From sequence record OQ885479: a DNA stretch of 64,000 nucleotides. One strand, 5' to 3'. The notes under the pieces are model-generated. The model did no database searches. It was not told the DNA's origin and saw only the letters and a list, made by a program, of their open reading frames with translations. Source of the stretch: Escherichia phage SUT_E1520. The number at the start of each line of letters is the position of its first letter. Within the stretch, counting starts at the first letter, position 1. Below are positions 1 through 64,000 of the stretch, piece by piece. A program made the position numbers and the translations under genes.

Positions 1-876
1 ACGTAGGCGACATGCGTCTAACTCATCCTGGATACGCGCAGTAGTTACACCAGCGATCGCAGTCTGAAGTTCACAGCAACATTCAGCGATCTGACGTTCC
101 AGAGAGTTCTGGTTAGCACACATCTGAGCCTGAACAGCGGCAAACTGGTTATTAGTTTGTAAAGTCTGCTGGAAAGCGATCTGTGCAGAATCAAACTTAT
201 CTTGTGCACGAGCTATCTGGTTAGCTGCGAAAGATTGATCAATCTGGCGAGAAAGATCGAACTGACCCTGAATAACGTTGCGAGTTTCCTGGCAGATCTG
301 ATTAGACAGATTAGCACCTGTACCGTAGATCGTAGTTAGTACAGACTGAGTATCACGGCTCTGGTTTTGGGTTGTCTGGCTAAAACCATTGTTAACTGCG
401 CTTAAAACAGCTCCAGTACCCTGGTTAGCCTCTGTACGAGTAGTGTTGATAGCTGCTAGAATACTAGCGGTATCTTGGTTCTGAAGTACTGCATCAACTG
501 CGGTACCTTCACCAACTACACCACGTCCACCGAATCCACCGAAACCACCGAATCCGCCGGTTAATAGAGCACCGATTAGGATAGCTCCGAATAGTCCCAT
601 ACCTTCACCACCGAAAGCACCTGCGTTTGCTGGGTAACCACCCAGTAGGCCAGGGAAGCCACTAGTGAATACGTTTACTGGTTCTTGCATTTTATGTTTT
701 CCATATTTATGACAATGTTCATCATCGTCATCTTCTTCTTCATCATCGTGTTCACGATGTTTTTCTTCGTAGGCTCTGACCTTCTCCCACTTTTTCTTAT
801 CTGATTCCTCGTGACGGTGCAGTTCTGCTGCAACGCTAGCGACGGTCTCAGGACTCTTAGCTACTTCTTCTGTCAT
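1..876 (-). CDS. hypothetical protein, N-terminal part (gene runs past the window start); acidic stretch and Gly-rich GGFGGFGGFGG segment
   Basis: Open minus-strand frame from ATG at 874-876 (SD GGAGGTG upstream) to position 1 with no stop; not in the ORF track because it is truncated. Confidence 0.5.
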   Translation of the reverse strand, partial: MTEEVAKSPETVASVAAELHRHEESDKKKWEKVRAYEEKHREHDDEEEDDDDEHCHKYGKHKMQEPVNVFTSGFPGLLGGYPANAGAFGGEGMGLFGAILIGALLTGGFGGFGGFGGRGVVGEGTAVDAVLQNQDTASILAAINTTRTEANQGTGAVLSAVNNGFSQTTQNQSRDTQSVLTTIYGTGANLSNQICQETRNVIQGQFDLSRQIDQSFAANQIARAQDKFDSAQIAFQQTLQTNNQFAAVQAQMCANQNSLERQIAECCCELQTAIAGVTTARIQDELDACRLR

Positions 877-1142
877 ATTTTGACACCTCCTAGTATATAG
901 AAAATGTGTGTCTCTTTGATCACTCATCCATAACATATACTTTACACTACCCCAGCGAAAATGTCAAGGGGTCTTTAAAAATTGCCCCCGGATTTTTAGT
1001 GGGGTCACAAATTTTGGTCCTCCCCACTTATCTGCTACCCTTAAGTGCCCTATGATTTTCCTCTAAAAAGTTAAAAAATTTGATTGCTTGAATGCTAAAT
1101 TCTCTGTATAATATATCTATAAATTTGAGAGAGGAACCAAAT

Positions 1143-1661
1143 ATGAATGTTGATGAGCTAACACAGCACCTCTTATCCAGAGGATTTGATACAGATAAAT
1201 ATCATTGCTGGTTAAGTCCGGAAGGATGGCTAACAGTCCCGTTGTATGACTTCTCCGGGATGTTGCGAGGCTATCAGACGTATAATCCTTCTGCTCCAAA
1301 AGGTCATGGTAAGTGTCCCTTTGAAGCTAAATATTTTACTTATTCTACTACCCAGTGTGTATGGGGACTAGAAACTCTCAATGGAGATGAAAAAGTAGTA
1401 TTGATCGCTGAATCTGTATTTAAGGCAGTTGCGCTACATAACGCTGGTTATCCAGCCCTGGCAATGTTAGGTTCTTCTCCAGGAAAAGCGTTATTAAAGC
1501 AACTGAAATTATTACCTTTTAAATTGGTAGCTGTCGGAGACAACGATCCTGCGGGTGAAAAATTTGCTAGAAAATTAAACGGCTTTGTTTCTCCCGTAGA
1601 TGTGGATGAGATGTCTACCGAAAACTTGAAAAATTTTCTTGCTATGAAGCTAAATTTCTAA
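1143..1661 (+). CDS. Toprim-domain protein (primase-like or RNase M5-like fold)
   Basis: ORF track 1092..1661, start moved to the ATG after the conserved early leader GAGAGAGGAACCAAAT; Toprim signature VVLIAES...VAVGDNDPAGEKFARKL. Confidence 0.6.
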   Translation: MNVDELTQHLLSRGFDTDKYHCWLSPEGWLTVPLYDFSGMLRGYQTYNPSAPKGHGKCPFEAKYFTYSTTQCVWGLETLNGDEKVVLIAESVFKAVALHNAGYPALAMLGSSPGKALLKQLKLLPFKLVAVGDNDPAGEKFARKLNGFVSPVDVDEMSTENLKNFLAMKLNF

Positions 1662-1682
1662 TATAATATATCTTATAAATTC

Positions 1683-1771
1683 GGAAGAATAGCATAACGG
1701 TATTGCAGCAGATTGCTAATCTGTCGGTTTGAAATATAGCCTTGTGGGTTCGATTCCCACTTCTTCCGCCA
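1683..1771 (+). tRNA. tRNA-Ser (anticodon GCU), class II with long variable arm
   Basis: Manual fold: acceptor GGAAGAA/TTCTTCC, anticodon loop TTGCTAA, T-loop GGTTCGATTCC, 3-prime CCA encoded. Confidence 0.7.
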
Positions 1772-1777
1772 AATTCT

Positions 1778-1855
1778 GGTTCTCAAGCTCATATGGTATG
1801 AGCACCCGGCTCATAACCGGAAGGTACGTAGGTTCGAATCCTCGGGGAGCCACCA
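1778..1855 (+). tRNA. tRNA with CAU anticodon (Met or Ile2 type)
   Basis: Manual fold: acceptor with two G-U pairs, D-arm GCTCATATGGTATGAGC, anticodon loop CTCATAA, T-loop GGTTCGAATCC, CCA. Confidence 0.55.
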
Positions 1856-2073
1856 ACTTAATTAGGGGATTACAAGTGGAATTATACATAGTTTATGTTG
1901 TATTTATTCAAGATAGAGAATACCCGGATGAATATAAAAAAGGATATAGGTTAGCCAGAGCTACCTCTGAGGCCCAAGCTATGGATAAAGTGGCAGATTA
2001 TATGATTATGGTAGAAAACGTATACTATATCGACTCCCTTGAAGCCTCAAAAGTAATTGACTAAGGAGACTAT

Positions 2074-2259
2074 ATGTCCAAGTTTCAAGAACTCAAGCAA
2101 GAGCTAGAAGAATGTGCCTGCCCTGAGTGTAGGGGAATTGGTGAAAGTTCTGATGCAGAAGCAGGAGATACTTTTTGCAATATCTGGATTTGTTCAAATT
2201 GCAACGGTACAGGTATTAATCCTAACTGCGGTGTTTCCCTAGATATTGAACGAGGATAA
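2074..2259 (+). CDS. small Cys-rich protein (zinc-ribbon-like CPEC...CSNC)
   Basis: ORF track; SD AAGGAGA upstream; two CxxC pairs. Confidence 0.5.
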   Translation: MSKFQELKQELEECACPECRGIGESSDAEAGDTFCNIWICSNCNGTGINPNCGVSLDIERG

Positions 2260-2360
2260 TACCTGTGAAACTAAAAGATTATTATATTGGTTGGTTTGTG
2301 GGACTAGTAGTAGGATTTTCACTAGGCTATAATATGTATCAACTAATAAACTGATTACAT

Positions 2361-2437
2361 GGGGGTGTAATCGAATTGGTATAGGTACTGGACTTAAAAT
2401 TCAGGTTTTGTGGGTTCGAATCCCACCACCCCTACCA
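2361..2437 (+). tRNA. tRNA with UAA anticodon (Leu type) on a short-variable-loop scaffold; atypical
   Basis: Manual fold: acceptor GGGGGTG/CACCCCT, anticodon stem CTGGA/TTCAG, loop CTTAAAA, T-arm GTGGGTTCGAATCCCAC, CCA. Confidence 0.5.
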
Positions 2438-2452
2438 ACTTAAGGAAATAAG

Positions 2453-2620
2453 ATGTATAGACATCCACCTCCGCCAACACGTCGTTCTAGAGAAGTTATC
2501 CTCATGGAATTGACGAAAAACTTCAAGGCAACTCTTGAAGATAGAGATCTAGGCACAGATGAAGACATTGATTTTATTTGTAGACTATTAAACATGAAAC
2601 TGGAGAAACAACATGGCTAA
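2453..2620 (+). CDS. hypothetical small protein (55 aa)
   Basis: ATG after SD AAGGAAATAAG directly downstream of the tRNA; stop overlaps the next gene start; below the track length cutoff. Confidence 0.35.
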   Translation: MYRHPPPPTRRSREVILMELTKNFKATLEDRDLGTDEDIDFICRLLNMKLEKQHG

Positions 2621-2819
2621 TCCCGAAATTACCGCACAACGTTTCATGCTTAAAGGCATGATTGCTGAGGCAGGTATGACTCAAGAGGTTGCAGACTTTC
2701 ATAAGCAATTTCTTGATATTATAACCCTAGCTAAAGAGACAGGAGAAAGAGAACACGGAGCAGCAATTATGGCTATATCTCTTATTAGCCTAGACTTAGC
2801 TGAAGAATCTGGAGTTTAG
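2613..2819 (+). CDS. hypothetical protein
   Basis: ORF track; SD GGAGAAACAAC upstream. Confidence 0.5.
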   Translation: MANPEITAQRFMLKGMIAEAGMTQEVADFHKQFLDIITLAKETGEREHGAAIMAISLISLDLAEESGV

Positions 2820-2849
2820 CTCCTCCAAACAGAATTTTTAAAAATGTAC

Positions 2850-2879
2850 TTGCCTTTTGCTTTAAATTTCTGGTATAAT
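2850..2879 (+). promoter_or_regulatory. T5-type early promoter (-35 TTGCCT, -10 TATAAT, A-rich upstream)
   Basis: Member of a repeated promoter family with conserved leader ATAAATTGATGAAGGAG. Confidence 0.6.
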
Positions 2880-2909
2880 AGTTATATAAATTGATGAAGG
2901 AGTTAACGA

Positions 2910-3185
2910 ATGCAAAATCGTGTTATAGCAACTGGTATTGAAAGTGCAATCTGTAAATCCTGGGAAGGCTGGGAAGGTGAGATTGAATGGCTTTATTTCT
3001 ACGATGTAGAACTTCTGCCGGAAGTTAAAGCTAAATGTATTGAAGCTGGCATGGCTCCAGATGCAAAAGCTGATATTGATATTTCAATGTCTGAACTTAA
3101 AGGTCGTGTAATTACTGTTAGTGATGAGGGCGAAGAAGTTTTCGAACTTCCATTCTCCTTAACTGTCGCTCCTAAGTTCGACTAA
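2910..3185 (+). CDS. hypothetical protein
   Basis: ORF track; promoter and SD upstream. Confidence 0.55.
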   Translation: MQNRVIATGIESAICKSWEGWEGEIEWLYFYDVELLPEVKAKCIEAGMAPDAKADIDISMSELKGRVITVSDEGEEVFELPFSLTVAPKFD

Positions 3186-3221
3186 CTAATACAGCACTGA
3201 GCAAGTTCTTTAAAATTTGAC

Positions 3222-3250
3222 TTGCTCAGTGCCATAAAACTTGATATAAT
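3222..3250 (+). promoter_or_regulatory. T5-type early promoter upstream of the tRNA block; overlaps a 12-bp inverted repeat (3192-3232)
   Basis: TTGCTC-N17-TATAAT; GCACTGAGCAAG / CTTGCTCAGTGC hairpin overlaps the -35. Confidence 0.5.
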
Positions 3251-3313
3251 AGTTATCTAATTTGGAAACATATCTAAAAGTGTTTAAACTAGTATTTGAA
3301 TACTTTTAAATAT

Positions 3314-3404
3314 GTTGGATTAGTATCGTAGAGGTAGCGAAGCAGACTGTAAATCTGCCGACTCGGAAGGGTCTCGGGTGGTTCGACTCCATCATCCAAC
3401 ACCA
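3314..3404 (+). tRNA. tRNA-Tyr (GUA), class II
   Basis: Acceptor GTTGGAT/ATCCAAC, anticodon loop CTGTAAA, long variable arm, T-loop GGTTCGACTCC, CCA. Confidence 0.7.
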
Positions 3405-3411
3405 AATTTAA

Positions 3412-3488
3412 GTCCTGTTAGACAAACTGGTAAAGTCACTACCCTTTCAAGGTAGGATTTGCGGGTTCGATCCCCGCACAGGACGCCA
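3412..3488 (+). tRNA. tRNA-Glu (UUC)
   Basis: Acceptor GTCCTGT/ACAGGAC, anticodon arm CTACC-CTTTCAA-GGTAG, T-arm GCGGGTTCGATCCCCGC, CCA. Confidence 0.75.
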
Positions 3489-3496
3489 ATTCCTGC

Positions 3497-3573
3497 ATTC
3501 CTAGAGTGTTACTGGACAGCATGTCGGTCTCCAAAACCGTACGGTCTAGGTTCGAGTCCTAGTAGGTTTGCCA
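3497..3573 (+). tRNA. tRNA-Trp (CCA); 5-prime boundary uncertain
   Basis: Anticodon loop CTCCAAA, T-arm CTAGGTTCGAGTCCTAG, CCA; acceptor pairing has two mismatches. Confidence 0.5.
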
Positions 3574-3579
3574 AAATTT

Positions 3580-3654
3580 GCACCTTTAGCTGAGATGGAT
3601 TAGCGCTTGCCTGAAGAGCTTGAGAGGTTCGTTCGATACGAACAGGGTGCACCA
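3580..3654 (+). tRNA. tRNA, probable Phe (GAA); unusual T-arm GTTCG-TTCGATA-CGAAC
   Basis: Acceptor GCACCTT/AGGGTGC, loop CTGAAGA, CCA; anticodon stem imperfect. Confidence 0.5.
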
Positions 3655-3656
3655 AA

Positions 3657-3944
3657 TTGAGGGAGCTGCTGATGCATCCTGAAAACTTCTTTATTTACTG
3701 CGCGGATAAGTTGCTGAAACGTAGAATTAACAAAGTCTATCATTATCGTGCTAGTCAACAGCCTTATGTATACGCTTTTGACGGTGATCACATTCCATTA
3801 GAACAATTATCCTGTGATTACATGATATTGAAGAACTTTGACGAGACAAAGATCTCAAGCGTTCATAATCGACAGAATCCCTTAACGTGGAAATATAAGA
3901 AGAAAAAGAAAGGCATCAAATTTTTAAAAAATGTAGTTGCTTAG
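3657..3944 (+). CDS. hypothetical protein (TTG start per track; first ATG at 3672)
   Basis: ORF track; starts immediately after the tRNA. Confidence 0.4.
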   Translation: MRELLMHPENFFIYCADKLLKRRINKVYHYRASQQPYVYAFDGDHIPLEQLSCDYMILKNFDETKISSVHNRQNPLTWKYKKKKKGIKFLKNVVA

Positions 3945-3965
3945 TTTCCAAAAGTTCTGTATAAT
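3937..3965 (+). promoter_or_regulatory. T5-type early promoter
   Basis: TTGCTT-N17-TATAAT followed by the conserved ATAAATTGAACTGGAGAAG leader. Confidence 0.6.
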
Positions 3966-4012
3966 AATTACATAAATTGAACTGGAGAAGCAACATGACA
4001 GAACAAGATAAA

Positions 4013-4088
4013 TCGACCGTTGGCTGAATGGCTTAGGCGAAGGATTGCAAATCCTTTTTATGTGAGTTCAAATCTCATGCGGTCGTCC
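4013..4088 (+). tRNA. tRNA-Cys (GCA)
   Basis: Acceptor CGACCGT/GCGGTCG, anticodon arm AAGGA-TTGCAAA-TCCTT, T-loop GTTCAAATC, CCA. Confidence 0.7.
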
Positions 4089-4230
4089 AATTTGCTGAAA
4101 GAGTTGTTAAATCAATTCAGGCACGCGTAGGAACACTGTCTCCGTAATTGAAAGATGAGGCACGGTTTGGAGAGGTATGCCGCTACACGCTACGGTGCTA
4201 ACTCCGTCTAGGTGAAAATCCTAGTCAGCA
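4089..4230 (+). ncRNA. structured non-coding segment (about 140 nt); T-arm-like hairpin with a non-canonical TGAAAAT loop
   Basis: No ORF; closing helix TTGCTGA / TCAGCAA; CTAGG-TGAAAAT-CCTAG hairpin; does not fold as a standard tRNA. Confidence 0.3.
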
Positions 4231-4241
4231 ATATAAATTTA

Positions 4242-4324
4242 GGGTCGTTAGCCAAGCGGTTTGGCGGTGGACTGTTAATCCATGTCGAAAGACAACGTAG
4301 GTTCGAATCCTACACGGCCCGCCA
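4242..4324 (+). tRNA. tRNA, anticodon GUU (Asn type) with an unusually long 13-nt variable region
   Basis: Acceptor GGGTCGT/ACGGCCC, loop CTGTTAA, T-arm GTAGGTTCGAATCCTAC, CCA. Confidence 0.55.
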
Positions 4325-4426
4325 AATTCTGTGTAGAGTTAAGTAAACCGGTAGCCAACCAGCTATCATTGCTGACATCGAATTCAGTCACAGATACCAT
4401 TTTCATTAATAACTGAGGAAACAAGC

Positions 4427-4612
4427 ATGTCCAAGAATGTAATTGCACAGCTAGAAGTTCATCGTGATAGCACTATCAACAATATTGAAGTTGAGAAGAA
4501 ATACATCGAAGAACTTAAACATGATATACTAGTAAGTCTCAACCGTCTTAATGTACGAAAAAAGTTTCTTAAAGAACTTAATGCAGCTATTGAAAAACTC
4601 AAAGCTGAGTAA
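4427..4612 (+). CDS. hypothetical protein (coiled-coil-like)
   Basis: ORF track; SD GAGGAAACAAGC. Confidence 0.5.
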   Translation: MSKNVIAQLEVHRDSTINNIEVEKKYIEELKHDILVSLNRLNVRKKFLKELNAAIEKLKAE

Positions 4613-4621
4613 ATGAATTAT

Positions 4622-4699
4622 GCGACCGGGGCTGGCTTGGTAATGGTACTCCCCTGTCACGGGAGGGAATGTGGGTTCAAATCCCATCGGTCGCGCCAA
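4622..4699 (+). tRNA. tRNA-Asp (GUC)
   Basis: Acceptor GCGACCG/CGGTCGC, anticodon arm CTCCC-CTGTCAC-GGGAG, T-loop GGTTCAAATCC, CCA. Confidence 0.75.
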
Positions 4700-4724
4700 A
4701 TTAAACTAGTACGAGAAATATGCT

Positions 4725-5072
4725 ATGATTAATGCTAAAGAAGAATTGTTACTTGCCTTAAAGAATATTAATTCTGAAGTTAAGTGTATTAAGATAGAAT
4801 TCGGTTATTATGGGGACAAAGAAGTTTGGGTGTTACCCGTAGGTTATACAGAAAAAGATATTGAAGATTTTCTAAATAATCTAGACTTTAAATATGATTC
4901 TGGTTTCGGTGGGCAATTGCTTTATGGTAACGTGTGGTTTACTGATGGAACTTGGTTAGAACGTGGTGAATACGACGGTTCTGAATGGTGGGAATATAAG
5001 GCTACACCAGCAATCCCAGAAGAATGCCGAACAATTAAGGGTGAAGTAGATAATACTTTACGGTTAAACTAA
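4725..5072 (+). CDS. hypothetical protein
   Basis: ORF track. Confidence 0.55.
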   Translation: MINAKEELLLALKNINSEVKCIKIEFGYYGDKEVWVLPVGYTEKDIEDFLNNLDFKYDSGFGGQLLYGNVWFTDGTWLERGEYDGSEWWEYKATPAIPEECRTIKGEVDNTLRLN

Positions 5073-5079
5073 TAAAATT

Positions 5080-5182
5080 TCAGTGCAGAACACGGAGCTA
5101 GCAATTCGGAAGTGCTGACTCATGATAAGCTGCCTATGTACTTGCGAAGCGGTCGTGTCCAAGACTCGGACTCTTGCACTGA
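5080..5182 (+). ncRNA. structured non-coding element 1 of 3 in tandem (about 100 nt, long closing helix)
   Basis: No ORF; CAGTGCAGA pairs with TCTTGCACTG across about 90 nt. Confidence 0.3.
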
Positions 5183-5203
5183 AAACAATCAAACATTCTA
5201 GCG

Positions 5204-5316
5204 TGGTTGATGGGGAAACCAGCTTGGCGAGGGCAGAAGCTCGTTCGATTCGAGTGAAAGAATGGTTCTCGTAAGTCCGCACAAGTGATAACAGGTTCGA
5301 GTCCTGTCTAGAATGA
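5204..5316 (+). ncRNA. tRNA-like structured element 2 of 3 (about 112 nt): 8-bp acceptor-like helix, D-arm-like and canonical T-arm, no standard anticodon arm
   Basis: CATTCTAG / CTAGAATG closing helix; TGGTT-GATGGGGAA-ACCA; ACAGG-TTCGAGT-CCTGT. Confidence 0.35.
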
Positions 5317-5327
5317 CACTATAAAGT

Positions 5328-5438
5328 TTACTTATTATGTAGGTTCCGATAGATCGGCGGGTCTATTCTGGCACTTAAGAGAGGTCTCGCAAACTTCTTT
5401 GTCAGCCGTGGGGTTGGTAGCCTCCAGGTGGCCTACAC
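5328..5438 (+). ncRNA. structured non-coding element 3 of 3 (about 110 nt)
   Basis: TACTTATTATGTAGG pairs with CCTACACAATAAGTA; no ORF. Confidence 0.3.
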
Positions 5439-5464
5439 AATAAGTAAATTTATTAAAAATTCAT

Positions 5465-5493
5465 TTGCTATTATGCTTAATTCTCTGTATAAT
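5465..5493 (+). promoter_or_regulatory. T5-type early promoter
   Basis: TTGCTA-N17-TATAAT; leader ATAAAGTGTTGAGAAGG. Confidence 0.6.
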
Positions 5494-5525
5494 ATACCTT
5501 ATAAAGTGTTGAGAAGGAAAGCAAA

Positions 5526-5723
5526 ATGAAAAAAGTTTTACTGCTGTCTGTATTCCTACTTACTGGTTGTTTTAAACTTGACTCAACCATTAATAAAGAG
5601 TATGAATTTGCTAAAAATTTCTGTGGCGGAGAGAGTAATATAAAGAATTTCTACATATATAGTACAATTCCTAGTACCGTTTATTGTGTAGACGGACGAA
5701 TTATTAATATTCCTCCACAATAA
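5526..5723 (+). CDS. putative lipoprotein (signal peptide with lipobox LTGC)
   Basis: ORF track; N-terminus MKKVLLLSVFLLTGC. Confidence 0.5.
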   Translation: MKKVLLLSVFLLTGCFKLDSTINKEYEFAKNFCGGESNIKNFYIYSTIPSTVYCVDGRIINIPPQ

Positions 5724-5732
5724 AAGAATTAA

Positions 5733-5808
5733 CAGTGCGTAGCGCAGTTGGTAGCGTGGGAGCCTTGGATGCTTCGGGTCGCAGGTTCGAGTCCTGCCGC
5801 ACTGACCA
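5733..5808 (+). tRNA. tRNA-Pro (UGG)
   Basis: Acceptor CAGTGCG/CGCACTG, D-arm GCGCAGTTGGTAGCGT, loop CTTGGAT, T-arm GCAGGTTCGAGTCCTGC, CCA. Confidence 0.7.
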
Positions 5809-5815
5809 AACAATT

Positions 5816-5892
5816 GCGGGTTAGATCTCTGGTAGAGATCGCTAGTCTCATAAGCTAGAAAGAGGTAGGTTCGATTCCTGCACCCGCTTCCA
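5816..5892 (+). tRNA. tRNA with CAU anticodon (Met or Ile2 type)
   Basis: Anticodon arm CTAGT-CTCATAA-GCTAG, T-loop GGTTCGATTCC, CCA; first acceptor pair imperfect. Confidence 0.55.
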
Positions 5893-5912
5893 TTTTAATA
5901 GAGGATTTCGAA

Positions 5913-6080
5913 ATGAAAGTATTTCGATTAGTAGTAAGTGACAAACGGTTAGGTAAGAATACATCAAAATCCTTACTCGCTCATTATGGTAAAAATTGGG
6001 ATGAAGTAATGGTAGAGTTTAGTACTAATCACCCTTACTTAAAAGTCCACTCTATTAAGGAAGTGTATAATGGTTACTAA
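5913..6080 (+). CDS. hypothetical small protein (55 aa)
   Basis: ATG after SD AGAGGA; below the track cutoff. Confidence 0.35.
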   Translation: MKVFRLVVSDKRLGKNTSKSLLAHYGKNWDEVMVEFSTNHPYLKVHSIKEVYNGY

Positions 6081-6081
6081 T

Positions 6082-6160
6082 AGATCGCTAGCTCAATAGG
6101 TTTAGTAGCATCCGACTTTTAATCGGAAGGTTCTGGGTTCGAGTCCCAGGCGATCTACCA
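6082..6160 (+). tRNA. tRNA-Lys (UUU)
   Basis: Acceptor AGATCGC/GCGATCT, anticodon arm TCCGA-CTTTTAA-TCGGA, T-arm CTGGGTTCGAGTCCCAG, CCA. Confidence 0.7.
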
Positions 6161-6178
6161 ATTTCAAGAAAAACGCAG

Positions 6179-6207
6179 TTGCTTAATGCTTAATTTCTTG
6201 TTATAAT
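6179..6207 (+). promoter_or_regulatory. T5-type early promoter driving a non-coding leader and downstream tRNAs
   Basis: TTGCTT-N17-TATAAT; leader ATAAATTGATGAGGAG but no ORF follows. Confidence 0.6.
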
Positions 6208-6214
6208 ATTTATA

Positions 6215-6445
6215 TAAATTGATGAGGAGAAATCCTCATCATAGTTCACTAAGGTATTAGCTCGACCTAGGACTGGCTGCCAAAAAGCACGATCCCTACG
6301 ATTCGGGAGAAGTTCTAGATTAGTCCACTAGGTTCAGCGGCAACTGAATAGTGTATCGGGTTTGCGAGATGACGCGGTTCCTTCCGCTTGAAGCGAAGGT
6401 GCTGTAGTTACGCCGAGCTAATAGCCTTAGTAAACTAAAGAATTT
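6215..6445 (+). ncRNA. promoter-proximal structured non-coding RNA candidate (about 230 nt) upstream of tRNA-Ala
   Basis: No ORF or tRNA fold; 9-bp long-range helix ATTAGCTCG (6256-6264) with CGAGCTAAT (6414-6422). Confidence 0.35.
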
Positions 6446-6524
6446 GGGGAATGGGTCTGCATGGAGTGGACACCTCGCTTGCACCGAGGACATCAGAACG
6501 GTTCGATTCCGTTATTCTCCACCA
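6446..6524 (+). tRNA. tRNA-Ala (UGC)
   Basis: Acceptor GGGGAAT/ATTCTCC, anticodon arm CCTCG-CTTGCAC-CGAGG, T-arm AACGGTTCGATTCCGTT, CCA. Confidence 0.65.
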
Positions 6525-6529
6525 AACAT

Positions 6530-6606
6530 GCGTGATTGATGGAATTGGCATACATACCGTCCTTAGAAGTCGGGTTTTGAGGGTTCGAATCCCTTGTCAC
6601 GCACCA
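6530..6606 (+). tRNA. tRNA with UAG anticodon (Leu type) on a short-variable-loop scaffold; atypical
   Basis: Acceptor GCGTGAT/GTCACGC, loop CTTAGAA, variable GTTTT, T-arm GAGGGTTCGAATCCCTT, CCA. Confidence 0.5.
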
Positions 6607-6718
6607 AATTTGATGGTCAGAGTAAATTAAACCTACTATCTCGGTTGAGCTGTTTTAATGGGTTCGAATCCCAGCGAGGCGTAACTGCCTGGTGTGATAG
6701 AGGCATCATCTTATTATT
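6607..6718 (+). ncRNA. non-coding segment with an orphan T-arm (GGGTTCGAATCCCAG) and no recognisable acceptor stem
   Basis: Canonical T-loop near 6658-6672 but no complementary 5-prime/3-prime acceptor halves found by hand. Confidence 0.25.
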
Positions 6719-6809
6719 GGAAGAGCAAATCGAATTGGCGACGAAAACCGCTTGGAAAGTGGCTGACTGGTAAAACGGCTTGAGAGTTCAAATCTCTCCT
6801 CTTCCGCCA
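6719..6809 (+). tRNA. tRNA-Ser (GGA), class II
   Basis: Acceptor GGAAGAG/CTCTTCC, loop TTGGAAA, long variable arm, T-arm GAGAGTTCAAATCTCTC, CCA. Confidence 0.6.
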
Positions 6810-6821
6810 AACAATTTATAT

Positions 6822-6916
6822 GGTAGGTCAATCCAATGGCTGGCGCTGGACTCCGACTTGAAATCGGTTGATCGTAGTGATACGGTGTAAGGGTTCGATC
6901 CCCTTACCTACCTCCA
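6822..6916 (+). tRNA. tRNA-Ser (UGA), class II with a very long variable arm (95 nt total)
   Basis: Acceptor GGTAGGT/ACCTACC, anticodon arm CCGA-CTTGAAA-TCGG, T-arm AAGGGTTCGATCCCCTT, CCA. Confidence 0.6.
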
Positions 6917-7062
6917 AATCCTGAAGTATGCCGGAATCGGTAGACGGGGCTGCCTAAAAGGTTTATAGGGAACATCCACTCCCTGCAACATACCTCATAA
7001 AGCGGCTGAGATAAATGGTCTATCTCGTGAAGGTTCAAGTCCTTCTGCTTCTTGATACACCA
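6917..7062 (+). ncRNA. non-coding structured segment containing a T-arm-like hairpin (GAAGG-TTCAAGT-CCTTC); not resolved as a tRNA
   Basis: No ORF; several local hairpins, including GAGATA-AATGGTC-TATCTC. Confidence 0.25.
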
Positions 7063-7282
7063 ATGGCTCAAAGTGTAACGGTGCTATTTGATGCGCTTAG
7101 TAAGACTTCCCCGACATGCGTTCGGGAGTAAGCTGCTAAGACTAGAGTAGAAGAGTTTCTGAGAGCCGCCACAATTGAAAATTCGTACTCGTCTTGAGCT
7201 GCGTGCAATAGGAGATAACTTGATTAGTATTCTAGAACATGCTAATTGAGGAAGGTTTCGCTAACCCTGCGAGTTTTCAATT
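7063..7282 (+). ncRNA. non-coding structured segment with a 13-bp long-range helix
   Basis: CCACAATTGAAAA (7169-7181) pairs with TTTTCAATTGTGG (7273-7285); no ORF, no canonical T-loop. Confidence 0.3.
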
Positions 7283-7359
7283 GTGGCTATATCATAATTG
7301 GTTAATGATCCTGATTGTGAATCAGGCCTATGTGGATTCGAATTCCACTAGCCACCCCA
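7283..7359 (+). tRNA. tRNA-His (GUG)
   Basis: Acceptor GTGGCTA/TAGCCAC, anticodon arm CCTGA-TTGTGAA-TCAGG, T-arm GTGGATTCGAATTCCAC, CCA. Confidence 0.7.
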
Positions 7360-7384
7360 AATTAACTTAAATAGGAAATAAAAT

Positions 7385-7579
7385 ATGGCTGATTTCTGCA
7401 AACAATGCTCCATTGATATGTGGGGTAAAGATACTGGTGATCTTTCTGGTTTGATTACAGAAGCTGAGGTCAAAGAAGGTTATGGTGCAGTTGTGATTTG
7501 CGAAGGATGCGGCGTTATTCGTGTTGATCATGAAGGCAAACGTTTGGAAGAATCTGAGCCAACAACAATTTTTCCGTAG
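7385..7579 (+). CDS. small Cys-containing protein (CxxC...CxxC zinc-finger-like)
   Basis: ORF track; SD AGGAAATAAA. Confidence 0.5.
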   Translation: MADFCKQCSIDMWGKDTGDLSGLITEAEVKEGYGAVVICEGCGVIRVDHEGKRLEESEPTTIFP

Positions 7580-7591
7580 AATAAAAATTAT

Positions 7592-7667
7592 TGGGATGTA
7601 GATCAATTGGCAGATCGTCGGCCTCTGACTCCGAAGGTTCCACGTTCGATCCGTGGCATCCCAGCCA
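7592..7667 (+). tRNA. tRNA-Gln (CUG)
   Basis: Loop CTCTGAC, T-arm CCACGTTCGATCCGTGG, CCA. Confidence 0.55.
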
Positions 7668-7673
7668 AATAAT

Positions 7674-7749
7674 TGGAGAGTAGTGTAACGGTTAGCACAA
7701 CGGCCTTTGACTCCGTTAATGGTAGGTTCGATTCCTCCTTCTCCAGCCA
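7674..7749 (+). tRNA. tRNA-Gln (UUG)
   Basis: Loop CTTTGAC, T-loop GGTTCGATTCC, CCA. Confidence 0.55.
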
Positions 7750-7757
7750 AACAATAA

Positions 7758-7833
7758 GCGGTTAAGCACACGGGTTGTGCCGCAGGCCTTCCAAGCCTCG
7801 CTGAGTAGGGTTCGATTCCCTCTAGCCGCTCCA
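7758..7833 (+). tRNA. tRNA-Gly (UCC)
   Basis: Acceptor GCGGTTA/TAGCCGC, loop CTTCCAA, T-loop GGTTCGATTCC, CCA. Confidence 0.6.
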
Positions 7834-7849
7834 ACTTTAAGGAAACATT

Positions 7850-8101
7850 ATGCACGTTTTTGAGTTTCGTAATAAAAGTACCGAAAAACGAGTTATTGTT
7901 ATTGGAGAAACATACCGAGCATACGAACAAACTGACGGCTCTGTTATCCTGAATGATGAGAAAGGAGGTTTTAGCTTTTATCCAGAAGAACCTTATGAAG
8001 AGTTTCGAAAACAATTTAACCTAGACTGGAGAAAGCATTTAAACACTGTTGCTTCATCTGTAGTATTGCCAACTACCAGTACTGTACTCTCTAATGGCTG
8101 A
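7850..8101 (+). CDS. hypothetical protein
   Basis: ORF track; SD AAGGAAACA. Confidence 0.5.
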   Translation: MHVFEFRNKSTEKRVIVIGETYRAYEQTDGSVILNDEKGGFSFYPEEPYEEFRKQFNLDWRKHLNTVASSVVLPTTSTVLSNG

Positions 8102-8258
8102 TAACCTAAAAGTCAAGATCGATAAACAAAAGAAACGTGTAGAAGTAGAGATTGGTGAAGAACGTGTAGCCTTCACCTTTGAATTTCTACAACAAATGGC
8201 AATGGCGGTTATGACTGATAAGTCTCCTGTTATTGAAAAAGAAATCCCGTTGAAATAA
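8094..8258 (+). CDS. hypothetical small protein (54 aa), start overlaps the upstream stop
   Basis: ATGGCTGA overlap with the preceding gene; below the track cutoff. Confidence 0.35.
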   Translation: MADNLKVKIDKQKKRVEVEIGEERVAFTFEFLQQMAMAVMTDKSPVIEKEIPLK

Positions 8259-8266
8259 CGGGTTCT

Positions 8267-8353
8267 GCTGGGTTGGCAGAATGGTTGAATGCACCTGATT
8301 TGTAATCAGGAGGAGTAATCCCGTTACAGGTTCGAATCCTGTGCCCAGCACCA
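8267..8353 (+). tRNA. tRNA with long variable region; anticodon read as UGU (Thr type) but identity uncertain
   Basis: Acceptor GCTGGGT/GCCCAGC, anticodon arm CCTGA-TTTGTAA-TCAGG, T-arm ACAGGTTCGAATCCTGT, CCA. Confidence 0.5.
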
Positions 8354-8367
8354 ACTTAAGGACTATT

Positions 8368-8535
8368 ATGTTTAAATTATTAGTAGTTATCTGGTATAGT
8401 CAATCAAATAGAGCGAATACCTCCCACGTTATAGACTTTAATACTAAAAATGAAGCTGAAAAAGCATATTCTAATTTAATAGAACGTAATAAAGAATCTC
8501 GTAGTATAGTTTATGAAGTGACTAAACTTTATTAA
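8368..8535 (+). CDS. hypothetical small protein (start moved to the in-frame ATG after the tRNA)
   Basis: Track ORF 8341..8535 begins inside the tRNA; SD AAGGACT precedes the ATG at 8368. Confidence 0.4.
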   Translation: MFKLLVVIWYSQSNRANTSHVIDFNTKNEAEKAYSNLIERNKESRSIVYEVTKLY

Positions 8536-8543
8536 AAATTCAT

Positions 8544-8572
8544 TTGCTTTCTCTCTTATTTATTGTTATAAT
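8544..8572 (+). promoter_or_regulatory. T5-type early promoter
   Basis: TTGCTT-N17-TATAAT; leader ATAAATTAATGAGAGGG. Confidence 0.6.
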
Positions 8573-8602
8573 ATTTATATAAATTAATGAGAGGGAAGCC
8601 AA

Positions 8603-8896
8603 ATGAAACGTTATCTTTCTGTTGTGTTCCAAACTGGTGGTCAACGCTATACCTATGAATTTCCTGGCTCTTGGAAGATCAAAGAAGGTGATCAAGTAGT
8701 AGTGTTAACACCGCGTGAGGGTTTTAAGGTAGTAACGGTTAAGCAAGTATTTCCAAAAGAGCATGAACCAGCTAAAGGCATTCGCTATAAGATGATTCAT
8801 GGTGTAGTTCGTCAAGTACCACGAGCGGAAGTCGAAATCAAAGTAGATAAAGATGGTAAACTTAAATATACCTCTTGCTTAGACGAGTTGCTATAA
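8603..8896 (+). CDS. hypothetical protein
   Basis: ORF track; promoter and SD upstream. Confidence 0.55.
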   Translation: MKRYLSVVFQTGGQRYTYEFPGSWKIKEGDQVVVLTPREGFKVVTVKQVFPKEHEPAKGIRYKMIHGVVRQVPRAEVEIKVDKDGKLKYTSCLDELL

Positions 8897-9102
8897 TGAG
8901 GATTACTTTTACAGAAAAGATCATGAGTAATGGTGTTATGATCATTACCGCATGGGATGGTAATCAGTGGTGTAGTGTTTCAGGTATTAAGCCTGAAGAA
9001 CAAACACTAGAAAATATCTCAAAGATTAAGCGAAGAATGGCAGAACGTGCACGACTTCCAGGTGCACCTAGAAATGGCAAACGTTCTGCTGCAAAATGTT
9101 AA
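8896..9102 (+). CDS. hypothetical protein (start at TAATG overlap)
   Basis: Track ORF 8875..9102; in-frame ATG at 8896 overlaps the upstream stop. Confidence 0.45.
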   Translation: MRITFTEKIMSNGVMIITAWDGNQWCSVSGIKPEEQTLENISKIKRRMAERARLPGAPRNGKRSAAKC

Positions 9103-9103
9103 T

Positions 9104-9180
9104 GCTTCGGTAGCTTAGCGATCTAAAGCACTCGGCTGATAACCGAGAGATCGGGGGTTTAAATCCCTCCCGGAGTACCA
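9104..9180 (+). tRNA. tRNA-Ile (GAU) with a non-canonical T-loop (TTTAAAT)
   Basis: Acceptor GCTTCGG/CCGGAGT with G-U pairs, anticodon arm CTCGG-CTGATAA-CCGAG, CCA. Confidence 0.6.
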
Positions 9181-9194
9181 AATTAAGGTTATGT

Positions 9195-9353
9195 ATGGAA
9201 GATATTGATAAACTTGCAAAAATATTTGCTGAACTTTCTGATATAGAAGTCTCAGAGAACTCTAGAATAGATATGTTTATTGACCAATATAGAGAAGGAC
9301 TTATCAGTAAGAAAGATCTTCTAGATCTAACCTATAAAGAATTAACTAGTTAG
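9195..9353 (+). CDS. hypothetical small protein (52 aa)
   Basis: ATG after SD AAGG; below the track cutoff. Confidence 0.35.
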   Translation: MEDIDKLAKIFAELSDIEVSENSRIDMFIDQYREGLISKKDLLDLTYKELTS

Positions 9354-9423
9354 TTGGCAGAGTGGTTATGCACCTCCTTCATACGGAGCGACTACAGTGG
9401 TTCAAATCCACTACTAACTACCA
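9348..9423 (+). tRNA. tRNA with CAU anticodon (third CAU tRNA; Met or Ile2 type)
   Basis: Acceptor AGTTAGT/ACTAACT, loop TTCATAC, T-arm AGTGGTTCAAATCCACT, CCA. Confidence 0.6.
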
Positions 9424-9460
9424 TTAAAAGAGCTAGAGATAGCTAACTTTAGGAGCAGCT

Positions 9461-9655
9461 ATGTTAACAATTAAAATAATGTCAGCCAAGAATGGGGAAC
9501 AGATTCATACAGGCAAAAGTGTAAGCTTTAATCCTAGAAATAAAAGATTGGCTATAGTTGGAGTAGACCAAGCCATCTTTTTAAAAGAAGATGAAGTAGC
9601 ATATGTCATGAACCAAACTGGTAAGACAGTTTCCGTATACTATGGAAAAGTATAA
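9461..9655 (+). CDS. hypothetical protein
   Basis: ORF track; SD AGGAGCAGCT. Confidence 0.5.
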   Translation: MLTIKIMSAKNGEQIHTGKSVSFNPRNKRLAIVGVDQAIFLKEDEVAYVMNQTGKTVSVYYGKV

Positions 9656-9697
9656 AGAATAAATAGCTGAGCCAAATTCTAACATCGGGGAGATCTA

Positions 9698-10066
9698 ATG
9701 AAAGCATATCAAAATCTTAAATCTGGCGTAATTAACCTTGTTCATGAAAATCAGATTATTCAGCTATACTCCGACAACGGTGAACTTAAACAGAAAGTTC
9801 TAGTTGAAGATCTAGAAGGTATCACACCACAATTCGATCCCGAAGCCTTCCGTGAAGTCAAAGTGGAAGTCGCCCCTCAAATCGAAGGTGGTCAGCACCT
9901 AAATGTCAATGTGTTAAGCTGTGATCAGCTTTTGGATGCGCAGAAACATCCTGAAAAATATCCTCAGTTGACCATCCGTGTCTCTGGCTACGCTGTTCGA
10001 TTTAACGCACTGACTCGTGAACAACAGAACGACGTTATTAGTCGTACATTTACTCAGGCGATGTAA
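9698..10066 (+). CDS. autonomous glycyl-radical cofactor (GrcA/YfiD-like; pyruvate formate-lyase C-terminal domain homolog)
   Basis: C-terminus [31 protein letters not shown] matches the glycyl-radical motif RVSGY of PflB/GrcA. Confidence 0.8.
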
Positions 10067-10147
10067 TGGGGTTTGGGTACGATTTCTCCGAACTACGTGA
10101 GGTAGTCGAGCAAACTCCGTTTATCTCCCAAGTTTTAGGAGAAATGT

Positions 10148-10462
10148 GTGGATCGAGCATTAAGACGCCATCACCGGCAACGTGTGAAGAACAACCGCAA
10201 GAAGTATTGGACAGTCTTTCCACATGAAGAAAGCCCTAAGCGGTTAGGTATTATCACTACTACTCCTTGCATCTGTTCTTGTTGGATGTGCGGGAACCCT
10301 CGCAAATATTATAAGAATAGTAAAGCAGGCATGAAAATTTCGGAGATTAGGAAAATGGAAGCAATGATTATGGGCATCTCAAATGATGAATTTGATGGCT
10401 TTGTAGGATTCGGAGAAGGAATCAGCTCAGGCTATTCCGAAGATGAACGCCCCGATCTGTAA
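10148..10462 (+). CDS. hypothetical basic protein (GTG start per track; a competing 53-aa frame starts at 10066)
   Basis: ORF track; overlapping alternative frame leaves the true gene uncertain. Confidence 0.35.
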   Translation: MDRALRRHHRQRVKNNRKKYWTVFPHEESPKRLGIITTTPCICSCWMCGNPRKYYKNSKAGMKISEIRKMEAMIMGISNDEFDGFVGFGEGISSGYSEDERPDL

Positions 10463-10471
10463 TTAATAACA

Positions 10472-10508
10472 AACCCCAGCTATTGAATAAGTAGTCTGGG
10501 GTTTTTCT
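10472..10508 (+). terminator. rho-independent terminator
   Basis: CCCCAGCT...AGTCTGGGG hairpin followed by TTTTTCT. Confidence 0.6.
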
Positions 10509-10583
10509 GTATAAAGGTACATAATATATGTATAATAAAATTCATCCACATTAGGTTAATTTAAAAGACTTAATGGAGGTAAT

Positions 10584-10931
10584 ATGAGCCGTACTTATCG
10601 TAAACAATCTGGTGATCAGTGGTGGAAGTCTAAAGAACACTTCTCTCAAGAATATTCTTTCTTCAAAGAAAATGGCTACTGGATTCGTGTTATTTATGCC
10701 AAATCCTGGGACGACATCAAAAAAGAAATGAAGGAAGCAACCATTCGTAATGAGAAAAAGGATGGTTATAACTGGAATTCCATTAGTAAGAATGTTAAGT
10801 GGCACTCTAATAAAATGGTTCGTCAAGGGAATCGTCAAGAACTTCACCGCGTGATGAAAGATCCAGAAAATTACGACTATAATCGCGATCATGACATGCG
10901 TAAGCGTGGGTTATGGTGGTGCTATGACTAA
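10584..10931 (+). CDS. hypothetical protein
   Basis: ORF track; SD GGAGGTAAT. Confidence 0.55.
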   Translation: MSRTYRKQSGDQWWKSKEHFSQEYSFFKENGYWIRVIYAKSWDDIKKEMKEATIRNEKKDGYNWNSISKNVKWHSNKMVRQGNRQELHRVMKDPENYDYNRDHDMRKRGLWWCYD

Positions 10932-10948
10932 ATTCTGAAATAATTCAT

Positions 10949-10977
10949 TTGCTAAACCTCTCTTTTCTTGCTATAAT
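10949..10977 (+). promoter_or_regulatory. T5-type early promoter
   Basis: TTGCTA-N17-TATAAT; leader ATAAATTGATGAGAGAGG. Confidence 0.6.
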
Positions 10978-11007
10978 ATGTTTATAAATTGATGAGAGAG
11001 GTTTGAA

Positions 11008-11289
11008 ATGAAAACTCGTCTAGACTGTGCTGTTCATGTTCTTGAGCATGATGTTGCTGGAACCTGTATGTCTTACCACGAAGCAGGTCGTTTAATTAAA
11101 GAACGTGTGGCAGATGTGTGCGGATTGAAGATTACTGCTGAGGAAGCTGATGATCTTTTAGGTCAAGCACTGGAGAAAACCGAAATGTTCCTCTGCGATT
11201 CTTGTTCTTGGTGGTGTGAAGCTCACGAACGTTCTTTCAATGATTATGATGTATGTCGTGATTGTAGTGGGGAGGATGAAGATGAATAA
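11008..11289 (+). CDS. Cys-rich acidic protein (C-terminus CRDCSGEDEDE)
   Basis: ORF track; promoter upstream. Confidence 0.55.
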   Translation: MKTRLDCAVHVLEHDVAGTCMSYHEAGRLIKERVADVCGLKITAEEADDLLGQALEKTEMFLCDSCSWWCEAHERSFNDYDVCRDCSGEDEDE

Positions 11290-11581
11290 GTTTATTATTG
11301 CACTGATGATCTCCGCAGTTAGTTTCGGTTCTCTGGCGTCTACCAAAGTTTCTATGAAAAATGGTAATGTTAAAGTCCAACAGAACGGCATTATTACCGA
11401 GTATGGTAAAGTTCGTGATGTTAAGGAACGTAATGGTAAAGTAGAAATCTATACTAATAAAAACTTCTCTACTCCAGCCATTACTATTAGCAAACGCGGT
11501 GAAATAACCACCCAACGTACTAATAGCTCCAGTTCTTTTACTTGTCGTTATGATTGCGACTTTGAAGGTGAAGATGAATAA
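11276..11581 (+). CDS. secreted protein (signal peptide), C-terminus CRYDCDFEGEDE
   Basis: Track ORF 11216..11581; start moved to the in-frame ATG after SD GGGGAGG. Confidence 0.5.
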   Translation: MKMNKFIIALMISAVSFGSLASTKVSMKNGNVKVQQNGIITEYGKVRDVKERNGKVEIYTNKNFSTPAITISKRGEITTQRTNSSSSFTCRYDCDFEGEDE

Positions 11582-11969
11582 TTTAGACCCTAGAATTAAA
11601 TTTGCAATTACAGAAATCCAAGATCAAATTGATGAGGATTTCACTGTTTGGTCAAGGTCTGGTAATGGAGAATATTGCCAGCTTTATAGTATGAAAATGG
11701 GTATCTCAATTGAGCTTAATATCAACCCTGAAGGTAGAGTAGAAGCCCAACCCATGTTCAGTGTTCCAGGCTTCTCTGGATTTGTTGCAGGCATAAAATT
11801 GTGTCTACCAAATAACCATCTTCATCGAGTTATTTGTCAGCTAGAGACTATTAAGCATTTCTTGCCAGAAGATAACATTAATGACTACTACCACGAAGTT
11901 GTAGCAGCTCATATGATGAAAGAATCTAAACGTCGGAGAGAAGAACGTGAAAAGACTAAACATCAATAG
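11574..11969 (+). CDS. hypothetical protein
   Basis: Track ORF 11550..11969; ATG at 11574 in the same GAAGATGAATAA stop/start overlap as the upstream junction. Confidence 0.5.
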   Translation: MNNLDPRIKFAITEIQDQIDEDFTVWSRSGNGEYCQLYSMKMGISIELNINPEGRVEAQPMFSVPGFSGFVAGIKLCLPNNHLHRVICQLETIKHFLPEDNINDYYHEVVAAHMMKESKRRREEREKTKHQ

Positions 11970-12243
11970 CATAGTGCAGATTCCAGCAACTAAGGATGTT
12001 TTAACATTCCTACGGAGTGAAAACGCTCAGTTTTGGCATGATCATGTTGTAAAGAACGGTAGTACTCCAGATGTAGTTGCCTTTGCTAAAAAACGTATCG
12101 AAGAATATAAAGATCCAGAGATTAAAGATGGGATGATTACTATGCAATTGTGGGTAGCCATGAATACGTTTGGACCTACTATGAGTCTAGGAGTTACTCC
12201 ACTGTTTACTAATATTCTAATTAATGAAAAGGATCTGAAATGA
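11947..12243 (+). CDS. hypothetical protein
   Basis: ORF track. Confidence 0.5.
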   Translation: MKRLNINSIVQIPATKDVLTFLRSENAQFWHDHVVKNGSTPDVVAFAKKRIEEYKDPEIKDGMITMQLWVAMNTFGPTMSLGVTPLFTNILINEKDLK

Positions 12244-12524
12244 TTATCTCTCCATTTGCCCTTTGGTTCGTCATTGGATCTATAGTAGCTATTTACAGCT
12301 TGGTTGATGATCTGTATATTTCTAAGAATAAAGATGTAATATTATACGTTATACATAAAACTCGACCGTTAGATCTGCCTCCTCTTGATGATAAAACATT
12401 ACTCAGATGTGCTAGATCTATGATATTTATTGTGGATATTCTTCTAGGCCCAACATCTGTGTTTTTCTTTTATAGAAAGACTCGTAATATGAAAAAATTT
12501 AAAGCTGAAATGCAGAATACCTAA
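12240..12524 (+). CDS. membrane protein (hypothetical)
   Basis: ORF track; hydrophobic N-terminus. Confidence 0.5.
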   Translation: MIISPFALWFVIGSIVAIYSLVDDLYISKNKDVILYVIHKTRPLDLPPLDDKTLLRCARSMIFIVDILLGPTSVFFFYRKTRNMKKFKAEMQNT

Positions 12525-12634
12525 AGAACTCGCGTAGGACCGAGTTGCGTCACCTGCAACTGTTACGGATAAGGGAGTCGTGCCCCTTAGTGCGGTAAGT
12601 GGTGAGGTGGCTGCTAGCCATAACTGGAGATAAT

Positions 12635-12979
12635 ATGACTATATTACTAATTCTTGTTACAACTTGGTTTTTAATCGGTGCTGGATATGCGATAGCTATT
12701 ATTAGACATTTGGATGAACATTCTGCTGAATGGTTTGTTAAGTATCTACGTATTGATGATCAAGAACAGAAGTTTAAAGATGAAAAGCAGAAAAAAGCAG
12801 TAAATAATATGACAGCCAAAGAATGCTTGTTCTACATGCGTATTGTAGGGTTCTTTGGACTATTAGTTGCTGGCCCAATTGGTTCTACCATTGCTCCATA
12901 TAAAGAAACAGTTGCCGACATCAAATTGTGGAGAAACGCAGGGGTACTACGCAAAGCTAGAGAAACTAATATTACATAA
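12635..12979 (+). CDS. membrane protein (hypothetical)
   Basis: Track ORF 12599..12979; start moved to the ATG after SD GGAGAT; two hydrophobic segments. Confidence 0.5.
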   Translation: MTILLILVTTWFLIGAGYAIAIIRHLDEHSAEWFVKYLRIDDQEQKFKDEKQKKAVNNMTAKECLFYMRIVGFFGLLVAGPIGSTIAPYKETVADIKLWRNAGVLRKARETNIT

Positions 12980-13021
12980 GATTGATACTAAATCAACTTA
13001 CTAGCAAAAGCAAATAATGAC

Positions 13022-13059
13022 AAAGCCCAGCCTGCACTTTTGCGACTGGGCTATTTTTA
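13022..13059 (+). terminator. rho-independent terminator
   Basis: AGCCCAG...CTGGGCT hairpin followed by ATTTTTAT. Confidence 0.55.
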
Positions 13060-13073
13060 TAATAAAATTTTAG

Positions 13074-13102
13074 TTACTTAGATGCCCAAACTTTTGTATA
13101 AT
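13074..13102 (+). promoter_or_regulatory. T5-type early promoter
   Basis: TTACTT-N17-TATAAT. Confidence 0.5.
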
Positions 13103-13133
13103 ATGTTTATAGATTGAGGCAAGAGGATTAAAT

Positions 13134-13832
13134 ATGAGGATTATTTCTAAGTTCGCCGATGTGTATGACTTGCAGAACAGTTTGTTCGACCCAGATCGTG
13201 TTTGGGAACGTAAAACTGAAGAGTTGCTGGTCAAAGTAACCGATGATGCAGAAAAGAACATTGTGCATACTCGCCAGGTATTTCGTGATGGTTCGCTATC
13301 TTTCCGTGGTGATTTCGAATATTTTGTAAACCCACTATTTGTTGCAGGTGAAGTTTACTGGTTACACGAGCTGTACTGCTGGCATCCAGCATTTAGCTTC
13401 AAAACGTTCAACCTCGACACTATGTTCGATAAAATGGAAGAGATGGGATTGCATGCTCGCTCTTATTTAATGGATAAGAGTCGCGGAGATGTTCGTGAAA
13501 CAATGCGTGATTTGCTCGCGGAAGCAAAACCTAAAGCAGAACGTATCTTATCCGAACTGCGTGTACCGATTGCATATGTGAAAGGTATTAAAAAGAACGA
13601 TAACGATGATGTTCGTAACTTCGTGATTCAGACTAACATTCGTTTCCATCAATCAGGTATTCCGTGGCAGGAAATTGAAAGTAACTTATACCGTTTACAC
13701 CAAGTTCTCGAACAGTATATCTTTGGAGTACTAGGAACTGGTGAGCCTGATATGATTAAAGTATCAGATAAAGACAGGTTAGCAGCGCATGGATTTGATA
13801 CAAAAACTTCTTTCAGGAATATGGCACGGTAA
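13134..13832 (+). CDS. hypothetical protein (232 aa)
   Basis: ORF track. Confidence 0.6.
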   Translation: MRIISKFADVYDLQNSLFDPDRVWERKTEELLVKVTDDAEKNIVHTRQVFRDGSLSFRGDFEYFVNPLFVAGEVYWLHELYCWHPAFSFKTFNLDTMFDKMEEMGLHARSYLMDKSRGDVRETMRDLLAEAKPKAERILSELRVPIAYVKGIKKNDNDDVRNFVIQTNIRFHQSGIPWQEIESNLYRLHQVLEQYIFGVLGTGEPDMIKVSDKDRLAAHGFDTKTSFRNMAR

Positions 13833-14238
13833 GTGGTATATCCTGGGAGCAGGTCTAGCGATAGGCATCGGATTCGGTGCTTATCACTTAGTAGATAAAG
13901 TGGAGACTTTAGCGGGAGATCTTGCAGTAGCTACTAAAAAGATCTCTTCTCTAGAGACTTCCCTTAATAAGGTGAAAGCTGAAAGTGAACTTCGTGAGAC
14001 TAGAATGAATCAGTATTTCACGATGAATAATATTTCTCAAGCAGATCTAGACAAAAAGATTAAGCAGCTAGATAAAGCTCTTAGTCGTCAAGATGTTATC
14101 GCTGCAAAACCTGGATTGGTAACATTGATTGCTAAAAAGCAGAATAAAGAGTTCGAGGAAAGATTAGCGTGTTTAACTGGAAACTTGGAGTACTGCTCGC
14201 AGCCACAATCACAATCACAGGCTGTGCAGAAGAAATAA
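13789..14238 (+). CDS. membrane-anchored coiled-coil protein
   Basis: ORF track; TM helix followed by heptad-like sequence. Confidence 0.5.
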   Translation: MDLIQKLLSGIWHGKWYILGAGLAIGIGFGAYHLVDKVETLAGDLAVATKKISSLETSLNKVKAESELRETRMNQYFTMNNISQADLDKKIKQLDKALSRQDVIAAKPGLVTLIAKKQNKEFEERLACLTGNLEYCSQPQSQSQAVQKK

Positions 14239-14522
14239 AACCAGAGCCATCTCATGAGTTAAAGCAAGCTCATGTAGACTGGCCTAAAGGACTTCAACCT
14301 TGTAGCTTTGACTTTAAGTTTGAAAAGAAATTAGCTACAAATGGAGAAGATGGCGTAGTAGTTGTTATACCATACAAAGATTGGAATGCAAAAGCAAAAT
14401 GTGAGGAAGCAGTTTACTCTTACATTTCACGACTGACTGGTATGGTCTGCTTCTATCGTCAAGATTTACAAGAAAAACGTTGCTTAGTTTACTATCCACC
14501 AATTAACAATAGGAAAGATTAA
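14169..14522 (+). CDS. putative lipoprotein (lipobox ITGC)
   Basis: ORF track; signal-peptide-like N-terminus. Confidence 0.5.
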   Translation: MFNWKLGVLLAATITITGCAEEIKPEPSHELKQAHVDWPKGLQPCSFDFKFEKKLATNGEDGVVVVIPYKDWNAKAKCEEAVYSYISRLTGMVCFYRQDLQEKRCLVYYPPINNRKD

Positions 14523-15274
14523 TGTCAGTATTAGTCGGTTTACATGGTGAAGCTGGTTCGGGAAAAGATACCGTTGCAAAATTAATTATCGATTGGTGTA
14601 ATGACACGTATCCAACGTGTTTATCTCGTCGTTATAGTTTTGCTAAGCCCGTTTATGAACTTGCATCCGTAATCCTCGGTGTAACTCCAGAGTTTCTAGG
14701 AGAGCGCAGGGGAAAAGAGATTGACCAATGGTTTACGGTCACACAATCTCAGTTGGAACGAGCCAGGGATGTGTGGTTTAAGTACGGTATCGATAAGTTT
14801 GAAGACTTCTCGTACGTTTGGCCTATTTTTGAGGAAAAATATCTTAATCCTCAACAACTTATATCAGAGAATAAAGAAGACGGTCTTTATAGCTTATTTA
14901 TTTCTCCGAGAAAAATGTTACAGCTCGTAGGGACAGAGCTAGGAAGGCAGCTGGTGCATGAACGCATTTGGCTCATAATTCTGGAGCAATCCATCGCTAA
15001 AGACGACCCAGATGTCGCCGTAATAACAGATGTTAGATTCCCCAATGAAGGAGAGTTACTCAGAGAAACAAACCATTTAGATATGGATTCTTTGATAGTA
15101 AATGTAGTACCCGCTGAGCAGAAGTTCACTATTAAATCAGATCATCCATCTGAAAGTGGTATTCCTGCAAAATATATTACTCACGAATTAGTTAATAAAT
15201 TCGATGGTATCAATAACCTTAAACTAGAAGTTTATAACTTCTGTGACTTAGAGCTAGAACCACTAGTTGGATAA
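14522..15274 (+). CDS. dnk: P-loop nucleotide kinase, probable deoxynucleoside monophosphate kinase
   Basis: Walker A GEAGSGKDT at the N-terminus; 250 aa, matching my recollection of T5 dNMP kinase. Confidence 0.6.
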   Translation: MSVLVGLHGEAGSGKDTVAKLIIDWCNDTYPTCLSRRYSFAKPVYELASVILGVTPEFLGERRGKEIDQWFTVTQSQLERARDVWFKYGIDKFEDFSYVWPIFEEKYLNPQQLISENKEDGLYSLFISPRKMLQLVGTELGRQLVHERIWLIILEQSIAKDDPDVAVITDVRFPNEGELLRETNHLDMDSLIVNVVPAEQKFTIKSDHPSESGIPAKYITHELVNKFDGINNLKLEVYNFCDLELEPLVG

Positions 15275-15286
15275 TCAAGGATCACT

Positions 15287-15886
15287 ATGACTAATAAAAA
15301 AGAAGAAAAGACTAACCTGTTTCACTCCATTCGCCAATCTAATGAGTATACCTTTTTCTTTGATGAAGAATTAGGCCCGCCGGATGAATACCGTGATTTA
15401 TCAATGGTACTTATGCAAGCAAATGAGGACGACGAAATTAATCTGATGATTAATGGCCCTGGTGGTTATGTTGATACTGCTGCACAGTTATCTAACTTAA
15501 TTGCTAATTGCCGTGGAACAGTTATAGGACATCTGGTTGGTCCTAGTGCTTCTGCTTACTGCACAATTTTCCTATCCTGTCATGGGTGGGTAGTACATCC
15601 ACATGCTACGCTAATGGGACACACGTTCTCTGGAGGATTCTGTGAGAAGGGTCAAGAAATCAAGAAAGCCTATGAATCTTACAACAAGTTCGTAGAAGAT
15701 ATGATGCTAGATGTCTACTATCCGTTTTTCTCAATAGACGAAATCGATGAGATGGTAAAAGACAACAAAAATATCTATCTAGATAGCAAAGAAATCCATA
15801 AGCGTATTGAAATCTTGGCAAAATATCGATCTGAGCAGTATAATAAAGCCCAGTTACCTCAATCAGAGGAGCATAAAGAAGAGTAA
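15287..15886 (+). CDS. ClpP-like serine peptidase
   Basis: INGPGGYVDTA and GPSASAY motifs resemble the ClpP INSPGG / GQAASMG segments. Confidence 0.5.
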   Translation: MTNKKEEKTNLFHSIRQSNEYTFFFDEELGPPDEYRDLSMVLMQANEDDEINLMINGPGGYVDTAAQLSNLIANCRGTVIGHLVGPSASAYCTIFLSCHGWVVHPHATLMGHTFSGGFCEKGQEIKKAYESYNKFVEDMMLDVYYPFFSIDEIDEMVKDNKNIYLDSKEIHKRIEILAKYRSEQYNKAQLPQSEEHKEE

Positions 15887-15895
15887 GTAGTTTTA

Positions 15896-15930
15896 AGCCA
15901 GGGTTTAACAACCCTGGCTTTTCTTTTATC
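15896..15930 (+). terminator. rho-independent terminator
   Basis: AAGCCAGGGTT...AACCCTGGCTT hairpin followed by a T-run. Confidence 0.65.
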
Positions 15931-15989
15931 TAAAATTCTTCTTGACAACGACAAAATTTTGTGCTCCAAAGAAAATCTTTAAAAACACA

Positions 15990-16018
15990 TTGTAATTTTC
16001 CTCCAAAATTAGTATAAT
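15990..16018 (+). promoter_or_regulatory. sigma70-type promoter upstream of the lysis genes
   Basis: TTGTAA-N17-TATAAT, followed by SD GAGGAGG. Confidence 0.5.
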
Positions 16019-16042
16019 GGTACTGGTTAGAGGAGGTTACAA

Positions 16043-16699
16043 TTGGAAAAGTTCTTACAATTATTAACGGTACTGCTCCAAGAAGCGAAAGATCCAGCAT
16101 CACTTCTTAAACGTCTGCTAACTATCTTAGTTGCTATCATTATTTTCTTATTTGTTAGTAATACTAGCGAGGTGATGTCATTCTTAAAGACTTTCTCCAC
16201 GTCTGCGGTTCTACAGGATGTTCAAACTCAAAGGATAGATAACTTTCCTAATGTAGCTAGAGAAAAGAGCATGGTACTCTTTTCTCAAACGGGTGCGGAT
16301 GCTGTTTTTGTAGTCAAGTATAAACCCGATGCCATTAATGATTATTCTAACATTATTGCATGGGAAAGCAATGCGCAATTAGATAGGGCTGACTTGGCCG
16401 ATAAAGCAGTAAATAAAACGTCTGAGCTATACAGACGTCACTTAGAGGGCTTTAACTACGCATCGGATTTAAGTGTAAGAGTAAATAAATATACGGGGTT
16501 AAATATACCTGCGTTTAAGAACGTTACTTTTAATTACATATACACTTGTCCATATTTCAATCTAAACAATATCTATGCTGGATATATTGGTATTGCTTGG
16601 AAAGATAATCCTGTAGATGCAGCCGATTCTGAGAAATTTAAGGAATATTTAACAAAGCTCTGTTCCCCACAACAGAGATCTTTAGGTAGATCAATATGA
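16043..16699 (+). CDS. putative holin (membrane N-terminus), immediately upstream of the endolysin
   Basis: ORF track (TTG start); TM segment; position; 218 aa as I recall for T5 holin. Confidence 0.55.
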   Translation: MEKFLQLLTVLLQEAKDPASLLKRLLTILVAIIIFLFVSNTSEVMSFLKTFSTSAVLQDVQTQRIDNFPNVAREKSMVLFSQTGADAVFVVKYKPDAINDYSNIIAWESNAQLDRADLADKAVNKTSELYRRHLEGFNYASDLSVRVNKYTGLNIPAFKNVTFNYIYTCPYFNLNNIYAGYIGIAWKDNPVDAADSEKFKEYLTKLCSPQQRSLGRSI

Positions 16700-17109
16700 G
16701 TTTTAAATTTGGTAAAAATAGCGAAAAACAATTAGCTACCGTTAAGCCAGAGCTACAAAAAGTAGCTCGTAGAGCTTTAGAATTATCTCCATATGATTTC
16801 ACGATCGTACAGGGTATTCGTACAGTAGCACAAAGTGCCCAGAATATTGCTAATGGTACTTCATTTTTAAAAGATCCTAGTAAAAGCAAGCATATTACTG
16901 GGGATGCCCTTGATTTTGCTCCATACATTAATGGCAAAATTGATTGGAATGATTTAGAAGCATTTTGGGCAGTTAAAAAGGCTTTTGAACAAGCGGGTAA
17001 AGAACTAGGCATTAAACTTCGTTTTGGTGCTGATTGGAATGCTTCGGGAGATTATCACGACGAAATAAAACGTGGTACCTATGATGGCGGTCATGTCGAA
17101 CTAGTTTAA
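16696..17109 (+). CDS. endolysin, L-alanyl-D-glutamate peptidase (M15-type zinc peptidase)
   Basis: 137 aa; HITGDALDF and GGHVEL zinc-ligand motifs. Confidence 0.8.
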   Translation: MSFKFGKNSEKQLATVKPELQKVARRALELSPYDFTIVQGIRTVAQSAQNIANGTSFLKDPSKSKHITGDALDFAPYINGKIDWNDLEAFWAVKKAFEQAGKELGIKLRFGADWNASGDYHDEIKRGTYDGGHVELV

Positions 17110-17120
17110 TTAATAACTGA

Positions 17121-17144
17121 GGCGGGAATATTCCCGCCTTTTTA
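17121..17144 (+). terminator. rho-independent terminator
   Basis: GGCGGGAATATTCCCGCC hairpin followed by TTTTT. Confidence 0.65.
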
Positions 17145-17186
17145 GGCAAAGGGGGCTTTAATAATTTTTGAAGATAGGAGAAAGCC

Positions 17187-17603
17187 ATGTTTGCAGAACT
17201 ATTCACTATGATGCTGCTAGGTATCTGGAAAATAAGTCTAGTAGTATTCGTTTTAATGATAGTCTTTACTATCATTGCATTAACTACCCGAAATAGCTTA
17301 TTAATAAAGGTTATTCACGGACTAGAGTATATAATTATGGGTTCATTCGGCGTTTGTAAATGCAATTGCCATAGAGATACGAAATATTGTTGGTTATGGA
17401 TGGAACTAGAGAATCCTATATCCATAGCTTTGGCTGTTTCATTCGGTATGATTCTTATGGCCCTTACTCTAGCATTAATACCTTTGATGTTAGCTGGGGG
17501 AGTTACAGCGTATTTCACCCTTTTCTCCCCGATACTTATGTACTCAATTTACCCAATAACTATGTATCTAGTTAGGAAAAAATTTATACATGCAGTAGAT
17601 TAA
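17187..17603 (+). CDS. multi-pass membrane protein (hypothetical)
   Basis: ORF track; several hydrophobic segments. Confidence 0.55.
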   Translation: MFAELFTMMLLGIWKISLVVFVLMIVFTIIALTTRNSLLIKVIHGLEYIIMGSFGVCKCNCHRDTKYCWLWMELENPISIALAVSFGMILMALTLALIPLMLAGGVTAYFTLFSPILMYSIYPITMYLVRKKFIHAVD

Positions 17604-17616
17604 GATAAAAAAGTAG

Positions 17617-17645
17617 TTGACTTTTAGCCCTAGTTATTATATAAT
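17617..17645 (+). promoter_or_regulatory. T5-type early promoter
   Basis: TTGACT-N17-TATAAT; leader ACATAAATTAGTTAAGAGAGG. Confidence 0.6.
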
Positions 17646-17678
17646 ATATACATAAATTAGTTAAGAGAGGTATATATT

Positions 17679-18110
17679 ATGTCTGATCGTTTCTATACTC
17701 AAATGGCGGAACATTTTCGTATACCACATTACGAGCTAAACATTGCACTCCGTGATCATGACTCTCCTGAGTACAAAAAGCTCGAAAAGAAAGCGGAAAA
17801 ATCTATTGATACAAAGGTAGGTGCATCTATGTCTAAGGGCAAAAAGTTAACTCGTCTTGATCTTAATAAAATTTTAACTGAACTTTTGGGTACTGATATT
17901 GAAGGTGCTAAATTACCGCTTCTTGTACTAGAGACTATGATTAAAAAGGTCAAAAATAAAGAATATAAGAAGGTAGAAGTCCCGGAAGGCAGATTAAAAG
18001 CTCCTTATCAGGAAGCATTAACCGAGTGTTTGGGTGTAAATCTTGATCTGAGCACCGCAACCGTAAAAACTATGAAAAACTTCTTAGAGGCCATTAATAA
18101 CTATGAGTAA
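17679..18110 (+). CDS. hypothetical protein
   Basis: ORF track. Confidence 0.55.
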   Translation: MSDRFYTQMAEHFRIPHYELNIALRDHDSPEYKKLEKKAEKSIDTKVGASMSKGKKLTRLDLNKILTELLGTDIEGAKLPLLVLETMIKKVKNKEYKKVEVPEGRLKAPYQEALTECLGVNLDLSTATVKTMKNFLEAINNYE

Positions 18111-18393
18111 ATTAGTATACCTATTAAAAGGTTCCACTTGCAATCCTTGCAAAATGTTTGAGCCAGTATTTGATAAAGTAGTCAATGACTATAATTTGGA
18201 AATCCATAAAGAGACTGATAATACAGAATTAATGCAGAAATTTGGTGTGCGCCAAGTTCCTGTAGTAGTTCTGGCAGATCGCTTACCTAATGGTCGAGTA
18301 GAAGCTAACCATATTTTGATTGGACGTCAGCTTCGTAAAGAAACTATGCACGAAGCTATTAAAAATTTCCTGGATGATAATCCAGAGGACTAA
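18103..18393 (+). CDS. thioredoxin/glutaredoxin-like protein (CNPC motif)
   Basis: CxxC near the N-terminus in a fold-sized protein. Confidence 0.5.
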   Translation: MSKLVYLLKGSTCNPCKMFEPVFDKVVNDYNLEIHKETDNTELMQKFGVRQVPVVVLADRLPNGRVEANHILIGRQLRKETMHEAIKNFLDDNPED

Positions 18394-18398
18394 TAAAC

Positions 18399-18432
18399 AA
18401 AGCCTGATCTTAGCAGATCAGGCTTTTATTTT
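18399..18432 (+). terminator. rho-independent terminator
   Basis: AGCCTGATCT...AGATCAGGCT hairpin followed by TTTTATTTT. Confidence 0.65.
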
Positions 18433-18434
18433 AC

Positions 18435-18463
18435 TTGCTTTTTGCTAAAAATTTTGGTATAAT
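18435..18463 (+). promoter_or_regulatory. T5-type early promoter
   Basis: TTGCTT-N17-TATAAT; leader ATATAAATTGATAAGAGAG. Confidence 0.55.
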
Positions 18464-18574
18464 ACTTATATAAATTGATAAGAGAGCCATTAATATGCTT
18501 ACGCCACCTATCTTTGCAGGGATTTTAGCCATATTAATGGACATCTTTGCCACTCAAGAAATAGGAGTATTACG

Positions 18575-18823
18575 ATGAACTATGCATATCTAATTATTAA
18601 TAACAATGTAGTTTGTGGTACTCGCGCCGTTGAGATGGGTATTACAGAAGAAAAGTATAAGTCACTTCCAGAAAAGGAACAACAATATTATGTTGAAGAA
18701 GCTGCTTGGGAATATGCTGATGTTTATCCCGAACAGCGTGAAGATCGCGTTACTATTGTTGTCTCTTTGGGGCTGGTTGGCTGTGATACCGAAGTTGATA
18801 CAGACCTAGAGACTTTAGAATAG
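18575..18823 (+). CDS. hypothetical acidic protein
   Basis: ORF track; SD AGGAGT. Confidence 0.5.
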   Translation: MNYAYLIINNNVVCGTRAVEMGITEEKYKSLPEKEQQYYVEEAAWEYADVYPEQREDRVTIVVSLGLVGCDTEVDTDLETLE

Positions 18824-18956
18824 TGGGGAGAATTAGACATTTCAGCTAAAAACTCTTTAATCCGTGAGGCTTTTTGGGAAGCAGTTGACTGCCATGTTGT
18901 CTTTGAGCCTAACGATGAGGAAGCTGAGAAGCATACTAACCACTGGAGATAATTAA

Positions 18957-19202
18957 ATGTTAGCGGAACAAGCAAAACGTTTAGCTAGGATAAATAGAGC
19001 TGCAATTCTTAAGAGCAGAAAGAAACCATATAAGTATGTTAAAAAGAGAATAGTTTCTTCTGTGGAGATTGGAGGTTCTTTTGTACAGTTTAATCGTGAT
19101 GAAATTAGTTATGAAGCTATAAAAGCCCTCTATAAAGAGGGTTATACTCTCCAACTATCTAATGAGTATGGCACAACTATTTTAACTGTTATTTGGGAAT
19201 AA
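18957..19202 (+). CDS. hypothetical protein
   Basis: ORF track. Confidence 0.5.
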   Translation: MLAEQAKRLARINRAAILKSRKKPYKYVKKRIVSSVEIGGSFVQFNRDEISYEAIKALYKEGYTLQLSNEYGTTILTVIWE

Positions 19203-19204
19203 TT

Positions 19205-20068
19205 ATGAAAAAAGAATTTAATGTACATAAAACTCTAGTAGTGCCAGATGATGCCAACTTGTTTTTCGTTGGTGATATTCATGGATGCAATGATTTGCTG
19301 GAAGATGCGTTGAAATTAGCTGGGTATAATAGCAAGAAAGATTGCTTAGTATGTGTTGGTGACTTAATTGACCGAGGCACACAAAACCTACAAGTTTTAG
19401 CCAAATTCCTGTATAATCCACATTTTATCAGTGTCCGTGGTAATCACGACCAATTTATGATTGCAGGAGATTGGGCTAATTGGATGTATAACGGTGGTAT
19501 ATGGGCTATGGAAGAGCTGGATGCAGACACCATTAAAAATATCGCCGAAGATATGGCTGAAAAAATGCCAGTATTCCTAACTGTTAGGCATCGTGGTAAG
19601 AAGTATGGTGTTGTTCATGGTGGTGTACCTTTTACGTACAAAGAATGTGGTAATGAAGTAGAAACCCCAGTATGGGATAATCTTATTGCACAAGTAGAAG
19701 CAGCTAAGGAAGACCCACATGACCATCCTGGATACCATATTGAACCATATTTATGGGATCGAGATGTAATCCAAGAAATAGGCTTCTACTTGTCCAAAAA
19801 TGGTGAGGAACACCCGTATTTCCAGCGTTATTCAGGATTTAAAGAAAAATATATGGTAGAAGTGCCAGAAGTTAAAGGGGTAGATTTCGTGTTTCATGGG
19901 CATACTGGAGTACCTTACCCACTTCTTTATAAAAACCGTGTTTACCTTGATACTGGCGGTGTTTTCAACGGGCAGTTGACGGTTGCGCAAGTTAATGATG
20001 AAACGGGCAAAATCACCACATTTACTACACTCCGGGAAGATAGCTGTGGTGTACAGAGGATTCTTTAA
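19205..20068 (+). CDS. Ser/Thr protein phosphatase (PPP-family metallophosphoesterase)
   Basis: GDIHGC, GDLIDRG and GNHD motifs; track ORF 19193..20068 with start moved to the second in-frame ATG. Confidence 0.75.
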   Translation: MKKEFNVHKTLVVPDDANLFFVGDIHGCNDLLEDALKLAGYNSKKDCLVCVGDLIDRGTQNLQVLAKFLYNPHFISVRGNHDQFMIAGDWANWMYNGGIWAMEELDADTIKNIAEDMAEKMPVFLTVRHRGKKYGVVHGGVPFTYKECGNEVETPVWDNLIAQVEAAKEDPHDHPGYHIEPYLWDRDVIQEIGFYLSKNGEEHPYFQRYSGFKEKYMVEVPEVKGVDFVFHGHTGVPYPLLYKNRVYLDTGGVFNGQLTVAQVNDETGKITTFTTLREDSCGVQRIL

Positions 20069-20367
20069 TGAATGATAGAATGAAAGAAGTACGAGAAGAA
20101 TTACGAGCAATGCGTATTGATGCCCTTCGTTGGAGGGCATTAGTTAATACTTTCGTCAAAGGAGATACGGGGGTAATATATTCTGGGATAGCAGTCAATT
20201 TTTGTTTTAATTCTCCTACTGAAATAGAGGTAGAAACAAGGCTTACTACCTATCTTAATGAGGTAGACCTTAAGGAAGGAGAGACTTCCGAGGAGTTTAA
20301 AACCAAAGTGTTAACCTCTTGGGTTGATAGTTTAATACAGAATAAGGAAAAGAGTAATGAAAGTTAA
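20068..20367 (+). CDS. hypothetical protein
   Basis: ORF track. Confidence 0.5.
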   Translation: MNDRMKEVREELRAMRIDALRWRALVNTFVKGDTGVIYSGIAVNFCFNSPTEIEVETRLTTYLNEVDLKEGETSEEFKTKVLTSWVDSLIQNKEKSNES

Positions 20368-20947
20368 ATTCTGGTCAGACTTGCACCTAGACCACCCTGG
20401 AGCGTTACGTTTCCGTCCGTGGTTTAAGAACATGAAAGAGCACGATGAGTATATTCTAGATACTTTGTCCAAGCATATTGGTAAACGAACAAAACTTATT
20501 TTGCTAGGAGATATTGCAGTAGGTCGTGAAGGTCTAGCTAAATTAAAGTCGGTTATCCACAATGTTCCTAATCAACTGATTATGGGTAATCATGATGCAG
20601 AACGTCAGGGACTGAGCATTAGGGACTTGGCGGAAGTTTATGACGATATTCAGGCTCTAGGTAAACAGACTGGAGGTGGCAAAAAGTTTTGGCTATCTCA
20701 CTGCCCTTTGCACCCTAATGAACTTCGTGGCAAACTAAATATTCACGGACACGTACATACTACTTCTCTACGTGATCCACGTTATATCAATGTCTCATTT
20801 GAAATGAGTAAAACTCCAATTCCACTAGAAGATATTGTGTCTGGTAAGTTTACTAGTTACGATAGAGTAGTTAATTGTACTACCGGCGAGGTATTACAAA
20901 TAGGGGAAGACGTAGCTGCTGTATTGCGTGGTGATATAAATGTCTGA
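20357..20947 (+). CDS. calcineurin-like metallophosphoesterase
   Basis: DLHLDH, GNHD and HGHVH motifs. Confidence 0.7.
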   Translation: MKVKFWSDLHLDHPGALRFRPWFKNMKEHDEYILDTLSKHIGKRTKLILLGDIAVGREGLAKLKSVIHNVPNQLIMGNHDAERQGLSIRDLAEVYDDIQALGKQTGGGKKFWLSHCPLHPNELRGKLNIHGHVHTTSLRDPRYINVSFEMSKTPIPLEDIVSGKFTSYDRVVNCTTGEVLQIGEDVAAVLRGDINV

Positions 20948-21062
20948 GTATATAGCTGAGGCTATTATTAAACGAATTATACAAGCGATAGCAATACTTA
21001 TAATCATTTGTATTGCTATTGGTACAGGATTAGGCATTTTAATTAAAAGTTTTATTTGCTAA
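20940..21062 (+). CDS. small hydrophobic peptide (40 aa)
   Basis: ATGTCTGA overlap with the upstream stop; single TM segment; below the track cutoff. Confidence 0.3.
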   Translation: MSEYIAEAIIKRIIQAIAILIIICIAIGTGLGILIKSFIC

Positions 21063-21084
21063 AATGCCTAAGTTTCTGTATAAT
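21056..21084 (+). promoter_or_regulatory. T5-type early promoter
   Basis: TTGCTA-N17-TATAAT; leader ATAAATTGATGAGAAGG. Confidence 0.55.
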
Positions 21085-21114
21085 TACTTTATAAATTGAT
21101 GAGAAGGAATCAAA

Positions 21115-21546
21115 ATGAACAAAGTTGATAAAGCTCTAGTTTTCGCAGCAGCAGATAAGTTTGAACAAGTTAAGGCAACTTTCCGAACCTTGTTCCAGTC
21201 TTACGTTCAAGATAAGTCTAATCCTATCTCTGAACGTTTGATGGTCTGGGAATGCCATGCTTGCAATGCCCTATTAATTGCGGATTATCGTAGCGATATA
21301 GATAAAGATCTGTGCGAAATTCTTATCGCTGAGGAAGCAGAACGTTATCAGTTAATCTCTTTCCAAGATTTGGCGGAGCATATCATCCCTGATGATCTTT
21401 GGGACAAATACTACGGTGATCCTGAAGATGAAGGAATGACTCCAGAAGCATGTATTGAGCTGATCTGCAAAGATCATCCTGAAATTGCAGAGAAATTTGA
21501 AAAGGTTTTTGCTTCTGAGTTCTCCGGCGTTGTTAACGATTGGTAA
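21115..21546 (+). CDS. hypothetical acidic protein
   Basis: ORF track. Confidence 0.55.
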   Translation: MNKVDKALVFAAADKFEQVKATFRTLFQSYVQDKSNPISERLMVWECHACNALLIADYRSDIDKDLCEILIAEEAERYQLISFQDLAEHIIPDDLWDKYYGDPEDEGMTPEACIELICKDHPEIAEKFEKVFASEFSGVVNDW

Positions 21547-21563
21547 GTAATTAAAAAATTCAG

Positions 21564-21592
21564 TTGCTTTAAGCCTTAAAATTCTGTATAAT
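21564..21592 (+). promoter_or_regulatory. T5-type early promoter
   Basis: TTGCTT-N17-TATAAT; leader ATAAATTAATGAGAGAGG. Confidence 0.6.
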
Positions 21593-21624
21593 AAGTTCAT
21601 AAATTAATGAGAGAGGAAATTCTA

Positions 21625-21876
21625 ATGGAAAACATGACTAAAAATGAAATGGCTAACGTTCTGGCAATTCTCCTCGACATGCAGGGTTTTGAGGGTCAGC
21701 TCATGAAGATGTCTATTCCGGCAATGAAAAAGATGTATGATTCTCTGAATAAGAATGCTATGGCGTTCAACCTCGCAAAACAGGAAGCACGTTTTGCGAA
21801 AGAGCATCAGGCAACTGCCGAACGTCGTGCAGCATCTTTTGAGCGTGAAGTTAAGCAACTGAAAGGTAAGAAATAA
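21625..21876 (+). CDS. hypothetical protein
   Basis: Track ORF 21607..21876; start moved to the ATG after the conserved leader. Confidence 0.5.
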   Translation: MENMTKNEMANVLAILLDMQGFEGQLMKMSIPAMKKMYDSLNKNAMAFNLAKQEARFAKEHQATAERRAASFEREVKQLKGKK

Positions 21877-22301
21877 TGACTAATGGCCAATTTTTCTATA
21901 CTATAGCAGTTAACTCGCTGCTTTCTTTAGCAATATCGATTGGTGTTACCGACTATATACTTAATCAACGTGACGAAGTGAAGGAAGTTGTAATAGAGGA
22001 ACATATCAGTCCAGAAATTAAAGCTAGGGCAGAAAGCAATAAGTTACTATCAAAACATAAAATAATGCTTGCAGAAGTAGACCTTGTGCTCAGGCAAATA
22101 AAACTAGATGAAGCCTTATCTAAAGATTCTGGGGTTGAAGTAGTAGATGCCTACAAAATGGAAGATTCAATTGAGGCCAAACTTCAAATTGAAGAGGGTA
22201 AGAGATTTTGTAGAGCAGTTAACGGATCTTTAGTCAAGATTAAATTCTACGAAACTGTAAGCCCCTACATTAAATGTAGTAATGGAGTAACGGACAAATG
22301 A
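21876..22301 (+). CDS. membrane-anchored protein (hypothetical)
   Basis: ORF track. Confidence 0.5.
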   Translation: MTNGQFFYTIAVNSLLSLAISIGVTDYILNQRDEVKEVVIEEHISPEIKARAESNKLLSKHKIMLAEVDLVLRQIKLDEALSKDSGVEVVDAYKMEDSIEAKLQIEEGKRFCRAVNGSLVKIKFYETVSPYIKCSNGVTDK

Positions 22302-22579
22302 TTATAGAAATTCTTATTGGACTGCTAGTGCTTATGACACTAGCAGCGATTGGTGGGGTTATTGGTATTGTAAGCATACGAAAAAATATGGAGAGTATGC
22401 GTATTACTAATAGTGGACTCCACTGTCGCTTAATAGAACAAGAACAAGATATTGAGCTAACGCAAAGACGCTCAGATATTCTAAAAGAAAAACTAAACAA
22501 TATTGAAGCAATAGCTGGGAATACAAAACTACCTAATAAAGTAATGCGTGCACAGATAATTACGGAGATTAAAAAATGA
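22298..22579 (+). CDS. membrane protein (hypothetical)
   Basis: ORF track. Confidence 0.5.
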   Translation: MIIEILIGLLVLMTLAAIGGVIGIVSIRKNMESMRITNSGLHCRLIEQEQDIELTQRRSDILKEKLNNIEAIAGNTKLPNKVMRAQIITEIKK

Positions 22580-22821
22580 TGATGTTTATTCTCGCATTTT
22601 ATTTAGTTGTGGTTGGTGTACTAGTTACTAAGTACCATACATGGACACCAAAGAATGTAGCTAAGGTAGCATTATTTGTTATTCCAGTACCTTTTATTAT
22701 CTTTTCTATGTTACTGGTAATGCTAATCGGTAAAGTAACAAAAACCGATGTTAAACGTATTGCTGATGAATTGCAACAGTCTTGTGATATGGTAGAGGAT
22801 ATTATTAAAGATGAAGCTTAA
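22576..22821 (+). CDS. membrane protein (hypothetical)
   Basis: ORF track. Confidence 0.5.
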   Translation: MMMFILAFYLVVVGVLVTKYHTWTPKNVAKVALFVIPVPFIIFSMLLVMLIGKVTKTDVKRIADELQQSCDMVEDIIKDEA

Positions 22822-23137
22822 TTTTAATGAATTAAATACCTTACATGAGATATTACAGTTTGTGAATAATAATATTAGTATTCCAGATGATACATTGGAA
22901 GTTCTCATGATAATTGAGAAAAAGGTAGGAATTGAGATTGAGGACTCTTGGAAACCACTTTCTGTATTAACACCACTTAATATGAAAGTGATAGTTAAAA
23001 ATATTGATACTGGTGAAGAGTGTGAAATGATTCGTAAAGAACTAGCTGATAGTTATTCACCAAAGTCTGTAGTAATGTATCATGATGACACACCTAAGAT
23101 CCTACAGACAGCTAATTACGTATGGCGTCTCCCATGA
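22811..23137 (+). CDS. hypothetical protein
   Basis: ORF track. Confidence 0.5.
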   Translation: MKLNFNELNTLHEILQFVNNNISIPDDTLEVLMIIEKKVGIEIEDSWKPLSVLTPLNMKVIVKNIDTGEECEMIRKELADSYSPKSVVMYHDDTPKILQTANYVWRLP

Positions 23138-23280
23138 TTGATTTAGTACCAATTACTGCGGGGCTACTAGCACTATTAGTGCTCGCAGTTTTTATTATTG
23201 TGGAGCAGGCCAAAGTAATAAGGAGACTTAAAAACAATGATAAAACGTCTTGTTTATCAGGCACCAAAGATTGTAACTGA
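23134..23280 (+). CDS. small membrane protein (48 aa)
   Basis: ATGA overlap with the upstream stop; TM segment; below the track cutoff. Confidence 0.3.
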   Translation: MIDLVPITAGLLALLVLAVFIIVEQAKVIRRLKNNDKTSCLSGTKDCN

Positions 23281-23437
23281 GTATTTTGTATTACTGCCTC
23301 AGATTGTATTTCTAACAGCATTATTTAATATACTTTTTCGACATCTAGGAATAACGGAAAATATCTTCTACACTTCTAAACTACTTCCTTTTATGTACGA
23401 AGGCATCATCGTGGCAATTAACGGAGTTCGTAAATGA
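23237..23437 (+). CDS. membrane protein (hypothetical)
   Basis: ORF track. Confidence 0.45.
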   Translation: MIKRLVYQAPKIVTEYFVLLPQIVFLTALFNILFRHLGITENIFYTSKLLPFMYEGIIVAINGVRK

Positions 23438-23895
23438 CAGCACTACAACAACTACAGAATTACTGGTTTGATAACCAATTTAACGATCTCTTTATCCAGT
23501 TATTTGTCGAAACGAACGGACGTTTCAACTACCGATTCTTTAATAAGTTTCACGAAACAAAATTCTCCCATACAGAAATTAATGCAGCTATCCAAGATTT
23601 AACTGGTTCTAAAGTAATTCAATATCGTGAAGTAGATTTTACACCAGATTGTTTTGGGTTTGAATTGTTCAAGAAAGCGTATAAATTTGGTAAGTTTGAG
23701 GATGCTCGTCAATGGGTTCATGATTTCTGGTATAATACCGATATTGTTCCTAGTCGTGTACTGATTCTTAACTGGATTGCTAAACAACATCCACCTAAAG
23801 CTCAATCGGCTTTCTTACCAACTGACACAGGAAACCTCTACCATGACAGAAAAGAAAAATCCATTGCTGGAGCAGATGAAGGAATGGGAGAGTAA
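23434..23895 (+). CDS. hypothetical protein
   Basis: ORF track. Confidence 0.55.
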   Translation: MTALQQLQNYWFDNQFNDLFIQLFVETNGRFNYRFFNKFHETKFSHTEINAAIQDLTGSKVIQYREVDFTPDCFGFELFKKAYKFGKFEDARQWVHDFWYNTDIVPSRVLILNWIAKQHPPKAQSAFLPTDTGNLYHDRKEKSIAGADEGMGE

Positions 23896-24214
23896 TATTG
23901 AATCTGGTCTAGTAGACGGAGAAGATATTGTTAACTCTATGTTGGAAGTAACAATAGATAATATTAACCCTATTTTGGCCAGTGAAACCTCAGATCTTAT
24001 AGGACTTTCTAGTACTTTCGATTCTTTAGCTAAATTAGCTTTAGATAATGAAGAGATAACCAAAGAAGATCTCGCCTCAGCTATGAATATGGCTATTAAC
24101 GCTTACATTGGCAAACGTACCGATGAACTGGACAAACAAATCAAAAAGCGTGATATAACGTTAAATCTTATGGAAACGGCCACTATTTTAAGAAGTGGTA
24201 AACAACTCCACTAA
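23777..24214 (+). CDS. hypothetical protein (true start may be the in-frame ATG at 23843)
   Basis: ORF track; long overlap with the upstream gene suggests a later start. Confidence 0.45.
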   Translation: MLNNIHLKLNRLSYQLTQETSTMTEKKNPLLEQMKEWESNIESGLVDGEDIVNSMLEVTIDNINPILASETSDLIGLSSTFDSLAKLALDNEEITKEDLASAMNMAINAYIGKRTDELDKQIKKRDITLNLMETATILRSGKQLH

Positions 24215-24247
24215 TTCTAGAGGCCAGGACTTAATTGTTCTGACCTT

Positions 24248-24466
24248 TTGTGTTTCAAGGAACTTAGTATGAAAACATTAGATAACTACCTAAAGGCTAG
24301 ATATAGCCCTACGGAAGATCAATCTGCTGTAACCTGTGAAATAAGCAAAAATAAAACAGTACGATTAGCTCAAAAAGGTGGAGGAACATCCCCCAATATT
24401 ATTTGGCTATCCGAAGAACAAGCAAAAGACTTATACTGCAAACTAAATAAGTTATTTAATAAGTAA
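24248..24466 (+). CDS. hypothetical protein
   Basis: ORF track. Confidence 0.5.
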   Translation: MCFKELSMKTLDNYLKARYSPTEDQSAVTCEISKNKTVRLAQKGGGTSPNIIWLSEEQAKDLYCKLNKLFNK

Positions 24467-24467
24467 C

Positions 24468-24914
24468 ATGCGTGATAAAATAAATGAATTATTAATCGAG
24501 GAAGCTAACAACTTCCCAATAAATAGGTTTATCAAATCGGATGGGTCTATTAATAGAACCAAGATTAAGCAGCTACATCCCGACTTTCAACAAGAAGCAC
24601 TAAATATTATATTTATCAAGAAAGCTGTTGCAGTTCATGGAGCTTTCTTTGGATATGAGCATGTAAATTATAAAACAATGCAACAGCAAGTCGAGATCTA
24701 TTGTCCAGATCATGATGGTTATTACTGGCAAACTGCTAGATCTCATTTAGAAGGGCATGGTTGTCGACTGTGCGCACACAAGGTTGTGCAGCGTGTCACG
24801 GATTATGGAACTTATACCGTACCAGCATGTTATCATAAATTTGTAATTGACGATAATCATATAGTTTGGTATAATAAGTTTTCAAAGTTAAGAATGGAGA
24901 TAAATAGTGAGTAG
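24468..24914 (+). CDS. hypothetical protein (Cys/His-rich C-terminal half)
   Basis: ORF track. Confidence 0.55.
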   Translation: MRDKINELLIEEANNFPINRFIKSDGSINRTKIKQLHPDFQQEALNIIFIKKAVAVHGAFFGYEHVNYKTMQQQVEIYCPDHDGYYWQTARSHLEGHGCRLCAHKVVQRVTDYGTYTVPACYHKFVIDDNHIVWYNKFSKLRMEINSE

Positions 24915-25197
24915 CTATATTATATGGTCAAATCCATTAGCAGCACTTAGTAACAAACTATTTAAAACAACATGGGGCTATAATGAAATAGAATTAAGCA
25001 GCCGCCCCATACCAAATACATGCTCTCTAGTCCCAGATCTGTATAAAGTAGTAATAAATAACGTAGAATATTTGGTTGACGAATTTGACAGAAGGTATAT
25101 ACTAGAGTGCATTTATGATAACAATACATCAATGAATGAATTGATAGATCATGCCCAAATGTGTGATAAAAGCTGGATGTTAGTATGGAAATCATAG
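24907..25197 (+). CDS. hypothetical protein
   Basis: ORF track. Confidence 0.5.
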   Translation: MSSYIIWSNPLAALSNKLFKTTWGYNEIELSSRPIPNTCSLVPDLYKVVINNVEYLVDEFDRRYILECIYDNNTSMNELIDHAQMCDKSWMLVWKS

Positions 25198-25418
25198 CAA
25201 TTATTTTAGTAGTTATGTTATTCATCGTAGTACTTGTATCTTTTGCTATTATGCGTAGAGCCAGAGAATTAGCAGAAGATGTAGTAAAATTACGTGGTGA
25301 GGTAGCGGGGCTCAAACTACAACGTGAAGCTCTCAAGCTATTCGTAGCTCAAGGTAGTGTAGAGCATACAGCAGAAGACTTCATCGTATATCTTAAACGT
25401 TACATGGGAATCAAATAA
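25185..25418 (+). CDS. membrane-anchored coiled-coil protein
   Basis: ORF track. Confidence 0.5.
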   Translation: MEIIAIILVVMLFIVVLVSFAIMRRARELAEDVVKLRGEVAGLKLQREALKLFVAQGSVEHTAEDFIVYLKRYMGIK

Positions 25419-25603
25419 TGGAAACTCTTTTTCTTTTAATGCTCGTAGGTTCTCTGTTACTAATACTAGCACTTCTACTAATCTGCAACATTCTTAACAA
25501 CAAGAATCTAGAGTTAAAGTGTGAGAACCAAATCCTTAACCGTGAACTTAAACAATATAATCTAGCAGCCCATAAACTGTTAGACAAACTGGAGAATAAA
25601 TAA
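25418..25603 (+). CDS. small membrane protein
   Basis: ORF track. Confidence 0.45.
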   Translation: METLFLLMLVGSLLLILALLLICNILNNKNLELKCENQILNRELKQYNLAAHKLLDKLENK

Positions 25604-26217
25604 TGTTTACACAACAGCCTATTCAAGTAGTACCAGACCATGAACTGAACACATGGGATTACAGCTTTAAAGATTTAACTGCTACTGTACAATTCAAATC
25701 TATGAAGCTAACATTTGCACACACCGACCTTAAAGCCTGTAAAGATCTTGAGAGTAAGCTCGAAGATGCTCGTAAGATTTTTGGCACGGCTCGCATCCCG
25801 GCTGATAACCTGATTAATGCACTAATAGACGCTGGTTATAAACTCGTGAAGACTGAGGTGAACCGTCCTAGTGCTCCAGTAACTATTCGAGATTCATGGC
25901 CGTCCGGACCAATCGCAATGCTGAATAACTCCGATAAAAGATTAATGTCGGATATGCACAATATTCCTTGTGGGGGTGTGGTAAGTAGTACGCAGTCATA
26001 TAAGTTTGTGGAAGATTACGGCCCATCTGTACAGCTAAAACATACTCAAGAAGCTTTTGAATCTGATATGCGAAGCGTAGCACCTGCGGATGCTGGAGTT
26101 TCTAGGAGTTCTGTTTGTACTATTCATTTTAATAATCCTGGTAAACATGGAAGTTTAGAGGATGCTATTATGGAGGCGTTGGGAGCTGCTATTAATGAAG
26201 ATAAGAGAGGTAGCTAA
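25603..26217 (+). CDS. hypothetical protein
   Basis: ORF track. Confidence 0.55.
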   Translation: MFTQQPIQVVPDHELNTWDYSFKDLTATVQFKSMKLTFAHTDLKACKDLESKLEDARKIFGTARIPADNLINALIDAGYKLVKTEVNRPSAPVTIRDSWPSGPIAMLNNSDKRLMSDMHNIPCGGVVSSTQSYKFVEDYGPSVQLKHTQEAFESDMRSVAPADAGVSRSSVCTIHFNNPGKHGSLEDAIMEALGAAINEDKRGS

Positions 26218-26294
26218 TCCTCTAATACATGAGCCTCTACGGAGGCTCTAAAATAAAAAGAAGGTCATCCAGACCTTAAAAATGGGAGATAATA

Positions 26295-27179
26295 ATGTAT
26301 AACTTTAAAGATAAACTAAGACAAAACGCTGGTAAAACAAAACCTAAGAAAAATAATAGTGTTCCTGATGCTAAAGTACTTCCATTTCCTGAACTAACCC
26401 AGGAAGAAAAAGATAAACTAGCATTTATGTTCGATGCACTTATAGGATTAAGTGGACGACTGTACTCCACCCTTAGTATTAATGAGAAACGTCTAGTAGA
26501 GATGTTTTGTAAACGTTACCAAGTTACTTCAAAAGGCAACGCCCATAAAGAAGGTGAAAAAGCATTCACAGTCTTAAAAATCAGTGCATATGCACATCGT
26601 TTCTTAGTTTATGGGTTACAGATGGAATACTTCACCATTCCACCATTTAAGTCATTTCACATCTTTGAAGATGAACGAATGAATATTGATGATCTCTATG
26701 GAGATACATACAAGTACTCAGGAAGTCCATTCCATGATGCATTAAGAAGCTATCCTACTAGTTATTTACCAGTTAGGGCATCACAGGGTAAAGCTAGCAT
26801 CTTTGCGGTATACTCAGGATCTAAAGCATCGGATCTAGAAACTTATATATTTAAAGAGCGTAAATCTGTGCTTCCAGATGAAGCATTATATAATAATCCA
26901 TTGCTTCCAGAAAAAGAACCCGAGAAAATTGATGTAACCCCACCAACCCCATCTGATTCTCAATATTTAATCTACGAAAAACAAGTTAAGCTATCTCTAG
27001 AGATTGGTTTAGTCACACCGCTTGCTGCAGCATTCATCAATAGATACCTAGAAATTCCTAACGAGTTCCACACACGTTATAATACGAACATTCAGATAAC
27101 AGATGAACTAATTGCACTAGCAAAAGATACACCTACTGACACTGAGGCGTACCAAAAAGCATACCAAGAGTTACTGTAA
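26295..27179 (+). CDS. hypothetical protein (294 aa)
   Basis: ORF track; SD GGGAGATAATA. Confidence 0.6.
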   Translation: MYNFKDKLRQNAGKTKPKKNNSVPDAKVLPFPELTQEEKDKLAFMFDALIGLSGRLYSTLSINEKRLVEMFCKRYQVTSKGNAHKEGEKAFTVLKISAYAHRFLVYGLQMEYFTIPPFKSFHIFEDERMNIDDLYGDTYKYSGSPFHDALRSYPTSYLPVRASQGKASIFAVYSGSKASDLETYIFKERKSVLPDEALYNNPLLPEKEPEKIDVTPPTPSDSQYLIYEKQVKLSLEIGLVTPLAAAFINRYLEIPNEFHTRYNTNIQITDELIALAKDTPTDTEAYQKAYQELL

Positions 27180-27235
27180 GATCCTGCATGTCTCGGTGCA
27201 CAATACCTGTACCGAGACTCAAATACAAACTCTCG

Positions 27236-27264
27236 TTGACAGATAGCTAAATGTATGTTATCAT
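27236..27264 (+). promoter_or_regulatory. near-consensus sigma70 promoter firing into the repeat-rich non-coding region
   Basis: TTGACA-N17-TATCAT; no ORF for more than 1.5 kb downstream. Confidence 0.45.
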
Positions 27265-27600
27265 AACTCTATGAGTTAATAGAATTAACCATTTAGAGTT
27301 GCCACACAGAAGGTGTGGTGGTTCAGTAATTTAAAATTACTAACTTGTAGCGGAGGATACGGAGCGACAGGACAAGTTAATAAGTAATTTAATATAAATT
27401 GCTAGAAACATCACGAGACCTTCTGGCGGGGGCAAAGCTCTATATGAGAACCCTGGGGGATCTTATATTTAAAATAAAAGTAAAACTTTTGACCACATAA
27501 TTTACATTCAAGATGATACACCTGTTGCCGCTCATCTGCTAGGATGGCACAACACTTTCCTAGAAACTCCAGAGTTCTCACGAAATACTCACTCTTTCTA

Positions 27601-27672
27601 GGGCGGTTCTCCTAAGTTTCTAGGAACATATACTAGGCGGTTTAATACAGGGCGGTTATGGGGAGGGCGGTT
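27601..27672 (+). repeat. four copies of GGGCGGTT interleaved with repeated TTTCTAGGAACATATA units
   Basis: Direct repeats seen in the sequence. Confidence 0.6.
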
Positions 27673-27715
27673 ATTTCTAGGAGACATTTTTTGAAAACAC
27701 ATTTCCAGAAATTAC

Positions 27716-28316
27716 TGTCGGATTTGCACATTGTGTTTCTAGAAATTTATGGTCGGATTTGCACAATTGCCTAAGTTTTTAGGAACATATAATCTCTTGA
27801 AAATGGCAGCATTATTTCGGGCCGAAGGCCCATGATTGCCTGAGTTTTTAGAGCCACAGAAACTTTCACTTGTCAAGCTATTTTGCCCCATTTAGCTAAT
27901 AAGATTTTACTTTATCTGCACTAATCTCAAATTAACCCAAATCTTCTCAACTCTTCCCCAAAATCCCCGCAAATCAGGTGCTACGCACCAAACATGCGCC
28001 CCTCTCGCAGTTCCCTCAAATTTTTCTCGATCTCTCAACTTCTCCCCAAACTCTTACAATCACACACTCTCCAATCGAAGTCACAAAAATCTTGTCGGAT
28101 TCGCACAAATAAACCCATGTCGGATTTGCACATATTCTAGTTAATTCCACAGGATTGATGCGCAGCATCGGATTGCTGGAGTTTTTAGGAAAATTCATTG
28201 TCGGATCCGCACATTATAAAAATTTTTCGGGTCGGATTTGCACACTACCAAAAATTGTCGGATTCGCACATACACGCCCACGCGTAATCCATGGGGGCAA
28301 ATGTCGGATTTGCACA
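27716..28316 (+). repeat. iteron-like array: eight copies of the 15-mer TGTCGGATYYGCACA
   Basis: Copies near 27716, 27751, 28093, 28118, 28199, 28230, 28256 and 28302, irregularly spaced. Confidence 0.7.
27880..28080 (+). other. G-depleted, C/A-rich tract of about 200 bp on the plus strand
   Basis: Strong strand compositional asymmetry, almost no G. Confidence 0.6.
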
Positions 28317-28349
28317 AAAGCGCAGGGCAATTGCCCTGCTTGCCTGAAT

Positions 28350-28545
28350 ACGAATGATAATGAGAATCATTCTCATTTAAAAAGCGGAATGTGAATGATA
28401 ATAATTCGCATTTAAGAATGGAAGTGAGAATTATTCAGGAAGTGAAACGATTCTCATTTAAAAAGTGGAATGATTATTAGTTAGATAGTGAAATGCGAAT
28501 GATACTGATTCGTATTTAAGAATGGAAGTGAGAAACACTATTATT
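28350..28545 (+). repeat. tandem degenerate repeats carrying a Fur-box-like 19-bp perfect palindrome AATGAGAATCATTCTCATT
   Basis: Palindrome at 28359-28377; repeated GAATGATAAT... and ATTCGCATTTAAGAATGGAAGTGAGAA units. Confidence 0.6.
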
Positions 28546-28660
28546 TAAGTTATCCACAGACTTATCAACAGCACGATTTGACTTGACAAAATCCTAGCCA
28601 TTTTGAGGCGTTATCAACAGACTTATCAACAGCTTATCCTACTGTATAAATATACAGTAT
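28541..28660 (+). repeat. left arm of an imperfect inverted repeat of about 110 bp, with DnaA box TTATCCACA and LexA-like box CTGTATAAATATACAG
   Basis: Reverse complement of 32386-32500 aligns along most of its length; DnaA box at 28550-28558, LexA-like box at 28642-28657. Confidence 0.6.
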
Positions 28661-28854
28661 TCCTATGCAGTGAATAATTCTAATATACAGCTAAAACGCT
28701 CTCAAACGCATTCTAACGCGTTTAATTTTGTTGGGGATACTAAAACACGGGTAAAATTGGAGGAGGCTTAGAAATTAGTTAGCGAGCTAACGATCACACA
28801 AGGCGACACGTAACACCCTAATCATTAGCAGGCTAACCATCGCGGGCGCGGTTA

Positions 28855-28873
28855 AATGAGAATCATTCTCATT
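28855..28873 (+). promoter_or_regulatory. second copy of the 19-bp palindrome AATGAGAATCATTCTCATT (Fur-box-like)
   Basis: Exact repeat of the palindrome at 28359-28377. Confidence 0.5.
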
Positions 28874-28915
28874 TGAAAATTGGGGGCACTCCCTGATAGT
28901 TGCGCCCCGTGATTA

Positions 28916-29110
28916 TTAGTCTGGTAGTCGATGCGTGATTTTTTCCTCCTCCCCGTAGGAATCCACCAAATACTGATAATAACCATCGTGATCATAAATC
29001 ACTTTATCATATTCGCCACGCTCGACCGCTTGCCGATTCTCCGGCGTATCTGGCACGTAAAAAACATCAACCATTGTACTGATCTTGGTTACAACTATTT
29101 TATTACTCAT
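28916..29110 (-). CDS. hypothetical protein (64 aa), last gene of the minus-strand operon
   Basis: ORF track; SD-like sequence upstream on the minus strand. Confidence 0.45.
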   Translation of the reverse strand: MSNKIVVTKISTMVDVFYVPDTPENRQAVERGEYDKVIYDHDGYYQYLVDSYGEEEKITHRLPD

Positions 29111-29211
29111 AATAACTCCCTAGTAAATATATTTTTGCCAATAGTGGCGAATGTTATCGCCACCAGCGGAATCATTAGCGGCCTTACTATTACCAACGAA
29201 AATATATAATC

Positions 29212-29571
29212 TCATTGCGCCACCTTTCGAAACGCTGTTTCAATACTATCCGCAGTGGATTGAATATATGCGCCTTTCATTATCAGGCGCTCGGTACATA
29301 CCTTGCGGAAAATATTAATAAAATCATCTTCATTTTCTGCAATTAATGCTTCACCCATAACCTGAACGTCACAAGATGCAAAGGTCAAAAATTGAAACGC
29401 TAGTTCACGGGCAACGACCGCATTAATTTTATAATGTGCCTTGCCCTCATAAATATTAATAACGCCCTTATAAGCTGGGGAAAGCTGATTTAAATAGTTT
29501 GCTAATAATGCTGGGCGGCAATTAGCAACAAAACGATTGCCTTCATAAATTATCATTTGCATAGCTCCCAA
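29212..29571 (-). CDS. hypothetical protein (TTG start per track; first ATG at 29562)
   Basis: ORF track. Confidence 0.5.
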   Translation of the reverse strand: MGAMQMIIYEGNRFVANCRPALLANYLNQLSPAYKGVINIYEGKAHYKINAVVARELAFQFLTFASCDVQVMGEALIAENEDDFINIFRKVCTERLIMKGAYIQSTADSIETAFRKVAQ

Positions 29572-29675
29572 ATAGTTCCGCCGATGATCATTAGCTGACT
29601 AATAATTATCAGAATAAAACCAATTGAAGGCAGGACGCCCCAAAAACGAAAAGCCGTTTTAATTTGCTGAATCAT
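29553..29675 (-). CDS. small membrane peptide (40 aa)
   Basis: Overlapping-coupled with its neighbours; single TM segment; below the track cutoff. Confidence 0.3.
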   Translation of the reverse strand: MIQQIKTAFRFWGVLPSIGFILIIISQLMIIGGTIWELCK

Positions 29676-29802
29676 TTGTTAGCCTCCCGATTAGATAGCC
29701 AGATAAAAGCATAAAGATCCCCAATGAAATGGGGTCATTTTTAAATAAGGTGGCGATAAAACCGCCAGCCATTGCAAGGATAATAACAATAACGCTTTTC
29801 AT
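29659..29802 (-). CDS. small membrane peptide (47 aa)
   Basis: ATGA overlap with the upstream stop; TM segment; below the track cutoff. Confidence 0.3.
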   Translation of the reverse strand: MKSVIVIILAMAGGFIATLFKNDPISLGIFMLLSGYLIGRLTNDSAN

Positions 29803-30011
29803 AGTACCCCACGAAACGCAGCGTAAAAGGTGGCAAAGTGTTTAACTGTTTCAGCTATCACGTTGCCGCGCTTATCAAATTTTTTCTCGGTAACACGAAA
29901 GGCATTTTTGTTACGTGCTACATATTCGATTTTACAATCTTCCCGCTCGAACGTGTTAACATCCACCAGCTTAAAGCCTTTCGAACGTGCAAGGGAAACG
30001 TTGCGGATCAT
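29799..30011 (-). CDS. hypothetical protein (70 aa)
   Basis: ORF track; SD AAGGAGA upstream. Confidence 0.45.
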   Translation of the reverse strand: MIRNVSLARSKGFKLVDVNTFEREDCKIEYVARNKNAFRVTEKKFDKRGNVIAETVKHFATFYAAFRGVL

Positions 30012-30013
30012 TT

Positions 30014-30163
30014 TTATTCTCCTTTACTAGTCATGCAGCCCAGCAGATAAGAAAACGCAGCAATGCCAGCGCCAATAATAACGGCGTGAACGCCAAAAGC
30101 TATTGCAAACAACGATAAAATAGCGCCCAAGATACCCGCCAGAATAGCTCGAAAAATAACCAT
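30014..30163 (-). CDS. small membrane peptide (49 aa)
   Basis: SD GGAGAAT upstream; TM segment; below the track cutoff. Confidence 0.3.
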   Translation of the reverse strand: MVIFRAILAGILGAILSLFAIAFGVHAVIIGAGIAAFSYLLGCMTSKGE

Positions 30164-30213
30164 TTTTTTTTATTCTCCTAGTCAGTGAGGGATATAATAT
30201 CCCCCGTTACTAA

Positions 30214-30444
30214 TTACATTAAAACAATTTTTGCAGCTTGTTTTTTAGTACAGTGTTCCGCTTTCAGCGTGTCCAGCAAAAAGCCCGCCGTTTGCTGATC
30301 GATTTTATCGGCGTTGTATAGTTCTTGGATGGTGTTATAAGTTTTAGCAATGCCGAACTCCTGCACCATTTCATGAATAATGGCGCGGTTAGATACCCAG
30401 CCTTGAGCGGTGAACAGATGAGTAGCAGAAGAGTAAGCAACCAT
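30214..30444 (-). CDS. hypothetical protein (76 aa)
   Basis: ORF track. Confidence 0.45.
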   Translation of the reverse strand: MVAYSSATHLFTAQGWVSNRAIIHEMVQEFGIAKTYNTIQELYNADKIDQQTAGFLLDTLKAEHCTKKQAAKIVLM

Positions 30445-30548
30445 TTTAAGCCTCCAAATTTTTGGGAAATTTTTAATCCACCGTTTTGGTGTAAAAGCAT
30501 TATAACAAAAAAGGCCACCATAAAAGGCGACCTTTACAAAACTTTACA

Positions 30549-31043
30549 TTAAACTACCTGTAAGGATTCAACATTGAAACATCGTTTTAATTCATCATGT
30601 AAAACAGCGTATTCCTCCCATCGGGTATTATCAGGAATATAAACAAGCTGTTTTAATCGATTTGCGTATATTACCGCTTTATTATCAATTATTTCGACGC
30701 CACCATATTTAATAATTAATTTCATGACGGAATTAATAGGATCGCCGCCGTTTACATATGTGCCGGATTTACTTAATTGATAATGATAAAGGCCAGCATA
30801 TACGTTTTCATTTTCATACCATTCGCCAGTTTCTTCGTCTTCATAGCCATCGCTACCAAAACGAGAAGCATTATCAATAGCCATTTCATGAGCGAAAGCG
30901 TCCAGATCCGTACCAGCAGGAACAAAGTATTCCTCGGTATTCCCTTCCCCGCAATAGCCAGTATGACAATCGACTAAAATGATCATATCATGTTTAGCCG
31001 TGCTCACTTCCCCTAGCGAGAAGCCGTATTTTTCCTCAGCCAT
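30549..31043 (-). CDS. hypothetical protein (164 aa)
   Basis: ORF track; SD AGGAGG upstream. Confidence 0.55.
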   Translation of the reverse strand: MAEEKYGFSLGEVSTAKHDMIILVDCHTGYCGEGNTEEYFVPAGTDLDAFAHEMAIDNASRFGSDGYEDEETGEWYENENVYAGLYHYQLSKSGTYVNGGDPINSVMKLIIKYGGVEIIDNKAVIYANRLKQLVYIPDNTRWEEYAVLHDELKRCFNVESLQVV

Positions 31044-31108
31044 TTATTAGCCTCCTATTAATTAACAAGGGAGTAGTAAAGCGGGGAAATAATCCCCGCT
31101 AAATATTA

Positions 31109-32119
31109 TTACTCGCTTTCGGTGTTAGTGGTAAAAGTAGAAATATCAATACCTTTCACCATTTCATCAATCATTTCAGCGATGTTAAAACTTTGCACCA
31201 TTTCCAGCATTGCCGCTTCCATAGCCGCCCCCGCTACCGCTTTCGCCTTTTGGTTAGTCGGTGCGTACTGGTCAACCGCTACACTCAGCAGGTTAGCGAT
31301 CACTACACGACCAATAGGTGTATCGATATAACCTTTGATCATGAATGGTGCTTTTTTAGCCGCTACTTTCGTAATTTGAGTTAATGCAATTTTACCCGCC
31401 TCCAGTTTTGCAGCATTTACAACAGCGGATTTATTGGCGGCAACGATGTTAGCAATCTTGGTCATGGTGTTTTTTCCTTTGTTTTCAGTAGTTTGAGTGT
31501 TAACGCTTTGAGTGTTAGAATTTACAGCATGGTTTTCTACGCTGTCAATAATCTGATCTTCATCTTTCCAGAAAGAAAAACCAGCGCTTTCTATATCCCC
31601 ATCATAAATATATGGGTATAGCTCCCGTGGTAACAAAAAATTACCGTCGCCATCAAAAGCCATTATACCGGTATATTGAGATCCGTCGTTATCCGGCTTA
31701 TGCCATCCAGCGGGTAAATACTTCCAGATAACATCTAAAAATCCCTCAATGCTAGAAAGTCCATTTATCAGATCAAGTCCAATAAGCTCAAAACTATTTA
31801 TATTAAATGATTGACGGCCTGAATTGCTATGATACGCAACAATATTATTACCCTGCGCAACAATAAAATCGGTATCCGGCCCCGCTCCCCTGCCTGTAAA
31901 GATATGGCAATCCCGATTATATAAAACTAGCGTTGCCCCTTGTCTATATAAGGGTAGAAAACTATCCATATCATAAGCGTCATAATCATCAAAAAAGTTT
32001 TGATGAATAGTTTCAATCTTGTTAATAAAATGTTTAATGCTGGTTGACTTGCTACCGTCTAGCAGGTTGCGCAATGCACCCTTTAATACGGTGGCATTAT
32101 CAGGTTTATACAGCCTCAT
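31109..32119 (-). CDS. hypothetical protein (336 aa), first gene of the minus-strand operon
   Basis: ORF track; SD GAGGAGG upstream. Confidence 0.6.
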   Translation of the reverse strand: MRLYKPDNATVLKGALRNLLDGSKSTSIKHFINKIETIHQNFFDDYDAYDMDSFLPLYRQGATLVLYNRDCHIFTGRGAGPDTDFIVAQGNNIVAYHSNSGRQSFNINSFELIGLDLINGLSSIEGFLDVIWKYLPAGWHKPDNDGSQYTGIMAFDGDGNFLLPRELYPYIYDGDIESAGFSFWKDEDQIIDSVENHAVNSNTQSVNTQTTENKGKNTMTKIANIVAANKSAVVNAAKLEAGKIALTQITKVAAKKAPFMIKGYIDTPIGRVVIANLLSVAVDQYAPTNQKAKAVAGAAMEAAMLEMVQSFNIAEMIDEMVKGIDISTFTTNTESE

Positions 32120-32385
32120 TTGTTAGGCCTCCTCGTTAATCGGTGAGTGAATGATAAAGGTAAATTTCTAGCATAGGCAAATATTATTTTACCTTTTTAT
32201 TTTCCTTGCCTAGCGCCTATTTTTATGATAACCGCGCAGCGGTGCAATAAAGAGCAAACCACGGCGAAGCCACCAGGCCGACGCATTGAGGCTTTACTTT
32301 AATATTACCTTACAGCGTTTAGCTCGTTAGAATGCGATTTAAGCCGCTTAAAATTGATTGCAGTTGTTAACACTACCTTTTTACC

Positions 32386-32500
32386 CTGTATAAATATACA
32401 GTAGGATAACCTGTGGATAAGTCTGTGTAAAAGTCCTTATATCGCCGCCTATCGTGTCAAGTCAAAAAGTGCTGTGGATAACTTTGTGTATAACTTAAAT
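32386..32500 (+). repeat. right arm of the inverted repeat, with LexA-like box and two TGTGGATAA DnaA boxes
   Basis: LexA-like box at 32386-32401; DnaA boxes at 32412-32420 and 32473-32481. Confidence 0.6.
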
Positions 32501-32830
32501 GATAGTGGTTCTCACTTAGCTAGATGATTTCTTATAGTTATTATTTCTCATTAATTTATATGTATATTATATATCATGAAATAGTTAGTTGGCTAATGAG
32601 ATTTTTCCGTGATTAATAGTCTGCTAATAATTCAGGTCGTTACAATCCACCAGCATGATTATCATTCTAGCAATTATTAGTCTGCTATCTTTCCGATGCA
32701 TACTAACAAATAAAAGTCAATTAATTTATTTCATAAAATAAGTAGTTATCCACTGGAAAATAAAAGTCAAGTGGATAACTAGGAAAATTTCATTTTTGCT
32801 TTTGGGGATAAGTTATCAACAAGGCTAGAA
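32500..32830 (+). other. AT-rich region with further DnaA-box-like 9-mers; origin-like or host-factor binding region
   Basis: TTATCCACT near 32746, GTGGATAAC near 32771, TTATCAACA near 32813; very AT-rich 32520-32720. Confidence 0.4.
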
Positions 32831-33225
32831 TGCGCCTAAAACGCTCCAGAACGCAATAAAGTTTTTAGCCATCCCATCATAAGGGGATAAGCCGTTTATC
32901 GTTACCACGAGCTTTTTAGATTTTGTCAAGTAGGGCAAAGCAAATATAAATGAAAAAATTACTTGCCTATTTGCTTTATTTTGTGGTATTCGCGCGCCCG
33001 TTTCTTTTAATTTTAGGCCGTCGCCGCACGGTGTCCGGTGAGTTTTACCTTTACATTTCTTTACAAAAATAAGGTTGCGCCATTTTCGGGAATCCCCTAT
33101 TATTTATCTCGTAGGGCGGCAATGACGAACTACACGGCGGGAAGTTTACCGCCACGCTCTTTAAAAATTGGGTACATCTTAAAGCCTATCGGCGGTAAAC
33201 TTATTCATTATAAGGAATCGACGAT

Positions 33226-33429
33226 ATGAAACAAACGCTTTTGATCACTGGCAAGCCTATTAAGGCACTAGATAGCAAAACAAAAAATTTGTTGACAGTA
33301 GCTCAAAGATCAGTAAGATATAGATTCACGCAGTACAAGAAAGGTCGCCAGCAAGGTCTGGAAATGATCTGGCGAAATATTATGATTGACCTAAAAGAAA
33401 ATCATAAAAAATTGCAAAAAATTGTTTGA
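33226..33429 (+). CDS. hypothetical basic protein (67 aa), flanked by a 25-bp inverted repeat
   Basis: ORF track; inverted repeat arms at 33169-33193 and 33437-33461. Confidence 0.3.
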   Translation: MKQTLLITGKPIKALDSKTKNLLTVAQRSVRYRFTQYKKGRQQGLEMIWRNIMIDLKENHKKLQKIV

Positions 33430-33659
33430 CAACCTAGCCGATAGGTTTTAAGATGTACCCAGTTCGATAAGAGCGATAACTTGATAAAATTTGACGGTCG
33501 GTGCTTACCATAATGCATCCCGCCCCCTAACGGGATATAGCGGCCTACGTGGAGTTCTTTAAAATTGATTATATTGGCGAGCGGATTGTTACTTATTACC
33601 TGCTGTTACTTTCTAGCAGGTAATGCGGAACAATCCCCAAATAACTAGGAGTTTATATT

Positions 33660-33911
33660 ATGCAAAACGTTATTACCGCGCCGAAAGTTGGTCAATCCGT
33701 CTTCATTCCTTTCGTTACTAAAACGGATGAATTAACCGGAAAGGCCGAACGTATTAAAGGTGCGGCGCTTATGCCGTTCGATACAATCGACGCGGTATAC
33801 GCTGAAAATGAACGTAGTAACAACGGCAAGCCCGTTTTTAGCGTTCGCGTTAAATCCGGCGATGTTGTAAAGGTTGTTCAACGCAACGAAAAATGGGAAG
33901 CTGTATTGTAA
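33660..33911 (+). CDS. pre-early protein (hypothetical)
   Basis: ORF track; SD TAGGAG; 10-bp-stem hairpin upstream at 33595-33624. Confidence 0.5.
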   Translation: MQNVITAPKVGQSVFIPFVTKTDELTGKAERIKGAALMPFDTIDAVYAENERSNNGKPVFSVRVKSGDVVKVVQRNEKWEAVL

Positions 33912-34007
33912 ATTAGTGTTAACTTTATATCCCCTTATTTCAGGGGGATATAACGATTAACATTAAGTTAATCTAATCCCTTAAATTAAACTAATAGGAG
34001 TTACATC

Positions 34008-34415
34008 ATGACTAACGCTAAAACCGCAAAATTCGCATGGAATGAAGAAAACACTCAGAAAGCTGTTTCCATGTATCAACAGTTAATTAATGAAAACGGT
34101 TTAGATTTCGCAAATAGCGACGGTTTAAAAGAGATTGCAAAAGCAGTGGGCGCGGCTTCTCCCGTATCCGTTCGGTCAAAATTGACCAGCGCAAAAGCAT
34201 ATCAAAAAAGCGATAAGCCTCGCAAAGTTGGCGGCGGTAGTTCAATCCGCAAAGCTCATTATGTACGCGTTATTGCAAAACACGCTATCGATTCCGGCAT
34301 TATCAAAGATGCCGATGATCTGGCAAGCCTTGAAAGTGCAAAACTTGAAACGCTGGACGCAGTAGCGCAATTGTTAGGCGTTGCCGATGAAGTAAAACAA
34401 GCCGCAGGCGAATAA
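34008..34415 (+). CDS. A2-like pre-early protein (putative DNA-binding)
   Basis: 135 aa, immediately upstream of A1; assignment by position and size only. Confidence 0.4.
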   Translation: MTNAKTAKFAWNEENTQKAVSMYQQLINENGLDFANSDGLKEIAKAVGAASPVSVRSKLTSAKAYQKSDKPRKVGGGSSIRKAHYVRVIAKHAIDSGIIKDADDLASLESAKLETLDAVAQLLGVADEVKQAAGE

Positions 34416-34507
34416 TAGTTATACCTTGCCCCCTTTTTTAGTGAGGGGGCAATAATATAACTGTTTAGCGATAGTTATTTTCTTCCCTTAAATCAGGAGT
34501 TTTTAAA

Positions 34508-34705
34508 ATGATCTTTTATCCTACTGAATCATTAATTCTAGGCTTGTTTATTATGGCGGCCTCGTTATTGTTCGCTTATTTTCAAAATGATTTAGATTCG
34601 TATTATTTTAAACGTAAATCTAAGTTAGCAAAGCGTTTAGGTCTTATTTGTTTTATTGCCGCCGTTGCTTGTGGTGTTAGTTCTAGCCTTATGCCTTTAA
34701 ATTAA
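34508..34705 (+). CDS. small membrane protein
   Basis: ORF track; two hydrophobic segments. Confidence 0.45.
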   Translation: MIFYPTESLILGLFIMAASLLFAYFQNDLDSYYFKRKSKLAKRLGLICFIAAVACGVSSSLMPLN

Positions 34706-34795
34706 TGTTGCAAATTATAACGCCTATTATTCGAGGCGTTATATTTGGCAATATTGCCGTTATTAATCTAATCCCTTTAATGGAGTTTTATTATC

Positions 34796-36460
34796 ATGAT
34801 TATTTCCGCAGAAAAACAAACCGTTATCCTGAAAATGGCCGCTGACTTTAATTTCTATGGTAAACGTCTGCGCGCTACTAAACTGGAAGTCTGCGACGAT
34901 ATATCAAAAGCGGTCTACGATACAACGAAACACTCCACCGCCATTTGTGATTGGTTGGAAGCAAATAAACCAGCGAAACCGAAAGCGGCGAAAGTAGCAA
35001 AAGCCATTAAAAACGACGAGCGCCCAGAAGCGGCGGGGGTTGTTTCTAGCACGGTTGAACAGTGGGAAGTAAAACAAGGCAAACGCTTTATTATTACATC
35101 GATTCAGAATAATACTTTCCCGCATAAAAACTTTTTGGCCTCACTTGAACAATATGCCAAATTTATCGGCGCTGATTTGCTCGTTTCTAAGTATATTTAT
35201 AATAAAAACGGTTTTCAAAATGGGGAAGGTGCGGATGGAATCAAATATGATTCCGCGTTTGATAAATATATTTGCAGCAAAAACGTGTTTTTAAATAACC
35301 GCCGTTTCGCTTTCATGGCTGAAATTAATGTTTTGCCAACCGCAGATTATCCGCTTTCTGGATTCGCAGAAACTGCAACGGCTTTAAATATTGAAGGTCT
35401 GGCAATTGGTCACGCTAAAATCACCGCTGAAAGTGTGCCAGCTTTAAAAGGTGAAGTAGTGCGCCGTATGTATTCAACCGGAACGGCAACGCTCAAAAAC
35501 TACATTCAGCAGAAAGCAGGACAAAAGGCCGAGGCGCTGCATAACTTCGGTGCGCTTATTGTTGAGTTCGACGACGACGGGGAATTTTTTGTACGCCAGC
35601 TTGAAACGATGGACGAAAGCGGGGTGTTTTATGATCTGAACGTTTGCGCTACTCCTGCCGGATGCTATGAAACATCGGGGCATGTTTTAGGCTTGCAGTA
35701 TGGCGATATTCACGCCGAAAAATTAGATGATGATTGTGCCGTTGCGTCATGGGCTGGCGAGAATAGTTTGCTTGATATTCTTAAACCAAAATATCAGCTT
35801 ATTCATGACGTGCATGATTTTACATCGCGCAATCATCATAACCGTGCATCCGGTGTATTCCTAGCGAAACAGTATGCCGCCGGACGTGATAAAGTTCTGG
35901 ATGATCTTATCGATACGGGGCGCGTGCTGGAATCAATGGAACGTGATTTTAGTCAAACAATCATCGTAGAATCGAATCACGATTTGGCGCTATCCCGCTG
36001 GCTTGATGATCGTAATGCTAACATTAAAGACGATCCCGCCAACGCCGAACTATATCACCGCCTAAATGCTGCAATTTACGCGGCAATCGGTGAGCATGAC
36101 GATACTTTCAACGTGCTAGATTATGCGTTGCGCAAGGTTGCAGGTTGTGAGTTTAACGCCATTTTCCTAACCACTGACCAATCTTTCAAGATTGCAGGTA
36201 TTGAATGCGGCGTACACGGTCACAACGGCATTAACGGCAGCCGTGGCAACCCGAAACAATTTAAGAAATTGGGCAAGTTAAACACGGGGCATACGCATAC
36301 CGCCAGCATTTACGGCGGCGTATACACCGCTGGCGTAGCTGGTAGTCTGGATATGGGTTACAACGTTGGCGCGTCAAGCTGGACGCAGACGCATTTAATT
36401 ACCTATGCAAACGGTCAGCGCACTTTGATTGACTTTAAAAACGGTAAATTCTTTGCGTAA
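34796..36460 (+). CDS. A1: A1-like pre-early protein, calcineurin/Mre11-like metallophosphoesterase (probable DNase)
   Basis: 554 aa; motifs GDIHAE, HDFTSRNHHN and GHTHTAS. Confidence 0.7.
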   Translation: MIISAEKQTVILKMAADFNFYGKRLRATKLEVCDDISKAVYDTTKHSTAICDWLEANKPAKPKAAKVAKAIKNDERPEAAGVVSSTVEQWEVKQGKRFIITSIQNNTFPHKNFLASLEQYAKFIGADLLVSKYIYNKNGFQNGEGADGIKYDSAFDKYICSKNVFLNNRRFAFMAEINVLPTADYPLSGFAETATALNIEGLAIGHAKITAESVPALKGEVVRRMYSTGTATLKNYIQQKAGQKAEALHNFGALIVEFDDDGEFFVRQLETMDESGVFYDLNVCATPAGCYETSGHVLGLQYGDIHAEKLDDDCAVASWAGENSLLDILKPKYQLIHDVHDFTSRNHHNRASGVFLAKQYAAGRDKVLDDLIDTGRVLESMERDFSQTIIVESNHDLALSRWLDDRNANIKDDPANAELYHRLNAAIYAAIGEHDDTFNVLDYALRKVAGCEFNAIFLTTDQSFKIAGIECGVHGHNGINGSRGNPKQFKKLGKLNTGHTHTASIYGGVYTAGVAGSLDMGYNVGASSWTQTHLITYANGQRTLIDFKNGKFFA

Positions 36461-36515
36461 TTAAATTATTTCCCTAGCGGCTTGAAATATAGCCGCTATT
36501 TCAGGAGTCACAAAA

Positions 36516-36773
36516 ATGAAAGTTACATTACCCAAAACACTGGACGAAAAAGTATTCATTTCACCGGATGAAATGGAATCTGATAAAGTTTACAGCTTCG
36601 GGCCTATCCTAGCCGCTAAAACTAATACTGATGGCGTTATTTCCGTAGATTACCGTGATAATGATGTTGTTCCTTTTGATGACGATAGCGCTTTTTATGA
36701 GTGGCTAAGTGATAATAATCTACCCGTAAACGGTGAATTAACGCCGTACCAGATGCAGATTATTATCAAATAA
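36516..36773 (+). CDS. pre-early protein (hypothetical)
   Basis: ORF track. Confidence 0.5.
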   Translation: MKVTLPKTLDEKVFISPDEMESDKVYSFGPILAAKTNTDGVISVDYRDNDVVPFDDDSAFYEWLSDNNLPVNGELTPYQMQIIIK

Positions 36774-36811
36774 TTTAAATCCATTATTAAACTAATTGGG
36801 GTTTTATAAAT

Positions 36812-37204
36812 ATGAAAAAGCAAAATATTCCATTCGATCGCGCTCAGTCTTCCATTGTTCTGGTTTATTCTAATGGTGAACGTTATCACGTCGAGGCGTG
36901 GCACGTTATTGATGAATTGTTAGATTTCAATGATGCGATGCAGGTTACAACATTTGCATATATGCAAGGCAAACTAACAAGCCATATTAAAGCAAAAGGC
37001 GTTTATATTGACACGGTGAAACAAGAAACGATTATCATCGACGCAGTAAAATCCGGCCTAGCCTTTGCAGTTGTCGCGCCTTGCCTCGCTTGCCTTGATG
37101 ATCAGCTAGCGAGCGCAAAGGTATATACCTGCGCGGGTATTCGTTCCCATGTATCAGGTGAGGATATTAGTTTTATTGCTGATGCGTTGGCTTATGGTCT
37201 TTAA
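36812..37204 (+). CDS. pre-early protein (hypothetical)
   Basis: ORF track. Confidence 0.5.
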   Translation: MKKQNIPFDRAQSSIVLVYSNGERYHVEAWHVIDELLDFNDAMQVTTFAYMQGKLTSHIKAKGVYIDTVKQETIIIDAVKSGLAFAVVAPCLACLDDQLASAKVYTCAGIRSHVSGEDISFIADALAYGL

Positions 37205-37283
37205 TAGTTGATTTATTATTACCCGCTTATAAATAGCGGGTAATGCTGGATAAACTAAATCCCTTTAATGGAGAACGTAACAA

Positions 37284-38018
37284 ATGAATAAAGCTATTAT
37301 GAATATTTCCCGTAATTTCCCGCATATTTCCCGCGTCATGATTTGGGATTTAGACGGCACTATCATTAATTCTTTCCATCGTGTAGCGCCTTGCTTTGAT
37401 AGTGAGGGCAATTTAGATTTAAATAAGTATAAAAATGAAGCCTGCAAACATCATTTAATAATGCAAGATACTTTATTGCCATTGGTTGAATATATGCGCC
37501 AATGTATGAATGATGCAAATACTTTAAACATTATTTGCACCGCTCGACTAATGAGCAAGTCGGACTATTATTATTTGCGTAAACAAGGGTTGCGCGGTCG
37601 TGGTGATAGTAATATCCGTGTATTTTCCCGCGATACACTACACAAATATTTTGAAGCTGATAAAGTTAGCGAGATATACCACAGCAAAGACGCCATTTAT
37701 AAATCGTATTATTTTGAATTATTTAAACAATTATATCCAAACGCTGACTTTACAATGATTGACGATCATAAAGGCGTGCTATCAGCGGCGGCATCATACG
37801 GATTTAAAACGCTGGACGCGCAAGCCATTAACGATATTCTATCAATCGGCGTTGCATTGATAGGTGAAACCTTTATCGATGAATCTCTCGATGATGATAA
37901 TGATTATCAGTTCCTAGCTGATCGTTTGAAATTATGTTGGGAAAGTATGACCGAGGAAGAACGCGCAGAATATAGTTGCAGCCCGCAACAATATATTGAG
38001 AAATTAAAAGTTGCGTAA
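37284..38018 (+). CDS. dmp: 5-prime-deoxyribonucleotidase, HAD-superfamily phosphatase
   Basis: 244 aa; HAD motif I DLDGT near the N-terminus and a later DD motif. Confidence 0.7.
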   Translation: MNKAIMNISRNFPHISRVMIWDLDGTIINSFHRVAPCFDSEGNLDLNKYKNEACKHHLIMQDTLLPLVEYMRQCMNDANTLNIICTARLMSKSDYYYLRKQGLRGRGDSNIRVFSRDTLHKYFEADKVSEIYHSKDAIYKSYYFELFKQLYPNADFTMIDDHKGVLSAAASYGFKTLDAQAINDILSIGVALIGETFIDESLDDDNDYQFLADRLKLCWESMTEEERAEYSCSPQQYIEKLKVA

Positions 38019-38032
38019 TAATTAAAGTTGAA

Positions 38033-38069
38033 ATAGTCACGGTGTGTAATGATAACATGCCGTGACTAT
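38033..38069 (+). terminator. stem-loop after dmp (terminator-like)
   Basis: ATAGTCACGG...CCGTGACTAT hairpin. Confidence 0.45.
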
Positions 38070-38082
38070 TAGCTTGCTAAGT

Positions 38083-38100
38083 ACCGGGCGGTAATGAGAC
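38083..38100 (+). promoter_or_regulatory. third copy (one mismatch) of the Fur-box-like palindrome
   Basis: AATGAGACTCATTCTCAT between dmp and the small-membrane-protein operon. Confidence 0.45.
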
Positions 38101-38169
38101 TCATTCTCATCTGGGGAGCCACTGGACACACCTCCATGTGTAATCTTATGAAATTTGACAAAAGTCGAA

Positions 38170-38415
38170 TTAGCGCATAGAAGGGTCATCAAACCTGTGT
38201 TCTGGTCTGAACTCCCGGAATCTCTTCCGCGACGCCCGAGATCCATCCGACCACTCTCGCTCAAACTCCGCACGTTTCTCGTCAAACTTCCGCTCCCTTT
38301 CCGCAATCTCCCGCGTCACTCCCGCAATATATTCCCGATGCTTATTGATTGCCGCAGTCGTCCCGAAAACTCCCGCGAGTATCCCGATAATAAAAGCAAT
38401 TATAATACTAAACAT
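38170..38415 (-). CDS. small membrane protein with a charged C-terminal tail (81 aa)
   Basis: ORF track; last gene of a translationally coupled minus-strand operon. Confidence 0.45.
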   Translation of the reverse strand: MFSIIIAFIIGILAGVFGTTAAINKHREYIAGVTREIAERERKFDEKRAEFEREWSDGSRASRKRFREFRPEHRFDDPSMR

Positions 38416-38602
38416 CTAATTCCCTCTCAATTTGCAGAATACGGGTGCTATCACAACGTTGCAGTAGTACTAGCTTTTCTAGAATAACTTGTTGTTGTTT
38501 TACCTGGGCTTCTAGAGTTTTTAGGCGGAGATACACGATACGAGAGACAATGAGGATTACCCAGACTAATATTACCATTAGTGTAATTGCCACTTCCATC
38601 AT
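38408..38602 (-). CDS. small single-pass membrane protein, paralog family member (64 aa)
   Basis: ORF track; TM helix and C-terminal RILQIERELD-like motif. Confidence 0.45.
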   Translation of the reverse strand: MMEVAITLMVILVWVILIVSRIVYLRLKTLEAQVKQQQVILEKLVLLQRCDSTRILQIERELDV

Positions 38603-38706
38603 TTATGTTTCTCCGATAGTAAGGTTTCGATTCTAGCTAAGTGATTATCTAAGATACATTGCCCAATAATCACAATCCCCAGTAGTGCAATAATTACCCA
38701 TTCCAT
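38599..38706 (-). CDS. small single-pass membrane protein, paralog family member (35 aa)
   Basis: MEWVIIALLG...RIETLLSEKHK; TAATG and ATGATG overlaps with neighbours; below the track cutoff. Confidence 0.35.
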   Translation of the reverse strand: MEWVIIALLGIVIIGQCILDNHLARIETLLSEKHK

Positions 38707-38861
38707 TATTTACGCTCCTCTAATAAAGTTTCAATTCTAGATAATCTATTGCTCAACTGCATTAATTTAATCTCTGTTTGGGTTACAGAGGTATCTATTA
38801 CACGTAAGCCTGCAAAGAGAAGTATCAATAAGACGAATATGCCAATAATTACCCATTCCAT
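38706..38861 (-). CDS. small single-pass membrane protein, paralog family member (51 aa)
   Basis: Track ORF 38706..38891; start moved to the ATG at 38861 (MEWVIIGIF...RIETLLEERK). Confidence 0.45.
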   Translation of the reverse strand: MEWVIIGIFVLLILLFAGLRVIDTSVTQTEIKLMQLSNRLSRIETLLEERK

Positions 38862-38998
38862 TATAGCCACCCCGCCATAGCTGCTAACCAAAAACCTACG
38901 AAGATTAAGAATAATACAAAACCAAATCCGTAAATATTAACCCACGCTTCGTACACTTCTCCACGTCTGTTCTTTCTTTTATTTGACATATCTTTCAT
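38861..38998 (-). CDS. small membrane protein (45 aa), first gene of the operon downstream of llp
   Basis: SD AGGAGC upstream; basic N-terminus then TM helix; below the track cutoff. Confidence 0.4.
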   Translation of the reverse strand: MKDMSNKRKNRRGEVYEAWVNIYGFGFVLFLIFVGFWLAAMAGWL

Positions 38999-39152
38999 GC
39001 TCCTATGAGTATGGTATTTGGAATACCCTAGCAATTGCAGTGATTAGTATAAATATTCTTATTATACCTTCCCTAGTGTCTTGTGTGGCATCCTGGACTA
39101 ATTCTGCGCTAGGATTATCTTAAGTGGTGATAGTTACTAAGGTCGTTTTTAC

Positions 39153-39386
39153 TTAGAAAACTCCCTCACATGTATTCCCCTCAGTAAAGTAGCTTACGGG
39201 AGCCCAAAAAGACCCATAGGCCATAATTGGTGACACCAAAAACATATCCCCTTTCCTATCAAAAACATTAGCCTTATATTTCACATGATCTTGTACATAG
39301 TAGGCCTCACATTTAATATCTTTAGGACCAAAAGTAGAGCAAGCCGAAAGAAGTACCACTGCCATAGCTAAAAATAATTTTTTCAT
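39153..39386 (-). CDS. llp: Llp lipoprotein (FhuA-blocking superinfection-exclusion lipoprotein)
   Basis: 77 aa; signal peptide with lipobox LLSAC; divergent from and adjacent to the pb5 gene as in T5. Confidence 0.75.
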   Translation of the reverse strand: MKKLFLAMAVVLLSACSTFGPKDIKCEAYYVQDHVKYKANVFDRKGDMFLVSPIMAYGSFWAPVSYFTEGNTCEGVF

Positions 39387-39465
39387 TTACATTCTCCTAT
39401 GTTTAATTTATAATACTATTATACAGAATTATAGCAATATAGGCAATTAAATTTTTGGAGAACTT

Positions 39466-41388
39466 ATGAGTTTTTTCGCTGGCAAGCTAAATAATAAATC
39501 TATACTCTCTCTGCGCAGGGGTAGTGGCGGAGATACTAATCAACATATTAATCCTGACTCTCAGACCATATTCCATTCAGATATGCCCCATGTTATCATA
39601 ACAGAAACTCACTCCACAGGGTTAAGGCTAGATCAAGGTGCTGGAGATTACTACTGGTCTGATATGCCTAGCAGAATTACCCAGTTACATAATAATGATC
39701 CTAATAGAGTTGTGCTGACGGAGATTGAGTTCTCAGATGGCTCTAGACATATGTTATCCGGTATGTCTATGGGGGTAGGTGCTAAGGCGTACGGAATTAT
39801 AAATCCACAGGTCATGTCCCAGGGTGGCTTAAAAACACAAATAACAGCTAGTGCTGATCTATCCCTTGATGTAGGTTATTTTAACAGTGGAACTAGTGGA
39901 ACTATTCCCCAGAAGCTTAGAGATGGTACTGGATGTCAGCATATGTTTGGCGCCTTTAGTGGGCGTAGAGGATTTGCATCTAGTGCAATGTACTTAGGTG
40001 GTGCCGCTCTTTATAAGTCTGCCTGGGATGGTTCAGGATATATTGTGCCCAGCTCAGGATCCATAACTATCCCTAGCGACTACGTTAGGCATCCCGGAGC
40101 TAGAAACTTTGGATTTAACGCCATATATGTTCGTGGTAGATCTTGCAATAGAGTTCTTTACGGTATGGAAGGGCCTAACTATACCACTGCTGGAGCTGTG
40201 CACGGTGCTTCTAGTTCTGGGGCTCTTAACTTTATAGATAACCCTAGCAATCCCTCGGCTCCTAAGTACTCTGTAGGTTTCGCACGTGCTGATCCCACTA
40301 ACTATGCTTATTGGGAAAGTATGGGTGATCCGAATGATGCTGCTAATGGGCCTATAGGTATATATAGTGAGCACCTCGGTATTTATCCATCTAAAATTAC
40401 TTGGTATGTTACCAATCTAGTATACAATGGCTCAGGATACAGTATTGATAGTGGGCTATTTACTGGCAATGATATTAAACTTAGCCCAAGAGAGTTTATT
40501 ATTAAAGGGGTTAATGTTAATAATACGTCATGGAAGTTTATTAACTTTGTTGAGAAAAACTTTAATGTAGGTAGCAGAGCTGATTTTCGTGATGTTGGGT
40601 GTAACTTGAGTATGGGTGCCCCCTCTACTGGAGTTTCTGGCATAGCAACATTTGGGCTGCCCACTACGGAAAGCAATAACGCACCAAGTATTAAAGGTGG
40701 TAACGTTGGTGGTTTAAATACTAATGTAGTTAGTATTTATAACTTTTTACCTTCAGCATCTTGGTATGTTTCTAGTAATCCTCCAAAAATAGGCAGCAAT
40801 TATGGAGATGTTTGGAGTGAGAATCTTTTACCTTTAAGACTTCTAGGTGGTAGCGGAAGTACTGTACTATCTGGTAACATAGTATTTCAGGGTAATGGTT
40901 CCGTGCATGTTGGCACCGTGGGACTAGATCTTAATAGTAGTAGAAATGGCGCAATTGTATGTACTATGGAGTTCCTGGATGACACATGGTTGTCTGCAGG
41001 AGGTATTGGCTGCTTTAATCCTACGGAAATGCTATCTAAAGGCGCCGAATATGGAGATAGTAGGTTCAGAATGGGTGGCAATACTATCGATAAAAAACTT
41101 CACCAAATATTGTCCCTACCTGCAGGAGAATATGTACCATTTTTTACTATTAAAGGTACTGTAGTAAATGCTTGTAAATTACAGGCTGCTGGGTATACTC
41201 CAACTCCGTACTGGGTATCTGGGTTGCCGGGATCAGTAGGTCAAACGGGTTACTATACTCTAACATATTATATGAGAAATGATGGAAATAATAATATCTC
41301 TATTTGGTTAGAATCCTCTATGAGCAATATAATTGGCATGAAAGCATGCTTACCAAATATTAAACTTATAATTCAACGCCTTACCTAA
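39466..41388 (+). CDS. oad: receptor-binding protein pb5 (Oad)
   Basis: 640 aa, matching T5 pb5 length; position next to llp. Confidence 0.75.
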
Positions 41389-41398
41389 AGGAGGAAAT

Positions 41399-41881
41399 AT
41401 GGCAAATGATGTATTAGTACCAGATCTTATGTCCCCTGAAGGGATGGATGTAATTGAAGCGTATTTACAGTGCGGCAGCGATGTGCCTTCTGCCGCACGT
41501 AGTCTTGGGATGTCCGAAATTGCTTTCCGAGATATTATGAATCGTAGTGAAGTTAAGAATTACTTAAACGATATTTTTATGGAGAGTGGATTCCGTAACA
41601 GAGATCGTTTATTTGGTGTTCTAGATGAGGTTATCAAGCGTAAACTAGAGGAACTGGAAGAAACTGGCATGGGTTCTGACCAAGATATTATGGATATTCT
41701 CTGGAAAGCACATAAAATGAAAATGGAAGAAATGAAAATGATGGTAGAATTGGAGAAAGTGAAGGCAGCAGCCCGTACTCCAGCTAACCAGACCAACATC
41801 CAGAATAATATTATTGCTGGAGCTGGGGATCAAAACTACATGGACTTAATTACTTCCCTAGCTACTGGAGGTAAGAAGTAA
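41399..41881 (+). CDS. putative terminase small subunit
   Basis: 160 aa directly upstream of the large terminase with stop/start overlap; helix-turn-helix-like N-terminus. Confidence 0.5.
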
Positions 41882-43197
41882 TGGAAGTATCAAGACCCTA
41901 CGTTAACACAGTAGATGTTATTGATTTCGGAATAGACAAACGTTTCTTTCGTTTACCTGTTTCGGGAATACTAGCACAAGAAGGTATTACACCTAATGGT
42001 CCTCAAATAGCAATCATCAATGCTTTAGAGGACCCTAGACATCGTTTTGTAACGGCGTGTGTATCACGCCGTGTAGGTAAATCCTTCATCGCATACACAC
42101 TTGGGTTCCTAAAATTGTTGGAACCTAATGTGAAAGTGTTAGTAGTTGCCCCTAACTACTCACTAGCCAACATCGGATGGTCTCAGATTCGGGGTCTTAT
42201 TAAAAAATATGGCCTACAAACCGAACGTGAGAATGCTAAAGATAAAGAGATTGAGCTGGCAAACGGCTCACTGTTTAAACTAGCTTCTGCAGCTCAGGCT
42301 GACTCCGCAGTTGGACGTTCATATGACTTTATCATCTTTGATGAGGCGGCAATTTCCGATGTGGGTGGTGATGCCTTTAGAGTTCAGTTGCGTCCTACCC
42401 TAGATAAACCAAACTCTAAGGCTCTATTTATCTCTACTCCTCGTGGTGGTAACTGGTTTAAAGAGTTTTATGCCTACGGATTTGATGATACATTACCTAA
42501 CTGGGTATCTATTCATGGTACATATCGTGATAACCCACGTGCTGATCTGAATGATATCGAAGAAGCACGTCGTACAGTTAGTAAAAACTACTTTCGCCAA
42601 GAATACGAGGCTGACTTCTCTGTATTCGAAGGTCAGATCTTCGATACCTTTAATGCTATAGACCATGTTAAAGACCTTAAAGGTATGCGTCACTTCTTTA
42701 AAGATGATGAAGCATTCGAAACATTGCTTGGTATTGACGTTGGTTATCGTGATCCTACAGCAGTTCTTACTATTAAATATCATTACGATACGGATACTTA
42801 CTATGTATTAGAAGAGTACCAGCAGGCGGAGAAAACCACAGCTCAGCATGCTACGTATATTCAGCACTGTATAGATCGTTATAAAGTTGATCGTGTTTTT
42901 GTTGACTCTGCCGCAGCTCAGTTCCGTCAGGACTTAGCTTATGAACATGAAATTGCATCGGCTCCAGCTAAAAAATCTGTCCTAGATGGATTAGCATGTT
43001 TACAAGCACTATTCCAACAAGGCAAGATTATTGTGGATGCTTCATGTTCCTCATTAATTCACGCATTGCAGAATTACAAGTGGGATTTCCAAGAAGGTGA
43101 AGAAAAATTATCACGTGAAAAACCACGTCATGATGCTAACTCTCACCTCTGTGATGCTCTGCGCTATGGAATTTACTCTATTTCCCGTGGTAAATAA
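41881..43197 (+). CDS. terminase large subunit
   Basis: 438 aa; Walker A-like RRVGKS; DxD-rich C-terminal nuclease-like region. Confidence 0.8.
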   Translation: MEVSRPYVNTVDVIDFGIDKRFFRLPVSGILAQEGITPNGPQIAIINALEDPRHRFVTACVSRRVGKSFIAYTLGFLKLLEPNVKVLVVAPNYSLANIGWSQIRGLIKKYGLQTERENAKDKEIELANGSLFKLASAAQADSAVGRSYDFIIFDEAAISDVGGDAFRVQLRPTLDKPNSKALFISTPRGGNWFKEFYAYGFDDTLPNWVSIHGTYRDNPRADLNDIEEARRTVSKNYFRQEYEADFSVFEGQIFDTFNAIDHVKDLKGMRHFFKDDEAFETLLGIDVGYRDPTAVLTIKYHYDTDTYYVLEEYQQAEKTTAQHATYIQHCIDRYKVDRVFVDSAAAQFRQDLAYEHEIASAPAKKSVLDGLACLQALFQQGKIIVDASCSSLIHALQNYKWDFQEGEEKLSREKPRHDANSHLCDALRYGIYSISRGK

Positions 43198-43311
43198 ATA
43201 AGTATAGGAAGGGATACTACTCAGTTGGTATCCCATTCCTGCATTTTAAAATCCCCTTTACAAATTCGATACGATTATGTATACTATATTCATACAGTTG
43301 AGGAGAACACT

Positions 43312-43749
43312 ATGGCAAGCAATATAAAATATAAACGCGATGCTATATCCCTTATGAGAGACGGAATAAAAAGTCAATATAAAAAAGACTCTCAATGTGC
43401 TATCTGCGGTTGTGCTGAAGAATTAGAGCTTCATCATTACCATACGGTGTCTCTACTAGTTAAAAAATTTGCTAAAGAACTCCAATTGGATTTCACTGAC
43501 GAAGAAATAGTCCTTTCAAATAGGACGGCATTCTATGATCGATATAGGCATGAGCTAGTAGAAGACACTGTTACCCTTTGTGTACACCATCACCAATTAT
43601 TACATAAGGTTTACACAAAAGAACCTCCTTTATTTTCTGCTAATAAGCAAAAAGTGTGGGTTCAAAAGCAGAAAGACAAATTACAGAATCCTCAAGAAAA
43701 GACACAAGTCAAGACTGAAACAAAATCAGGATTCGCAAGGTTCTTATAA
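43312..43749 (+). CDS. putative HNH endonuclease
   Basis: Track ORF 43225..43749, start moved to the ATG after SD GAGGAGA; CAICGC...HHYH...CVHHHQLLH motif. Confidence 0.5.
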   Translation: MASNIKYKRDAISLMRDGIKSQYKKDSQCAICGCAEELELHHYHTVSLLVKKFAKELQLDFTDEEIVLSNRTAFYDRYRHELVEDTVTLCVHHHQLLHKVYTKEPPLFSANKQKVWVQKQKDKLQNPQEKTQVKTETKSGFARFL

Positions 43750-44966
43750 TGGGTTTTAAAAGCTGGATTACTGAAAAGCTAAATCCGGGTCAACGTATTA
43801 TAAGAGACATGGAACCAGTTAGTCATCGCACTAACCGTAAGCCTTTTACCACTGGACAAGCCTACAGTAAAATTGAGATTCTCAATAGAACTGCTAATAT
43901 GGTTATAGATAGTGCGGCGGAGTGTTCTTATACTGTCGGAGATAAATATAATATTGTCACGTATGCCAATGGCATCAAGGCAAAGACTCTAGACACTCTC
44001 TTAAATGTACGACCTAATCCATTCATGGATATAAGCACATTCCGTAGACTTGTAGTCACTGACCTACTTTTTGAAGGTTGTGCATACATCTATTGGGATG
44101 GCACAGCACTTTACCATGTCCCTGCTGCATTAATGCAAGTAGAGGCAGATGCCAATAAGTTTATCAAAAAATTTATATTTAATAACCAGATAGACTATCG
44201 CGTAGATGAGATTATCTTTATAAAGGATAACAGTTACGTGTGTGGCACAAATTCTCAAATTTCTGGACAATCTCGTGTTGCTACTGTTATTGACTCTCTT
44301 GAGAAGCGTTCTAAGATGCTTAACTTTAAAGAGAAATTCCTCGATAATGGAACTGTGATTGGTCTTATTCTTGAGACGGATGAAATCCTGAACAAGAAAT
44401 TGCGTGAGCGTAAACAAGAAGAATTACAACTAGATTATAATCCTAGTACTGGTCAGTCCTCTGTCCTGATTCTAGATGGTGGTATGAAAGCTAAACCGTA
44501 CTCCCAAATATCCTCTTTTAAAGACCTAGACTTCAAGGAAGACATTGAAGGATTTAATAAATCTATCTGTCTAGCCTTTGGTGTTCCGCAAGTACTGCTT
44601 GATGGTGGTAATAATGCGAACATTCGACCAAATATCGAACTGTTCTATTATATGACTATCATTCCTATGCTGAACAAACTGACTAGTTCTCTTACTTTCT
44701 TTTTTGGTTATAAGATTACTCCTAATACTAAGGAAGTAGCTGCATTAACACCAGATAAAGAAGCTGAGGCTAAACATTTAACCTCATTGGTTAATAATGG
44801 TATTATGACTGGTAACGAAGCTCGTTTAGAGCTGAACCTTGAACCTTTAGATGATGAGCAGATGGATAAGATTCGTATTCCTGCTAACGTTGCTGGTTCT
44901 GTAACAGGTGTATCTGGTCAAGAAGGTGGCAGACCTCAAGGTTCCACCGAGGGAGATAAAGAATGA
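43749..44966 (+). CDS. portal protein
   Basis: 405 aa between terminase and protease; typical position and size. Confidence 0.75.
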   Translation: MGFKSWITEKLNPGQRIIRDMEPVSHRTNRKPFTTGQAYSKIEILNRTANMVIDSAAECSYTVGDKYNIVTYANGIKAKTLDTLLNVRPNPFMDISTFRRLVVTDLLFEGCAYIYWDGTALYHVPAALMQVEADANKFIKKFIFNNQIDYRVDEIIFIKDNSYVCGTNSQISGQSRVATVIDSLEKRSKMLNFKEKFLDNGTVIGLILETDEILNKKLRERKQEELQLDYNPSTGQSSVLILDGGMKAKPYSQISSFKDLDFKEDIEGFNKSICLAFGVPQVLLDGGNNANIRPNIELFYYMTIIPMLNKLTSSLTFFFGYKITPNTKEVAALTPDKEAEAKHLTSLVNNGIMTGNEARLELNLEPLDDEQMDKIRIPANVAGSVTGVSGQEGGRPQGSTEGDKE

Positions 44967-45445
44967 TTGATTATAATGGTCTAAAGACCATTTTTGGTGA
45001 AAAACTACCAGAATCTCATATCTTCTTTGCTACGGTTGCTGCGCATAAATATGTTCCTAGCTATGCTTTTCTGCGTAGAGAACTAGGACTTTCATCTGCG
45101 CATACTAACCGTAAAGTATGGAAGAAATTTGTAGAGGCTTATGGTAAAGCAGTTCCTCCTGCTCCACCATTAACTCTTTCTAAAGATTTAACTGCTAGTA
45201 TGTCTATTACAGAAGGTACAGCATTAACACTTTCTGTTACTGCAACCGGCGGAACTGGTCCTTATACTTATGCATGGACTAAAGATGGTTCTCCTATTCC
45301 AGATGCTTCAGGAGCTACCTATACTAAGCCTGCAGCAGCTACTGATGATTCGGGAGTCTATAAAGTAACGGTTACAGATAGCAAGAAAGTTAGTAAACCT
45401 TCTACTGCATGCACAGTAACGGTTAATCCCGGTGTTGGAGGCTAA
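44963..45445 (+). CDS. capsid decoration protein (pb10-like) with Ig-like domain
   Basis: 160 aa; Ig-like segment TGGTGPYTYAWTKDGSPIPDASGATYTKP...GVYKVTVTD. Confidence 0.6.
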   Translation: MIDYNGLKTIFGEKLPESHIFFATVAAHKYVPSYAFLRRELGLSSAHTNRKVWKKFVEAYGKAVPPAPPLTLSKDLTASMSITEGTALTLSVTATGGTGPYTYAWTKDGSPIPDASGATYTKPAAATDDSGVYKVTVTDSKKVSKPSTACTVTVNPGVGG

Positions 45446-45448
45446 TAA

Positions 45449-46081
45449 ATGACACAAGCTGCTATTGACTATAACAAGTTAAAATCAGCACCGGTTCATT
45501 TAGATGCTTATATTAAATCTATTGATAGCGAATCCAAAGAGGGTGTTGTAAAAATCCGTGGATTCGCTAATACAATTAGTAAAGATCGCGCTGGTGATGT
45601 AATTCCTGCCTCTGCATGGAAAACATCTAATGCACTTGCTAACTACATGAAAAACCCGATTATTCTTTTCGGACACGACCATCGTCGTCCAATCGGCAAG
45701 TGTATTGATCTTAATCCTACTGAAATGGGTCTCGAAATCGAATGTGAGATCTATGAAAGTTCTGACCCGGCTATCTTTTCGCTAATTAAAAACGGTGTAC
45801 TGAAAACTTTTAGTATCGGATTCCGCTGCCTAGATGCAGAGTGGGATGAAGCTACTGATATATTTATTATTAAAGATTTAGAACTATACGAAGTTTCGGT
45901 AGTTTCTGTACCTTGTAATCAGGACTCAACATTCAATCTCGCTAAGAGTATGAATGGTCATGATTATACTGAATGGCGTAAATCTTTTACTGCAATAAGT
46001 TCTAAAGCTGTCCCAGCTCAAGAACGTAATCTTTCTGAACTAGAAAAACTTGCGATAGCTTTAGGCTACGTTAAAGAATAA
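45449..46081 (+). CDS. prohead protease
   Basis: 210 aa immediately upstream of the major capsid protein gene. Confidence 0.65.
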   Translation: MTQAAIDYNKLKSAPVHLDAYIKSIDSESKEGVVKIRGFANTISKDRAGDVIPASAWKTSNALANYMKNPIILFGHDHRRPIGKCIDLNPTEMGLEIECEIYESSDPAIFSLIKNGVLKTFSIGFRCLDAEWDEATDIFIIKDLELYEVSVVSVPCNQDSTFNLAKSMNGHDYTEWRKSFTAISSKAVPAQERNLSELEKLAIALGYVKE

Positions 46082-46098
46082 CGGAGAATTATTTAAAA

Positions 46099-47475
46099 AT
46101 GACTATTGATATTAATAAGCTGAAAGAAGAACTTGGTCTGGGTGATCTGGCTAAATCTCTGGAAGGTCTGACCGCTGCTCAGAAAGCTGCTGAAGCTGAA
46201 CGTATGCGTAAAGAGCAGGAAGAAAAAGAACTGGCTCGTATGAATGACCTGGTTTCTAAAGCAGTTGGCGAAGATCGTCAGAAGCTAGAAGAAGCTCTGG
46301 AACTGGTTAAATCCCTGGATGAGAAATCTAAGAAGAGCGCAGAACTGTTTGCACAGACTGTAGAAAAACAGCAGGAAACTATTGTTGGTCTTCAGGACGA
46401 AATCAAATCTCTGCTAGCAGCTCGTGAAGGTCGTTCCTTCGTTGGTGATAGCGTAGCTAAAGCACTGTACGGTACTCAGGAAAACTTTGAAGATGAAGTT
46501 GAAAAACTGGTTCTTCTGTCTTACGTGATGGAAAAAGGTGTATTTGATACCGAACATGGCCAGAGACACCTGAAAACTGTAAACCAGTCCTCTTCAGTAG
46601 AAGTTTCTAGTGAAAGCTACGAAACTATTTTCTCCCAGCGTATTATTCGTGACCTGCAGAAAGAACTAGTAGTTGGTGCTCTGTTTGAAGAACTGCCAAT
46701 GTCCAGCAAAATTCTTACTATGCTGGTTGAACCAGATGCTGGTAAAGCTACTTGGGTAGATGCTAGCGCATATGGTACTGATGCTACTACTGGTGACGAA
46801 GTTAAAGGTGCTCTGACTGAAATTCAGTTCAAAACCTATAAACTGGCTGCTAAGTCCTTCATTACTGATGAAACTGAAGAAGATGCAATCTTCTCCCTGC
46901 TACCGCTGCTGCGTAAGCGTCTGATTGAAGCACACGCTGTTTCTATCGAAGAAGCTTTCATGACTGGTGACGGTACTGGTAAGCCTAAGGGTCTGCTGAA
47001 ACTGGCTGAAGGCGATAGTGCTAAAGTTATTACTGAAGCTAAAGCTGATGGTTCTGTTCTGGTAACTGCTAAAACTATCTCTAAACTGCGCCGTAAACTG
47101 GGCCGTCATGGTCTGAAACTGAGCAAACTGGTACTGATTGTATCTATGGATGCTTATTACGATCTGCTGGAAGATGAAGAATGGCAGGATGTTGCCCAAG
47201 TTGGTAATGATGCTGTTAAACTGCAAGGTCAGGTTGGTCGTATTTACGGTCTGCCGGTTGTAGTTTCTGAGTTCTTCCCGGCTAAAGCTAACTCTGCAGA
47301 GTTCGCAGTTATTGTTTATAAAGATAACTTCGTAATGCCGCGTCAGCGTGCTGTTACTGTTGAACGTGAGCGCCAAGCTGGTAAACAGCGTGATGCGTAC
47401 TACGTTACTCAGCGTGTTAACCTGCAACGTTACTTTAATAACGGCGTTGTATCTGGTGCTTACGCTGCATCTTAA
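46099..47475 (+). CDS. major capsid protein precursor (coiled-coil N-terminal scaffold domain)
   Basis: 458 aa; N-terminal coiled-coil delta-like domain; position. Confidence 0.8.
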   Translation: MTIDINKLKEELGLGDLAKSLEGLTAAQKAAEAERMRKEQEEKELARMNDLVSKAVGEDRQKLEEALELVKSLDEKSKKSAELFAQTVEKQQETIVGLQDEIKSLLAAREGRSFVGDSVAKALYGTQENFEDEVEKLVLLSYVMEKGVFDTEHGQRHLKTVNQSSSVEVSSESYETIFSQRIIRDLQKELVVGALFEELPMSSKILTMLVEPDAGKATWVDASAYGTDATTGDEVKGALTEIQFKTYKLAAKSFITDETEEDAIFSLLPLLRKRLIEAHAVSIEEAFMTGDGTGKPKGLLKLAEGDSAKVITEAKADGSVLVTAKTISKLRRKLGRHGLKLSKLVLIVSMDAYYDLLEDEEWQDVAQVGNDAVKLQGQVGRIYGLPVVVSEFFPAKANSAEFAVIVYKDNFVMPRQRAVTVERERQAGKQRDAYYVTQRVNLQRYFNNGVVSGAYAAS

Positions 47476-47492
47476 TACAGGCTTTTCAGCCG

Positions 47493-47522
47493 ATAAGGAG
47501 AGCTTCGGCTCTCCTTTTTTAT
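47493..47522 (+). terminator. rho-independent terminator after the capsid gene
   Basis: AGGAGAGCTTCGGCTCTCCT hairpin followed by TTTTTT. Confidence 0.7.
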
Positions 47523-47535
47523 TGGGGAAAAATAA

Positions 47536-48048
47536 ATGCAAATCATTACAGCCGAAGATTATAGATTATATGGTAGCTTAAAGCGACCTGAACTAGAATC
47601 CGGTGTAGAAATGATGATTACTGCTGCCAATGCGCTGATTACGAGCCTTCTAGGCATGGATGATGCTGATGCGGTAGACCAGTTAATCAATACAAAACCT
47701 ACACGTAGGAAATATTTTCTGAGTTCACCATCTGCTACCTCCGTAACTAAAGTGACGATTAATGATAATGAGATTGACCCAGAGCAGTATAAACTATACT
47801 CTGACGGTATTATCCTTCTCAAATTTAATCCTCCAGAAGGTTATATGGACGTAGCGTATACACAAGGTGGATTTAACCCAGTGCCTGAAGATCTTAAGTT
47901 AGCAGCGTGTATGCTAGTAGATCATTGGCATAAACAAGATTATCGCCAAGCTAAAACAATTGGTGGTGAAACAGTAACCTTCAATAGCACTAAGTCTGGT
48001 ATTCCAGAGCATATTCGTACTATTATTGAAGTATACAGGAGAGTATAA
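47536..48048 (+). CDS. head-tail interface protein (putative, by position)
   Basis: ORF track; preceded by the TTTATTGGGGAAAAATAAA motif. Confidence 0.5.
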   Translation: MQIITAEDYRLYGSLKRPELESGVEMMITAANALITSLLGMDDADAVDQLINTKPTRRKYFLSSPSATSVTKVTINDNEIDPEQYKLYSDGIILLKFNPPEGYMDVAYTQGGFNPVPEDLKLAACMLVDHWHKQDYRQAKTIGGETVTFNSTKSGIPEHIRTIIEVYRRV

Positions 48049-48815
48049 TGTCTCTTTCCGATCTAGCTAAACAAATTATTAAAGAGCAGCTAGATACTGC
48101 AGGACGATCTGAAAATAATAAGAATACTGTTGTGTACTCTGTTGAGACAGGGTTAAAAGATCCTACCAGAGATGGTACTGTTGCTCAAGTATCTTTTAAG
48201 TTTTCAAAACCCGTATCACAAGATCTTCTTGATGTTAGAACAGCCTCTATACTAAAAGCGGTATCCTCTAGTTTAGATCTTTCGGGAGATTTAGGTGCTC
48301 TAGAGAACTTAATACAAGCAACCGCTGGTAAAAAATCTGCTGTAGGTAAAAAACGTTCTACAGGTAGAGTACAGGTAAACTTCGGTGATCCTAGAGATGT
48401 GGAAGATGGTTATTCTGGTGCAGTAACAGGTGCTTCCGGTCGTTTTGTATCAAATAGTAATATGCGTACTATTCTTGAAATAGTTGCTAAGGAATATTTG
48501 ATAAAAGATATGAAAAAGGCAGGAGCGCCATTAAAGTTTAGAACTGGTAGATTTGCAAATTCTCTAAAAATTAAAGATGTTATGCTTAGGGATGCAGAGA
48601 CTAGTAAAGGTGCCCCCGAACTAAACGTGACGTATAATTATATGGTACGTCCATATTCTGTATTTAATCCAGCAGTATCTACATATAGAAGATTATCTTT
48701 ACGACCCTACCCAGGTGCTAGAAACCCACAAAAACTTATTGGTGAGGCTATAGCAAAAGCTGCAAGAGACCTGATTCACTCTAGATATAAAATCAAGGTT
48801 AATCAAGGAACCTAA
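48048..48815 (+). CDS. structural / morphogenesis protein (putative)
   Basis: ORF track; translationally coupled. Confidence 0.5.
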   Translation: MSLSDLAKQIIKEQLDTAGRSENNKNTVVYSVETGLKDPTRDGTVAQVSFKFSKPVSQDLLDVRTASILKAVSSSLDLSGDLGALENLIQATAGKKSAVGKKRSTGRVQVNFGDPRDVEDGYSGAVTGASGRFVSNSNMRTILEIVAKEYLIKDMKKAGAPLKFRTGRFANSLKIKDVMLRDAETSKGAPELNVTYNYMVRPYSVFNPAVSTYRRLSLRPYPGARNPQKLIGEAIAKAARDLIHSRYKIKVNQGT

Positions 48816-48818
48816 TAA

Positions 48819-49304
48819 ATGGATCATAGAACAAGTATTGCACAAGCTCTGGTTGACCGTATATCTAAACAGTTGGACGGTTCTCAACCTGACGAATATT
48901 TTAATAACCTATATGGAAACGTTTCTCGTCAAACTTATAAATTTGAGGAAATACGAGAGTTTCCTTATGTGGCAGTTCATATCGGAACTGAAACTGGGCA
49001 GTATCTTCCTTCAGGCCAACAGTGGATGTTTTTAGAACTTCCAATCCTGGTGTACGATAAAGAGAAAACAGACATTCAAGAGCAACTTGAAAAACTCGTA
49101 GCGGATATAAAAACCGTTATTGACACAGGTGGAAATTTAGAATATACTGTTAGTAAACCTAATGGATCGACCTTCCCATGTGAGGCAACTGATATGATCA
49201 TTACATCAGTTAGTACAGATGAGGGTCTACTGGCCCCATATGGTTTAGCAGAAATAAATGTAACAGTGAGGTATCAGCCTCCACGTAGGTCACTTCGCAG
49301 ATAA
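48819..49304 (+). CDS. structural / morphogenesis protein (putative tail completion)
   Basis: ORF track. Confidence 0.5.
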   Translation: MDHRTSIAQALVDRISKQLDGSQPDEYFNNLYGNVSRQTYKFEEIREFPYVAVHIGTETGQYLPSGQQWMFLELPILVYDKEKTDIQEQLEKLVADIKTVIDTGGNLEYTVSKPNGSTFPCEATDMIITSVSTDEGLLAPYGLAEINVTVRYQPPRRSLRR

Positions 49305-49330
49305 GTTACAGATTAGGAGAAAATAATTAA

Positions 49331-50737
49331 ATGTCTTTACAACTATTACGTAATACTCGAATCTTCGTGTCTACGGTTAAGACTGGTCATAATAAGACCA
49401 ACACGCAAGAGATTCTAGTTCAGGATGATATTTCTTGGGGTCAGGACAGTAACTCAACAGATATTACTGTTAATGAAGCTGGTCCGCGTCCAACTCGTGG
49501 TTCTAAACGTTTTAATGACTCTTTAAACGCGGCTGAGTGGAGTTTCTCTACTTATATCCTTCCGTATAAAGATAAAACTACTAACAAACAGATTGTTCCT
49601 GACTATATGTTATGGCACGCTCTTTCTAGTGGTAAAGCTCTTAACCTAGAAGGTGACACAGGAGCACATAATAACGAAACCAATTTTATGGTTAACTTTA
49701 AAGATAACGCGTACCACGAACTGGCAATGCTGCATATCTACATCCTGACTGACAAAGCATGGAGTTACATCGACTCTTGCCAGATCAACCAGGCAGAAGT
49801 TAACGTTGATATTGAGGATATTGGTCGTGTAACTTGGTCAGGTAATGGTAACCAGCTTATTCCTTTGGATGAGCAACCATTTGATCCTGATACTGTAGGT
49901 ATTGATGATGAAACTTATATGACTATTCAGAGTTCTTATATTAAGAACAAACTGACTATCCTGAAAATTAAGGATATGGATTCTGATAAGGCATATGATA
50001 TCCCTATTACTGGTGGTACTTTCACCATTAATAACAACATCACGTACCTAACCCCGAATATTATGTCCCGTGTAAATATTCCGATCGGTTCATTTACTGG
50101 TGCATTTGAATTAACTGGTTCACTAACTGCCTATCTAAATGATAAATCTCTTGGTTCTATGGAACTGTACAAAGATCTTATCAAAACCTTGAAGGTAGTT
50201 AACAAGTTTGAAATCGCACTTATCCTTGGTGGTGAATACGATGATGAACGTCCGGCAGCTGTGCTGGTTGCTAAACAGGCTCACGTTAACATTCCTACTA
50301 TTGAGACTGATGATGTACTTGGTACTTCAGTAGAGTTTAAAGCTATCCCTACAGATTTGGATACTGGTGATGAAGGTTATCTTGGTTTCTCTAACAAGTA
50401 TACTAAAACCACTGTGGCTAATCTGATTGCTACAGGAGATGGAGCTAAAACTCCACCAAAACTAGTTGAATCAATCACAGTTAAATCTGTTGGTAATGCT
50501 ACTTCAGTACAGAACAGTAATACTCTACAGATGTCTGTTGAAGTAACTCCGCCAGATGCTACTAATAGTGCTGTAACTTGGTCTATTTCTAGTGGTGATG
50601 CAGCTACAATTGATCCAGAATCTGGTTTATTAACTGCGGACACTACTAAGACAGGTTCTGTTACTGTCAAAGCTGTAGCTAAAGACGGTTCTGGTGTAGA
50701 AGGTACTAAGAGCATTACAGTTACTGCTGGTGGCTAA
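49331..50737 (+). CDS. tail tube protein (pb6-like) with C-terminal Ig-like (Big_2) domain
   Basis: 468 aa; C-terminal segment ITVKSVGNATSV...TWSISSGDAATID...VTVKAVAKDGSG. Confidence 0.75.
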   Translation: MSLQLLRNTRIFVSTVKTGHNKTNTQEILVQDDISWGQDSNSTDITVNEAGPRPTRGSKRFNDSLNAAEWSFSTYILPYKDKTTNKQIVPDYMLWHALSSGKALNLEGDTGAHNNETNFMVNFKDNAYHELAMLHIYILTDKAWSYIDSCQINQAEVNVDIEDIGRVTWSGNGNQLIPLDEQPFDPDTVGIDDETYMTIQSSYIKNKLTILKIKDMDSDKAYDIPITGGTFTINNNITYLTPNIMSRVNIPIGSFTGAFELTGSLTAYLNDKSLGSMELYKDLIKTLKVVNKFEIALILGGEYDDERPAAVLVAKQAHVNIPTIETDDVLGTSVEFKAIPTDLDTGDEGYLGFSNKYTKTTVANLIATGDGAKTPPKLVESITVKSVGNATSVQNSNTLQMSVEVTPPDATNSAVTWSISSGDAATIDPESGLLTADTTKTGSVTVKAVAKDGSGVEGTKSITVTAGG

Positions 50738-50741
50738 TTAA

Positions 50742-51641
50742 ATGTACTACTCTCTAATGAGAGAGTCAAAAGTTATAGTTGAGTATGATGGTAGGGCATT
50801 TCATTTTGATGCCCTATCAAACTATGATATACAGACTTCCTACGAGGAATTCAAGACTCTTCGTAGGACTGTTCATCGTAGAACTAACTATGCAGACTCT
50901 ATTATAAATGCTCAAACCCCCTCTTCTATCTCTCTAGCAGTAAATTTCAGTAATACTCTTACTGAGGCTAACTTCTTTGAATGGTTAGGTTTTGATAGAA
51001 AAGGTAATACTTTCTTACTCCCACTATATAGTAATAATATTGAACCTATTATGTTCAATATCTATATAGTAAATAAAGATAATAACTGTGTATATTTTGA
51101 AAACTGTTATGTATCTACGGTAGATTTTTCTTTAGATAAGAACATACCAATTCTTAATGTTGGTATTGAATCGGGGAAATTTTCCGAAGTATCTACATAT
51201 AGAGAAGCAGGTTCTATTATACAGGGTGAAGTAATGTCTTATAGCCCAGTAATAGCTTCTACTAATGGTAGCGTCTTACCAGGTCTTATCTCTGCCTCTT
51301 TATCTTTCCAGCAGCAGTGCTCTTGGAGAGAAGATAAGAGTGTTTTTGATATAAATAAAATCTATAATAATAAAAGAGCTTATGTAAATGAAATGAATGC
51401 TTCGGCAACTATTTCTCTATATTACTTAAAACGTTTTGCAGGAGATATGGTTTACAATGTCGAACCAGAGGTAGATGTACCTTTAAATATAAGAAATAAT
51501 AATATTTCTATAGATTTTCCTTCAGCACGTATTACAAAACGCCTAGATTTCTCAGATGTGTATAGAGTTGAGTGGGATATTATACCTACTGCTTCTTCAG
51601 ACCCAGTGAGAATAGATTTCTTTGGAGAAATTAAAAAATGA
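50742..51641 (+). CDS. tail-associated protein (hypothetical)
   Basis: ORF track; position between tail tube and tape measure. Confidence 0.5.
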   Translation: MYYSLMRESKVIVEYDGRAFHFDALSNYDIQTSYEEFKTLRRTVHRRTNYADSIINAQTPSSISLAVNFSNTLTEANFFEWLGFDRKGNTFLLPLYSNNIEPIMFNIYIVNKDNNCVYFENCYVSTVDFSLDKNIPILNVGIESGKFSEVSTYREAGSIIQGEVMSYSPVIASTNGSVLPGLISASLSFQQQCSWREDKSVFDINKIYNNKRAYVNEMNASATISLYYLKRFAGDMVYNVEPEVDVPLNIRNNNISIDFPSARITKRLDFSDVYRVEWDIIPTASSDPVRIDFFGEIKK

Positions 51642-52042
51642 TTAATTTAAAAGATATTACTCTTGATACTCGTACTATTACTCTTTCCTACCCAGGTATG
51701 CCAAACTTTAAACTAGAACTTAACTATATGTCTCGCGCTACCTCTAAACGTGTTATTTCTTCTGCTAAACGTGACGAATGGGTTAATGGTACACTGATAC
51801 AAGTGCAGGATGATGATAAGTTCATTGAAGCATTTGTTGACGCAGCTATTAAAGGTTGGACTGGTTTGACTGTAGGTGACGTTGAAAAACTGATGCTGAT
51901 TGAAACAGATGCTGATCCCGCTACTGAAGTTCCTTTTAGCCGCGATAATGCTGTAATGCTTATGCAGAACTCTGCTGCGTTTGATTCTTGGATCAACCAA
52001 ACAGTGTTCCACTTAGACACTTTTCGTAGCCCAAAAGCGTAA
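51638..52042 (+). CDS. putative tail assembly chaperone
   Basis: Acidic small protein upstream of the tape measure gene; positional. Confidence 0.45.
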   Translation: MINLKDITLDTRTITLSYPGMPNFKLELNYMSRATSKRVISSAKRDEWVNGTLIQVQDDDKFIEAFVDAAIKGWTGLTVGDVEKLMLIETDADPATEVPFSRDNAVMLMQNSAAFDSWINQTVFHLDTFRSPKA

Positions 52043-52103
52043 AGAACTCCTAGATGCTGTTGCTGATTTTGCAGACAAATGTATTAAAAGCTCAGCATCT
52101 AAA

Positions 52104-52472
52104 ATGACTAAACAACAATATTTAATACTTTGCGAGTCAATGGGTATAGAGCCTGATCCTAAGGCTATGCCCGTTGAACTCGAAGATTTTCCACCTATTG
52201 TATCTATTAGTATGAATATTTATAACAGTCTAATTGACTGTTTCATACCGGGTGACTTCCCTATTTTTATAGGTAAGGATAAGGCTGCATTAGGTGTTTT
52301 ATTTGATATTTATGGGATTACTGATCCTATAGAAAAAGAATTCGTTCTACACATTATCAATATATTTGATGCTAAAGCTGTAGATGCTGCACGTAAGCGT
52401 GCTGAGCAGCATAAACCGCAAAACGGAAGGATTCCTAACGTTAAGCCACATGCTAGATCTCGTGCACGGTAA
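52104..52472 (+). CDS. putative tail assembly protein
   Basis: ORF track; positional. Confidence 0.45.
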   Translation: MTKQQYLILCESMGIEPDPKAMPVELEDFPPIVSISMNIYNSLIDCFIPGDFPIFIGKDKAALGVLFDIYGITDPIEKEFVLHIINIFDAKAVDAARKRAEQHKPQNGRIPNVKPHARSRAR

Positions 52473-52506
52473 AAGTTTCCTCCAATGGGCGTTCCACGAT
52501 GAGGCT

Positions 52507-52537
52507 TGGCTCTGGGTGATTTGCCCAGAGCCTTTTT
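52507..52537 (+). terminator. rho-independent terminator, followed by the TTTATTGGGAAAAATAAA motif
   Basis: GGCTCTGGGTGATTTGCCCAGAGCC hairpin followed by TTTTTT. Confidence 0.7.
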
Positions 52538-52555
52538 TATTGGGAAAAATAAAAC

Positions 52556-55500
52556 ATGACTGATAAGCTAATACGAGAATTACTAATAGACGTTAAACAG
52601 AAGGGGGCAACTCGTACTGCAAAGTCTATTGAAAACGTATCTGATGCGTTGGAAAATGCTGCTGCTGCTTCCGAACTGACAAATGAGCAGTTAGGTAAAA
52701 TGCCCAGAACTCTTTATTCCATTGAGAGGGCAGCAGACAGAGCAGCGAAAAGTCTTACTAAAATGCAAGCTAGTAGGGGTATGGCTGGTATTACTAAATC
52801 CATTGATGGTATTGGTGATAAGCTAGATTACCTGGCTATCCAACTTATTGAAGTAACAGATAAACTAGAAATTGGATTTGATGGAGTTTCTAGATCTGTT
52901 AAAACAATGGGTAATGATGTTGCAGCTGCAACAGAAAAAGTCCAGGATAGATTATACGATACTAATAGAGCATTAGGTGGTACAGCTAGAGGTTTTAACG
53001 ACACTGCTGGTGCCGCTGGTAGAGCTTCTAGAGCTATTGGTAATACCTCTGGTTCAGCACGTGGTGCAACTCGTGATTTTGCGGCAATGGCTAAGATCGG
53101 TGGTAGTCTACCTATTATGTACGCAGCTCTTGCTTCCAACATCTTCGTTTTGCAATCAGCATTTGAACAACTTAAACTAGGTGATCAGCTAAATCGTCTA
53201 GAAAAATTTGGTGTTATAGTAGGTACTCAGACAGGTACTCCTGTTCAGACCCTTGCTAGATCACTACAAGAAGCTGCTGGATATGCTATTTCTTTTGAGG
53301 AAGCAATGAGACAGGCATCTTCAGCATCTGCTTATGGATTTGATGCTGAACAACTTAATAAATTTGGTTTAGTAGCTCGTCGTGCGGCTGCTGTTCTTGG
53401 CGTTGATATGACTGATGCACTTAACCGTGTAATTAAGGGCGTATCTAAACAAGAAATCGAACTTCTGGATGAACTTGGTGTCACTATCCGTCTTAATGAC
53501 GCATACGCTGATTATGTTAAACAGTTAAATGCTGCAAACACAGGTATAACATATAATGTTAATAGTCTTACCACTTTCCAGAAGCAACAAGCATATGCTA
53601 ATGCAGTAATTGCTGAATCTACTAAACGGTTTGGCTATCTAGATGAAGTACTACGTGCAACTCCATGGGAGCAATTTGCTGCTAATGCAGATGCTGCACT
53701 AAGAAAAATACAACAAGCTGCTGCTAAGTATTTAGGGCCAGTAATTGATGCTATCAACACAGTATTTTATACATCTCAGGCTTCTATATCTGCTGAGGCA
53801 GCTAGAGCTCAAGAAAAAACTAATAGACAGATAGACCCTACCAACGTTGGTGCTGTTGCTTTAAGTTTAGCTGCTTCTGAAGAAGGCTATAATAAAGCTC
53901 TAGATATGTATAAGGAATCTCTTGATAAGCGTAATAAGCTAAAATCTGAGTTCGATAAACGAATGGAACAAGCAGATTTCTATACAAAACTAGCTATACG
54001 TCAAGTTGGTGAAGGTATTCCTGTTGGTATTGCAGCCGCGGGTGCTTCCGAAGCTAATAAAAAGTTTGTAGAAGAAACCGCAGCTATGGGTCTACAAGTA
54101 ACTAGACTCGGTAAGGAAGTAGAGGATTCTACAGAGAACCTCAATGCTTGGAAATCAGCTTATCAGGCTGCTGGAGCTGCTGCTGCAAAAGCTAATCCAG
54201 AGTTTCAGAAACAGATTAATCTACAGAGAGATACTACTGATCCTGATGCTGTATACGATTTTAACTCTACTGTATTAAAAGGACTAACTGAACAACAAAA
54301 GGCATATAATCAGACTAAGAAAACTGCTAGTGACTTAGCTAATGATATACAGAACGTTGCTCAGAATACAGATACTGCTGCTAAGACTAGTGCTACTTTA
54401 GCAGATGCTATAAAAAATATAGAATCACTATCTCAAGGTACTGGTAAAAGTGCAGACGAGTATGTTAAAAACCTTAACCTAGGCTATAATACTCTGTCTG
54501 AAATGAAAACTGCGTCTCAGGCCTTATCTGAGTACGTTAAACTAACCGGTAATGAGACTAAGAACCAGTTAGCAGTTCAACAGAAGATAGCTGACGTATA
54601 CAACCAAACTAAAGATAAAGAAAAAGCACAGGAAGCCGGTAGGCGTTTAGAACTCCAACAGTTAGAAGAGCAAGAGGCTGCTTTACGCCGTGTACTTCAA
54701 ACTAATCAGGGAAATAAAGCTGTTGAGAAAGAGATTGAAAAAATTCAGCTGGAGAAACTTAAGCTTACCAATCAGGGTATGGAAGCTCAGAAGAAAGTTA
54801 AGGATTATACAGATAAAATTCTGGGTGTAGACCGTGAGATAGCTCTCTTAAATAACCGTACTATGACAGATACTCAGTATCGTTTAGCACAGTTAAATCT
54901 TGAATTGACCATTGAAAAAGAGAAGTACGAATGGTATACAAAACAAGCTGATAAACAGAAAGAGGCGGAACAGTCTAGACGTGCTCAAGCCCAAATTGAA
55001 CGTGAAATCTGGAAATTCCGCCAAGATCAGATTGCTTCAATGGCTGCTGGTAGAGAGGAAGAACAGCAAAGACAATTTACTGCTAAACCATTAATGGGAA
55101 ATGCGGAGCGCTTACAGGAACAGCTAAAATTATATGAAGACTTAAAGCAGAAAACATTAGGTAATGCTGCGGCACAAGCGGAATATAATAAAAAGATAGC
55201 TGAAACTAGGGCACAACTAGCAGGTTTAAGGGCACAGAGAAATGCGGAGATGCAAGCTTCTGTTGGATCTTCTTTAGGTGCTGTGTACACTCCTACAACT
55301 GGACTATCTGGAGAAGATAAAGATTTTGCTGATATGGGAAATAGAATGGCTTCTTATGATCAGGCAATTTCTAAACTATCTGAGTTAAATTCCGAAGCAA
55401 CTGCTGTAGCTCAAAGCATGGGTAATTTAACCAATGCTATGATTCAGTTCTCTATGGGGTCTTTAGACACTACTTCCACGATCGCAGCAGGTATGCAGAC

Positions 55501-56236
55501 TGTGGCCTCTATGATTCAATATAGTACTAGTCAACAGGTTAGTGCAATTGATCAGGCTATTGCAGCAGAGCAGAAACGTGATGGTAAATCAGAAGCATCT
55601 AAAGCTAAGTTGAAGAAACTAGAAGCTGAAAAGTTGAAGATTCAACAAGACGCAGCTAAGAAGCAGATCATCATCCAAACTGCAGTAGCTGTAATGCAAG
55701 CGGCGACAGCTGTACCGTACCCGTTCTCTATTCCTTTGATGGTGGCGGCAGGTTTGGCAGGTGCCTTAGCTCTTGCTCAAGCATCTTCTGCATCTGGTAT
55801 GTCAAGTATTGCAGATTCTGGAGCGGATACAACTAGTTACCTAACCTTAGGAGAACGTCAGAAGAATATAGATGTGTCCATGTCTGCTAATGCAGGTGAA
55901 CTGTCTTATATTCGTGGCGATCAAGGTATAGGTAGCGCTAACTCTTTCGTTCCTCGTGCTGAGGGTGGTAATATGTACCCTGGGGTTAGCTATCAAATGG
56001 GTGAGCATGGTACAGAAGTAGTTACCCCTATGATTCCTATGAAAGCTACACCTAATGATGAGCTAAAAACTTCATCTAACTCAACTTCAGGAAGACCTAT
56101 CATCTTGAATATTAGTGCTATGGATGCTGCAAGTTTTAGAGAGTTTGCTTCTAGTAATAGTAGTGCTCTAAGAGACGCAGTAGAATTAGCTCTGAATGAG
56201 AACGGTGCTAGTCTGAAAACATTAGGAAATTCTTAA
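52556..56236 (+). CDS. tape measure protein (pb2-like)
   Basis: 1226 aa; Ala/Gln-rich helical repeats, hydrophobic segments and a C-terminal region. Confidence 0.85.
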   Translation: MTDKLIRELLIDVKQKGATRTAKSIENVSDALENAAAASELTNEQLGKMPRTLYSIERAADRAAKSLTKMQASRGMAGITKSIDGIGDKLDYLAIQLIEVTDKLEIGFDGVSRSVKTMGNDVAAATEKVQDRLYDTNRALGGTARGFNDTAGAAGRASRAIGNTSGSARGATRDFAAMAKIGGSLPIMYAALASNIFVLQSAFEQLKLGDQLNRLEKFGVIVGTQTGTPVQTLARSLQEAAGYAISFEEAMRQASSASAYGFDAEQLNKFGLVARRAAAVLGVDMTDALNRVIKGVSKQEIELLDELGVTIRLNDAYADYVKQLNAANTGITYNVNSLTTFQKQQAYANAVIAESTKRFGYLDEVLRATPWEQFAANADAALRKIQQAAAKYLGPVIDAINTVFYTSQASISAEAARAQEKTNRQIDPTNVGAVALSLAASEEGYNKALDMYKESLDKRNKLKSEFDKRMEQADFYTKLAIRQVGEGIPVGIAAAGASEANKKFVEETAAMGLQVTRLGKEVEDSTENLNAWKSAYQAAGAAAAKANPEFQKQINLQRDTTDPDAVYDFNSTVLKGLTEQQKAYNQTKKTASDLANDIQNVAQNTDTAAKTSATLADAIKNIESLSQGTGKSADEYVKNLNLGYNTLSEMKTASQALSEYVKLTGNETKNQLAVQQKIADVYNQTKDKEKAQEAGRRLELQQLEEQEAALRRVLQTNQGNKAVEKEIEKIQLEKLKLTNQGMEAQKKVKDYTDKILGVDREIALLNNRTMTDTQYRLAQLNLELTIEKEKYEWYTKQADKQKEAEQSRRAQAQIEREIWKFRQDQIASMAAGREEEQQRQFTAKPLMGNAERLQEQLKLYEDLKQKTLGNAAAQAEYNKKIAETRAQLAGLRAQRNAEMQASVGSSLGAVYTPTTGLSGEDKDFADMGNRMASYDQAISKLSELNSEATAVAQSMGNLTNAMIQFSMGSLDTTSTIAAGMQTVASMIQYSTSQQVSAIDQAIAAEQKRDGKSEASKAKLKKLEAEKLKIQQDAAKKQIIIQTAVAVMQAATAVPYPFSIPLMVAAGLAGALALAQASSASGMSSIADSGADTTSYLTLGERQKNIDVSMSANAGELSYIRGDQGIGSANSFVPRAEGGNMYPGVSYQMGEHGTEVVTPMIPMKATPNDELKTSSNSTSGRPIILNISAMDAASFREFASSNSSALRDAVELALNENGASLKTLGNS

Positions 56237-56240
56237 AACT

Positions 56241-56268
56241 GGAGGAGGACTTTGAGTCCTCCTTTTCT
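56241..56268 (+). terminator. rho-independent terminator after the tape measure gene
   Basis: GGAGGAGGACTTTGAGTCCTCC hairpin followed by TTTTCTTT. Confidence 0.65.
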
Positions 56269-56289
56269 TTATGGAAAAATAAAAATTTC

Positions 56290-56319
56290 TTGATAAAATT
56301 TTCTAATACTATTATAATA
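56290..56319 (+). promoter_or_regulatory. sigma70-like promoter ahead of the baseplate genes
   Basis: TTGATA-N18-TATAAT, then SD AGAGGAG. Confidence 0.4.
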
Positions 56320-56345
56320 TTGTTATTAAAGAGGAGAAATTAACT

Positions 56346-56960
56346 ATGAGATTACCAGACCCATACACGAATCCAGAACTTTCAGGCTTAGGATTCGAAA
56401 GTGTTAACCTGATTGATAATGACCCAGTAATTCGTGATGAGTTACCAAATGGTAAAGTTAACGAAGTTAAGGTATCTGCTCAATACTGGGGTATAAATAT
56501 TTCTTATCCAGAATTATTTCCAGATGAATATAGTGTTCTAGATGCTTTTATTCTAGAATACAAAAGGACTGGTGGTTATATAGATGTTATATTACCCCAA
56601 TACGAAGCTTTTAGAGTTAGAGGTAATACTAGTCTAGTAAATATACCTGCTGGACAGAAGGGTTCTAATATAACTATGGATACAAAAGGGTTTCTTACAG
56701 GTACCCCAAAACCGGGGGATCTATTTAAGCTGTCTAACCACCCAAAAGTATATAAAATAACATCATTTAACAAATCAGGTAATACATGGTCTATAAACTT
56801 ATACCCTGATTTATTTATAACTACTACTGGAGCGGAGAAGCCAGTATTTAATGGAATCCTATTTAGAACAAAACTCATGAATGGTGATGCTTTTGGATCT
56901 ACACTAAATAATAACGGAACATACTCCAACATCTCACTAAATTTACGGGAAAGTCTATGA
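56346..56960 (+). CDS. distal tail protein (pb9-like, Dit)
   Basis: 204 aa directly after the tape measure gene. Confidence 0.65.
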   Translation: MRLPDPYTNPELSGLGFESVNLIDNDPVIRDELPNGKVNEVKVSAQYWGINISYPELFPDEYSVLDAFILEYKRTGGYIDVILPQYEAFRVRGNTSLVNIPAGQKGSNITMDTKGFLTGTPKPGDLFKLSNHPKVYKITSFNKSGNTWSINLYPDLFITTTGAEKPVFNGILFRTKLMNGDAFGSTLNNNGTYSNISLNLRESL

Positions 56961-59806
56961 AAAAAATATTAGATAGTGCTAGAAACTACTTAAAAAATAA
57001 TAGCAGAATAAAAACTGCTAGTCTAATTTCTCTAGAATTACCCGGCTCTACAGGTACTAGTACTGCTTTTATTTACTTAACTGACTATTTTAGAGATGTA
57101 CTATATAATGGTATTTTGTACCAGGCCGGTAAAGTTAAGTCTATTAGCACACATAAACAAAATAGAGATTTATCTATTGGCAGCCTATCTTTTACTATTA
57201 CAGGTACAGCACAGGATGAAGTACTGAAATTAGTGCAGAATGGTGTATCCTTTTTAGATAGACTAGTATCAATCCACCAAGCAATTATTACAGAGGATGG
57301 TTCTATTTTACCTGTAGACCCAGACACAAATGGCCCTTTATTATACTTTAGAGGGAGAATTACTGGTGGAGGTATTAAGGACAACATTAGTACTTCTGGG
57401 GTTGGAACCTCTACAATTACTTGGAATTGTTCTAACCAATTCTATGATTTTGATAGGGTTAACGGTAGGTTTACTGATGATGCTTCTCATAGAGGGCTTG
57501 AGGTTGTAGCAGGACAATTAGTTCCATCTAACGGGGCTAAAAGACTTGAATACCAGGAAGATTATGGGTTCTTTCATGCCAATAAAAGTATCTCTATTCT
57601 AGCAAAGTATCAGGTACAGGAAGAAAGATACAAGCTAAAGTCTAAGAAAAAGCTATTTGGACTATCTAGAAGTTATAGTCTTAAAAAGTATTATGAGACT
57701 GTTACTAAAGAAGTAGATATAGATTTTAACCTTGCTGCTAAGTATATACCAGTAGTTTATGGTGTACAGAAAATACCGGGAATACCTATTTTTGCGGATA
57801 CGGAATTACACAATCCTAATATAGTTTACGTAGTATACGCTTTTGCTGAAGGAGAGATAGACGGTTTTCTTGACTTTTCCTTTGGGGATAACCCTATGAT
57901 TTGTATGGACTCTAATGATAGCTCTGCTAGAACCTGTTTCGGTGTTAAAAAAGTAGCAGGAGACACCATGCAAAGAATAGCATCAGGAATATCTTCTAGT
58001 AGTCCTTCTGTGCACGGTCAGGAATATAAATATAATGATGGTAATGGTGATATAAGGATTTGGACTTATCATGGAAAAGCTGATCAAACGGCTTCTGAAG
58101 TATTAGTAAATATAGCGAAGGAACGTGGGTTCTATCTCCAAAATATGAACGGTAATGGGCCTGAGTACTGGGATACTAGATATAAATTATTAGATACTGC
58201 ATACGCGGTAGTACGCTTTACTATTAATGAAAATAGAACTGAGATTCCAGAAGTTAGTGCTGAGATTCAGGGTAAGAAGATAAAAATCTATCATCCTGAT
58301 GGTAGAGTAACTGCTAATAGTACTAGTTTAAATGGTATTTGGCAAACACTTGACTACTTAACTTCAGATAGGTATGGTGCAAACATTGCTATTGATCAGT
58401 TCCCCCTACAACAATTGGTACAAGAAGCTGCTATCTTAGATATTATAGATGAATCTTACCAAGTATCCTGGCAGCCATACTGGAGATATGTTGGGTGGAC
58501 TGATCCATTAGCAGAAAATAGACAAATAGTACAAATGAATACTATTCTAGATACATCTGAATCAGTATTTAAAAATGTGCAAGGTTTACTAGAATCCTAC
58601 GGTGGGGCTATTAACAACTTATCTGGTCAATATAGGATTACTGTAGAAAAATATTCTAATACTCCATTAGAGATTAATTTTCTGGATACTTATGGTGATT
58701 TAGAGCTATCAGATACTACTGGTAGAAATAAATTCAACTCAGTTCAAGCATCCATAGTAGACCCAGCTCTTAGCTGGAAAACTAACTCTATTACCTTTTA
58801 TAACTCTAAATATAAAGAGCAGGATAAAAATTTAGATAAAAAATTACAATTATCTTTTGCAAATATAACTAACTACTATACTGCTAGAAGTTTTGCAGAC
58901 AGAGAACTTAAGAAATCTAGGTATTCTAGAACCCTCTCATTTTCTTTACCATATCAATTCATTGGTATTGAGCCTAACGATGCTATTGCATTTACATACG
59001 ACCGTTACGGATGGGATAAGAAGTACTTTTTAGTAGATGAAGTCGAAAACTCTAGAGAAGGAAAGATAAATGTTACTCTACAGGAGTATGGGGAAGATGT
59101 ATTTATCAACTCTGATCAAGTAGATAATAGTGGTAATGATATACCAGATATTAGTAACAACGTTCTTCCTCCTAGAGATTTTAAATATACTCCTACACCC
59201 GGTGGTTTAGTTGGTTCTATAGGAAAAAATGGTGAGTTATCTTGGCTTCCAAGCTTAACTAATAACGTAGTTTATTACTCTATCGTGCATTCCGGGCATG
59301 CTGAGCCTTATATTGTGCAGCAACTAGAAACAAATCCCAATGAACGCATGATCCAAGAGATAATTGGAGAGCCTGCAGGCTTAGCGATATTTGAAATAAG
59401 GGCTGTGGATATAAATGGTAGAAGAAGTTCTCCAGTAACCTTATCTATAGAACTTAACTCTGCTAAAAACCTAAGTGTAGTATCTAATTTTAGGGTAACT
59501 AATACGGCTTCTGGGGATGTAACTGAATTTGTAGGCCCAGATGTAAAACTAGCTTGGGATAGGATACCAGAAGAAGATATAATAGAAAGTATATTCTATA
59601 CTCTGGAAATCTATGACTCCCAGAATAGAATGCTAAGAAGTGTACGTATTGAAAATCAGTATACTTATGACTATTTATTAATGTATAATAAGGCAGATTT
59701 TGCTCTTCATAACAGTGATGCTCTAGGAATAAATAGAAAACTATATTTTCGTATTAGAGCAGAAGGAGATGATGGAGAACAGTCTGTGGAGTGGGCATCC
59801 ATTTAA
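56957..59806 (+). CDS. baseplate hub protein (pb3-like)
   Basis: 949 aa, matching T5 pb3 length; position. Confidence 0.75.
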   Translation: MKKILDSARNYLKNNSRIKTASLISLELPGSTGTSTAFIYLTDYFRDVLYNGILYQAGKVKSISTHKQNRDLSIGSLSFTITGTAQDEVLKLVQNGVSFLDRLVSIHQAIITEDGSILPVDPDTNGPLLYFRGRITGGGIKDNISTSGVGTSTITWNCSNQFYDFDRVNGRFTDDASHRGLEVVAGQLVPSNGAKRLEYQEDYGFFHANKSISILAKYQVQEERYKLKSKKKLFGLSRSYSLKKYYETVTKEVDIDFNLAAKYIPVVYGVQKIPGIPIFADTELHNPNIVYVVYAFAEGEIDGFLDFSFGDNPMICMDSNDSSARTCFGVKKVAGDTMQRIASGISSSSPSVHGQEYKYNDGNGDIRIWTYHGKADQTASEVLVNIAKERGFYLQNMNGNGPEYWDTRYKLLDTAYAVVRFTINENRTEIPEVSAEIQGKKIKIYHPDGRVTANSTSLNGIWQTLDYLTSDRYGANIAIDQFPLQQLVQEAAILDIIDESYQVSWQPYWRYVGWTDPLAENRQIVQMNTILDTSESVFKNVQGLLESYGGAINNLSGQYRITVEKYSNTPLEINFLDTYGDLELSDTTGRNKFNSVQASIVDPALSWKTNSITFYNSKYKEQDKNLDKKLQLSFANITNYYTARSFADRELKKSRYSRTLSFSLPYQFIGIEPNDAIAFTYDRYGWDKKYFLVDEVENSREGKINVTLQEYGEDVFINSDQVDNSGNDIPDISNNVLPPRDFKYTPTPGGLVGSIGKNGELSWLPSLTNNVVYYSIVHSGHAEPYIVQQLETNPNERMIQEIIGEPAGLAIFEIRAVDINGRRSSPVTLSIELNSAKNLSVVSNFRVTNTASGDVTEFVGPDVKLAWDRIPEEDIIESIFYTLEIYDSQNRMLRSVRIENQYTYDYLLMYNKADFALHNSDALGINRKLYFRIRAEGDDGEQSVEWASI

Positions 59807-61863
59807 TGATTTCGAATAATGCACCAGCCAAAATGGTCTTAAATAGTATAATGACTGGATATACAATGGCATATGTCCAGCACTCTATATATACTGACTA
59901 TGACGTTATTGGTAGATCTTTTTGGTTAAAGACAGGAGAAAGTATAGATAGACGTGATTATACTGGTATAGATACTTTCTTCATAATGATTAATAACCTG
60001 ACCCCTTCAACCTCTTACGAGATTCAAGGGGCTTTCTACGACTCTATTATTGATTCTGAACTGCTAGAGGCTAAGATTGGTATCAATCTCTCTAATGAGA
60101 CTAACTTTAGGACAAAAGAGAAGCCAATAATTGTTGCAGCAAGATCTGAATCAGAACCTGTGGATGTTGGGGTAGGTGCACCGATAGTTGTCGTAGAAAC
60201 AACTGGTGAAGCAAGCTACTGTACTATTGAGTTAAAAAGTACAGCTACTGAAGACAGTCCTTGGACTAAGTATTACATTGGGGCTTTAGGTTCTACTATT
60301 AAATTTGGTGGAGTTCCTATCGGAGATTATAAGATCAGAATATCTGGTCAAGTAACTATGCCTGATGGTGTTACAGTTGATTCTTCTGGGTACTATGAAT
60401 TCCCTAATATTTTAACAGTAGCTTATAATTTTGTTCCTCCTACTGCACCTATCAATATTGTTTTTAAAGCTGCACGAATTGCTGATGGTAAAGAACGATA
60501 TGATGTTAGAATTGAGTGGGATTGGGAACGCGGTGGTGGTGCTAATGTTCGTGAGTTCTTGGTTACATATATAAATTCTGAAGAATACGCTAAGACTGGC
60601 TGGGCTAAAGCTCAAAAGATAAACGTTGGTGCTGCCAGAGCTGCAACAATTATATCATTCCCATGGAAAGTTGAACATACCTTTAAGGTATCATCAATTG
60701 CCTGGGGACCAAATAAACAAGATATAACAGAATCAGCTCCTGTAACATTTATATTGAATGAAGATACTCCTCTAGATAACAGCTTTGTCAATGAGACTGG
60801 TATTGATGTTAACTATGCCTTTATTAAGGGCAGCATGAAAGATGGAGAAATCTGGAGACAGACATTCTTAATCGATGCAGCTACTGGTGCTATTAACATT
60901 GGTCTGCTAGATGAAGAGGGAAAAGCACCTATTTCTTTTGATCCTATAAACCGTGTTGTTAACGTTGATGGTAAAGTAATTACTAGAGATATTAATGCTG
61001 CGAATTTTATCATGACTAACTTATCCGGTAAGGATAATCCAGCAATTTACACTCAAGGTAAATCTTGGGGGGATAATAACTCCGGTATTTGGATGGGCAT
61101 GGATAATACCTCTGCCAAAGCTAAGTTAGACATTGGTAATGCCACACAGTGGATTCGTTATGATGGTGATGTACTACGTATTTCTAGTGGAGTAGTAATT
61201 GGAACACCAAATGGCGATGTAGATATCCAAACAGGTATACAGGGCAAGCAAACAGTATTTGTTTATAAGATATCAACTGCACTTCCAGCAAAGCCACTAG
61301 AACAAGATTATCCGCCTCCTGGTTGGTCAAAAACTCCACCTAATCGTACAGATATGACACAAAATATCTATGCGACTACGGGTACACTTGACCCAGTTAC
61401 TAATAAGCTACTTGCAGGTACTAGCTGGTCTGATGTAGTTCAGTGGAGTGGTACTGAAGGTACTATAGGACATGATGGACAACGTGGTCCTGGAATGTAT
61501 TCCTTAGGTATTCCTGGTCTTGGTGGTTGGGATGATGGGCAGGCTAATGCCTTCTTCCAGAATAACTTTGGTAGTCCTCCAGTTAGATATGATGTATTGA
61601 CAGAGTTTAATAGTAATGCTCCGCAATCTGCATTTACTCGTCAATGGAATGGTTCCGGTTGGGTTAACCCAGCAATGGTACTGCATGGCGATATGATAGT
61701 TAATGGTACGGTAACCGCCAGTAAGATTGTAGCAAATAATGCCTTCTTATCTCAGATCGGTGTTAACGTTATTTATGATAGAAACGCTGCATTATCTGAT
61801 AATCCGGAAGCCTATTACAGAATGAAGATAGACCTGCAAAACGGGTACATCCATATAAGGTAA
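59791..61863 (+). CDS. central straight fibre protein (pb4-like)
   Basis: 690 aa; position after pb3. Confidence 0.7.
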   Translation: MGIHLMISNNAPAKMVLNSIMTGYTMAYVQHSIYTDYDVIGRSFWLKTGESIDRRDYTGIDTFFIMINNLTPSTSYEIQGAFYDSIIDSELLEAKIGINLSNETNFRTKEKPIIVAARSESEPVDVGVGAPIVVVETTGEASYCTIELKSTATEDSPWTKYYIGALGSTIKFGGVPIGDYKIRISGQVTMPDGVTVDSSGYYEFPNILTVAYNFVPPTAPINIVFKAARIADGKERYDVRIEWDWERGGGANVREFLVTYINSEEYAKTGWAKAQKINVGAARAATIISFPWKVEHTFKVSSIAWGPNKQDITESAPVTFILNEDTPLDNSFVNETGIDVNYAFIKGSMKDGEIWRQTFLIDAATGAINIGLLDEEGKAPISFDPINRVVNVDGKVITRDINAANFIMTNLSGKDNPAIYTQGKSWGDNNSGIWMGMDNTSAKAKLDIGNATQWIRYDGDVLRISSGVVIGTPNGDVDIQTGIQGKQTVFVYKISTALPAKPLEQDYPPPGWSKTPPNRTDMTQNIYATTGTLDPVTNKLLAGTSWSDVVQWSGTEGTIGHDGQRGPGMYSLGIPGLGGWDDGQANAFFQNNFGSPPVRYDVLTEFNSNAPQSAFTRQWNGSGWVNPAMVLHGDMIVNGTVTASKIVANNAFLSQIGVNVIYDRNAALSDNPEAYYRMKIDLQNGYIHIR

Positions 61864-61866
61864 ATA

Positions 61867-62289
61867 ATGAGTACTGAAAATAGAGTTATAGATTTAGTAA
61901 TAGATGAGAAAGTACCATATGGTTTAATGATGCAGTTCTTAGATGTTGATGATAGTACTTATCCACCTACAAATACCCCCGTTAACTTAACCGGGTATTC
62001 TCTAAGGGGTACTATAAAAAATAGCCTAGATGAGAATGCGGAGATATTAGCATCCTTTACTACTAATATTATTGATGCTGCTCAAGGGGCTGTAGCTATA
62101 AGTTTGCCAGTAGAATCTGTGGAAAATATAGGGGCTAGAGCATCTAAAGATAGAGATAAATATAACCCTCGTCAGCGATTCGCAGGATACTATGATATAA
62201 TTATGACTAGAGATGTTATAGGATCTGCAATTAGCTCCTTTCGTATAATGGAGGGTAAAGTATTTATCAGTGATGGGGTAACTAAATAA
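61867..62289 (+). CDS. collar / tail protein (p132-like)
   Basis: 140 aa between pb4 and the tail fibre gene. Confidence 0.55.
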
Positions 62290-64000
62290 TGGCAGTAACT
62301 ACTAAAATTATTGTACAACAAATATTAAATATTGATGATACTAAAGCTACTGCTAGTAAGTTTCCTAGATATACAGTAACTCTAGGTAATTCTATTAGCT
62401 CTATTACTGCAAGTGAGTTAGTATCTTCTATTGAGGCTGCAGCTAAGTCTGCTGCAGCTGCAAAAGATTCTGAGATAGCGGCTAAAACTTCGGAGCTTAA
62501 TGCTAAGAACTCTGAACAGGAAGCTGCTATTTCTGCTGGAGCTTCTGAAGCCTCTGCCACTCAGTCCGCTACATCTGCTACTCAATCTGCTGCATCAGCT
62601 ACTAAATCGGAGGAATCAGCAGCTGCAGCTAAAATATCTGAGACTAATGCTAAAACTAGCGAAGATAAGGCAAAGGCTAGTGAAACTAATGCAAAAACTA
62701 GTGAGACTAACGCAAAAACTAGTGAGACTAATGCAAAGGCTAGCGAAGATAAGGCAAAGGCTAGTGAAACTAATGCTGCTGCTTCTGCTATTGCAGCAAA
62801 GACTAGTGAAGATAAGGCAAAGGCTAGTGAAACTAATGCTGCTGCTTCTGCTTCGGATTCTAAAGGCTATAGAGATGGGGCAGAAATATTCTCTGCACAA
62901 GCCGCCGCATCAGCATCCGCTGCAAAAACCTCGGAAACTAATGCAAAAGCTAGTGAAACCAATGCAAAAACTAGTGAAACCAATGCAAAAACTAGTGAAA
63001 CCAATGCAGCCCATTCCGCAGCCTCAGCTAGCCAATCAGTAACTACTATTCAAGGCTTAAAATCAGATGTTGAACAGCTAAAAATAGATACACAAGGTAT
63101 TAAGGATACTGCAGTAGCAGAGACAGTAGCTTTAAAATCAGACGTTGAGCAGCTAAAAATAGACACACAGGGAATTAAGGACGCTGCTGTGTCCGAAACT
63201 ACCACGCTAAAAGATGCTGCTGCTGCTTCCGCTGCACAAGCAAGCAATAGCGCTATCGAAGCAGGACAACAAGCTAGCAATGCTGCTGGTAGCGCACAAA
63301 GCGCATCTACAGACGCTGGGCGCGCGGAAGTGGCTGCTGGAAAAGCTGAAGGTATCATTAGTAAATCGTTATTAAAAGAAAATAATCTTTCAGATCTGTT
63401 GGATATCAATGCTTCTCGTCAGACACTCCTTATAGACTCACTTGTGCAAGATGGGGTTCATACTTTTTTATATTCACATAATAGATTATATAGATTTGTT
63501 ATTAGAGATGATGGTCTTATTGTACTTCAGAGAAATGCAACAGGTGACGGAATTTCATGGGAAACTCTTCCATTATCAACTGCGGCTGGGGGTACAGGAG
63601 CAGATACTCCTGAAGGTGCTAGATATAATTTAGGAGTTGATAGGCTGTTTCAGAATTCTGTAGAAACAGTTTTATATTCTCCAAATAAAAACAAGTATCT
63701 AACCATTCCAGCTGACGGGGATCATTGGGGCGTTTATGATGCTACCACCGATCAATGGCTACCACTAGGTATTCAATTTGGTGGTACAGGTGCTAAGGAT
63801 GCGAATGGTATCAGAAATAATATAGGGCTTGGTGAGAAACATGCGCCAAAGTTCCTTAGTCTTAATGTTGAAAATGAAACGGAAAATGCAGTTACTGCAA
63901 ACGCAGGTATATACCATTCAAAACTAAAGAATACCCAAGGCGAAGATATTGGTTCTTCTCAGTCGTATTTTGAGACTCAAGTAGGCGTAGGAAAGCATAC
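62289..64000 (+). CDS. L-shaped tail fibre protein (pb1-like), N-terminal part; gene runs past the window end
   Basis: Open frame from ATG 62289 to the window end, missed by the track because truncated; Ala/Ser-rich with SETNAKT and SEDKAKASETNA peptide repeats. Confidence 0.75.
   Translation, partial: MAVTTKIIVQQILNIDDTKATASKFPRYTVTLGNSISSITASELVSSIEAAAKSAAAAKDSEIAAKTSELNAKNSEQEAAISAGASEASATQSATSATQSAASATKSEESAAAAKISETNAKTSEDKAKASETNAKTSETNAKTSETNAKASEDKAKASETNAAASAIAAKTSEDKAKASETNAAASASDSKGYRDGAEIFSAQAAASASAAKTSETNAKASETNAKTSETNAKTSETNAAHSAASASQSVTTIQGLKSDVEQLKIDTQGIKDTAVAETVALKSDVEQLKIDTQGIKDAAVSETTTLKDAAAASAAQASNSAIEAGQQASNAAGSAQSASTDAGRAEVAAGKAEGIISKSLLKENNLSDLLDINASRQTLLIDSLVQDGVHTFLYSHNRLYRFVIRDDGLIVLQRNATGDGISWETLPLSTAAGGTGADTPEGARYNLGVDRLFQNSVETVLYSPNKNKYLTIPADGDHWGVYDATTDQWLPLGIQFGGTGAKDANGIRNNIGLGEKHAPKFLSLNVENETENAVTANAGIYHSKLKNTQGEDIGSSQSYFETQVGVGKH
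62640..63190 (+). repeat. tandem in-frame repeats inside the tail fibre gene
   Basis: Repeated 21-nt AAAACTAGTGARACYAATGCA units; about 57-bp direct repeat at 63055-63110 and 63112-63167. Confidence 0.65.

Follow-up and report, generated by a model that had tools for sequence, protein, structure and literature searches.

Rad, a counter-retron protein encoded ahead of the main tRNA block of a T5-like phage, is predicted to be a stand-alone primase-type polymerase domain with a conserved metal site

The Toprim gene at positions 1143–1661 (+ strand) of the DNA analysed here, a 64,000-nucleotide stretch of Escherichia phage SUT_E1520 (record OQ885479; hereafter the window), is the already known rad (retron anti-defense; SP15 ORF75, T5 ORF071), which encodes an accessory counter-defence protein of T5-like phages. 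Its 172-residue product is predicted to be a complete, minimal, stand-alone RNA-polymerase domain of the DnaG/T7 primase type, built of an N-terminal β-subdomain and a Toprim domain, and we favour, with moderate confidence, a mechanism in which Rad neutralises retrons by binding msr-msd RNA or msDNA and then cutting it at the Toprim site. The fold assignment, the mapping of residues, the survey of neighbourhoods and fusions and the frame split in jumbo-phage homologues are new here.

The first 4 kb of the window match Escherichia phages SUT_E420 and T5_ev212 with 100% identity and many further Tequintavirus and Epseptimavirus genomes with 96–99.9%, and this near-identity places the window, which runs from a tRNA-rich early region to late structural genes, within a T5-like phage. 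The rad coding sequence, assigned from the ORF, its translation, identity, dN/dS and the literature, starts with ATG at 1143 and comprises 172 codons on the + strand followed by a TAA stop (1659–1661). The preliminary description had reported a 173-residue Toprim protein here; its ORF and its Toprim signature hold, as Pfam Toprim_2 scores 25.2 bits against a curated cut-off of 22.1 (E 2.2e-5, residues 88–149), but its length includes the stop codon. PHROG 849, labelled ‘DNA primase’, matches Rad with E 2.5e-62, through profile positions 146–337 of 435 only. The ORF is genuine and strongly constrained by purifying selection, with dN/dS at 0.039 in comparison with T5 (30 synonymous and 5 non-synonymous differences) and at 0.035 in comparison with Salmonella phage ende, an Epseptimavirus (82 synonymous and 29 non-synonymous). 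A value of 0.63 in comparison with Escherichia phage YJin-2024a was discarded as meaningless, the sequences having been compared unaligned across an in-frame 19-residue deletion. The rad allele of this Tequintavirus (L103:2501-2959) lacks HNAGYPALAMLGSSPGKAL (residues 99–117) of the Toprim domain and is probably defective.

By tblastn, the window protein is 100% identical over 172 residues to SP15 (NC_048627.1 35933–36448), where the gene is annotated as a ‘DNA primase’ of 570 nt and 189 residues (NC_048627 35930–36499), a length also given in the preprint discussed below. It is 97.1% identical to T5 AAX12008.1, the ‘DNA primase’ encoded between ORF070 and ORF072 in AY587007; T5 ORF071, formerly annotated as a primase for its TOPRIM domain, is Rad (PMC10644984). 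In SP15 and T5 the gene occupies the same position ahead of tRNA-Ser in the tRNA-rich region, and nothing of substance differs between their Rad and the window protein, the papers giving 189 residues and the evidence here 172.

The identity to Rad/ORF75 is thereby established. Azam et al. named SP15 ORF75 rad in a preprint and reported that Rad neutralises retrons Ec67 (Eco2), Ec78 (Eco7), Ec83, Ec48 and Se72, that its expression lowers msr-msd RNA and msDNA with the RT and effector mRNA unchanged, that the single mutations R13E, P33T, I88T, D135H and E156H weaken Rad and double mutations abolish its activity, and that a homologue from Proteus phage Privateer is likewise active (10.1101/2023.03.15.532788). 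The anti-retron effect itself is established genetically in peer-reviewed work, which identifies ORF75 as the determinant of T5-like phage escape from Eco2 and Eco7 and states that its mechanism could not be determined (PMC11555353), whereas the preprint is the only source for the drop in msr-msd RNA and msDNA and for the weakened activity of D135H and E156H. T5 carrying ORF75 fails to escape the FORC82 type I-A retron (PMC12475279). Phages deleted for the region, both natural and laboratory-made, are viable and grow well on retron-free hosts (PMC10644984, PMC11555353, 10.1101/2023.03.15.532788). An older partial record of BF23 (NC_042564.1 10069–10584) contains rad with 97.7% identity, whereas the 2023 genome paper describes a 4-kb deletion in BF23 that removes ORF071–075 (PMC10644984); BF23 stocks thus apparently differ, and rad is dispensable and easily lost.

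The 189-residue annotation arises from an in-frame upstream extension at 1092–1142 (+ strand), found in the ORF listing and in the MM-1 and SP15 annotations, that is probably untranslated. Four lines favour the 172-residue form: homologues begin at the second Met; a purine-rich ribosome-binding site, GAGAGAGGAA, read from the sequence at 1127–1136 (+ strand), ends 6 nt before ATG 1143; ATG 1092 lies upstream of a TATAAT box at 1107–1112; and the published mutant numbering fits only the shorter form, as R13, P33, I88, D135 and E156 are all found at those positions (5/5, versus 2/5 in the 189-residue numbering). The TATAAT box belongs to a promoter-like element at 1084–1126 (+ strand), consisting by sequence reading of TTGCTT, 17 nt, TATAAT and a conserved box, TATAATATATCTATAAATTT. 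The element falls below the promoter-scan threshold and its -35 matches at 3/6 positions only; its position corresponds to ‘repeat c copy 2’ of the T5 record, and we regard it as a candidate promoter, read rather than mapped. A second promoter-like site at 1639–1681 (+ strand; TTGCTA, 17 nt, TATAAT and a second TATAATATATCTTATAAATT box; promoter scan 10/12) overlaps the 3′ end of rad just ahead of tRNA-Ser, and the phage 5 and BF23 records carry a ‘promoter’ annotation under the region matching rad. The two sites share a 20-nt box, TATAATATATCT(T)ATAAATT, which starts with a perfect -10 hexamer and is present in near-identical copies at 1107–1126, before rad, and at 1662–1681, directly after the rad stop and ahead of tRNA-Ser. 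By virtue of the second copy, tRNA-Ser would have a promoter of its own, with its -35 lying within the coding part of rad and a leader only ∼8 nt long.

The fold was modelled with AlphaFold2 from a 67-member alignment (pLDDT 96, pTM 0.91), and in structural comparisons whole Rad, and not the Toprim half alone, matches primase RNA-polymerase domains, the top matches including the ssDNA-bound DnaG structure 3B39. In size, Rad is close to the polymerase domain of the T7 primase. In the model, the N-terminal RNA-polymerase subdomain (residues 1–83; 1143–1391, + strand) comprises a first helix with a conserved HLxxRG motif (R13) and a β-sheet bearing GYQxY (G43, Y47) and Y64, and the Toprim domain (residues 84–172; 1392–1658, + strand), delimited by Pfam Toprim_2, conservation and an HMMER alignment to DnaG, carries the acidic residues E90 (nt 1410–1412), D133/D135 (nt 1539–1547) and D153/D155/E156 (nt 1599–1610). 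The preliminary description had singled out the Glu of IAES (residues 88–91) and the DxD of VGDNDPAGE (residues 131–139); these are E90, D133 (nt 1539–1541) and D135 (nt 1545–1547). Among the 67 family members G43, Y64 and G75 are invariant, and L10, R13, Y47, E90, F93, D133, D135, G138 and D153 are at least 90% conserved, so the two-metal acidic site (E90, D133, D135 and D153) is, by sequence, intact. At the profile level the family finds DnaG cores in the PDB (E 4e-6 to 1e-3), for which the family profile is required, a single-sequence PDB search yielding chance xylanase matches only. HMMER places E90 opposite the Glu of E. coli DnaG ‘VVEGYMD’ and D133/D135 opposite ‘DGDRAG’, and in the alignment to Aquifex DnaG the near-invariant Y47 stands opposite the Arg of ‘GFGGR’, the alignment of the loop that follows being uncertain. 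Both the class of fold and the conservation of the site are in our view established.

Comparison with other Toprim enzymes, which the preliminary description had proposed as a check on its RNase M5, DnaG and OLD candidates, sets the DnaG-type core, matching over the whole protein, apart from the other two. RNase M5, which matures 5S rRNA, carries its Toprim domain at the N-terminus, ahead of a separate RNA/uL18-binding domain, whereas in Rad the Toprim domain is C-terminal and preceded by the primase subdomain; the structural alignment to RNase M5 covers 87–105 residues of the Toprim half only, and neither single-sequence nor family-profile PDB searches give a sequence-level match to it. P2 OLD, GajA, PARIS AriB and the Toprim effector of retron Eco2 share with Rad the Toprim metal site and a role in phage–host conflict, and several of these enzymes reportedly cut tRNAs. 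Unlike Rad, however, the OLD-type nucleases and the Eco2 effector serve as defence effectors of hosts or prophages, in association with ABC ATPases or a reverse transcriptase. PADLOC gives no match of Rad to its OLD, Gabija or PARIS models, and neither an ATPase domain in Rad nor an ATPase neighbour was found. The only PADLOC match is to the DRT-class model RTasDnaG-like (26.7 bits, Toprim segment, residues 84–145), and DnaG-like Toprim modules may, judging by this resemblance, be present both in reverse-transcriptase defences and in the phages that these oppose. The idea that Rad mimics the Toprim effector of Eco2 was rejected, as retrons whose effectors are unrelated are blocked by Rad too. 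TIGR00646, the ‘MG010 DNA primase-like protein’ family of zinc-finger-less truncated DnaG paralogues, resembles Rad in consisting of a short, free-standing DnaG-like core and matches residues 22–148 weakly (E 3e-4, 20 bits, far below its cut-off of 260 bits), so that Rad is not a member.

On the cleavage mechanism, Rad would be made from its own promoter-like site in the tRNA-rich early region, replication not needing it. The primase-like nucleic-acid groove would bind structured msr-msd RNA or the RNA–DNA msDNA, the Toprim metal site would cleave the bound molecule, and the retron would lose the msDNA with which it senses the phage, such that the effector would never be released. Direct binding and cleavage by Rad itself are what we infer, and several considerations weigh against the cleavage step. 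The fold belongs to polymerase domains rather than to any known RNase, the acidic site is compatible with polymerase and nuclease chemistry alike, and single catalytic-site mutants only weakened Rad (10.1101/2023.03.15.532788). Moreover, in several retrons the loss or cutting of msDNA, e.g. by phage flap nucleases, triggers the effector (PMC12475279), and simple degradation is therefore not obviously protective in a real infection; Rad has been tested mostly by plasmid pre-expression.

Alternatively, Rad may act as a binder or shield that does not cut, the groove clamping the single-stranded part of msDNA or the msr-msd RNA and thereby either blocking RT priming or hiding msDNA from the phage nucleases that would set off the retron by cutting it. 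In DnaG-type domains the single-stranded template DNA is held in the groove, as in 3B39, and the modest effect of single active-site mutations is in keeping with binding. As msDNA cutting by a phage flap nuclease activates type I-A retrons (PMC12475279), protection of msDNA would be a logical counter-measure. The four acidic metal ligands are nevertheless each conserved in at least 90% of the members of a highly diverse family, which points to catalysis, and msDNA is reduced, not stabilised, in the preprint, and we consider a pure shield possible though unlikely.

The Rad family comprises hundreds of clusters. An initial word-indexed homologue search returned six proteins only, and exhaustive representative and profile searches were needed to reveal 441 cluster representatives at E ≤ 1e-3, mostly of 160–200 residues, and 831 clusters at E ≤ 1e-5, respectively; the Vibrio F92 protein as query found no match in IMG/VR. 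The Rad module is fused to a nucleotidyltransferase, to GNAT and Arr, to ParB, to an HAD phosphatase and to Mom, and no fusion to a helicase or a primase zinc finger occurs in the family survey. Throughout Demerecviridae, rad stays inside the tRNA array even at 39% identity (in Stubb, 7 nt before two tRNA-Lys genes). Elsewhere, one environmental contig has a homologue within a tRNA array, close to genes for a CCA enzyme and a kinase; homologues also overlap the gene for a CCA-adding enzyme in Vibrio and Shewanella phages, directly precede RtcB in Erwinia jumbo phages or follow an Rnl-type RNA ligase. Other homologues sit among replication genes, after an SF2 helicase at the end of the replication module in Kagunavirus and after T4-type clamp-loader genes in one case, or among unrelated genes, and many have no tRNA or RNA-repair neighbour. 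Within an environmental clade a tRNA is found within 3 kb in only 2/80 loci, although the 80 loci form a single clade and are of limited value as independent neighbourhood counts. In the same clade a frequent DUF2828/DUF7788 neighbour was considered as a Ro/TROVE-like RNA-binding protein and discarded, Pfam giving those DUFs and a sub-threshold vWA match only. NAD-salvage genes occur at or near rad homologues in three unrelated phages (Salmonella phage ende, L102:296-2030; L097:2801-5670; L009:7239-9689), and include those for NMNAT, a PnuC transporter, NAMPT, a Nudix enzyme and ribose-phosphate pyrophosphokinase; these neighbours fit shared counter-defence islands. We read the pattern as a whole as residence in variable counter-defence islands, many of which answer tRNA-targeting immunity, and not as proof of tRNA processing.

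The same +1 frame change divides the rad homologues of three jumbo-phage genera: in Dickeya phage JA29 (L105:3501-3996), in Erwinia phage Special G (gp48/gp49; L007:5001-5484) and in Klebsiella phage MJ359 (L106:3501-4002). A conserved CGT ATT YTT AAC (T/G)GA junction marks the split, immediately ahead of the catalytic Glu (LTESVFK), and the halves retain 43–47% identity to T5 Rad and all acidic residues, a pattern suggestive of programmed +1 frameshifting or of a protein made in two pieces rather than of a dead gene.

Repeated adjacency to tRNA arrays, RtcB, Rnl-type ligase, CCA-adding enzyme and HAD phosphatase across unrelated phages would be explained if the family were not specific to retrons and were instead a general RNA-end or small-RNA enzyme built on a primase core, part of a phage toolkit that protects or repairs tRNAs attacked by tRNA-targeting immunity. 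We hold this broader reading to be improbable at present.

A narrower variant, in which Rad would be a nuclease that processes or repairs phage tRNAs or other small RNAs and would affect retrons only secondarily, takes its appeal from the gene’s location. The first tRNA of the block, tRNA-Ser(GCU) at 1683–1771 (+ strand; ARAGORN, Rfam 60.5 bits), begins after a gap of 21 nt from the rad stop and is followed by tRNA-Met at 1778–1852 (+ strand; Rfam RF00005, 40.3 bits), which is annotated in related genomes and was missed by ARAGORN; the latter program finds 20 tRNAs up to position 9423. The gene had been placed at the head of a tRNA island and right before a cluster of tRNAs and ncRNAs. The tRNA part of this is correct, but at the gathering score Rfam detects only tRNAs, and no other RNA family, in positions 1–10000, and because complete T5-like genomes carry two further tRNA genes 3–3.6 kb upstream, beyond the left edge of the window, rad heads the main tRNA block and not the entire tRNA region. 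The persistence of rad in the tRNA arrays of Demerecviridae, the CCA-adding enzyme, RtcB, ligase and kinase neighbours and the single HAD phosphatase fusion are in favour of a tRNA nuclease. Against it, phage tRNA-Tyr expressed alone works in Rad-less phage (10.1101/2023.03.15.532788), so that at least tRNA-Tyr matures without Rad, and the proposed role in phage tRNA maturation is contradicted to that extent. Natural and laboratory deletions of the region are viable, many homologues have no such neighbour, a nearby tRNA is rare in the environmental clade (2/80 loci), and the same neighbourhoods hold the NAD-salvage genes that suit generic anti-defence islands. We judge a primary role in tRNA processing to be decidedly unlikely. 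An RNA-directed role, as proposed in the preliminary description, has experimental backing in the reported lowering of msr-msd RNA and msDNA, but the reported target is host retron RNA and not a phage tRNA or ncRNA precursor.

Several small ORFs adjoin the first tRNAs. A 61-residue Cys-rich ORF at 2074–2259, named ‘antitermination protein Q’ in related records, contains two CxxCxGxG motifs and has sub-threshold matches only to zinc-ribbon and DnaJ-finger models, and in the SP15 record no CDS is annotated in the corresponding interval. Stand-alone primase zinc ribbons have been described for some jumbo phages; the proposal that this ORF is such a ribbon beside Rad was dropped in view of the sub-threshold matches and the missing SP15 CDS. 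Three further small ORFs (2453–2620, 2613–2819 and 2910–3185) lie between rad and tRNA-Tyr and, going by SP15 gene order only, probably include the ORF pair reported to neutralise retron Ec83 jointly, numbered 71/72 in the text and 72/73 in a figure legend of the preprint (10.1101/2023.03.15.532788).

The primase-like fold invites the question of whether Rad is instead an active zinc-finger-less primase that synthesises RNA on msDNA or other ssDNA and so turns the sensor into a non-working RNA–DNA duplex. The entire protein matches primase RNA-polymerase domains (E. coli, Aquifex, B. subtilis and M. tuberculosis DnaG, the T7 gp4 fragment and the N-terminal domain of Twinkle), with the fold and the Toprim acidic residues (Glu, DxD and a further Asp) in common, and R13 of helix 1 is kept together with the acidic site. 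Iyer et al. (2017) argue that Pfam Toprim_2/3/4 are versions of active DnaG-like primase domains from mobile elements. Unlike these primases, however, Rad has neither a zinc-binding nor a C-terminal helicase-binding domain: it starts at the first helix of the polymerase domain with no Cys/His cluster in its sequence, ends in the model directly after the Toprim domain, and none of the 67 family members has a zinc-finger Pfam match. The helical insertions of bacterial DnaG are also absent. The zinc-binding domain is needed for template-directed initiation in DnaG and T7 gp4. The Arg of ‘GFGGR’ is replaced by the near-invariant Y47, NCBIfam dnaG gives Rad 14 bits against 78 for the true primase of T5, and RNA synthesis would leave the reported drop in msr-msd RNA unexplained. 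The likelihood of this alternative is in our estimation slight.

The replicative primase of T5 is a separate 296-residue DnaG-type protein encoded between a P-loop protein and DNA polymerase, next to the helicase, and rad, in the tRNA region, lies ∼33 kb from this helicase–primase–polymerase module. The two proteins share 23% identity (E 0.06), there is no second Toprim gene in the window, and Kagunavirus and Privateer likewise have separate primase-helicases besides their Rad homologue. The ‘DNA primase’ label in many GenBank records and PHROG 849 might suggest that Rad is a functionless leftover of the replicative primase, either decayed or redundant; this reading is refuted by a dN/dS of ∼0.04, the low identity to the primase of T5 itself, a family of hundreds of clusters of stand-alone 165–190-residue proteins and a clear published phenotype (PMC11555353), and we give it practically no credence. 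The view that the protein stands alone and is not a fragment of the replicative primase is therefore upheld: the fold is of primase type, but T5 has a separate primase with low identity to Rad, and rad-less phages are viable. Taken together, the original observation is confirmed and its interpretation partly supported.

The ‘DNA primase’ label that rad carries in many T5-like records misleads and calls for replacement. Rad is among the few phage proteins reported to disarm several types of retron. The experiments now needed are narrowed by three findings: that Rad is predicted to be a complete zinc-finger-less primase polymerase domain, neither RNase M5-like nor OLD-like; that its metal site is kept while one primase arginine is lost; and that its relatives travel with RNA-repair and NAD-salvage genes. 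If the family were indeed a general RNA enzyme, its inhibition of retrons would follow, among other effects, from a wider action on structured RNA or RNA–DNA hybrids.

Follow-up and report, generated by a model that had tools for sequence, protein, structure and literature searches.

Two type I tRNA-Leu genes with short variable loops in the tRNA cluster of a T5-like coliphage

The two genes and their fold

The analyzed window, a stretch of 64,000 nucleotides, shows 100% identity to the T5-like Tequintavirus Escherichia phage SUT_E420; its source is a T5-like coliphage with a near-complete tRNA set. A relaxed ARAGORN run recovers 25 tRNAs in the window, none of which is a class II tRNA-Leu or carries a Leu anticodon beyond the two described here. 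The cluster also holds several structures that merely resemble tRNAs. The two leucine genes and their parts are as follows.

2361..2437, + strand: tRNA-Leu(UAA), type I (short variable loop), 77 nt including the encoded CCA; ARAGORN; Rfam RF00005, 59.9 bits, E 3.5e-11; tRNA-Leu(taa) in public T5-like records
2373..2383, + strand: D loop of the UAA gene, GAAUUGGUAUA, 11 nt; structure-aligned comparison with leuZ, leuW, leuQPV, leuX, and leuU
2395..2397, + strand: anticodon UAA in the loop CUUAAAA; bracket structure; A36-A37-A38 motif kept
2405..2409, + strand: variable loop GUUUU of the UAA gene, 5 nt; last base U48, the Levitt-pair partner of A15
2434..2434, + strand: discriminator A73 of the UAA gene, followed by the encoded CCA (2435-2437)
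6530..6606, + strand: tRNA-Leu(UAG), type I, 77 nt including the encoded CCA; ARAGORN; Rfam RF00005, 47.5 bits, E 9.4e-8; tRNA-Leu(tag) in most records
6542-6552, + strand: D loop of the UAG gene, GAAUUGGCAUA, part of tRNA-Leu(UAG)
6564..6566, + strand: anticodon UAG in the loop CUUAGAA; A37, versus G37 of E. coli leuW
6574..6578, + strand: variable loop GUUUU of the UAG gene, 5 nt; U48 at 6578
6603..6603, + strand: discriminator A73 of the UAG gene, followed by the encoded CCA (6604-6606)

The initial annotation had described two tRNAs with anticodon loops CTTAAAA and CTTAGAA and a 5-nt variable region, GTTTT, a description that ARAGORN, Rfam, and the bracket structures all bear out. Both genes lie above the RF00005 gathering score of 29, and both form a complete cloverleaf, with a 7-bp acceptor stem that includes G3-C70, a D arm, a 5-bp anticodon stem with a 7-nt loop, and a T arm with a loop of the GTTCRANYC type (UUCGAAU in each). 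In the UAA gene, 2370-2372 pair with 2384-2386 to form a 3-bp stem below the D loop, whose A14, A15, G18, G19, and A20a stand in register with those of E. coli tRNA-Leu (GAAUUGGUAGA). The anticodon stem of the UAG gene (6557-6561 with 6569-6573) contains a U30.U40 mismatch, which recurs in the Seunavirus homologue of this gene. Several features count against the UAG gene: its lower score (47.5 bits), this U.U mismatch, A37 in place of G37, and a label of tRNA-OTHER in one GenBank record.

Alternative folds with a different anticodon triplet, or with a long arm that had been overlooked, were sought for both genes, and none appears for either. The variable region is 5 nt in both, short of the stem-loop of at least 10 nt that characterizes class II tRNAs; both genes combine a Leu anticodon, a variable loop of 4-5 nt, and a retained nucleotide 48, the features by which type I tRNA-Leu is recognized (PMC6614811). 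A suppressor role was considered and rejected, since 5'-UAA-3' and 5'-UAG-3' read UUA/UUG and CUA/CUN, and stop codons would require the anticodons UUA, CUA, or UCA.

Both genes are already known, through tRNA-Leu annotation in public T5-like genomes, and are ordinary members of the T5 tRNA cluster. At a query coverage of at least 80%, the UAA gene is found in 336 phage records and the UAG gene in 363, annotated as tRNA-Leu; both are 95-100% conserved across most T5-like records. A review table likewise includes tRNA-Leu in its list of T5 tRNAs, citing Scherberg and Weiss and Hunt et al.

Leucine identity in a short-arm body

The identity set of E. coli tRNA-Leu comprises A73, A15-U48, G18G19, A20a, and the tertiary pairs that join the D loop to the T loop; the anticodon and the long arm are dispensable, and truncated variants without the arm are still active (Giege and Eriani 2023, PMC9976931). 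This set is intact in both phage genes. A73 is present at 2434 and 6603, and both tRNAs carry U8, A14, A15, and U48, which would pair as U8:A14 and A15:U48, as judged from the sequence. The 11-nt D loop of each sits on a 3-bp D stem and contains G18G19 and A20a, and the T loop has U54, U55, C56, and A58. In their D arm (a 3-bp stem with GAAUUGGYAUA), U8, U48, and A73, they match all five tRNA-Leu species of E. coli K-12. As a composite signature, this Leu body is present in 90% of type II and 12 of 12 type I Leu tRNAs from bacteria; the viral figures are 76% for type II and 59% for type I, and no other isotype exceeds 1%.

Isotype assignment was addressed with profile HMMs built for this study as a proxy for the tRNAscan-SE models; the anticodon was masked, the variable region was removed, and the Leu model was trained on type II tRNAs only. 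These profiles place Leu first for both genes, in agreement with the anticodons (39.8 bits versus 33.6 for Lys in the UAA gene; 33.6 versus 23.2 for Gly in the UAG gene), and the same profiles classify 14 of 19 other T5 tRNAs correctly.

The fold is also maintained well beyond T5. In an alignment of 62 distinct 74-nt homologues and analogues, all type I Leu tRNAs, 98.6% of cells are paired and compensatory changes occur at all 20 pairs; the observed covariation and pairing values were reached by none of 500 shuffles, which places the short-arm cloverleaf far outside chance expectation. U8, A14, G18, U33, A35, C56, A58, and A73 are invariant across this family (A73 in 62 of 62), and U8, A14, A15, and U48 are each invariant or at least 90% conserved.

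The codon usage of this AT-rich phage matches the two anticodons. Across 31 of its ORFs, UUA (27.9%) and CUA (25.1%) are the two commonest Leu codons, together making up 53%. Both rank among the minor Leu codons of E. coli. In the portal gene, UUA and CUA positions correspond in homologues to L in 49%, I and V in 13% each, and F in 6%, and other Leu codons behave similarly (L 54%); this comparison, of 28 homologues of 50-55% identity, is small, at 14 codon positions, and, the homologues being conceptually translated sequences of other Demerecviridae, only weakly independent. In T5 capsid structures, the solved chains match the standard-code sequence.

Type I leucine tRNAs in other systems

The closest bacterial reference is the type I tRNA-Leu(CAA) of Streptomyces coelicolor, which likewise has a 5-nt variable loop and shares a cytoplasm and a single LeuRS with tRNA-Leu of type II; there, a 5-nt loop including nucleotide 48 is the minimum for good charging (PMC6614811). 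The Streptomyces tRNA is chromosomal, with the anticodon CAA and the loop ACAGC (C48), whereas the T5 tRNAs are phage-borne, with GUUUU (U48). Further, the S. coelicolor LeuRS does not use A73, and the E. coli LeuRS, the enzyme on which the T5 tRNAs have to rely, fails on the S. coelicolor tRNA. This example, along with several Actinobacteria found here, limits the premise of the initial annotation that bacterial tRNA-Leu is class II: the premise is correct for E. coli but not universally (PMC6614811).

Animal mitochondrial tRNA-Leu(UUR) and tRNA-Leu(CUN) are also type I with UAA and UAG anticodons, and are charged without an arm, with identity residing mainly in A73 and A14 (PMC9976931). These tRNAs, however, are organellar and floppy and are served by a dedicated mitochondrial LeuRS, whereas the T5 tRNAs retain a canonical D/T-loop core (G18G19, U54 U55 C56) and would rely on the cytoplasmic bacterial LeuRS of the host. 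The host's own leuZ (UAA; D loop GAAUCGGUAGA) and leuW (UAG; D loop AAAUUGGUAGA) have the anticodons, 3-bp D stem, 11-nt D loop, U8, U48, and A73 of the T5 tRNAs, but differ in their length (85-87 nt), their variable arm of 13-15 nt, the T loop UUCAAGU, U32, and, in leuW, G37; in body sequence they match the T5 tRNAs at an identity of only 0.50-0.59.

Engineered E. coli tRNA-Leu constructs without the arm, as summarized in a review, are leucylated by E. coli LeuRS if A73 and the D/T-loop interactions are intact (Asahara 1998, Tocchini-Valentini 2000, Larkin 2002; PMC9976931). The T5 genes resemble natural counterparts of these constructs, some of which, in the same summary, also lacked the anticodon arm. 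A separation of arm class from anticodon is known from the nematode nev-tRNAs, which belong to class II, bear Gly or Ile anticodons, and are charged with Leu, showing that LeuRS reads the body and not the anticodon (PMC3333845). They are the opposite of the T5 case: a long arm and a non-Leu anticodon lead to recoding in the nematode, whereas the T5 tRNAs have matching anticodon and body and lack only the arm.

Similar tRNAs occur in other phages. Type I tRNA-Leu of Felixounavirus, Seunavirus, Demerecviridae of Vibrio and Aeromonas, and the Pseudomonas N4-like phage ZC08 are 74-78 nt long and annotated as tRNA-Leu; they share an 11-nt D loop on a 3-bp D stem, a variable loop of 5 nt with U as its last base, and A73. 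For some, identity to the T5 genes is 76-88%; a CAA anticodon also occurs, and in ZC08 the type I tRNA lies beside an 84-nt tRNA-Leu. In the samples compiled here, 41 of 125 tRNA-Leu(UAR) in viral contigs are armless versus 10 of 110 in bacterial genomes (Fisher p = 1e-5); for UAA only, the counts are 23 of 98 and 9 of 104 (p = 0.006). Armless Leu tRNAs are common in phages, in these samples at about a quarter to a third of tRNA-Leu(UAR) versus about 9% in bacteria, where the type I tRNA-Leu in our sample are mostly from Actinobacteria. We found no description of this phage enrichment in the literature that could be searched.

Charging, arm loss, and alternative roles

We consider it very likely that both genes encode functional, leucine-accepting type I tRNAs in which a 5-nt loop replaces the usual variable arm of 13-15 nt, and which E. 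coli LeuRS would leucylate. The host enzyme would recognize them through A73, U8:A14, and the A15:U48 Levitt pair, and would also read where G18G19 and A20a lie within the 11-nt D loop with its 3-bp D stem, plus the D/T-loop tertiary pairs. Once charged, one tRNA would decode UUA (and UUG), and the other CUA and, by wobble, further CUN codons. TrmL, which requires the A36-A37-A38 motif and i6A37, is indifferent to the variable arm (PMC4615657). Such charging is not to be taken for granted, because E. coli LeuRS failed to charge a natural type I tRNA-Leu, the CAA species of S. coelicolor, and has been described as charging type II tRNA-Leu only (Fan et al. 2019, PMC6614811).

The initial annotation had offered two options, an unusual class I Leu tRNA or a tRNA whose identity is not set by its anticodon. 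Identity elements, composite signature, masked profiles, and cognate codons support the former, and the Leu body together with the Leu-like portal substitutions at UUA and CUA weighs against the latter. Charging with a different amino acid, with UUA or CUA thereby partly recoded in the phage, is in our view very improbable. There are precedents in class I tRNAs with UAG anticodons, namely those for Thr in yeast mitochondria and for Ala in Ashbya (PMC7609411), and the failure of E. coli LeuRS on one natural type I tRNA-Leu could be read the same way (PMC6614811). But the anticodon loops in T5 are of 7 nt and not 8 nt as in yeast, the Thr bases G35 and U36 are lacking, and G3-C70 in both genes leaves them without the G3:U70 of the Ala case; the reassigned class I tRNA(UAG) type was thus rejected, both its 8-nt loop and its G3:U70 being absent (criteria of PMC7609411). 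The body, moreover, has every element of the Leu signature, and its best profile score is for Leu; recoding would affect codons that make up over half of Leu usage and align with L, I, V, and F in homologues, and the solved capsid chains match the standard-code sequence. It is more improbable still that the genes have no use in translation, and are instead pseudogenes, decoys that soak up nucleases, or processing or regulatory elements of cluster transcripts. The single tRNA-OTHER label of the UAG gene and the non-tRNA structures within the cluster would suit such a role; complete cloverleaves with encoded CCA, high conservation in most T5-like records, compensatory changes at 20 of 20 pairs, invariant key bases across the wider family, and anticodons that fit the dominant Leu codons of the phage all argue against it.

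A further question is why the arm is missing from leucine tRNAs that otherwise appear complete. The arm loss would be tolerated, probably only because LeuRS ignores the arm. [quoted passage not shown] In our viral sample, the long arm is kept in 88 of 89 tRNA-Ser and 34 of 38 tRNA-Tyr. Bacterial TyrRS also contacts the variable arm. The loss in tRNA-Leu would then represent tolerated streamlining and not an adaptation.

It is also conceivable, though we regard it as unlikely, that armless tRNA-Leu is a widespread, phage-enriched design because some factor in the infected cell reads the long arm or type II shape. That factor might be a nuclease or modifying toxin of the host or a rival phage; alternatively, the phage itself might disable host tRNA-Leu while sparing its own, and T5-like phages would keep decoding leucine with their armless tRNAs. 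The over-representation of type I tRNA-Leu in viral contigs is consistent with this, as is its occurrence in tRNA-rich loci (a median of 15.5 tRNAs per locus in the T5-like subfamily). The Lys, Thr, Asn, and Tyr tRNAs of T5 are documented to act against tRNA-cleaving defences (PMC12409363, PMC12445682, PMC11555353), and human SLFN11 provides a precedent for an immune nuclease that prefers type II tRNAs (PMC13462974). Phage tRNAs of normally short-arm isotypes also gain long arms, which suggests unusual pressure on the variable region. However, no bacterial defence nuclease specific for tRNA-Leu, type II, or long-arm tRNAs was found in the literature searched. The bacterial Schlafens characterized so far cut either the T loop generally or particular tRNAs, those for Lys, Met, and Ala among them, and PARIS and OLD act on the anticodon stems of Lys, Thr, and Asn. 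The idea in the initial annotation that such tRNAs might evade host defences aimed at the anticodon likewise found no support, and the anticodon loops of both T5 tRNA-Leu are ordinary. A general arm-reading threat is not evident, because phage tRNA-Ser and tRNA-Tyr retain their arms, and relaxed constraint or genome economy explains the phage enrichment equally well. If the adaptive reading were true, wild-type E. coli LeuRS would efficiently charge natural type I tRNA-Leu, contrary to the LeuRS literature of 2019.

If LeuRS charges the T5 tRNAs, T5-infected E. coli would offer a simple, tractable setting in which one synthetase serves tRNA-Leu of both types, and compact Leu tRNAs of this kind, if they work in E. 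coli as their inferred charging implies, may be useful scaffolds for tRNA engineering.

Structure and setting of the two tRNA-Leu genes

The two tRNA-Leu genes of Escherichia phage SUT_E1520 very probably encode working leucine tRNAs, predicted to be charged by the host leucyl-tRNA synthetase (LeuRS) via arm-independent determinants and to meet the phage's need for UUA and CUA decoding. Both share a 5-nt variable loop (GUUUU), the discriminator A73 and an encoded CCA.

tRNA-Leu(UAA), 2361-2437, + strand: 77 nt; loop CUUAAAA; anticodon UAA at 2395-2397
tRNA-Leu(UAG), 6530-6606, + strand: 77 nt; loop CUUAGAA; anticodon UAG at 6564-6566

The coordinates, the loops CTTAAAA and CTTAGAA and the 5-nt GTTTT reported in the initial annotation proved exact by ARAGORN, Rfam and bracket structures, and the Rfam RF00005 scores were 59.9 bits for the UAA gene and 47.5 bits for the UAG gene (gathering score 29). 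That annotation had allowed that automated folding might place another anticodon or reveal an overlooked long arm; neither was found in either gene by ARAGORN (default and relaxed), Rfam or ViennaRNA. Relaxed ARAGORN detected no further Leu-anticodon tRNA and no class II (long-armed) tRNA-Leu within the window, the additional class II genes being Ser(GGA) and Ser(UGA). A suppressor function was ruled out because the anticodons UAA and UAG decode Leu codons, pairing with UUA/UUG and CUA/CUN rather than with stops. The anticodon stem-loop of the UAG gene (6557-6573) contains a U30.U40 mismatch and has A37 where E. coli leuW, the UAG isoacceptor, has G37, the m1G37 (TrmD) site; a Seunavirus homologue has an anticodon stem and loop identical in sequence.

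The genes lie in the T5 tRNA-rich region, which occupies the first 9.5 kb on the + strand with small ORFs interspersed among the tRNA genes. Over 2000-7000 the sequence matches Escherichia phage SUT_E420 at 100% identity, and many further genomes of the T5-like Tequintavirus (Demerecviridae) at 95-99.8%. Default ARAGORN counts 20 tRNAs in the window and overlooks four genes that are recovered by Rfam or relaxed ARAGORN and annotated in the T5_ev212 record:

tRNA-Met(CAU), 1778-1855
tRNA-Ser(GGA), 6719-6809, class II
tRNA-Ser(UGA), 6822-6916, class II
tRNA-Gly(UCC), 7758-7833

Following the tRNA region, a deoxynucleotide monophosphate kinase and a metallophosphoesterase lead directly into late genes for terminase, portal, capsid and tail tube (14522-20068 and 41881-61863); given this order, record OQ885479 must be a permutation of the standard T5 map.

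Other tRNAs in the cluster also depart from their expected class. The tRNA-Thr(UGU) at 8267-8353 (87 nt) has a 15-nt variable arm, a 3-bp D stem, the D loop GAAUGGUUGAA and A73, and these features make its scaffold class-II-like; anticodon-masked profiles rank Ser best (38.5 bits), with Thr outside the top three. This long-armed tRNA reverses the situation of the armless Leu tRNAs. In published work, the tRNA-Thr(UGU) of T5 nevertheless helps to relieve PARIS toxicity, and phage-encoded tRNA-Thr(UGU) rescues P2-OLD-induced cell death (PMC12409363, PMC12445682). The 83-nt tRNA-Asn(GUU) at 4242-4324 has a variable arm of 12-13 nt (GUCGAAAGACAAC), and a Seunavirus phage likewise carries an 83-nt Asn tRNA. 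Long arms in normally armless isotypes occurred in our viral sample (Ile 12/74, Asn 5/52, Gln 4/58) and in none of the bacterial sample. Five segments of apparently non-coding inter-tRNA DNA (4092-4232, 5080-5182, 5196-5313, 5330-5445 and 6607-6718) adopt tRNA-like multi-branched folds, each with a closing stem and a T-arm-like hairpin adjoining the 3' strand (e.g., GCUCGUUCGAUUCGAGU, ACAGGUUCGAGUCCUGU, GGGUUCGAAUCCC). None has an Rfam match; the folding z of 5330-5445 is -3.47, and relaxed ARAGORN reads 5196-5263 as a 68-nt 'Arg(GCG)'.

Leucine identity and codon usage

The bodies of both tRNAs carry features of E. coli leucine tRNAs. When the five E. coli K-12 tRNA-Leu species were aligned with them by structure, all five showed a 3-bp D stem, an 11-nt D loop (GAAUUGGUAGA or a near variant), U8, U48 and A73. 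The phage D arms are of the same type (GAAUUGGUAUA and GAAUUGGCAUA), and U8, A73 and U48, the final base of GUUUU, are present in both. In E. coli, the anticodon and long arm are dispensable for leucine identity and armless variants remain active (PMC9976931); all identity elements listed in that review are found in both phage tRNAs. A composite Leu signature (U8; 3-bp D stem with a 10-12-nt loop; N-A-R...GG-N-A; U48; A73) was scored for specificity on approximately 1,800 tRNAs parsed with ARAGORN.

Table. Frequency of the composite Leu signature
Bacterial type II (long-armed) tRNA-Leu: 90%
Bacterial type I (short 4-5-nt variable loop) tRNA-Leu: 12/12
Viral type II tRNA-Leu: 76%
Viral type I tRNA-Leu: 59%
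Any other isotype: at most 1%

Isotype DNA profile HMMs, standing in for the tRNAscan-SE isotype models, were built with the anticodon masked, the variable region removed and T5-like loci left out of training, the Leu model deriving from type II tRNAs only. Leu was the best profile for both the UAA gene (39.8 vs 33.6 bits for the next) and the UAG gene (33.6 vs 23.2 bits); the profiles were right for 14 of the 19 remaining T5 tRNAs.

Codon usage points the same way. Across 31 ORFs of at least 150 aa (10,575 codons), UUA and CUA make up 27.9% and 25.1% of Leu codons, and these are precisely the codons cognate to the phage anticodons. In E. coli, roughly 4% of Leu codons are CUA and roughly 13% are UUA. 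The portal, terminase and tail genes draw heavily on UUA and CUA. In the major capsid gene (46099-47475), by contrast, CUG fills 41 of 49 Leu positions, CUA four and UUA none. This most highly expressed late gene thus appears to be matched to the tRNA-Leu(CAG) of the host and not to the phage's own tRNAs.

Conservation and distribution of armless tRNA-Leu

At least 80% of the query was covered in 336 phage records for the UAA gene and 363 for the UAG gene, mostly at 95-100% identity; both are annotated there as tRNA-Leu, apart from one record giving the UAG gene as tRNA-OTHER. Of 5,426 complete genomes of E. coli, none contained a match to the UAA gene. Annotated phages and IMG/VR contigs supplied 62 distinct type I Leu tRNAs, each 74 nt long and alignable without gaps. 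In their alignment a short-arm cloverleaf accounted for 98.6% pairing, and 20 of 20 pairs had changes on both sides; none of 500 shuffles and no slid register approached this value. U8, A14, G18, U33, A35, C56, A58 and A73 are invariant, and A15, G19, A20a and U48 at least 90% conserved.

Annotated tRNA-Leu genes of 74-78 nt, whether homologues or analogues, are known in several phage groups:

Felixounavirus (phage Shy has three: UAG, CAA and UAA)
Seunavirus
Vibrio and Aeromonas Demerecviridae
N4-like Pseudomonas phage

IMG/VR and GTDB species genomes were surveyed with the pattern CTTARAA-N(12-27)-GGTTCRANTCC; the first 120 matches listed for each database were parsed with ARAGORN, and variable-loop length was read from its bracket structures. 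Among the matches listed, viral contigs gave 41 type I and 84 type II (UAA only, 23/98 type I) and bacterial genomes 10 and 100 (UAA only, 9/104), a viral excess of type I (Fisher p = 1e-5; UAA only, p = 0.006) in which the fractions, dependent on the loop/T-loop pattern and scan order, are estimates rather than a census. Eight of the ten bacterial type I cases among the matches listed are Actinobacteria sharing one conserved sequence. This chromosomal tRNA-Leu(UAA) (GCCCCCGUAGCCCAAUCGGCAGAGG..., variable loop NCAGU, CCA not encoded; loci L221, L223, L225, L240, L253, L306, L311 and L313) comes from Nocardioides, Gordonia, Arcanobacterium, Herbiconiux, Nonomuraea, Nocardia and one uncultured Actinomycetes MAG. 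An "actinophage" label for one group of viral type I tRNAs (C13-type) was withdrawn because the median GC of their loci is 0.40.

Explanations for the missing arm

The initial annotation had offered two readings, unusual class I Leu tRNAs or tRNAs whose identity is not set by the anticodon. Intact LeuRS identity elements, the Leu signature, masked profiles ranking Leu first and the abundance of the cognate codons bear out the former; the signature and profiles, with Leu-like substitutions at UUA/CUA, disfavor the latter. In the portal gene, the residues that 28 homologues (50-55% identity) place opposite its 14 UUA/CUA codons are 49% L, 13% I, 13% V and 6% F, against 54% L opposite the other Leu codons; this small and weakly independent test gives no hint of a different amino acid. 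Solved T5 capsid structures have chains that agree with the standard-code sequence, and known UAG-reassignment signatures (an 8-nt loop, G3:U70) are absent from both tRNAs. Mischarging or recoding of UUA or CUA is therefore highly improbable given the full Leu identity elements, the profiles, the portal substitutions and the missing reassignment signatures, and a non-translational role is scarcely credible beside the conservation, covariation and match to the dominant Leu codons.

It is also conceivable, but unlikely, that arm loss was adaptive, letting the tRNAs evade a nuclease or toxin that reads the long arm. Such evasion would be compatible with the phage enrichment of type I tRNA-Leu and with the way T5 is documented to use Lys, Thr, Asn and Tyr tRNAs against PARIS, OLD and Retron-Eco7 (PMC12409363, PMC12445682, PMC11555353). 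However, none of the bacterial effectors in the literature searched singles out type II tRNAs or tRNA-Leu: PARIS, OLD, Retron-Eco7, bacterial Schlafens and Cash all have other targets, and the sole precedent is human SLFN11 (PMC13462974). Retron-Kva2 HEPN was considered and rejected as nonspecific, its tRNA-Leu fragments ending at U33 appearing among many other products.

We favor translation by leucine tRNAs, and infer that both are leucylated. Host LeuRS would charge them through determinants independent of the long arm, and the charged tRNAs would supply UUA and CUA decoding for an AT-rich phage. Because LeuRS ignores the arm, it could be free to disappear; tRNA-Ser and tRNA-Tyr retain theirs in 88/89 and 34/38 cases in the viral sample.

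According to Fan et al. (2019; PMC6614811), nearly all bacterial tRNA-Leu is type II; they describe E. coli LeuRS as type II-only and report that it did not charge the Streptomyces type I tRNA. The assertion in the initial annotation that bacterial tRNA-Leu is class II holds for E. coli and is not universal: type I forms are well known from the mitochondria of animals and, as tRNA-Leu(CAA), from Streptomyces coelicolor (PMC6614811), and the Actinobacterial tRNA-Leu(UAA) widens the Streptomyces case to a second anticodon and more genera. Phages are not mentioned by Fan et al. (2019; PMC6614811), nor are armless phage tRNA-Leu in a 2020 review of non-canonical tRNAs (PMC7609411) or in the full-text literature searched (T5 tRNA-Leu, type I/class I, variable arm). 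The T5 genes are already annotated and fall within type I tRNA-Leu, a kind known before; tRNA-Leu has been listed among T5-encoded tRNAs since the 1970s. The presence of this kind in a coliphage and its frequency in phages went unremarked in the literature searched. Type I tRNA-Leu is unusual for E. coli, but not among phages.

Follow-up and report, generated by a model that had tools for sequence, protein, structure and literature searches.

A 140-nt element in the tRNA arrays of T5-like phages that is very probably a structured, tRNA-like RNA

Introduction

T5-like phages are model viruses and are widely used as candidates for therapy and biocontrol. In Escherichia phage SUT_E1520 (record OQ885479), two tRNA genes are separated by a gap that is closed by complementary strands and carries a hairpin shaped like the T-arm of a tRNA. 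The question raised by this locus is whether the gap holds the remains of a tRNA, a spacer of the tRNA transcript, or an RNA gene of its own. Non-tRNA RNAs are encoded in the tRNA regions of T5-like phages, and we know of no function assigned to any of them in forty years. Here, the gap is analyzed within a stretch of 64,000 nt of SUT_E1520 (the window) and compared with its counterparts in other phages.

Genomic Setting and Expression Context

The element spans 140 nt on the plus strand (window positions 4092-4231) and occupies the gap between tRNA-Cys and tRNA-Asn. Its ends are formed by the closing strands TTGCTGA (4092-4098) and TCAGCAA (4225-4231), and the hairpin composed of CTAGG (4208-4212), the loop TGAAAAT (4213-4219), and CCTAG (4220-4224) directly abuts the 3' closing strand. 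Both closure and hairpin are present 3' of tRNA-Cys as described in the initial annotation, which also gave the correct length of 140 nt, although its coordinates (4089-4230) were displaced by 1-3 nt at each end. The upstream neighbor, tRNA-Cys (GCA anticodon; 4014-4089, plus strand), has an encoded CCA and ends 2 nt 5' of the element, while the downstream neighbor, tRNA-Asn (GUU; 4242-4324, plus strand), begins 10 nt 3' of it; both genes are found by ARAGORN and Rfam. The 3' flank of the element itself is UAUAAAUUUA, with no CCA. This arrangement is general: in every clade the element begins 2-3 nt after the CCA of a tRNA and stops 7-10 nt before the next one. The identity of the neighbors varies: the window has Cys/Asn and Mydovirus has Ser/Ser, and in phiR2-01 and Shiner the upstream tRNA is Asn.

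The tRNA-Asn of the window is itself unusual, as its 83 nt include a 10-nt insertion at the variable region with respect to the tRNA covariance model. T5 and BF23 have an unrelated tRNA-Asn of 78 nt, and the one that the element follows in phiR2-01 and Shiner measures 76 nt. Two other tRNA genes of the window are seen by one program only: a tRNA at 1778-1852 (Rfam, 40.3 bits), missed by ARAGORN, lies at the position of the tRNA-Ile2 (CAU) of phage 5, and a tRNA-Ala called by ARAGORN at 6446-6524 is not in the Rfam gathering search.

Upstream of tRNA-Cys, a promoter-like site (TTGCTT-17 nt-TATAAT; 3937-3965, plus strand) is found within a stretch homologous to P14b, a promoter annotated in AJ604531 (L002 6407-6481, equivalent to window positions 3917-3991) and likewise in T5 and BF23. 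A simple promoter scan missed the site because its -35 region matches the consensus at just three of six bases. Between this P14b-like promoter and the element, the window scan found no terminator-like site on the plus strand.

The gap had been described as ORF-free, which holds in practice, since the only ORFs touching the element are one of 36 aa with a TTG start and one of 44 aa with a GTG start, both spilling out of the flanking tRNA genes. Some records do carry annotated proteins at this place. In BIS47 (NC_048656; L001 3036-3257), a 73-aa "DNA ligase" CDS on the opposite strand covers the element and the tRNA-Ser downstream of it and is probably a spurious call, and in Roth37 "hypothetical protein" CDSs are annotated over the element.

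Comparative Evidence for a Conserved Fold

The fold derived by comparing clades consists of six helices, all given here on the plus strand. The outermost, P1, is an acceptor-like stem of 7 bp (4092-4098 with 4225-4231), in which four of the seven pairs show compensatory changes and 100% of the cells are paired. The linker AA (4099-4100) separates it from a D-like hairpin (4101-4118) with the stem 4101-4106/4113-4118, five of whose six pairs are compensatory, and the loop UUAAAU (4107-4112), whose positions U16, U17, A19, and A20 are invariant in the alignment. After a linker A, the place of the anticodon arm is taken by a central domain (4120-4199), in which P3 leads to a three-way junction with P4 and P5. 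P3 is a helix of 10 bp (4120-4124 and 4126-4130 with 4190-4194 and 4195-4199) with a bulged G4125, and its two outer pairs have changed on both sides, from C-G to G-C and from A-U to U-G. The P4 hairpin (4138-4161; stem 4138-4142/4157-4161) has three compensatory pairs out of five and a 14-nt loop containing UGAAAG; in Mydovirus the loop is reduced to the 7 nt UGAGAGU, and the motif UGA(A/G)AG is retained across clades. The P5 hairpin (4163-4182) is formed by the stem CGGU/GCCG and a purine-rich loop of 12 nt, UUGGAGAGGUAU, and is followed by the junction strand CUACACG (4183-4189), which is invariant in all clades.

Beyond the central domain, a variable-loop-like linker of 8 nt defined from the alignment, AACUCCGU (4200-4207), leads to the T-like arm (4208-4224), with the 5-bp stem CUAGG/CCUAG and the 7-nt loop UGAAAAU (4213-4219). 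The stem shows one compensatory change, from A-U to U-A, while the loop is invariant, and the arm is contiguous with the 3' strand of P1 (4225-4231). All clades agree in the linkers AA and A and in the 0-nt junction between T-like arm and acceptor-like stem. A candidate pseudoknot between GGAG (4169-4172) and CUCC (4202-4205) shows one compensatory change and one broken pair.

Covariation was evaluated on 13 distinct sequences from three clades, namely Tequintavirus, Epseptimavirus/Sugarlandvirus, and the 75% identical Mydovirus. Standard pairs make up 99.4% of all pair cells, and compensatory changes were counted in 15 of 37 pairs (four in P1, five in the D-like stem, two in P3, three in P4, and one in the T-like stem), with the changes supplied by three clades only and counted on an alignment fitted to the structure model. 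Control structures with partners slid by 1-3 columns pair in only 24-44% of the cells, and the observed covariation score was reached by none of 500 shuffles. There is no variation in P5 or in the inner half of P3 among the 13 sequences, so that covariation neither supports nor contradicts the P5 stem. MAFFT alone misplaces the 5' strand of Mydovirus; RNAalifold, unaided, returns the same structure, P3 included.

Folding of single sequences is less telling. The window element alone has a minimum free energy of -41.3 kcal/mol (z = -2.0 versus shuffles), which is just mildly better than the shuffles, and the case therefore rests on the comparative data. The inner pairs GGCA/UGCC and ACGG/CCGU of this fold are broken in other clades and were rejected in favor of P3. 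When the copies from Mydovirus and Shiner are folded singly by minimum free energy, P1, P3, P4, and both the D-like hairpin and the T-like arm reappear. The strand can also be told from the pairs, since the G-U pairs 29-108 and 75-88 (element numbering) are found in 13 of 13 sequences and, like further G-U pairs, would become C-A on the minus strand, which indicates that the plus strand is the functional one. Taken from sequence comparison, it can be held with high confidence that the element is a functional structured RNA.

The same comparison bears on whether the conserved product might be a peptide. An ORF of 12 codons runs from an ATG at 4177 to a TGA at 4214 (translation MPLHATVLTPSR), it is open in the T5-like and Mydovirus copies, and a GGAG-rich stretch precedes the ATG. 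In phage Shiner the ATG is AAG, and this loss of the start codon led us to reject the ORF. In addition, four codons vary between clades and three of these differences are nonsynonymous, the spacing from the purine stretch to the ATG is only about 1-2 nt, and the ORF lies within covarying helices, which leaves the peptide as scarcely credible.

Relation to tRNAs and tRNA Pseudogenes

The architecture of the element is that of a tRNA up to the anticodon arm. The 7-bp acceptor-like stem, 2 nt, the D-like hairpin, 1 nt, and, at the other end, a T-like arm contiguous with the acceptor follow cloverleaf spacing, and junction spacing and genomic setting are both shared with tRNAs (RF00005), two real tRNAs being weak full-length matches to the covariance model of the element (R1). 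The early description of the element as "tRNA-like" is hence right as regards its architecture: stem, D-like hairpin, and T-like arm, in a tRNA array and on the tRNA strand. The nucleotides that define a tRNA are nonetheless absent, including U8, G18G19, a UUCRA T-loop, a 7-nt anticodon loop on a 5-bp stem, and CCA. The element has instead A8, the D-like loop UUNAAU, the T-like loop UGAAAAU, 80 nt in place of the anticodon arm, and the 3' flank UAUA.

The search programs agree with this. No match between RF00005 and the element was found even at E <= 10 in searches of 149-501 nt, and ARAGORN, in default mode, with thresholds of 60-80%, and in intron and tmRNA modes, made no call with the boundaries of the element. 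At gathering thresholds, the Rfam search of the whole window matched no family to the element, and at E <= 10, with the window and Mydovirus copies alone, only neighboring tRNAs and noise (sR24, HIV-1 SL3) were returned. A tmRNA was considered and discarded, as ARAGORN finds none and pair 3-70 is G-C or A-U, not G3-U70.

A cloverleaf-like layout stripped of tRNA hallmarks, in a segment that is lost, truncated, or damaged in some phages, is what might be expected of a decaying tRNA pseudogene or of a neutral spacer left in the array. Decay is difficult to reconcile with 15 of 37 pairs kept through double changes and 99.4% of cells paired, or with unpaired junction and loop nucleotides that are invariant between clades 75% identical. 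Orthologous positions could also have held an intact canonical tRNA, the finding that the initial annotation had named as evidence for a simple pseudogene; an intact tRNA was found at none of the positions compared, which hold the same element, a 7-nt spacer, or a T5orf172 ORF. The pseudogene reading is thereby largely refuted by covariation and has very little probability left. Of the proposal that the element is "a degenerate or repurposed tRNA", the second half is reasonable, while degeneration does not fit an RNA with covarying helices and an invariant core that moves intact.

A T-Loop of the Riboswitch Class

The loop of the T-like arm had been read as a conserved TTCGA loop that was replaced. 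The replacement is real, the loop being UGAAAAU, although the result is not a broken T-loop: UGAAA plus AU fits the consensus (YGNRA)NY, its Y1-A5 included, and is invariant in all copies. This consensus defines a class of T-loops that is used by FMN and cobalamin riboswitches (bioRxiv 10.1101/2022.12.26.521914). A possible partner lies in P4, whose loop, UGAGAGU in Mydovirus or UGAAAGAU in the T5-likes, fits the T-loop-receptor consensus UNANA + 2. The fit of UGAAAAU, the receptor fit of P4, and the invariant adenines of the D-like loop together make a T-loop-mediated tertiary contact within the element likely as judged from sequence, and the adenines of the D-like loop could intercalate in it.

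These features also suggest a riboswitch-like aptamer that binds a ligand, or an attenuator, acting on the downstream gene. The T-loop consensus and a receptor-like P4 loop with UGA(A/G)AG are held in common with the FMN and cobalamin riboswitch modules, a multi-helix junction is closed by P1, and the hairpin GGUGAAAAUCC is identical in sequence to the T-loop hairpin of the cobalamin riboswitch. The riboswitch modules, in contrast to the element, form an auxiliary helix 3' of the T-like stem, which is impossible here because the nucleotides at that place already pair in P1. No Rfam riboswitch matches the element at E <= 10, neither an expression platform nor a terminator was found downstream, and the next gene is a tRNA, 7-10 nt away, that differs between phages. 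Regulation of this type is thus very unlikely.

A cobalamin riboswitch-like sequence was also seen elsewhere. On an uncultured phage contig of 111 kb, a GGGAAUGCUAGGUGAAAAUCCUAG stretch upstream of a tRNA-Gln (L353 640-730) superficially resembles the core of the cobalamin riboswitch and is unrelated to the element.

Distribution, Gain, and Loss

By blastn, the element segment is found in 219 phage records, most of them with at least 95% identity. The majority belong to Tequintavirus and Epseptimavirus and infect Escherichia, Salmonella, and Shigella. Escherichia phage T5_ev212, EC148, and others match the window at 100% identity here, and the copies of Yersinia phage phiR2-01 and the Klebsiella Sugarlandvirus phages are about 87-91% identical. 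A 75% identical copy occurs in the Klebsiella myoviruses BIS47, VIK251, P8734, KP12, and NDO71 of the genus Mydovirus (Vequintavirinae), where it is also inside a tRNA array; its flanks are unrelated, and similarity ends at the ends of the element. Its presence in a siphovirus family and in a myovirus genus suggests that it has been exchanged and selected as an independent module.

Outside these phages, the searches gave no relatives. No homologue was detected in 5,426 E. coli genomes, a search of GTDB genomes with a 17-mer core gave chance matches only, with no nhmmer support, and one metagenome scan returned five T5-like contigs and nothing else. In viral contigs, two loose gapped patterns retrieved about 240 random loci, none of them confirmed, and a stricter gapped pattern revealed no further clade. 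L354, L353, and L355, which share a 17-mer of the T-arm, were rejected as family members, the site in L354 being at the end of an ORF.

Even among close relatives, the element is not universal. T5 and BF23 are without it, as are many Epseptimaviruses, and an nhmmer search of part of the T5 tRNA region (AY543070, 24,000-38,000) found no copy. TrudiRoth and EscoHU1 have a plain 7-nt Cys-Asn spacer where the element would be, which shows it to be a clean module. In the Cys-Asn gap of T5 and BF23 there is instead a 172-aa ORF, T5.069 or trn 2.8, with MUG113/T5orf172 domains (T5 AY543070 34006-34524, equivalent to L267 1007-1525 on the minus strand; BF23 NC_042564 6749-7267), which overlaps the tRNA-Asn of 78 nt, an allele different from that of the window. 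It looks as if a single locus is occupied either by the element or by this ORF, the one replacing the other possibly through the action of a homing endonuclease.

Partial copies are also found. Salmonella phage NR01 (L012 911-1055) has kept only the 3' ~100 nt of the element; in place of the 5' half there is AT-rich, promoter-like sequence together with the start of an ORF. In the copy of KKP_3822 (L020 604-732), the T-like arm and P3 are disrupted by several small deletions. Absence from T5 and BF23, truncation in NR01, and damage in KKP_3822 indicate that the element is dispensable. As part of the joint best explanation given below, it is probably an accessory gene, gained and lost within the array in the manner of a tRNA module.

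That the locus is a swap point, with a T5orf172/MUG113 ORF and another tRNA-Asn allele in T5 and BF23, could be taken to mean that selection acts on the DNA itself, as a target of a homing endonuclease or a recombination site; a transcript of the minus strand was weighed together with this. The compensatory changes, however, preserve RNA helices and not a DNA sequence, and the G-U pairs would be mismatched as C-A on the minus strand, so that both options are highly improbable.

Relatives Among Phage and Bacterial Small RNAs

The closest parallels come from the classical phages. GenBank records of T5, BF23, and phage 5 (AY543070, NC_042564, and AJ604531) list RNA1 (144 nt), RNA2 (125 nt), and RNA3 (73 nt) as "tRNA-like stable RNAs with unknown functions". 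They have in common with the element the tRNA region, the strand, a setting between tRNAs, a similar size, and an acceptor-like closing stem with a T-arm and an expanded or altered middle. They differ in the T-loop, which is the canonical GGUUCRAnUCC in RNA1 and RNA2 and UGAAAAU in the element, and in the 3' end, with CCA in RNA3 and none in the element, which is also set apart by its three-way-junction core. No significant similarity to T5 RNA1, RNA2, RNA3, RNAI, RNAIII, RNAIV, or RNA2H was found by nhmmer.

Comparable RNAs exist in T4, where species 1 (rnaC) and species 2 (rnaD) measure 139 and 119 nt and are thus of about the same size as the element, with no sequence match to it. Both are small stable RNAs from the end of the tRNA cluster with a tRNA-like 3' part, and to our knowledge they are still without an assigned function. 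Unlike the element, rnaC has a canonical UUCGAAU T-loop. A cmsearch of the T5 and T4 regions with model R1, rnaC and rnaD included, gave no match. Bacterial YrlA Y RNAs are a further case, as they are non-coding tRNA mimics with a tRNA-like module, although their ends sit in the Ro-binding stem and not in an acceptor-like stem. The tRNA-like module is shared with the element, which has no Rfam match and shows no link to Ro60.

Given its location in the tRNA cluster on the tRNA strand and its acceptor-like stem with a T-arm, all of which it shares with T5 RNA1-3 and the T4 RNAs, the element is best read, by analogy, as a tRNA-like small RNA of phage tRNA clusters of the same kind. It also appears to be undescribed. 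The curated phage 5 record AJ604531, which annotates RNA1, RNA2, RNA3, RNAI, RNAIII, RNAIV, RNA2H, and RNAX, contains the element at L002 6582-6721 with the gap left unannotated, and full-text literature searches returned no description of it. Its omission from the classical catalogues is explained by the fact that T5 and BF23, on which they are based, are without it.

The window also carries seven of the non-tRNA RNAs annotated in T5, at 86-99% identity: RNA3 (4327-4399), RNA2 (5194-5318), RNAIV (5337-5439), RNA2H (6255-6426), RNA1 (6927-7064), RNAI (7065-7171), and RNAIII (7176-7281). GenBank labels them "stable" or "tRNA-like", "with unknown functions", and at gathering thresholds these seven match no Rfam family.

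Other tRNA-like genes turned up in phage contigs. On the minus strand of the uncultured viral contig IMGVR_UViG_3300032312_001269 (L333 4181-4248), a cloverleaf-like RNA of 64 nt followed by UCCA begins 6 nt after a tRNA-Gly, and ARAGORN makes no call for it. An uninterrupted run of 21 nt, UGUCUUGGUGAAAAUCCAAGU, is identical between this RNA and the Mydovirus copy; its fold has z = -3.6, and it may be a short relative of the element. A second gene (L335 9467-9542), called by ARAGORN as "tRNA-???" with the four-base anticodon CUCU, recurs in some ten contigs of uncultured phages, which are 5-296 kb long and almost all 44 kb or more (also L336-L339, L341-L343, L351, and L352). In the L335-type gene, the T-arm reads CUUGG-UGAAAAU-CCAAG, the D-loop contains GG, and ACCA is encoded. 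Together, the L333 and L335 genes hint at a wider class of tRNA-like genes with a UGAAAAU loop in phage tRNA arrays, the likeness being that of the T-arm. Finally, in Klebsiella phage Shiner (L022, about 750-818), a segment of ~70 nt closed by UUAGGG/CCCUAA directly follows the element and precedes a tRNA-Cys; no tRNA is called there, and L006 and L316 have this sequence after the element as well.

Possible Biogenesis and Function

In the explanation preferred here, to which we assign a probability of roughly 0.6, the element is a gene for a structured non-coding RNA of 140 nt built on a tRNA frame, transcribed from P14b, excised by RNase P, and offering a binding surface in trans. P14b would drive a precursor containing tRNA-Cys, the element, and tRNA-Asn. 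RNase P works by measuring the acceptor/T-arm stack and not by reading sequence (PMC4919913), and the stack of 7 + 5 bp in the element, placed 2 nt past the upstream CCA, would allow this enzyme to cut and probably to generate the 5' end. For the 3' end, RNase P would cut at the downstream tRNA and a 3' exonuclease would then trim the product, releasing a stable RNA of ~140 nt in the way supposed for T5 RNA1-3 and T4 species 1 and 2. The contact of the T-loop with its receptor may hold the fold together, and the invariant junction and loops would probably be the working part, by our guess a surface to which a tRNA-handling factor of the host or the phage binds. Confidence in the processing route is medium, and in any specific function it is low.

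Several observations weigh against this explanation. RNase P excision and the role in trans are steps that we infer, the elbow nucleotides G19-C56 on which RNase P stacks are absent from the element, and there is no encoded CCA, unlike in the neighboring tRNAs, T5 RNA I, and RNA3. The element is dispensable, as seen in T5, BF23, NR01, and KKP_3822, and the covariation comes from three clades in a model-fitted alignment, with P5 and inner P3 invariant.

Part of these observations would suit a module acting only in cis, such as a folded spacer directing the cuts of RNase E or RNase P, that would serve to process or stabilize the polycistronic tRNA transcript, with no function for the free RNA. 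The element is always located between tRNAs with very short spacers, lacks CCA, and has no detectable target. Against this, arrays without the element work with a 7-nt spacer, its sequence is kept while its neighbors change, and a length of 140 nt, an invariant core, and six helices that covary or are invariant far exceed the needs of a spacer. A role restricted to cis is accordingly unlikely.

The free RNA of the preferred explanation could also have a more defined task. T5-like tRNA regions counter host defenses directed at tRNAs, and a passage of PMC10644984, citing others, gives the rescue of retron Eco7 toxicity by T5 tRNA-Tyr as an example. A tRNA mimic excised by the tRNA machinery might capture a host factor, or the elbow of a tRNA, with its T-loop, P4 loop, and junction, and act as a decoy or sponge. 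The captured factor could be a tRNA-cleaving defense nuclease of the kind countered by T5 tRNAs, which would make the element a possible decoy against tRNA-directed host defenses. As a specific proposal, this is decidedly tentative and rather improbable.

Concluding Remarks

For the structured RNA gene favored here, a functional test would be simple, since carriers and non-carriers are nearly isogenic at the locus. The element adds to the tRNA regions of T5-like phages a well-supported and apparently undescribed RNA family, for which a covariance model, a structure open to testing, and natural variants with and without the element are available.
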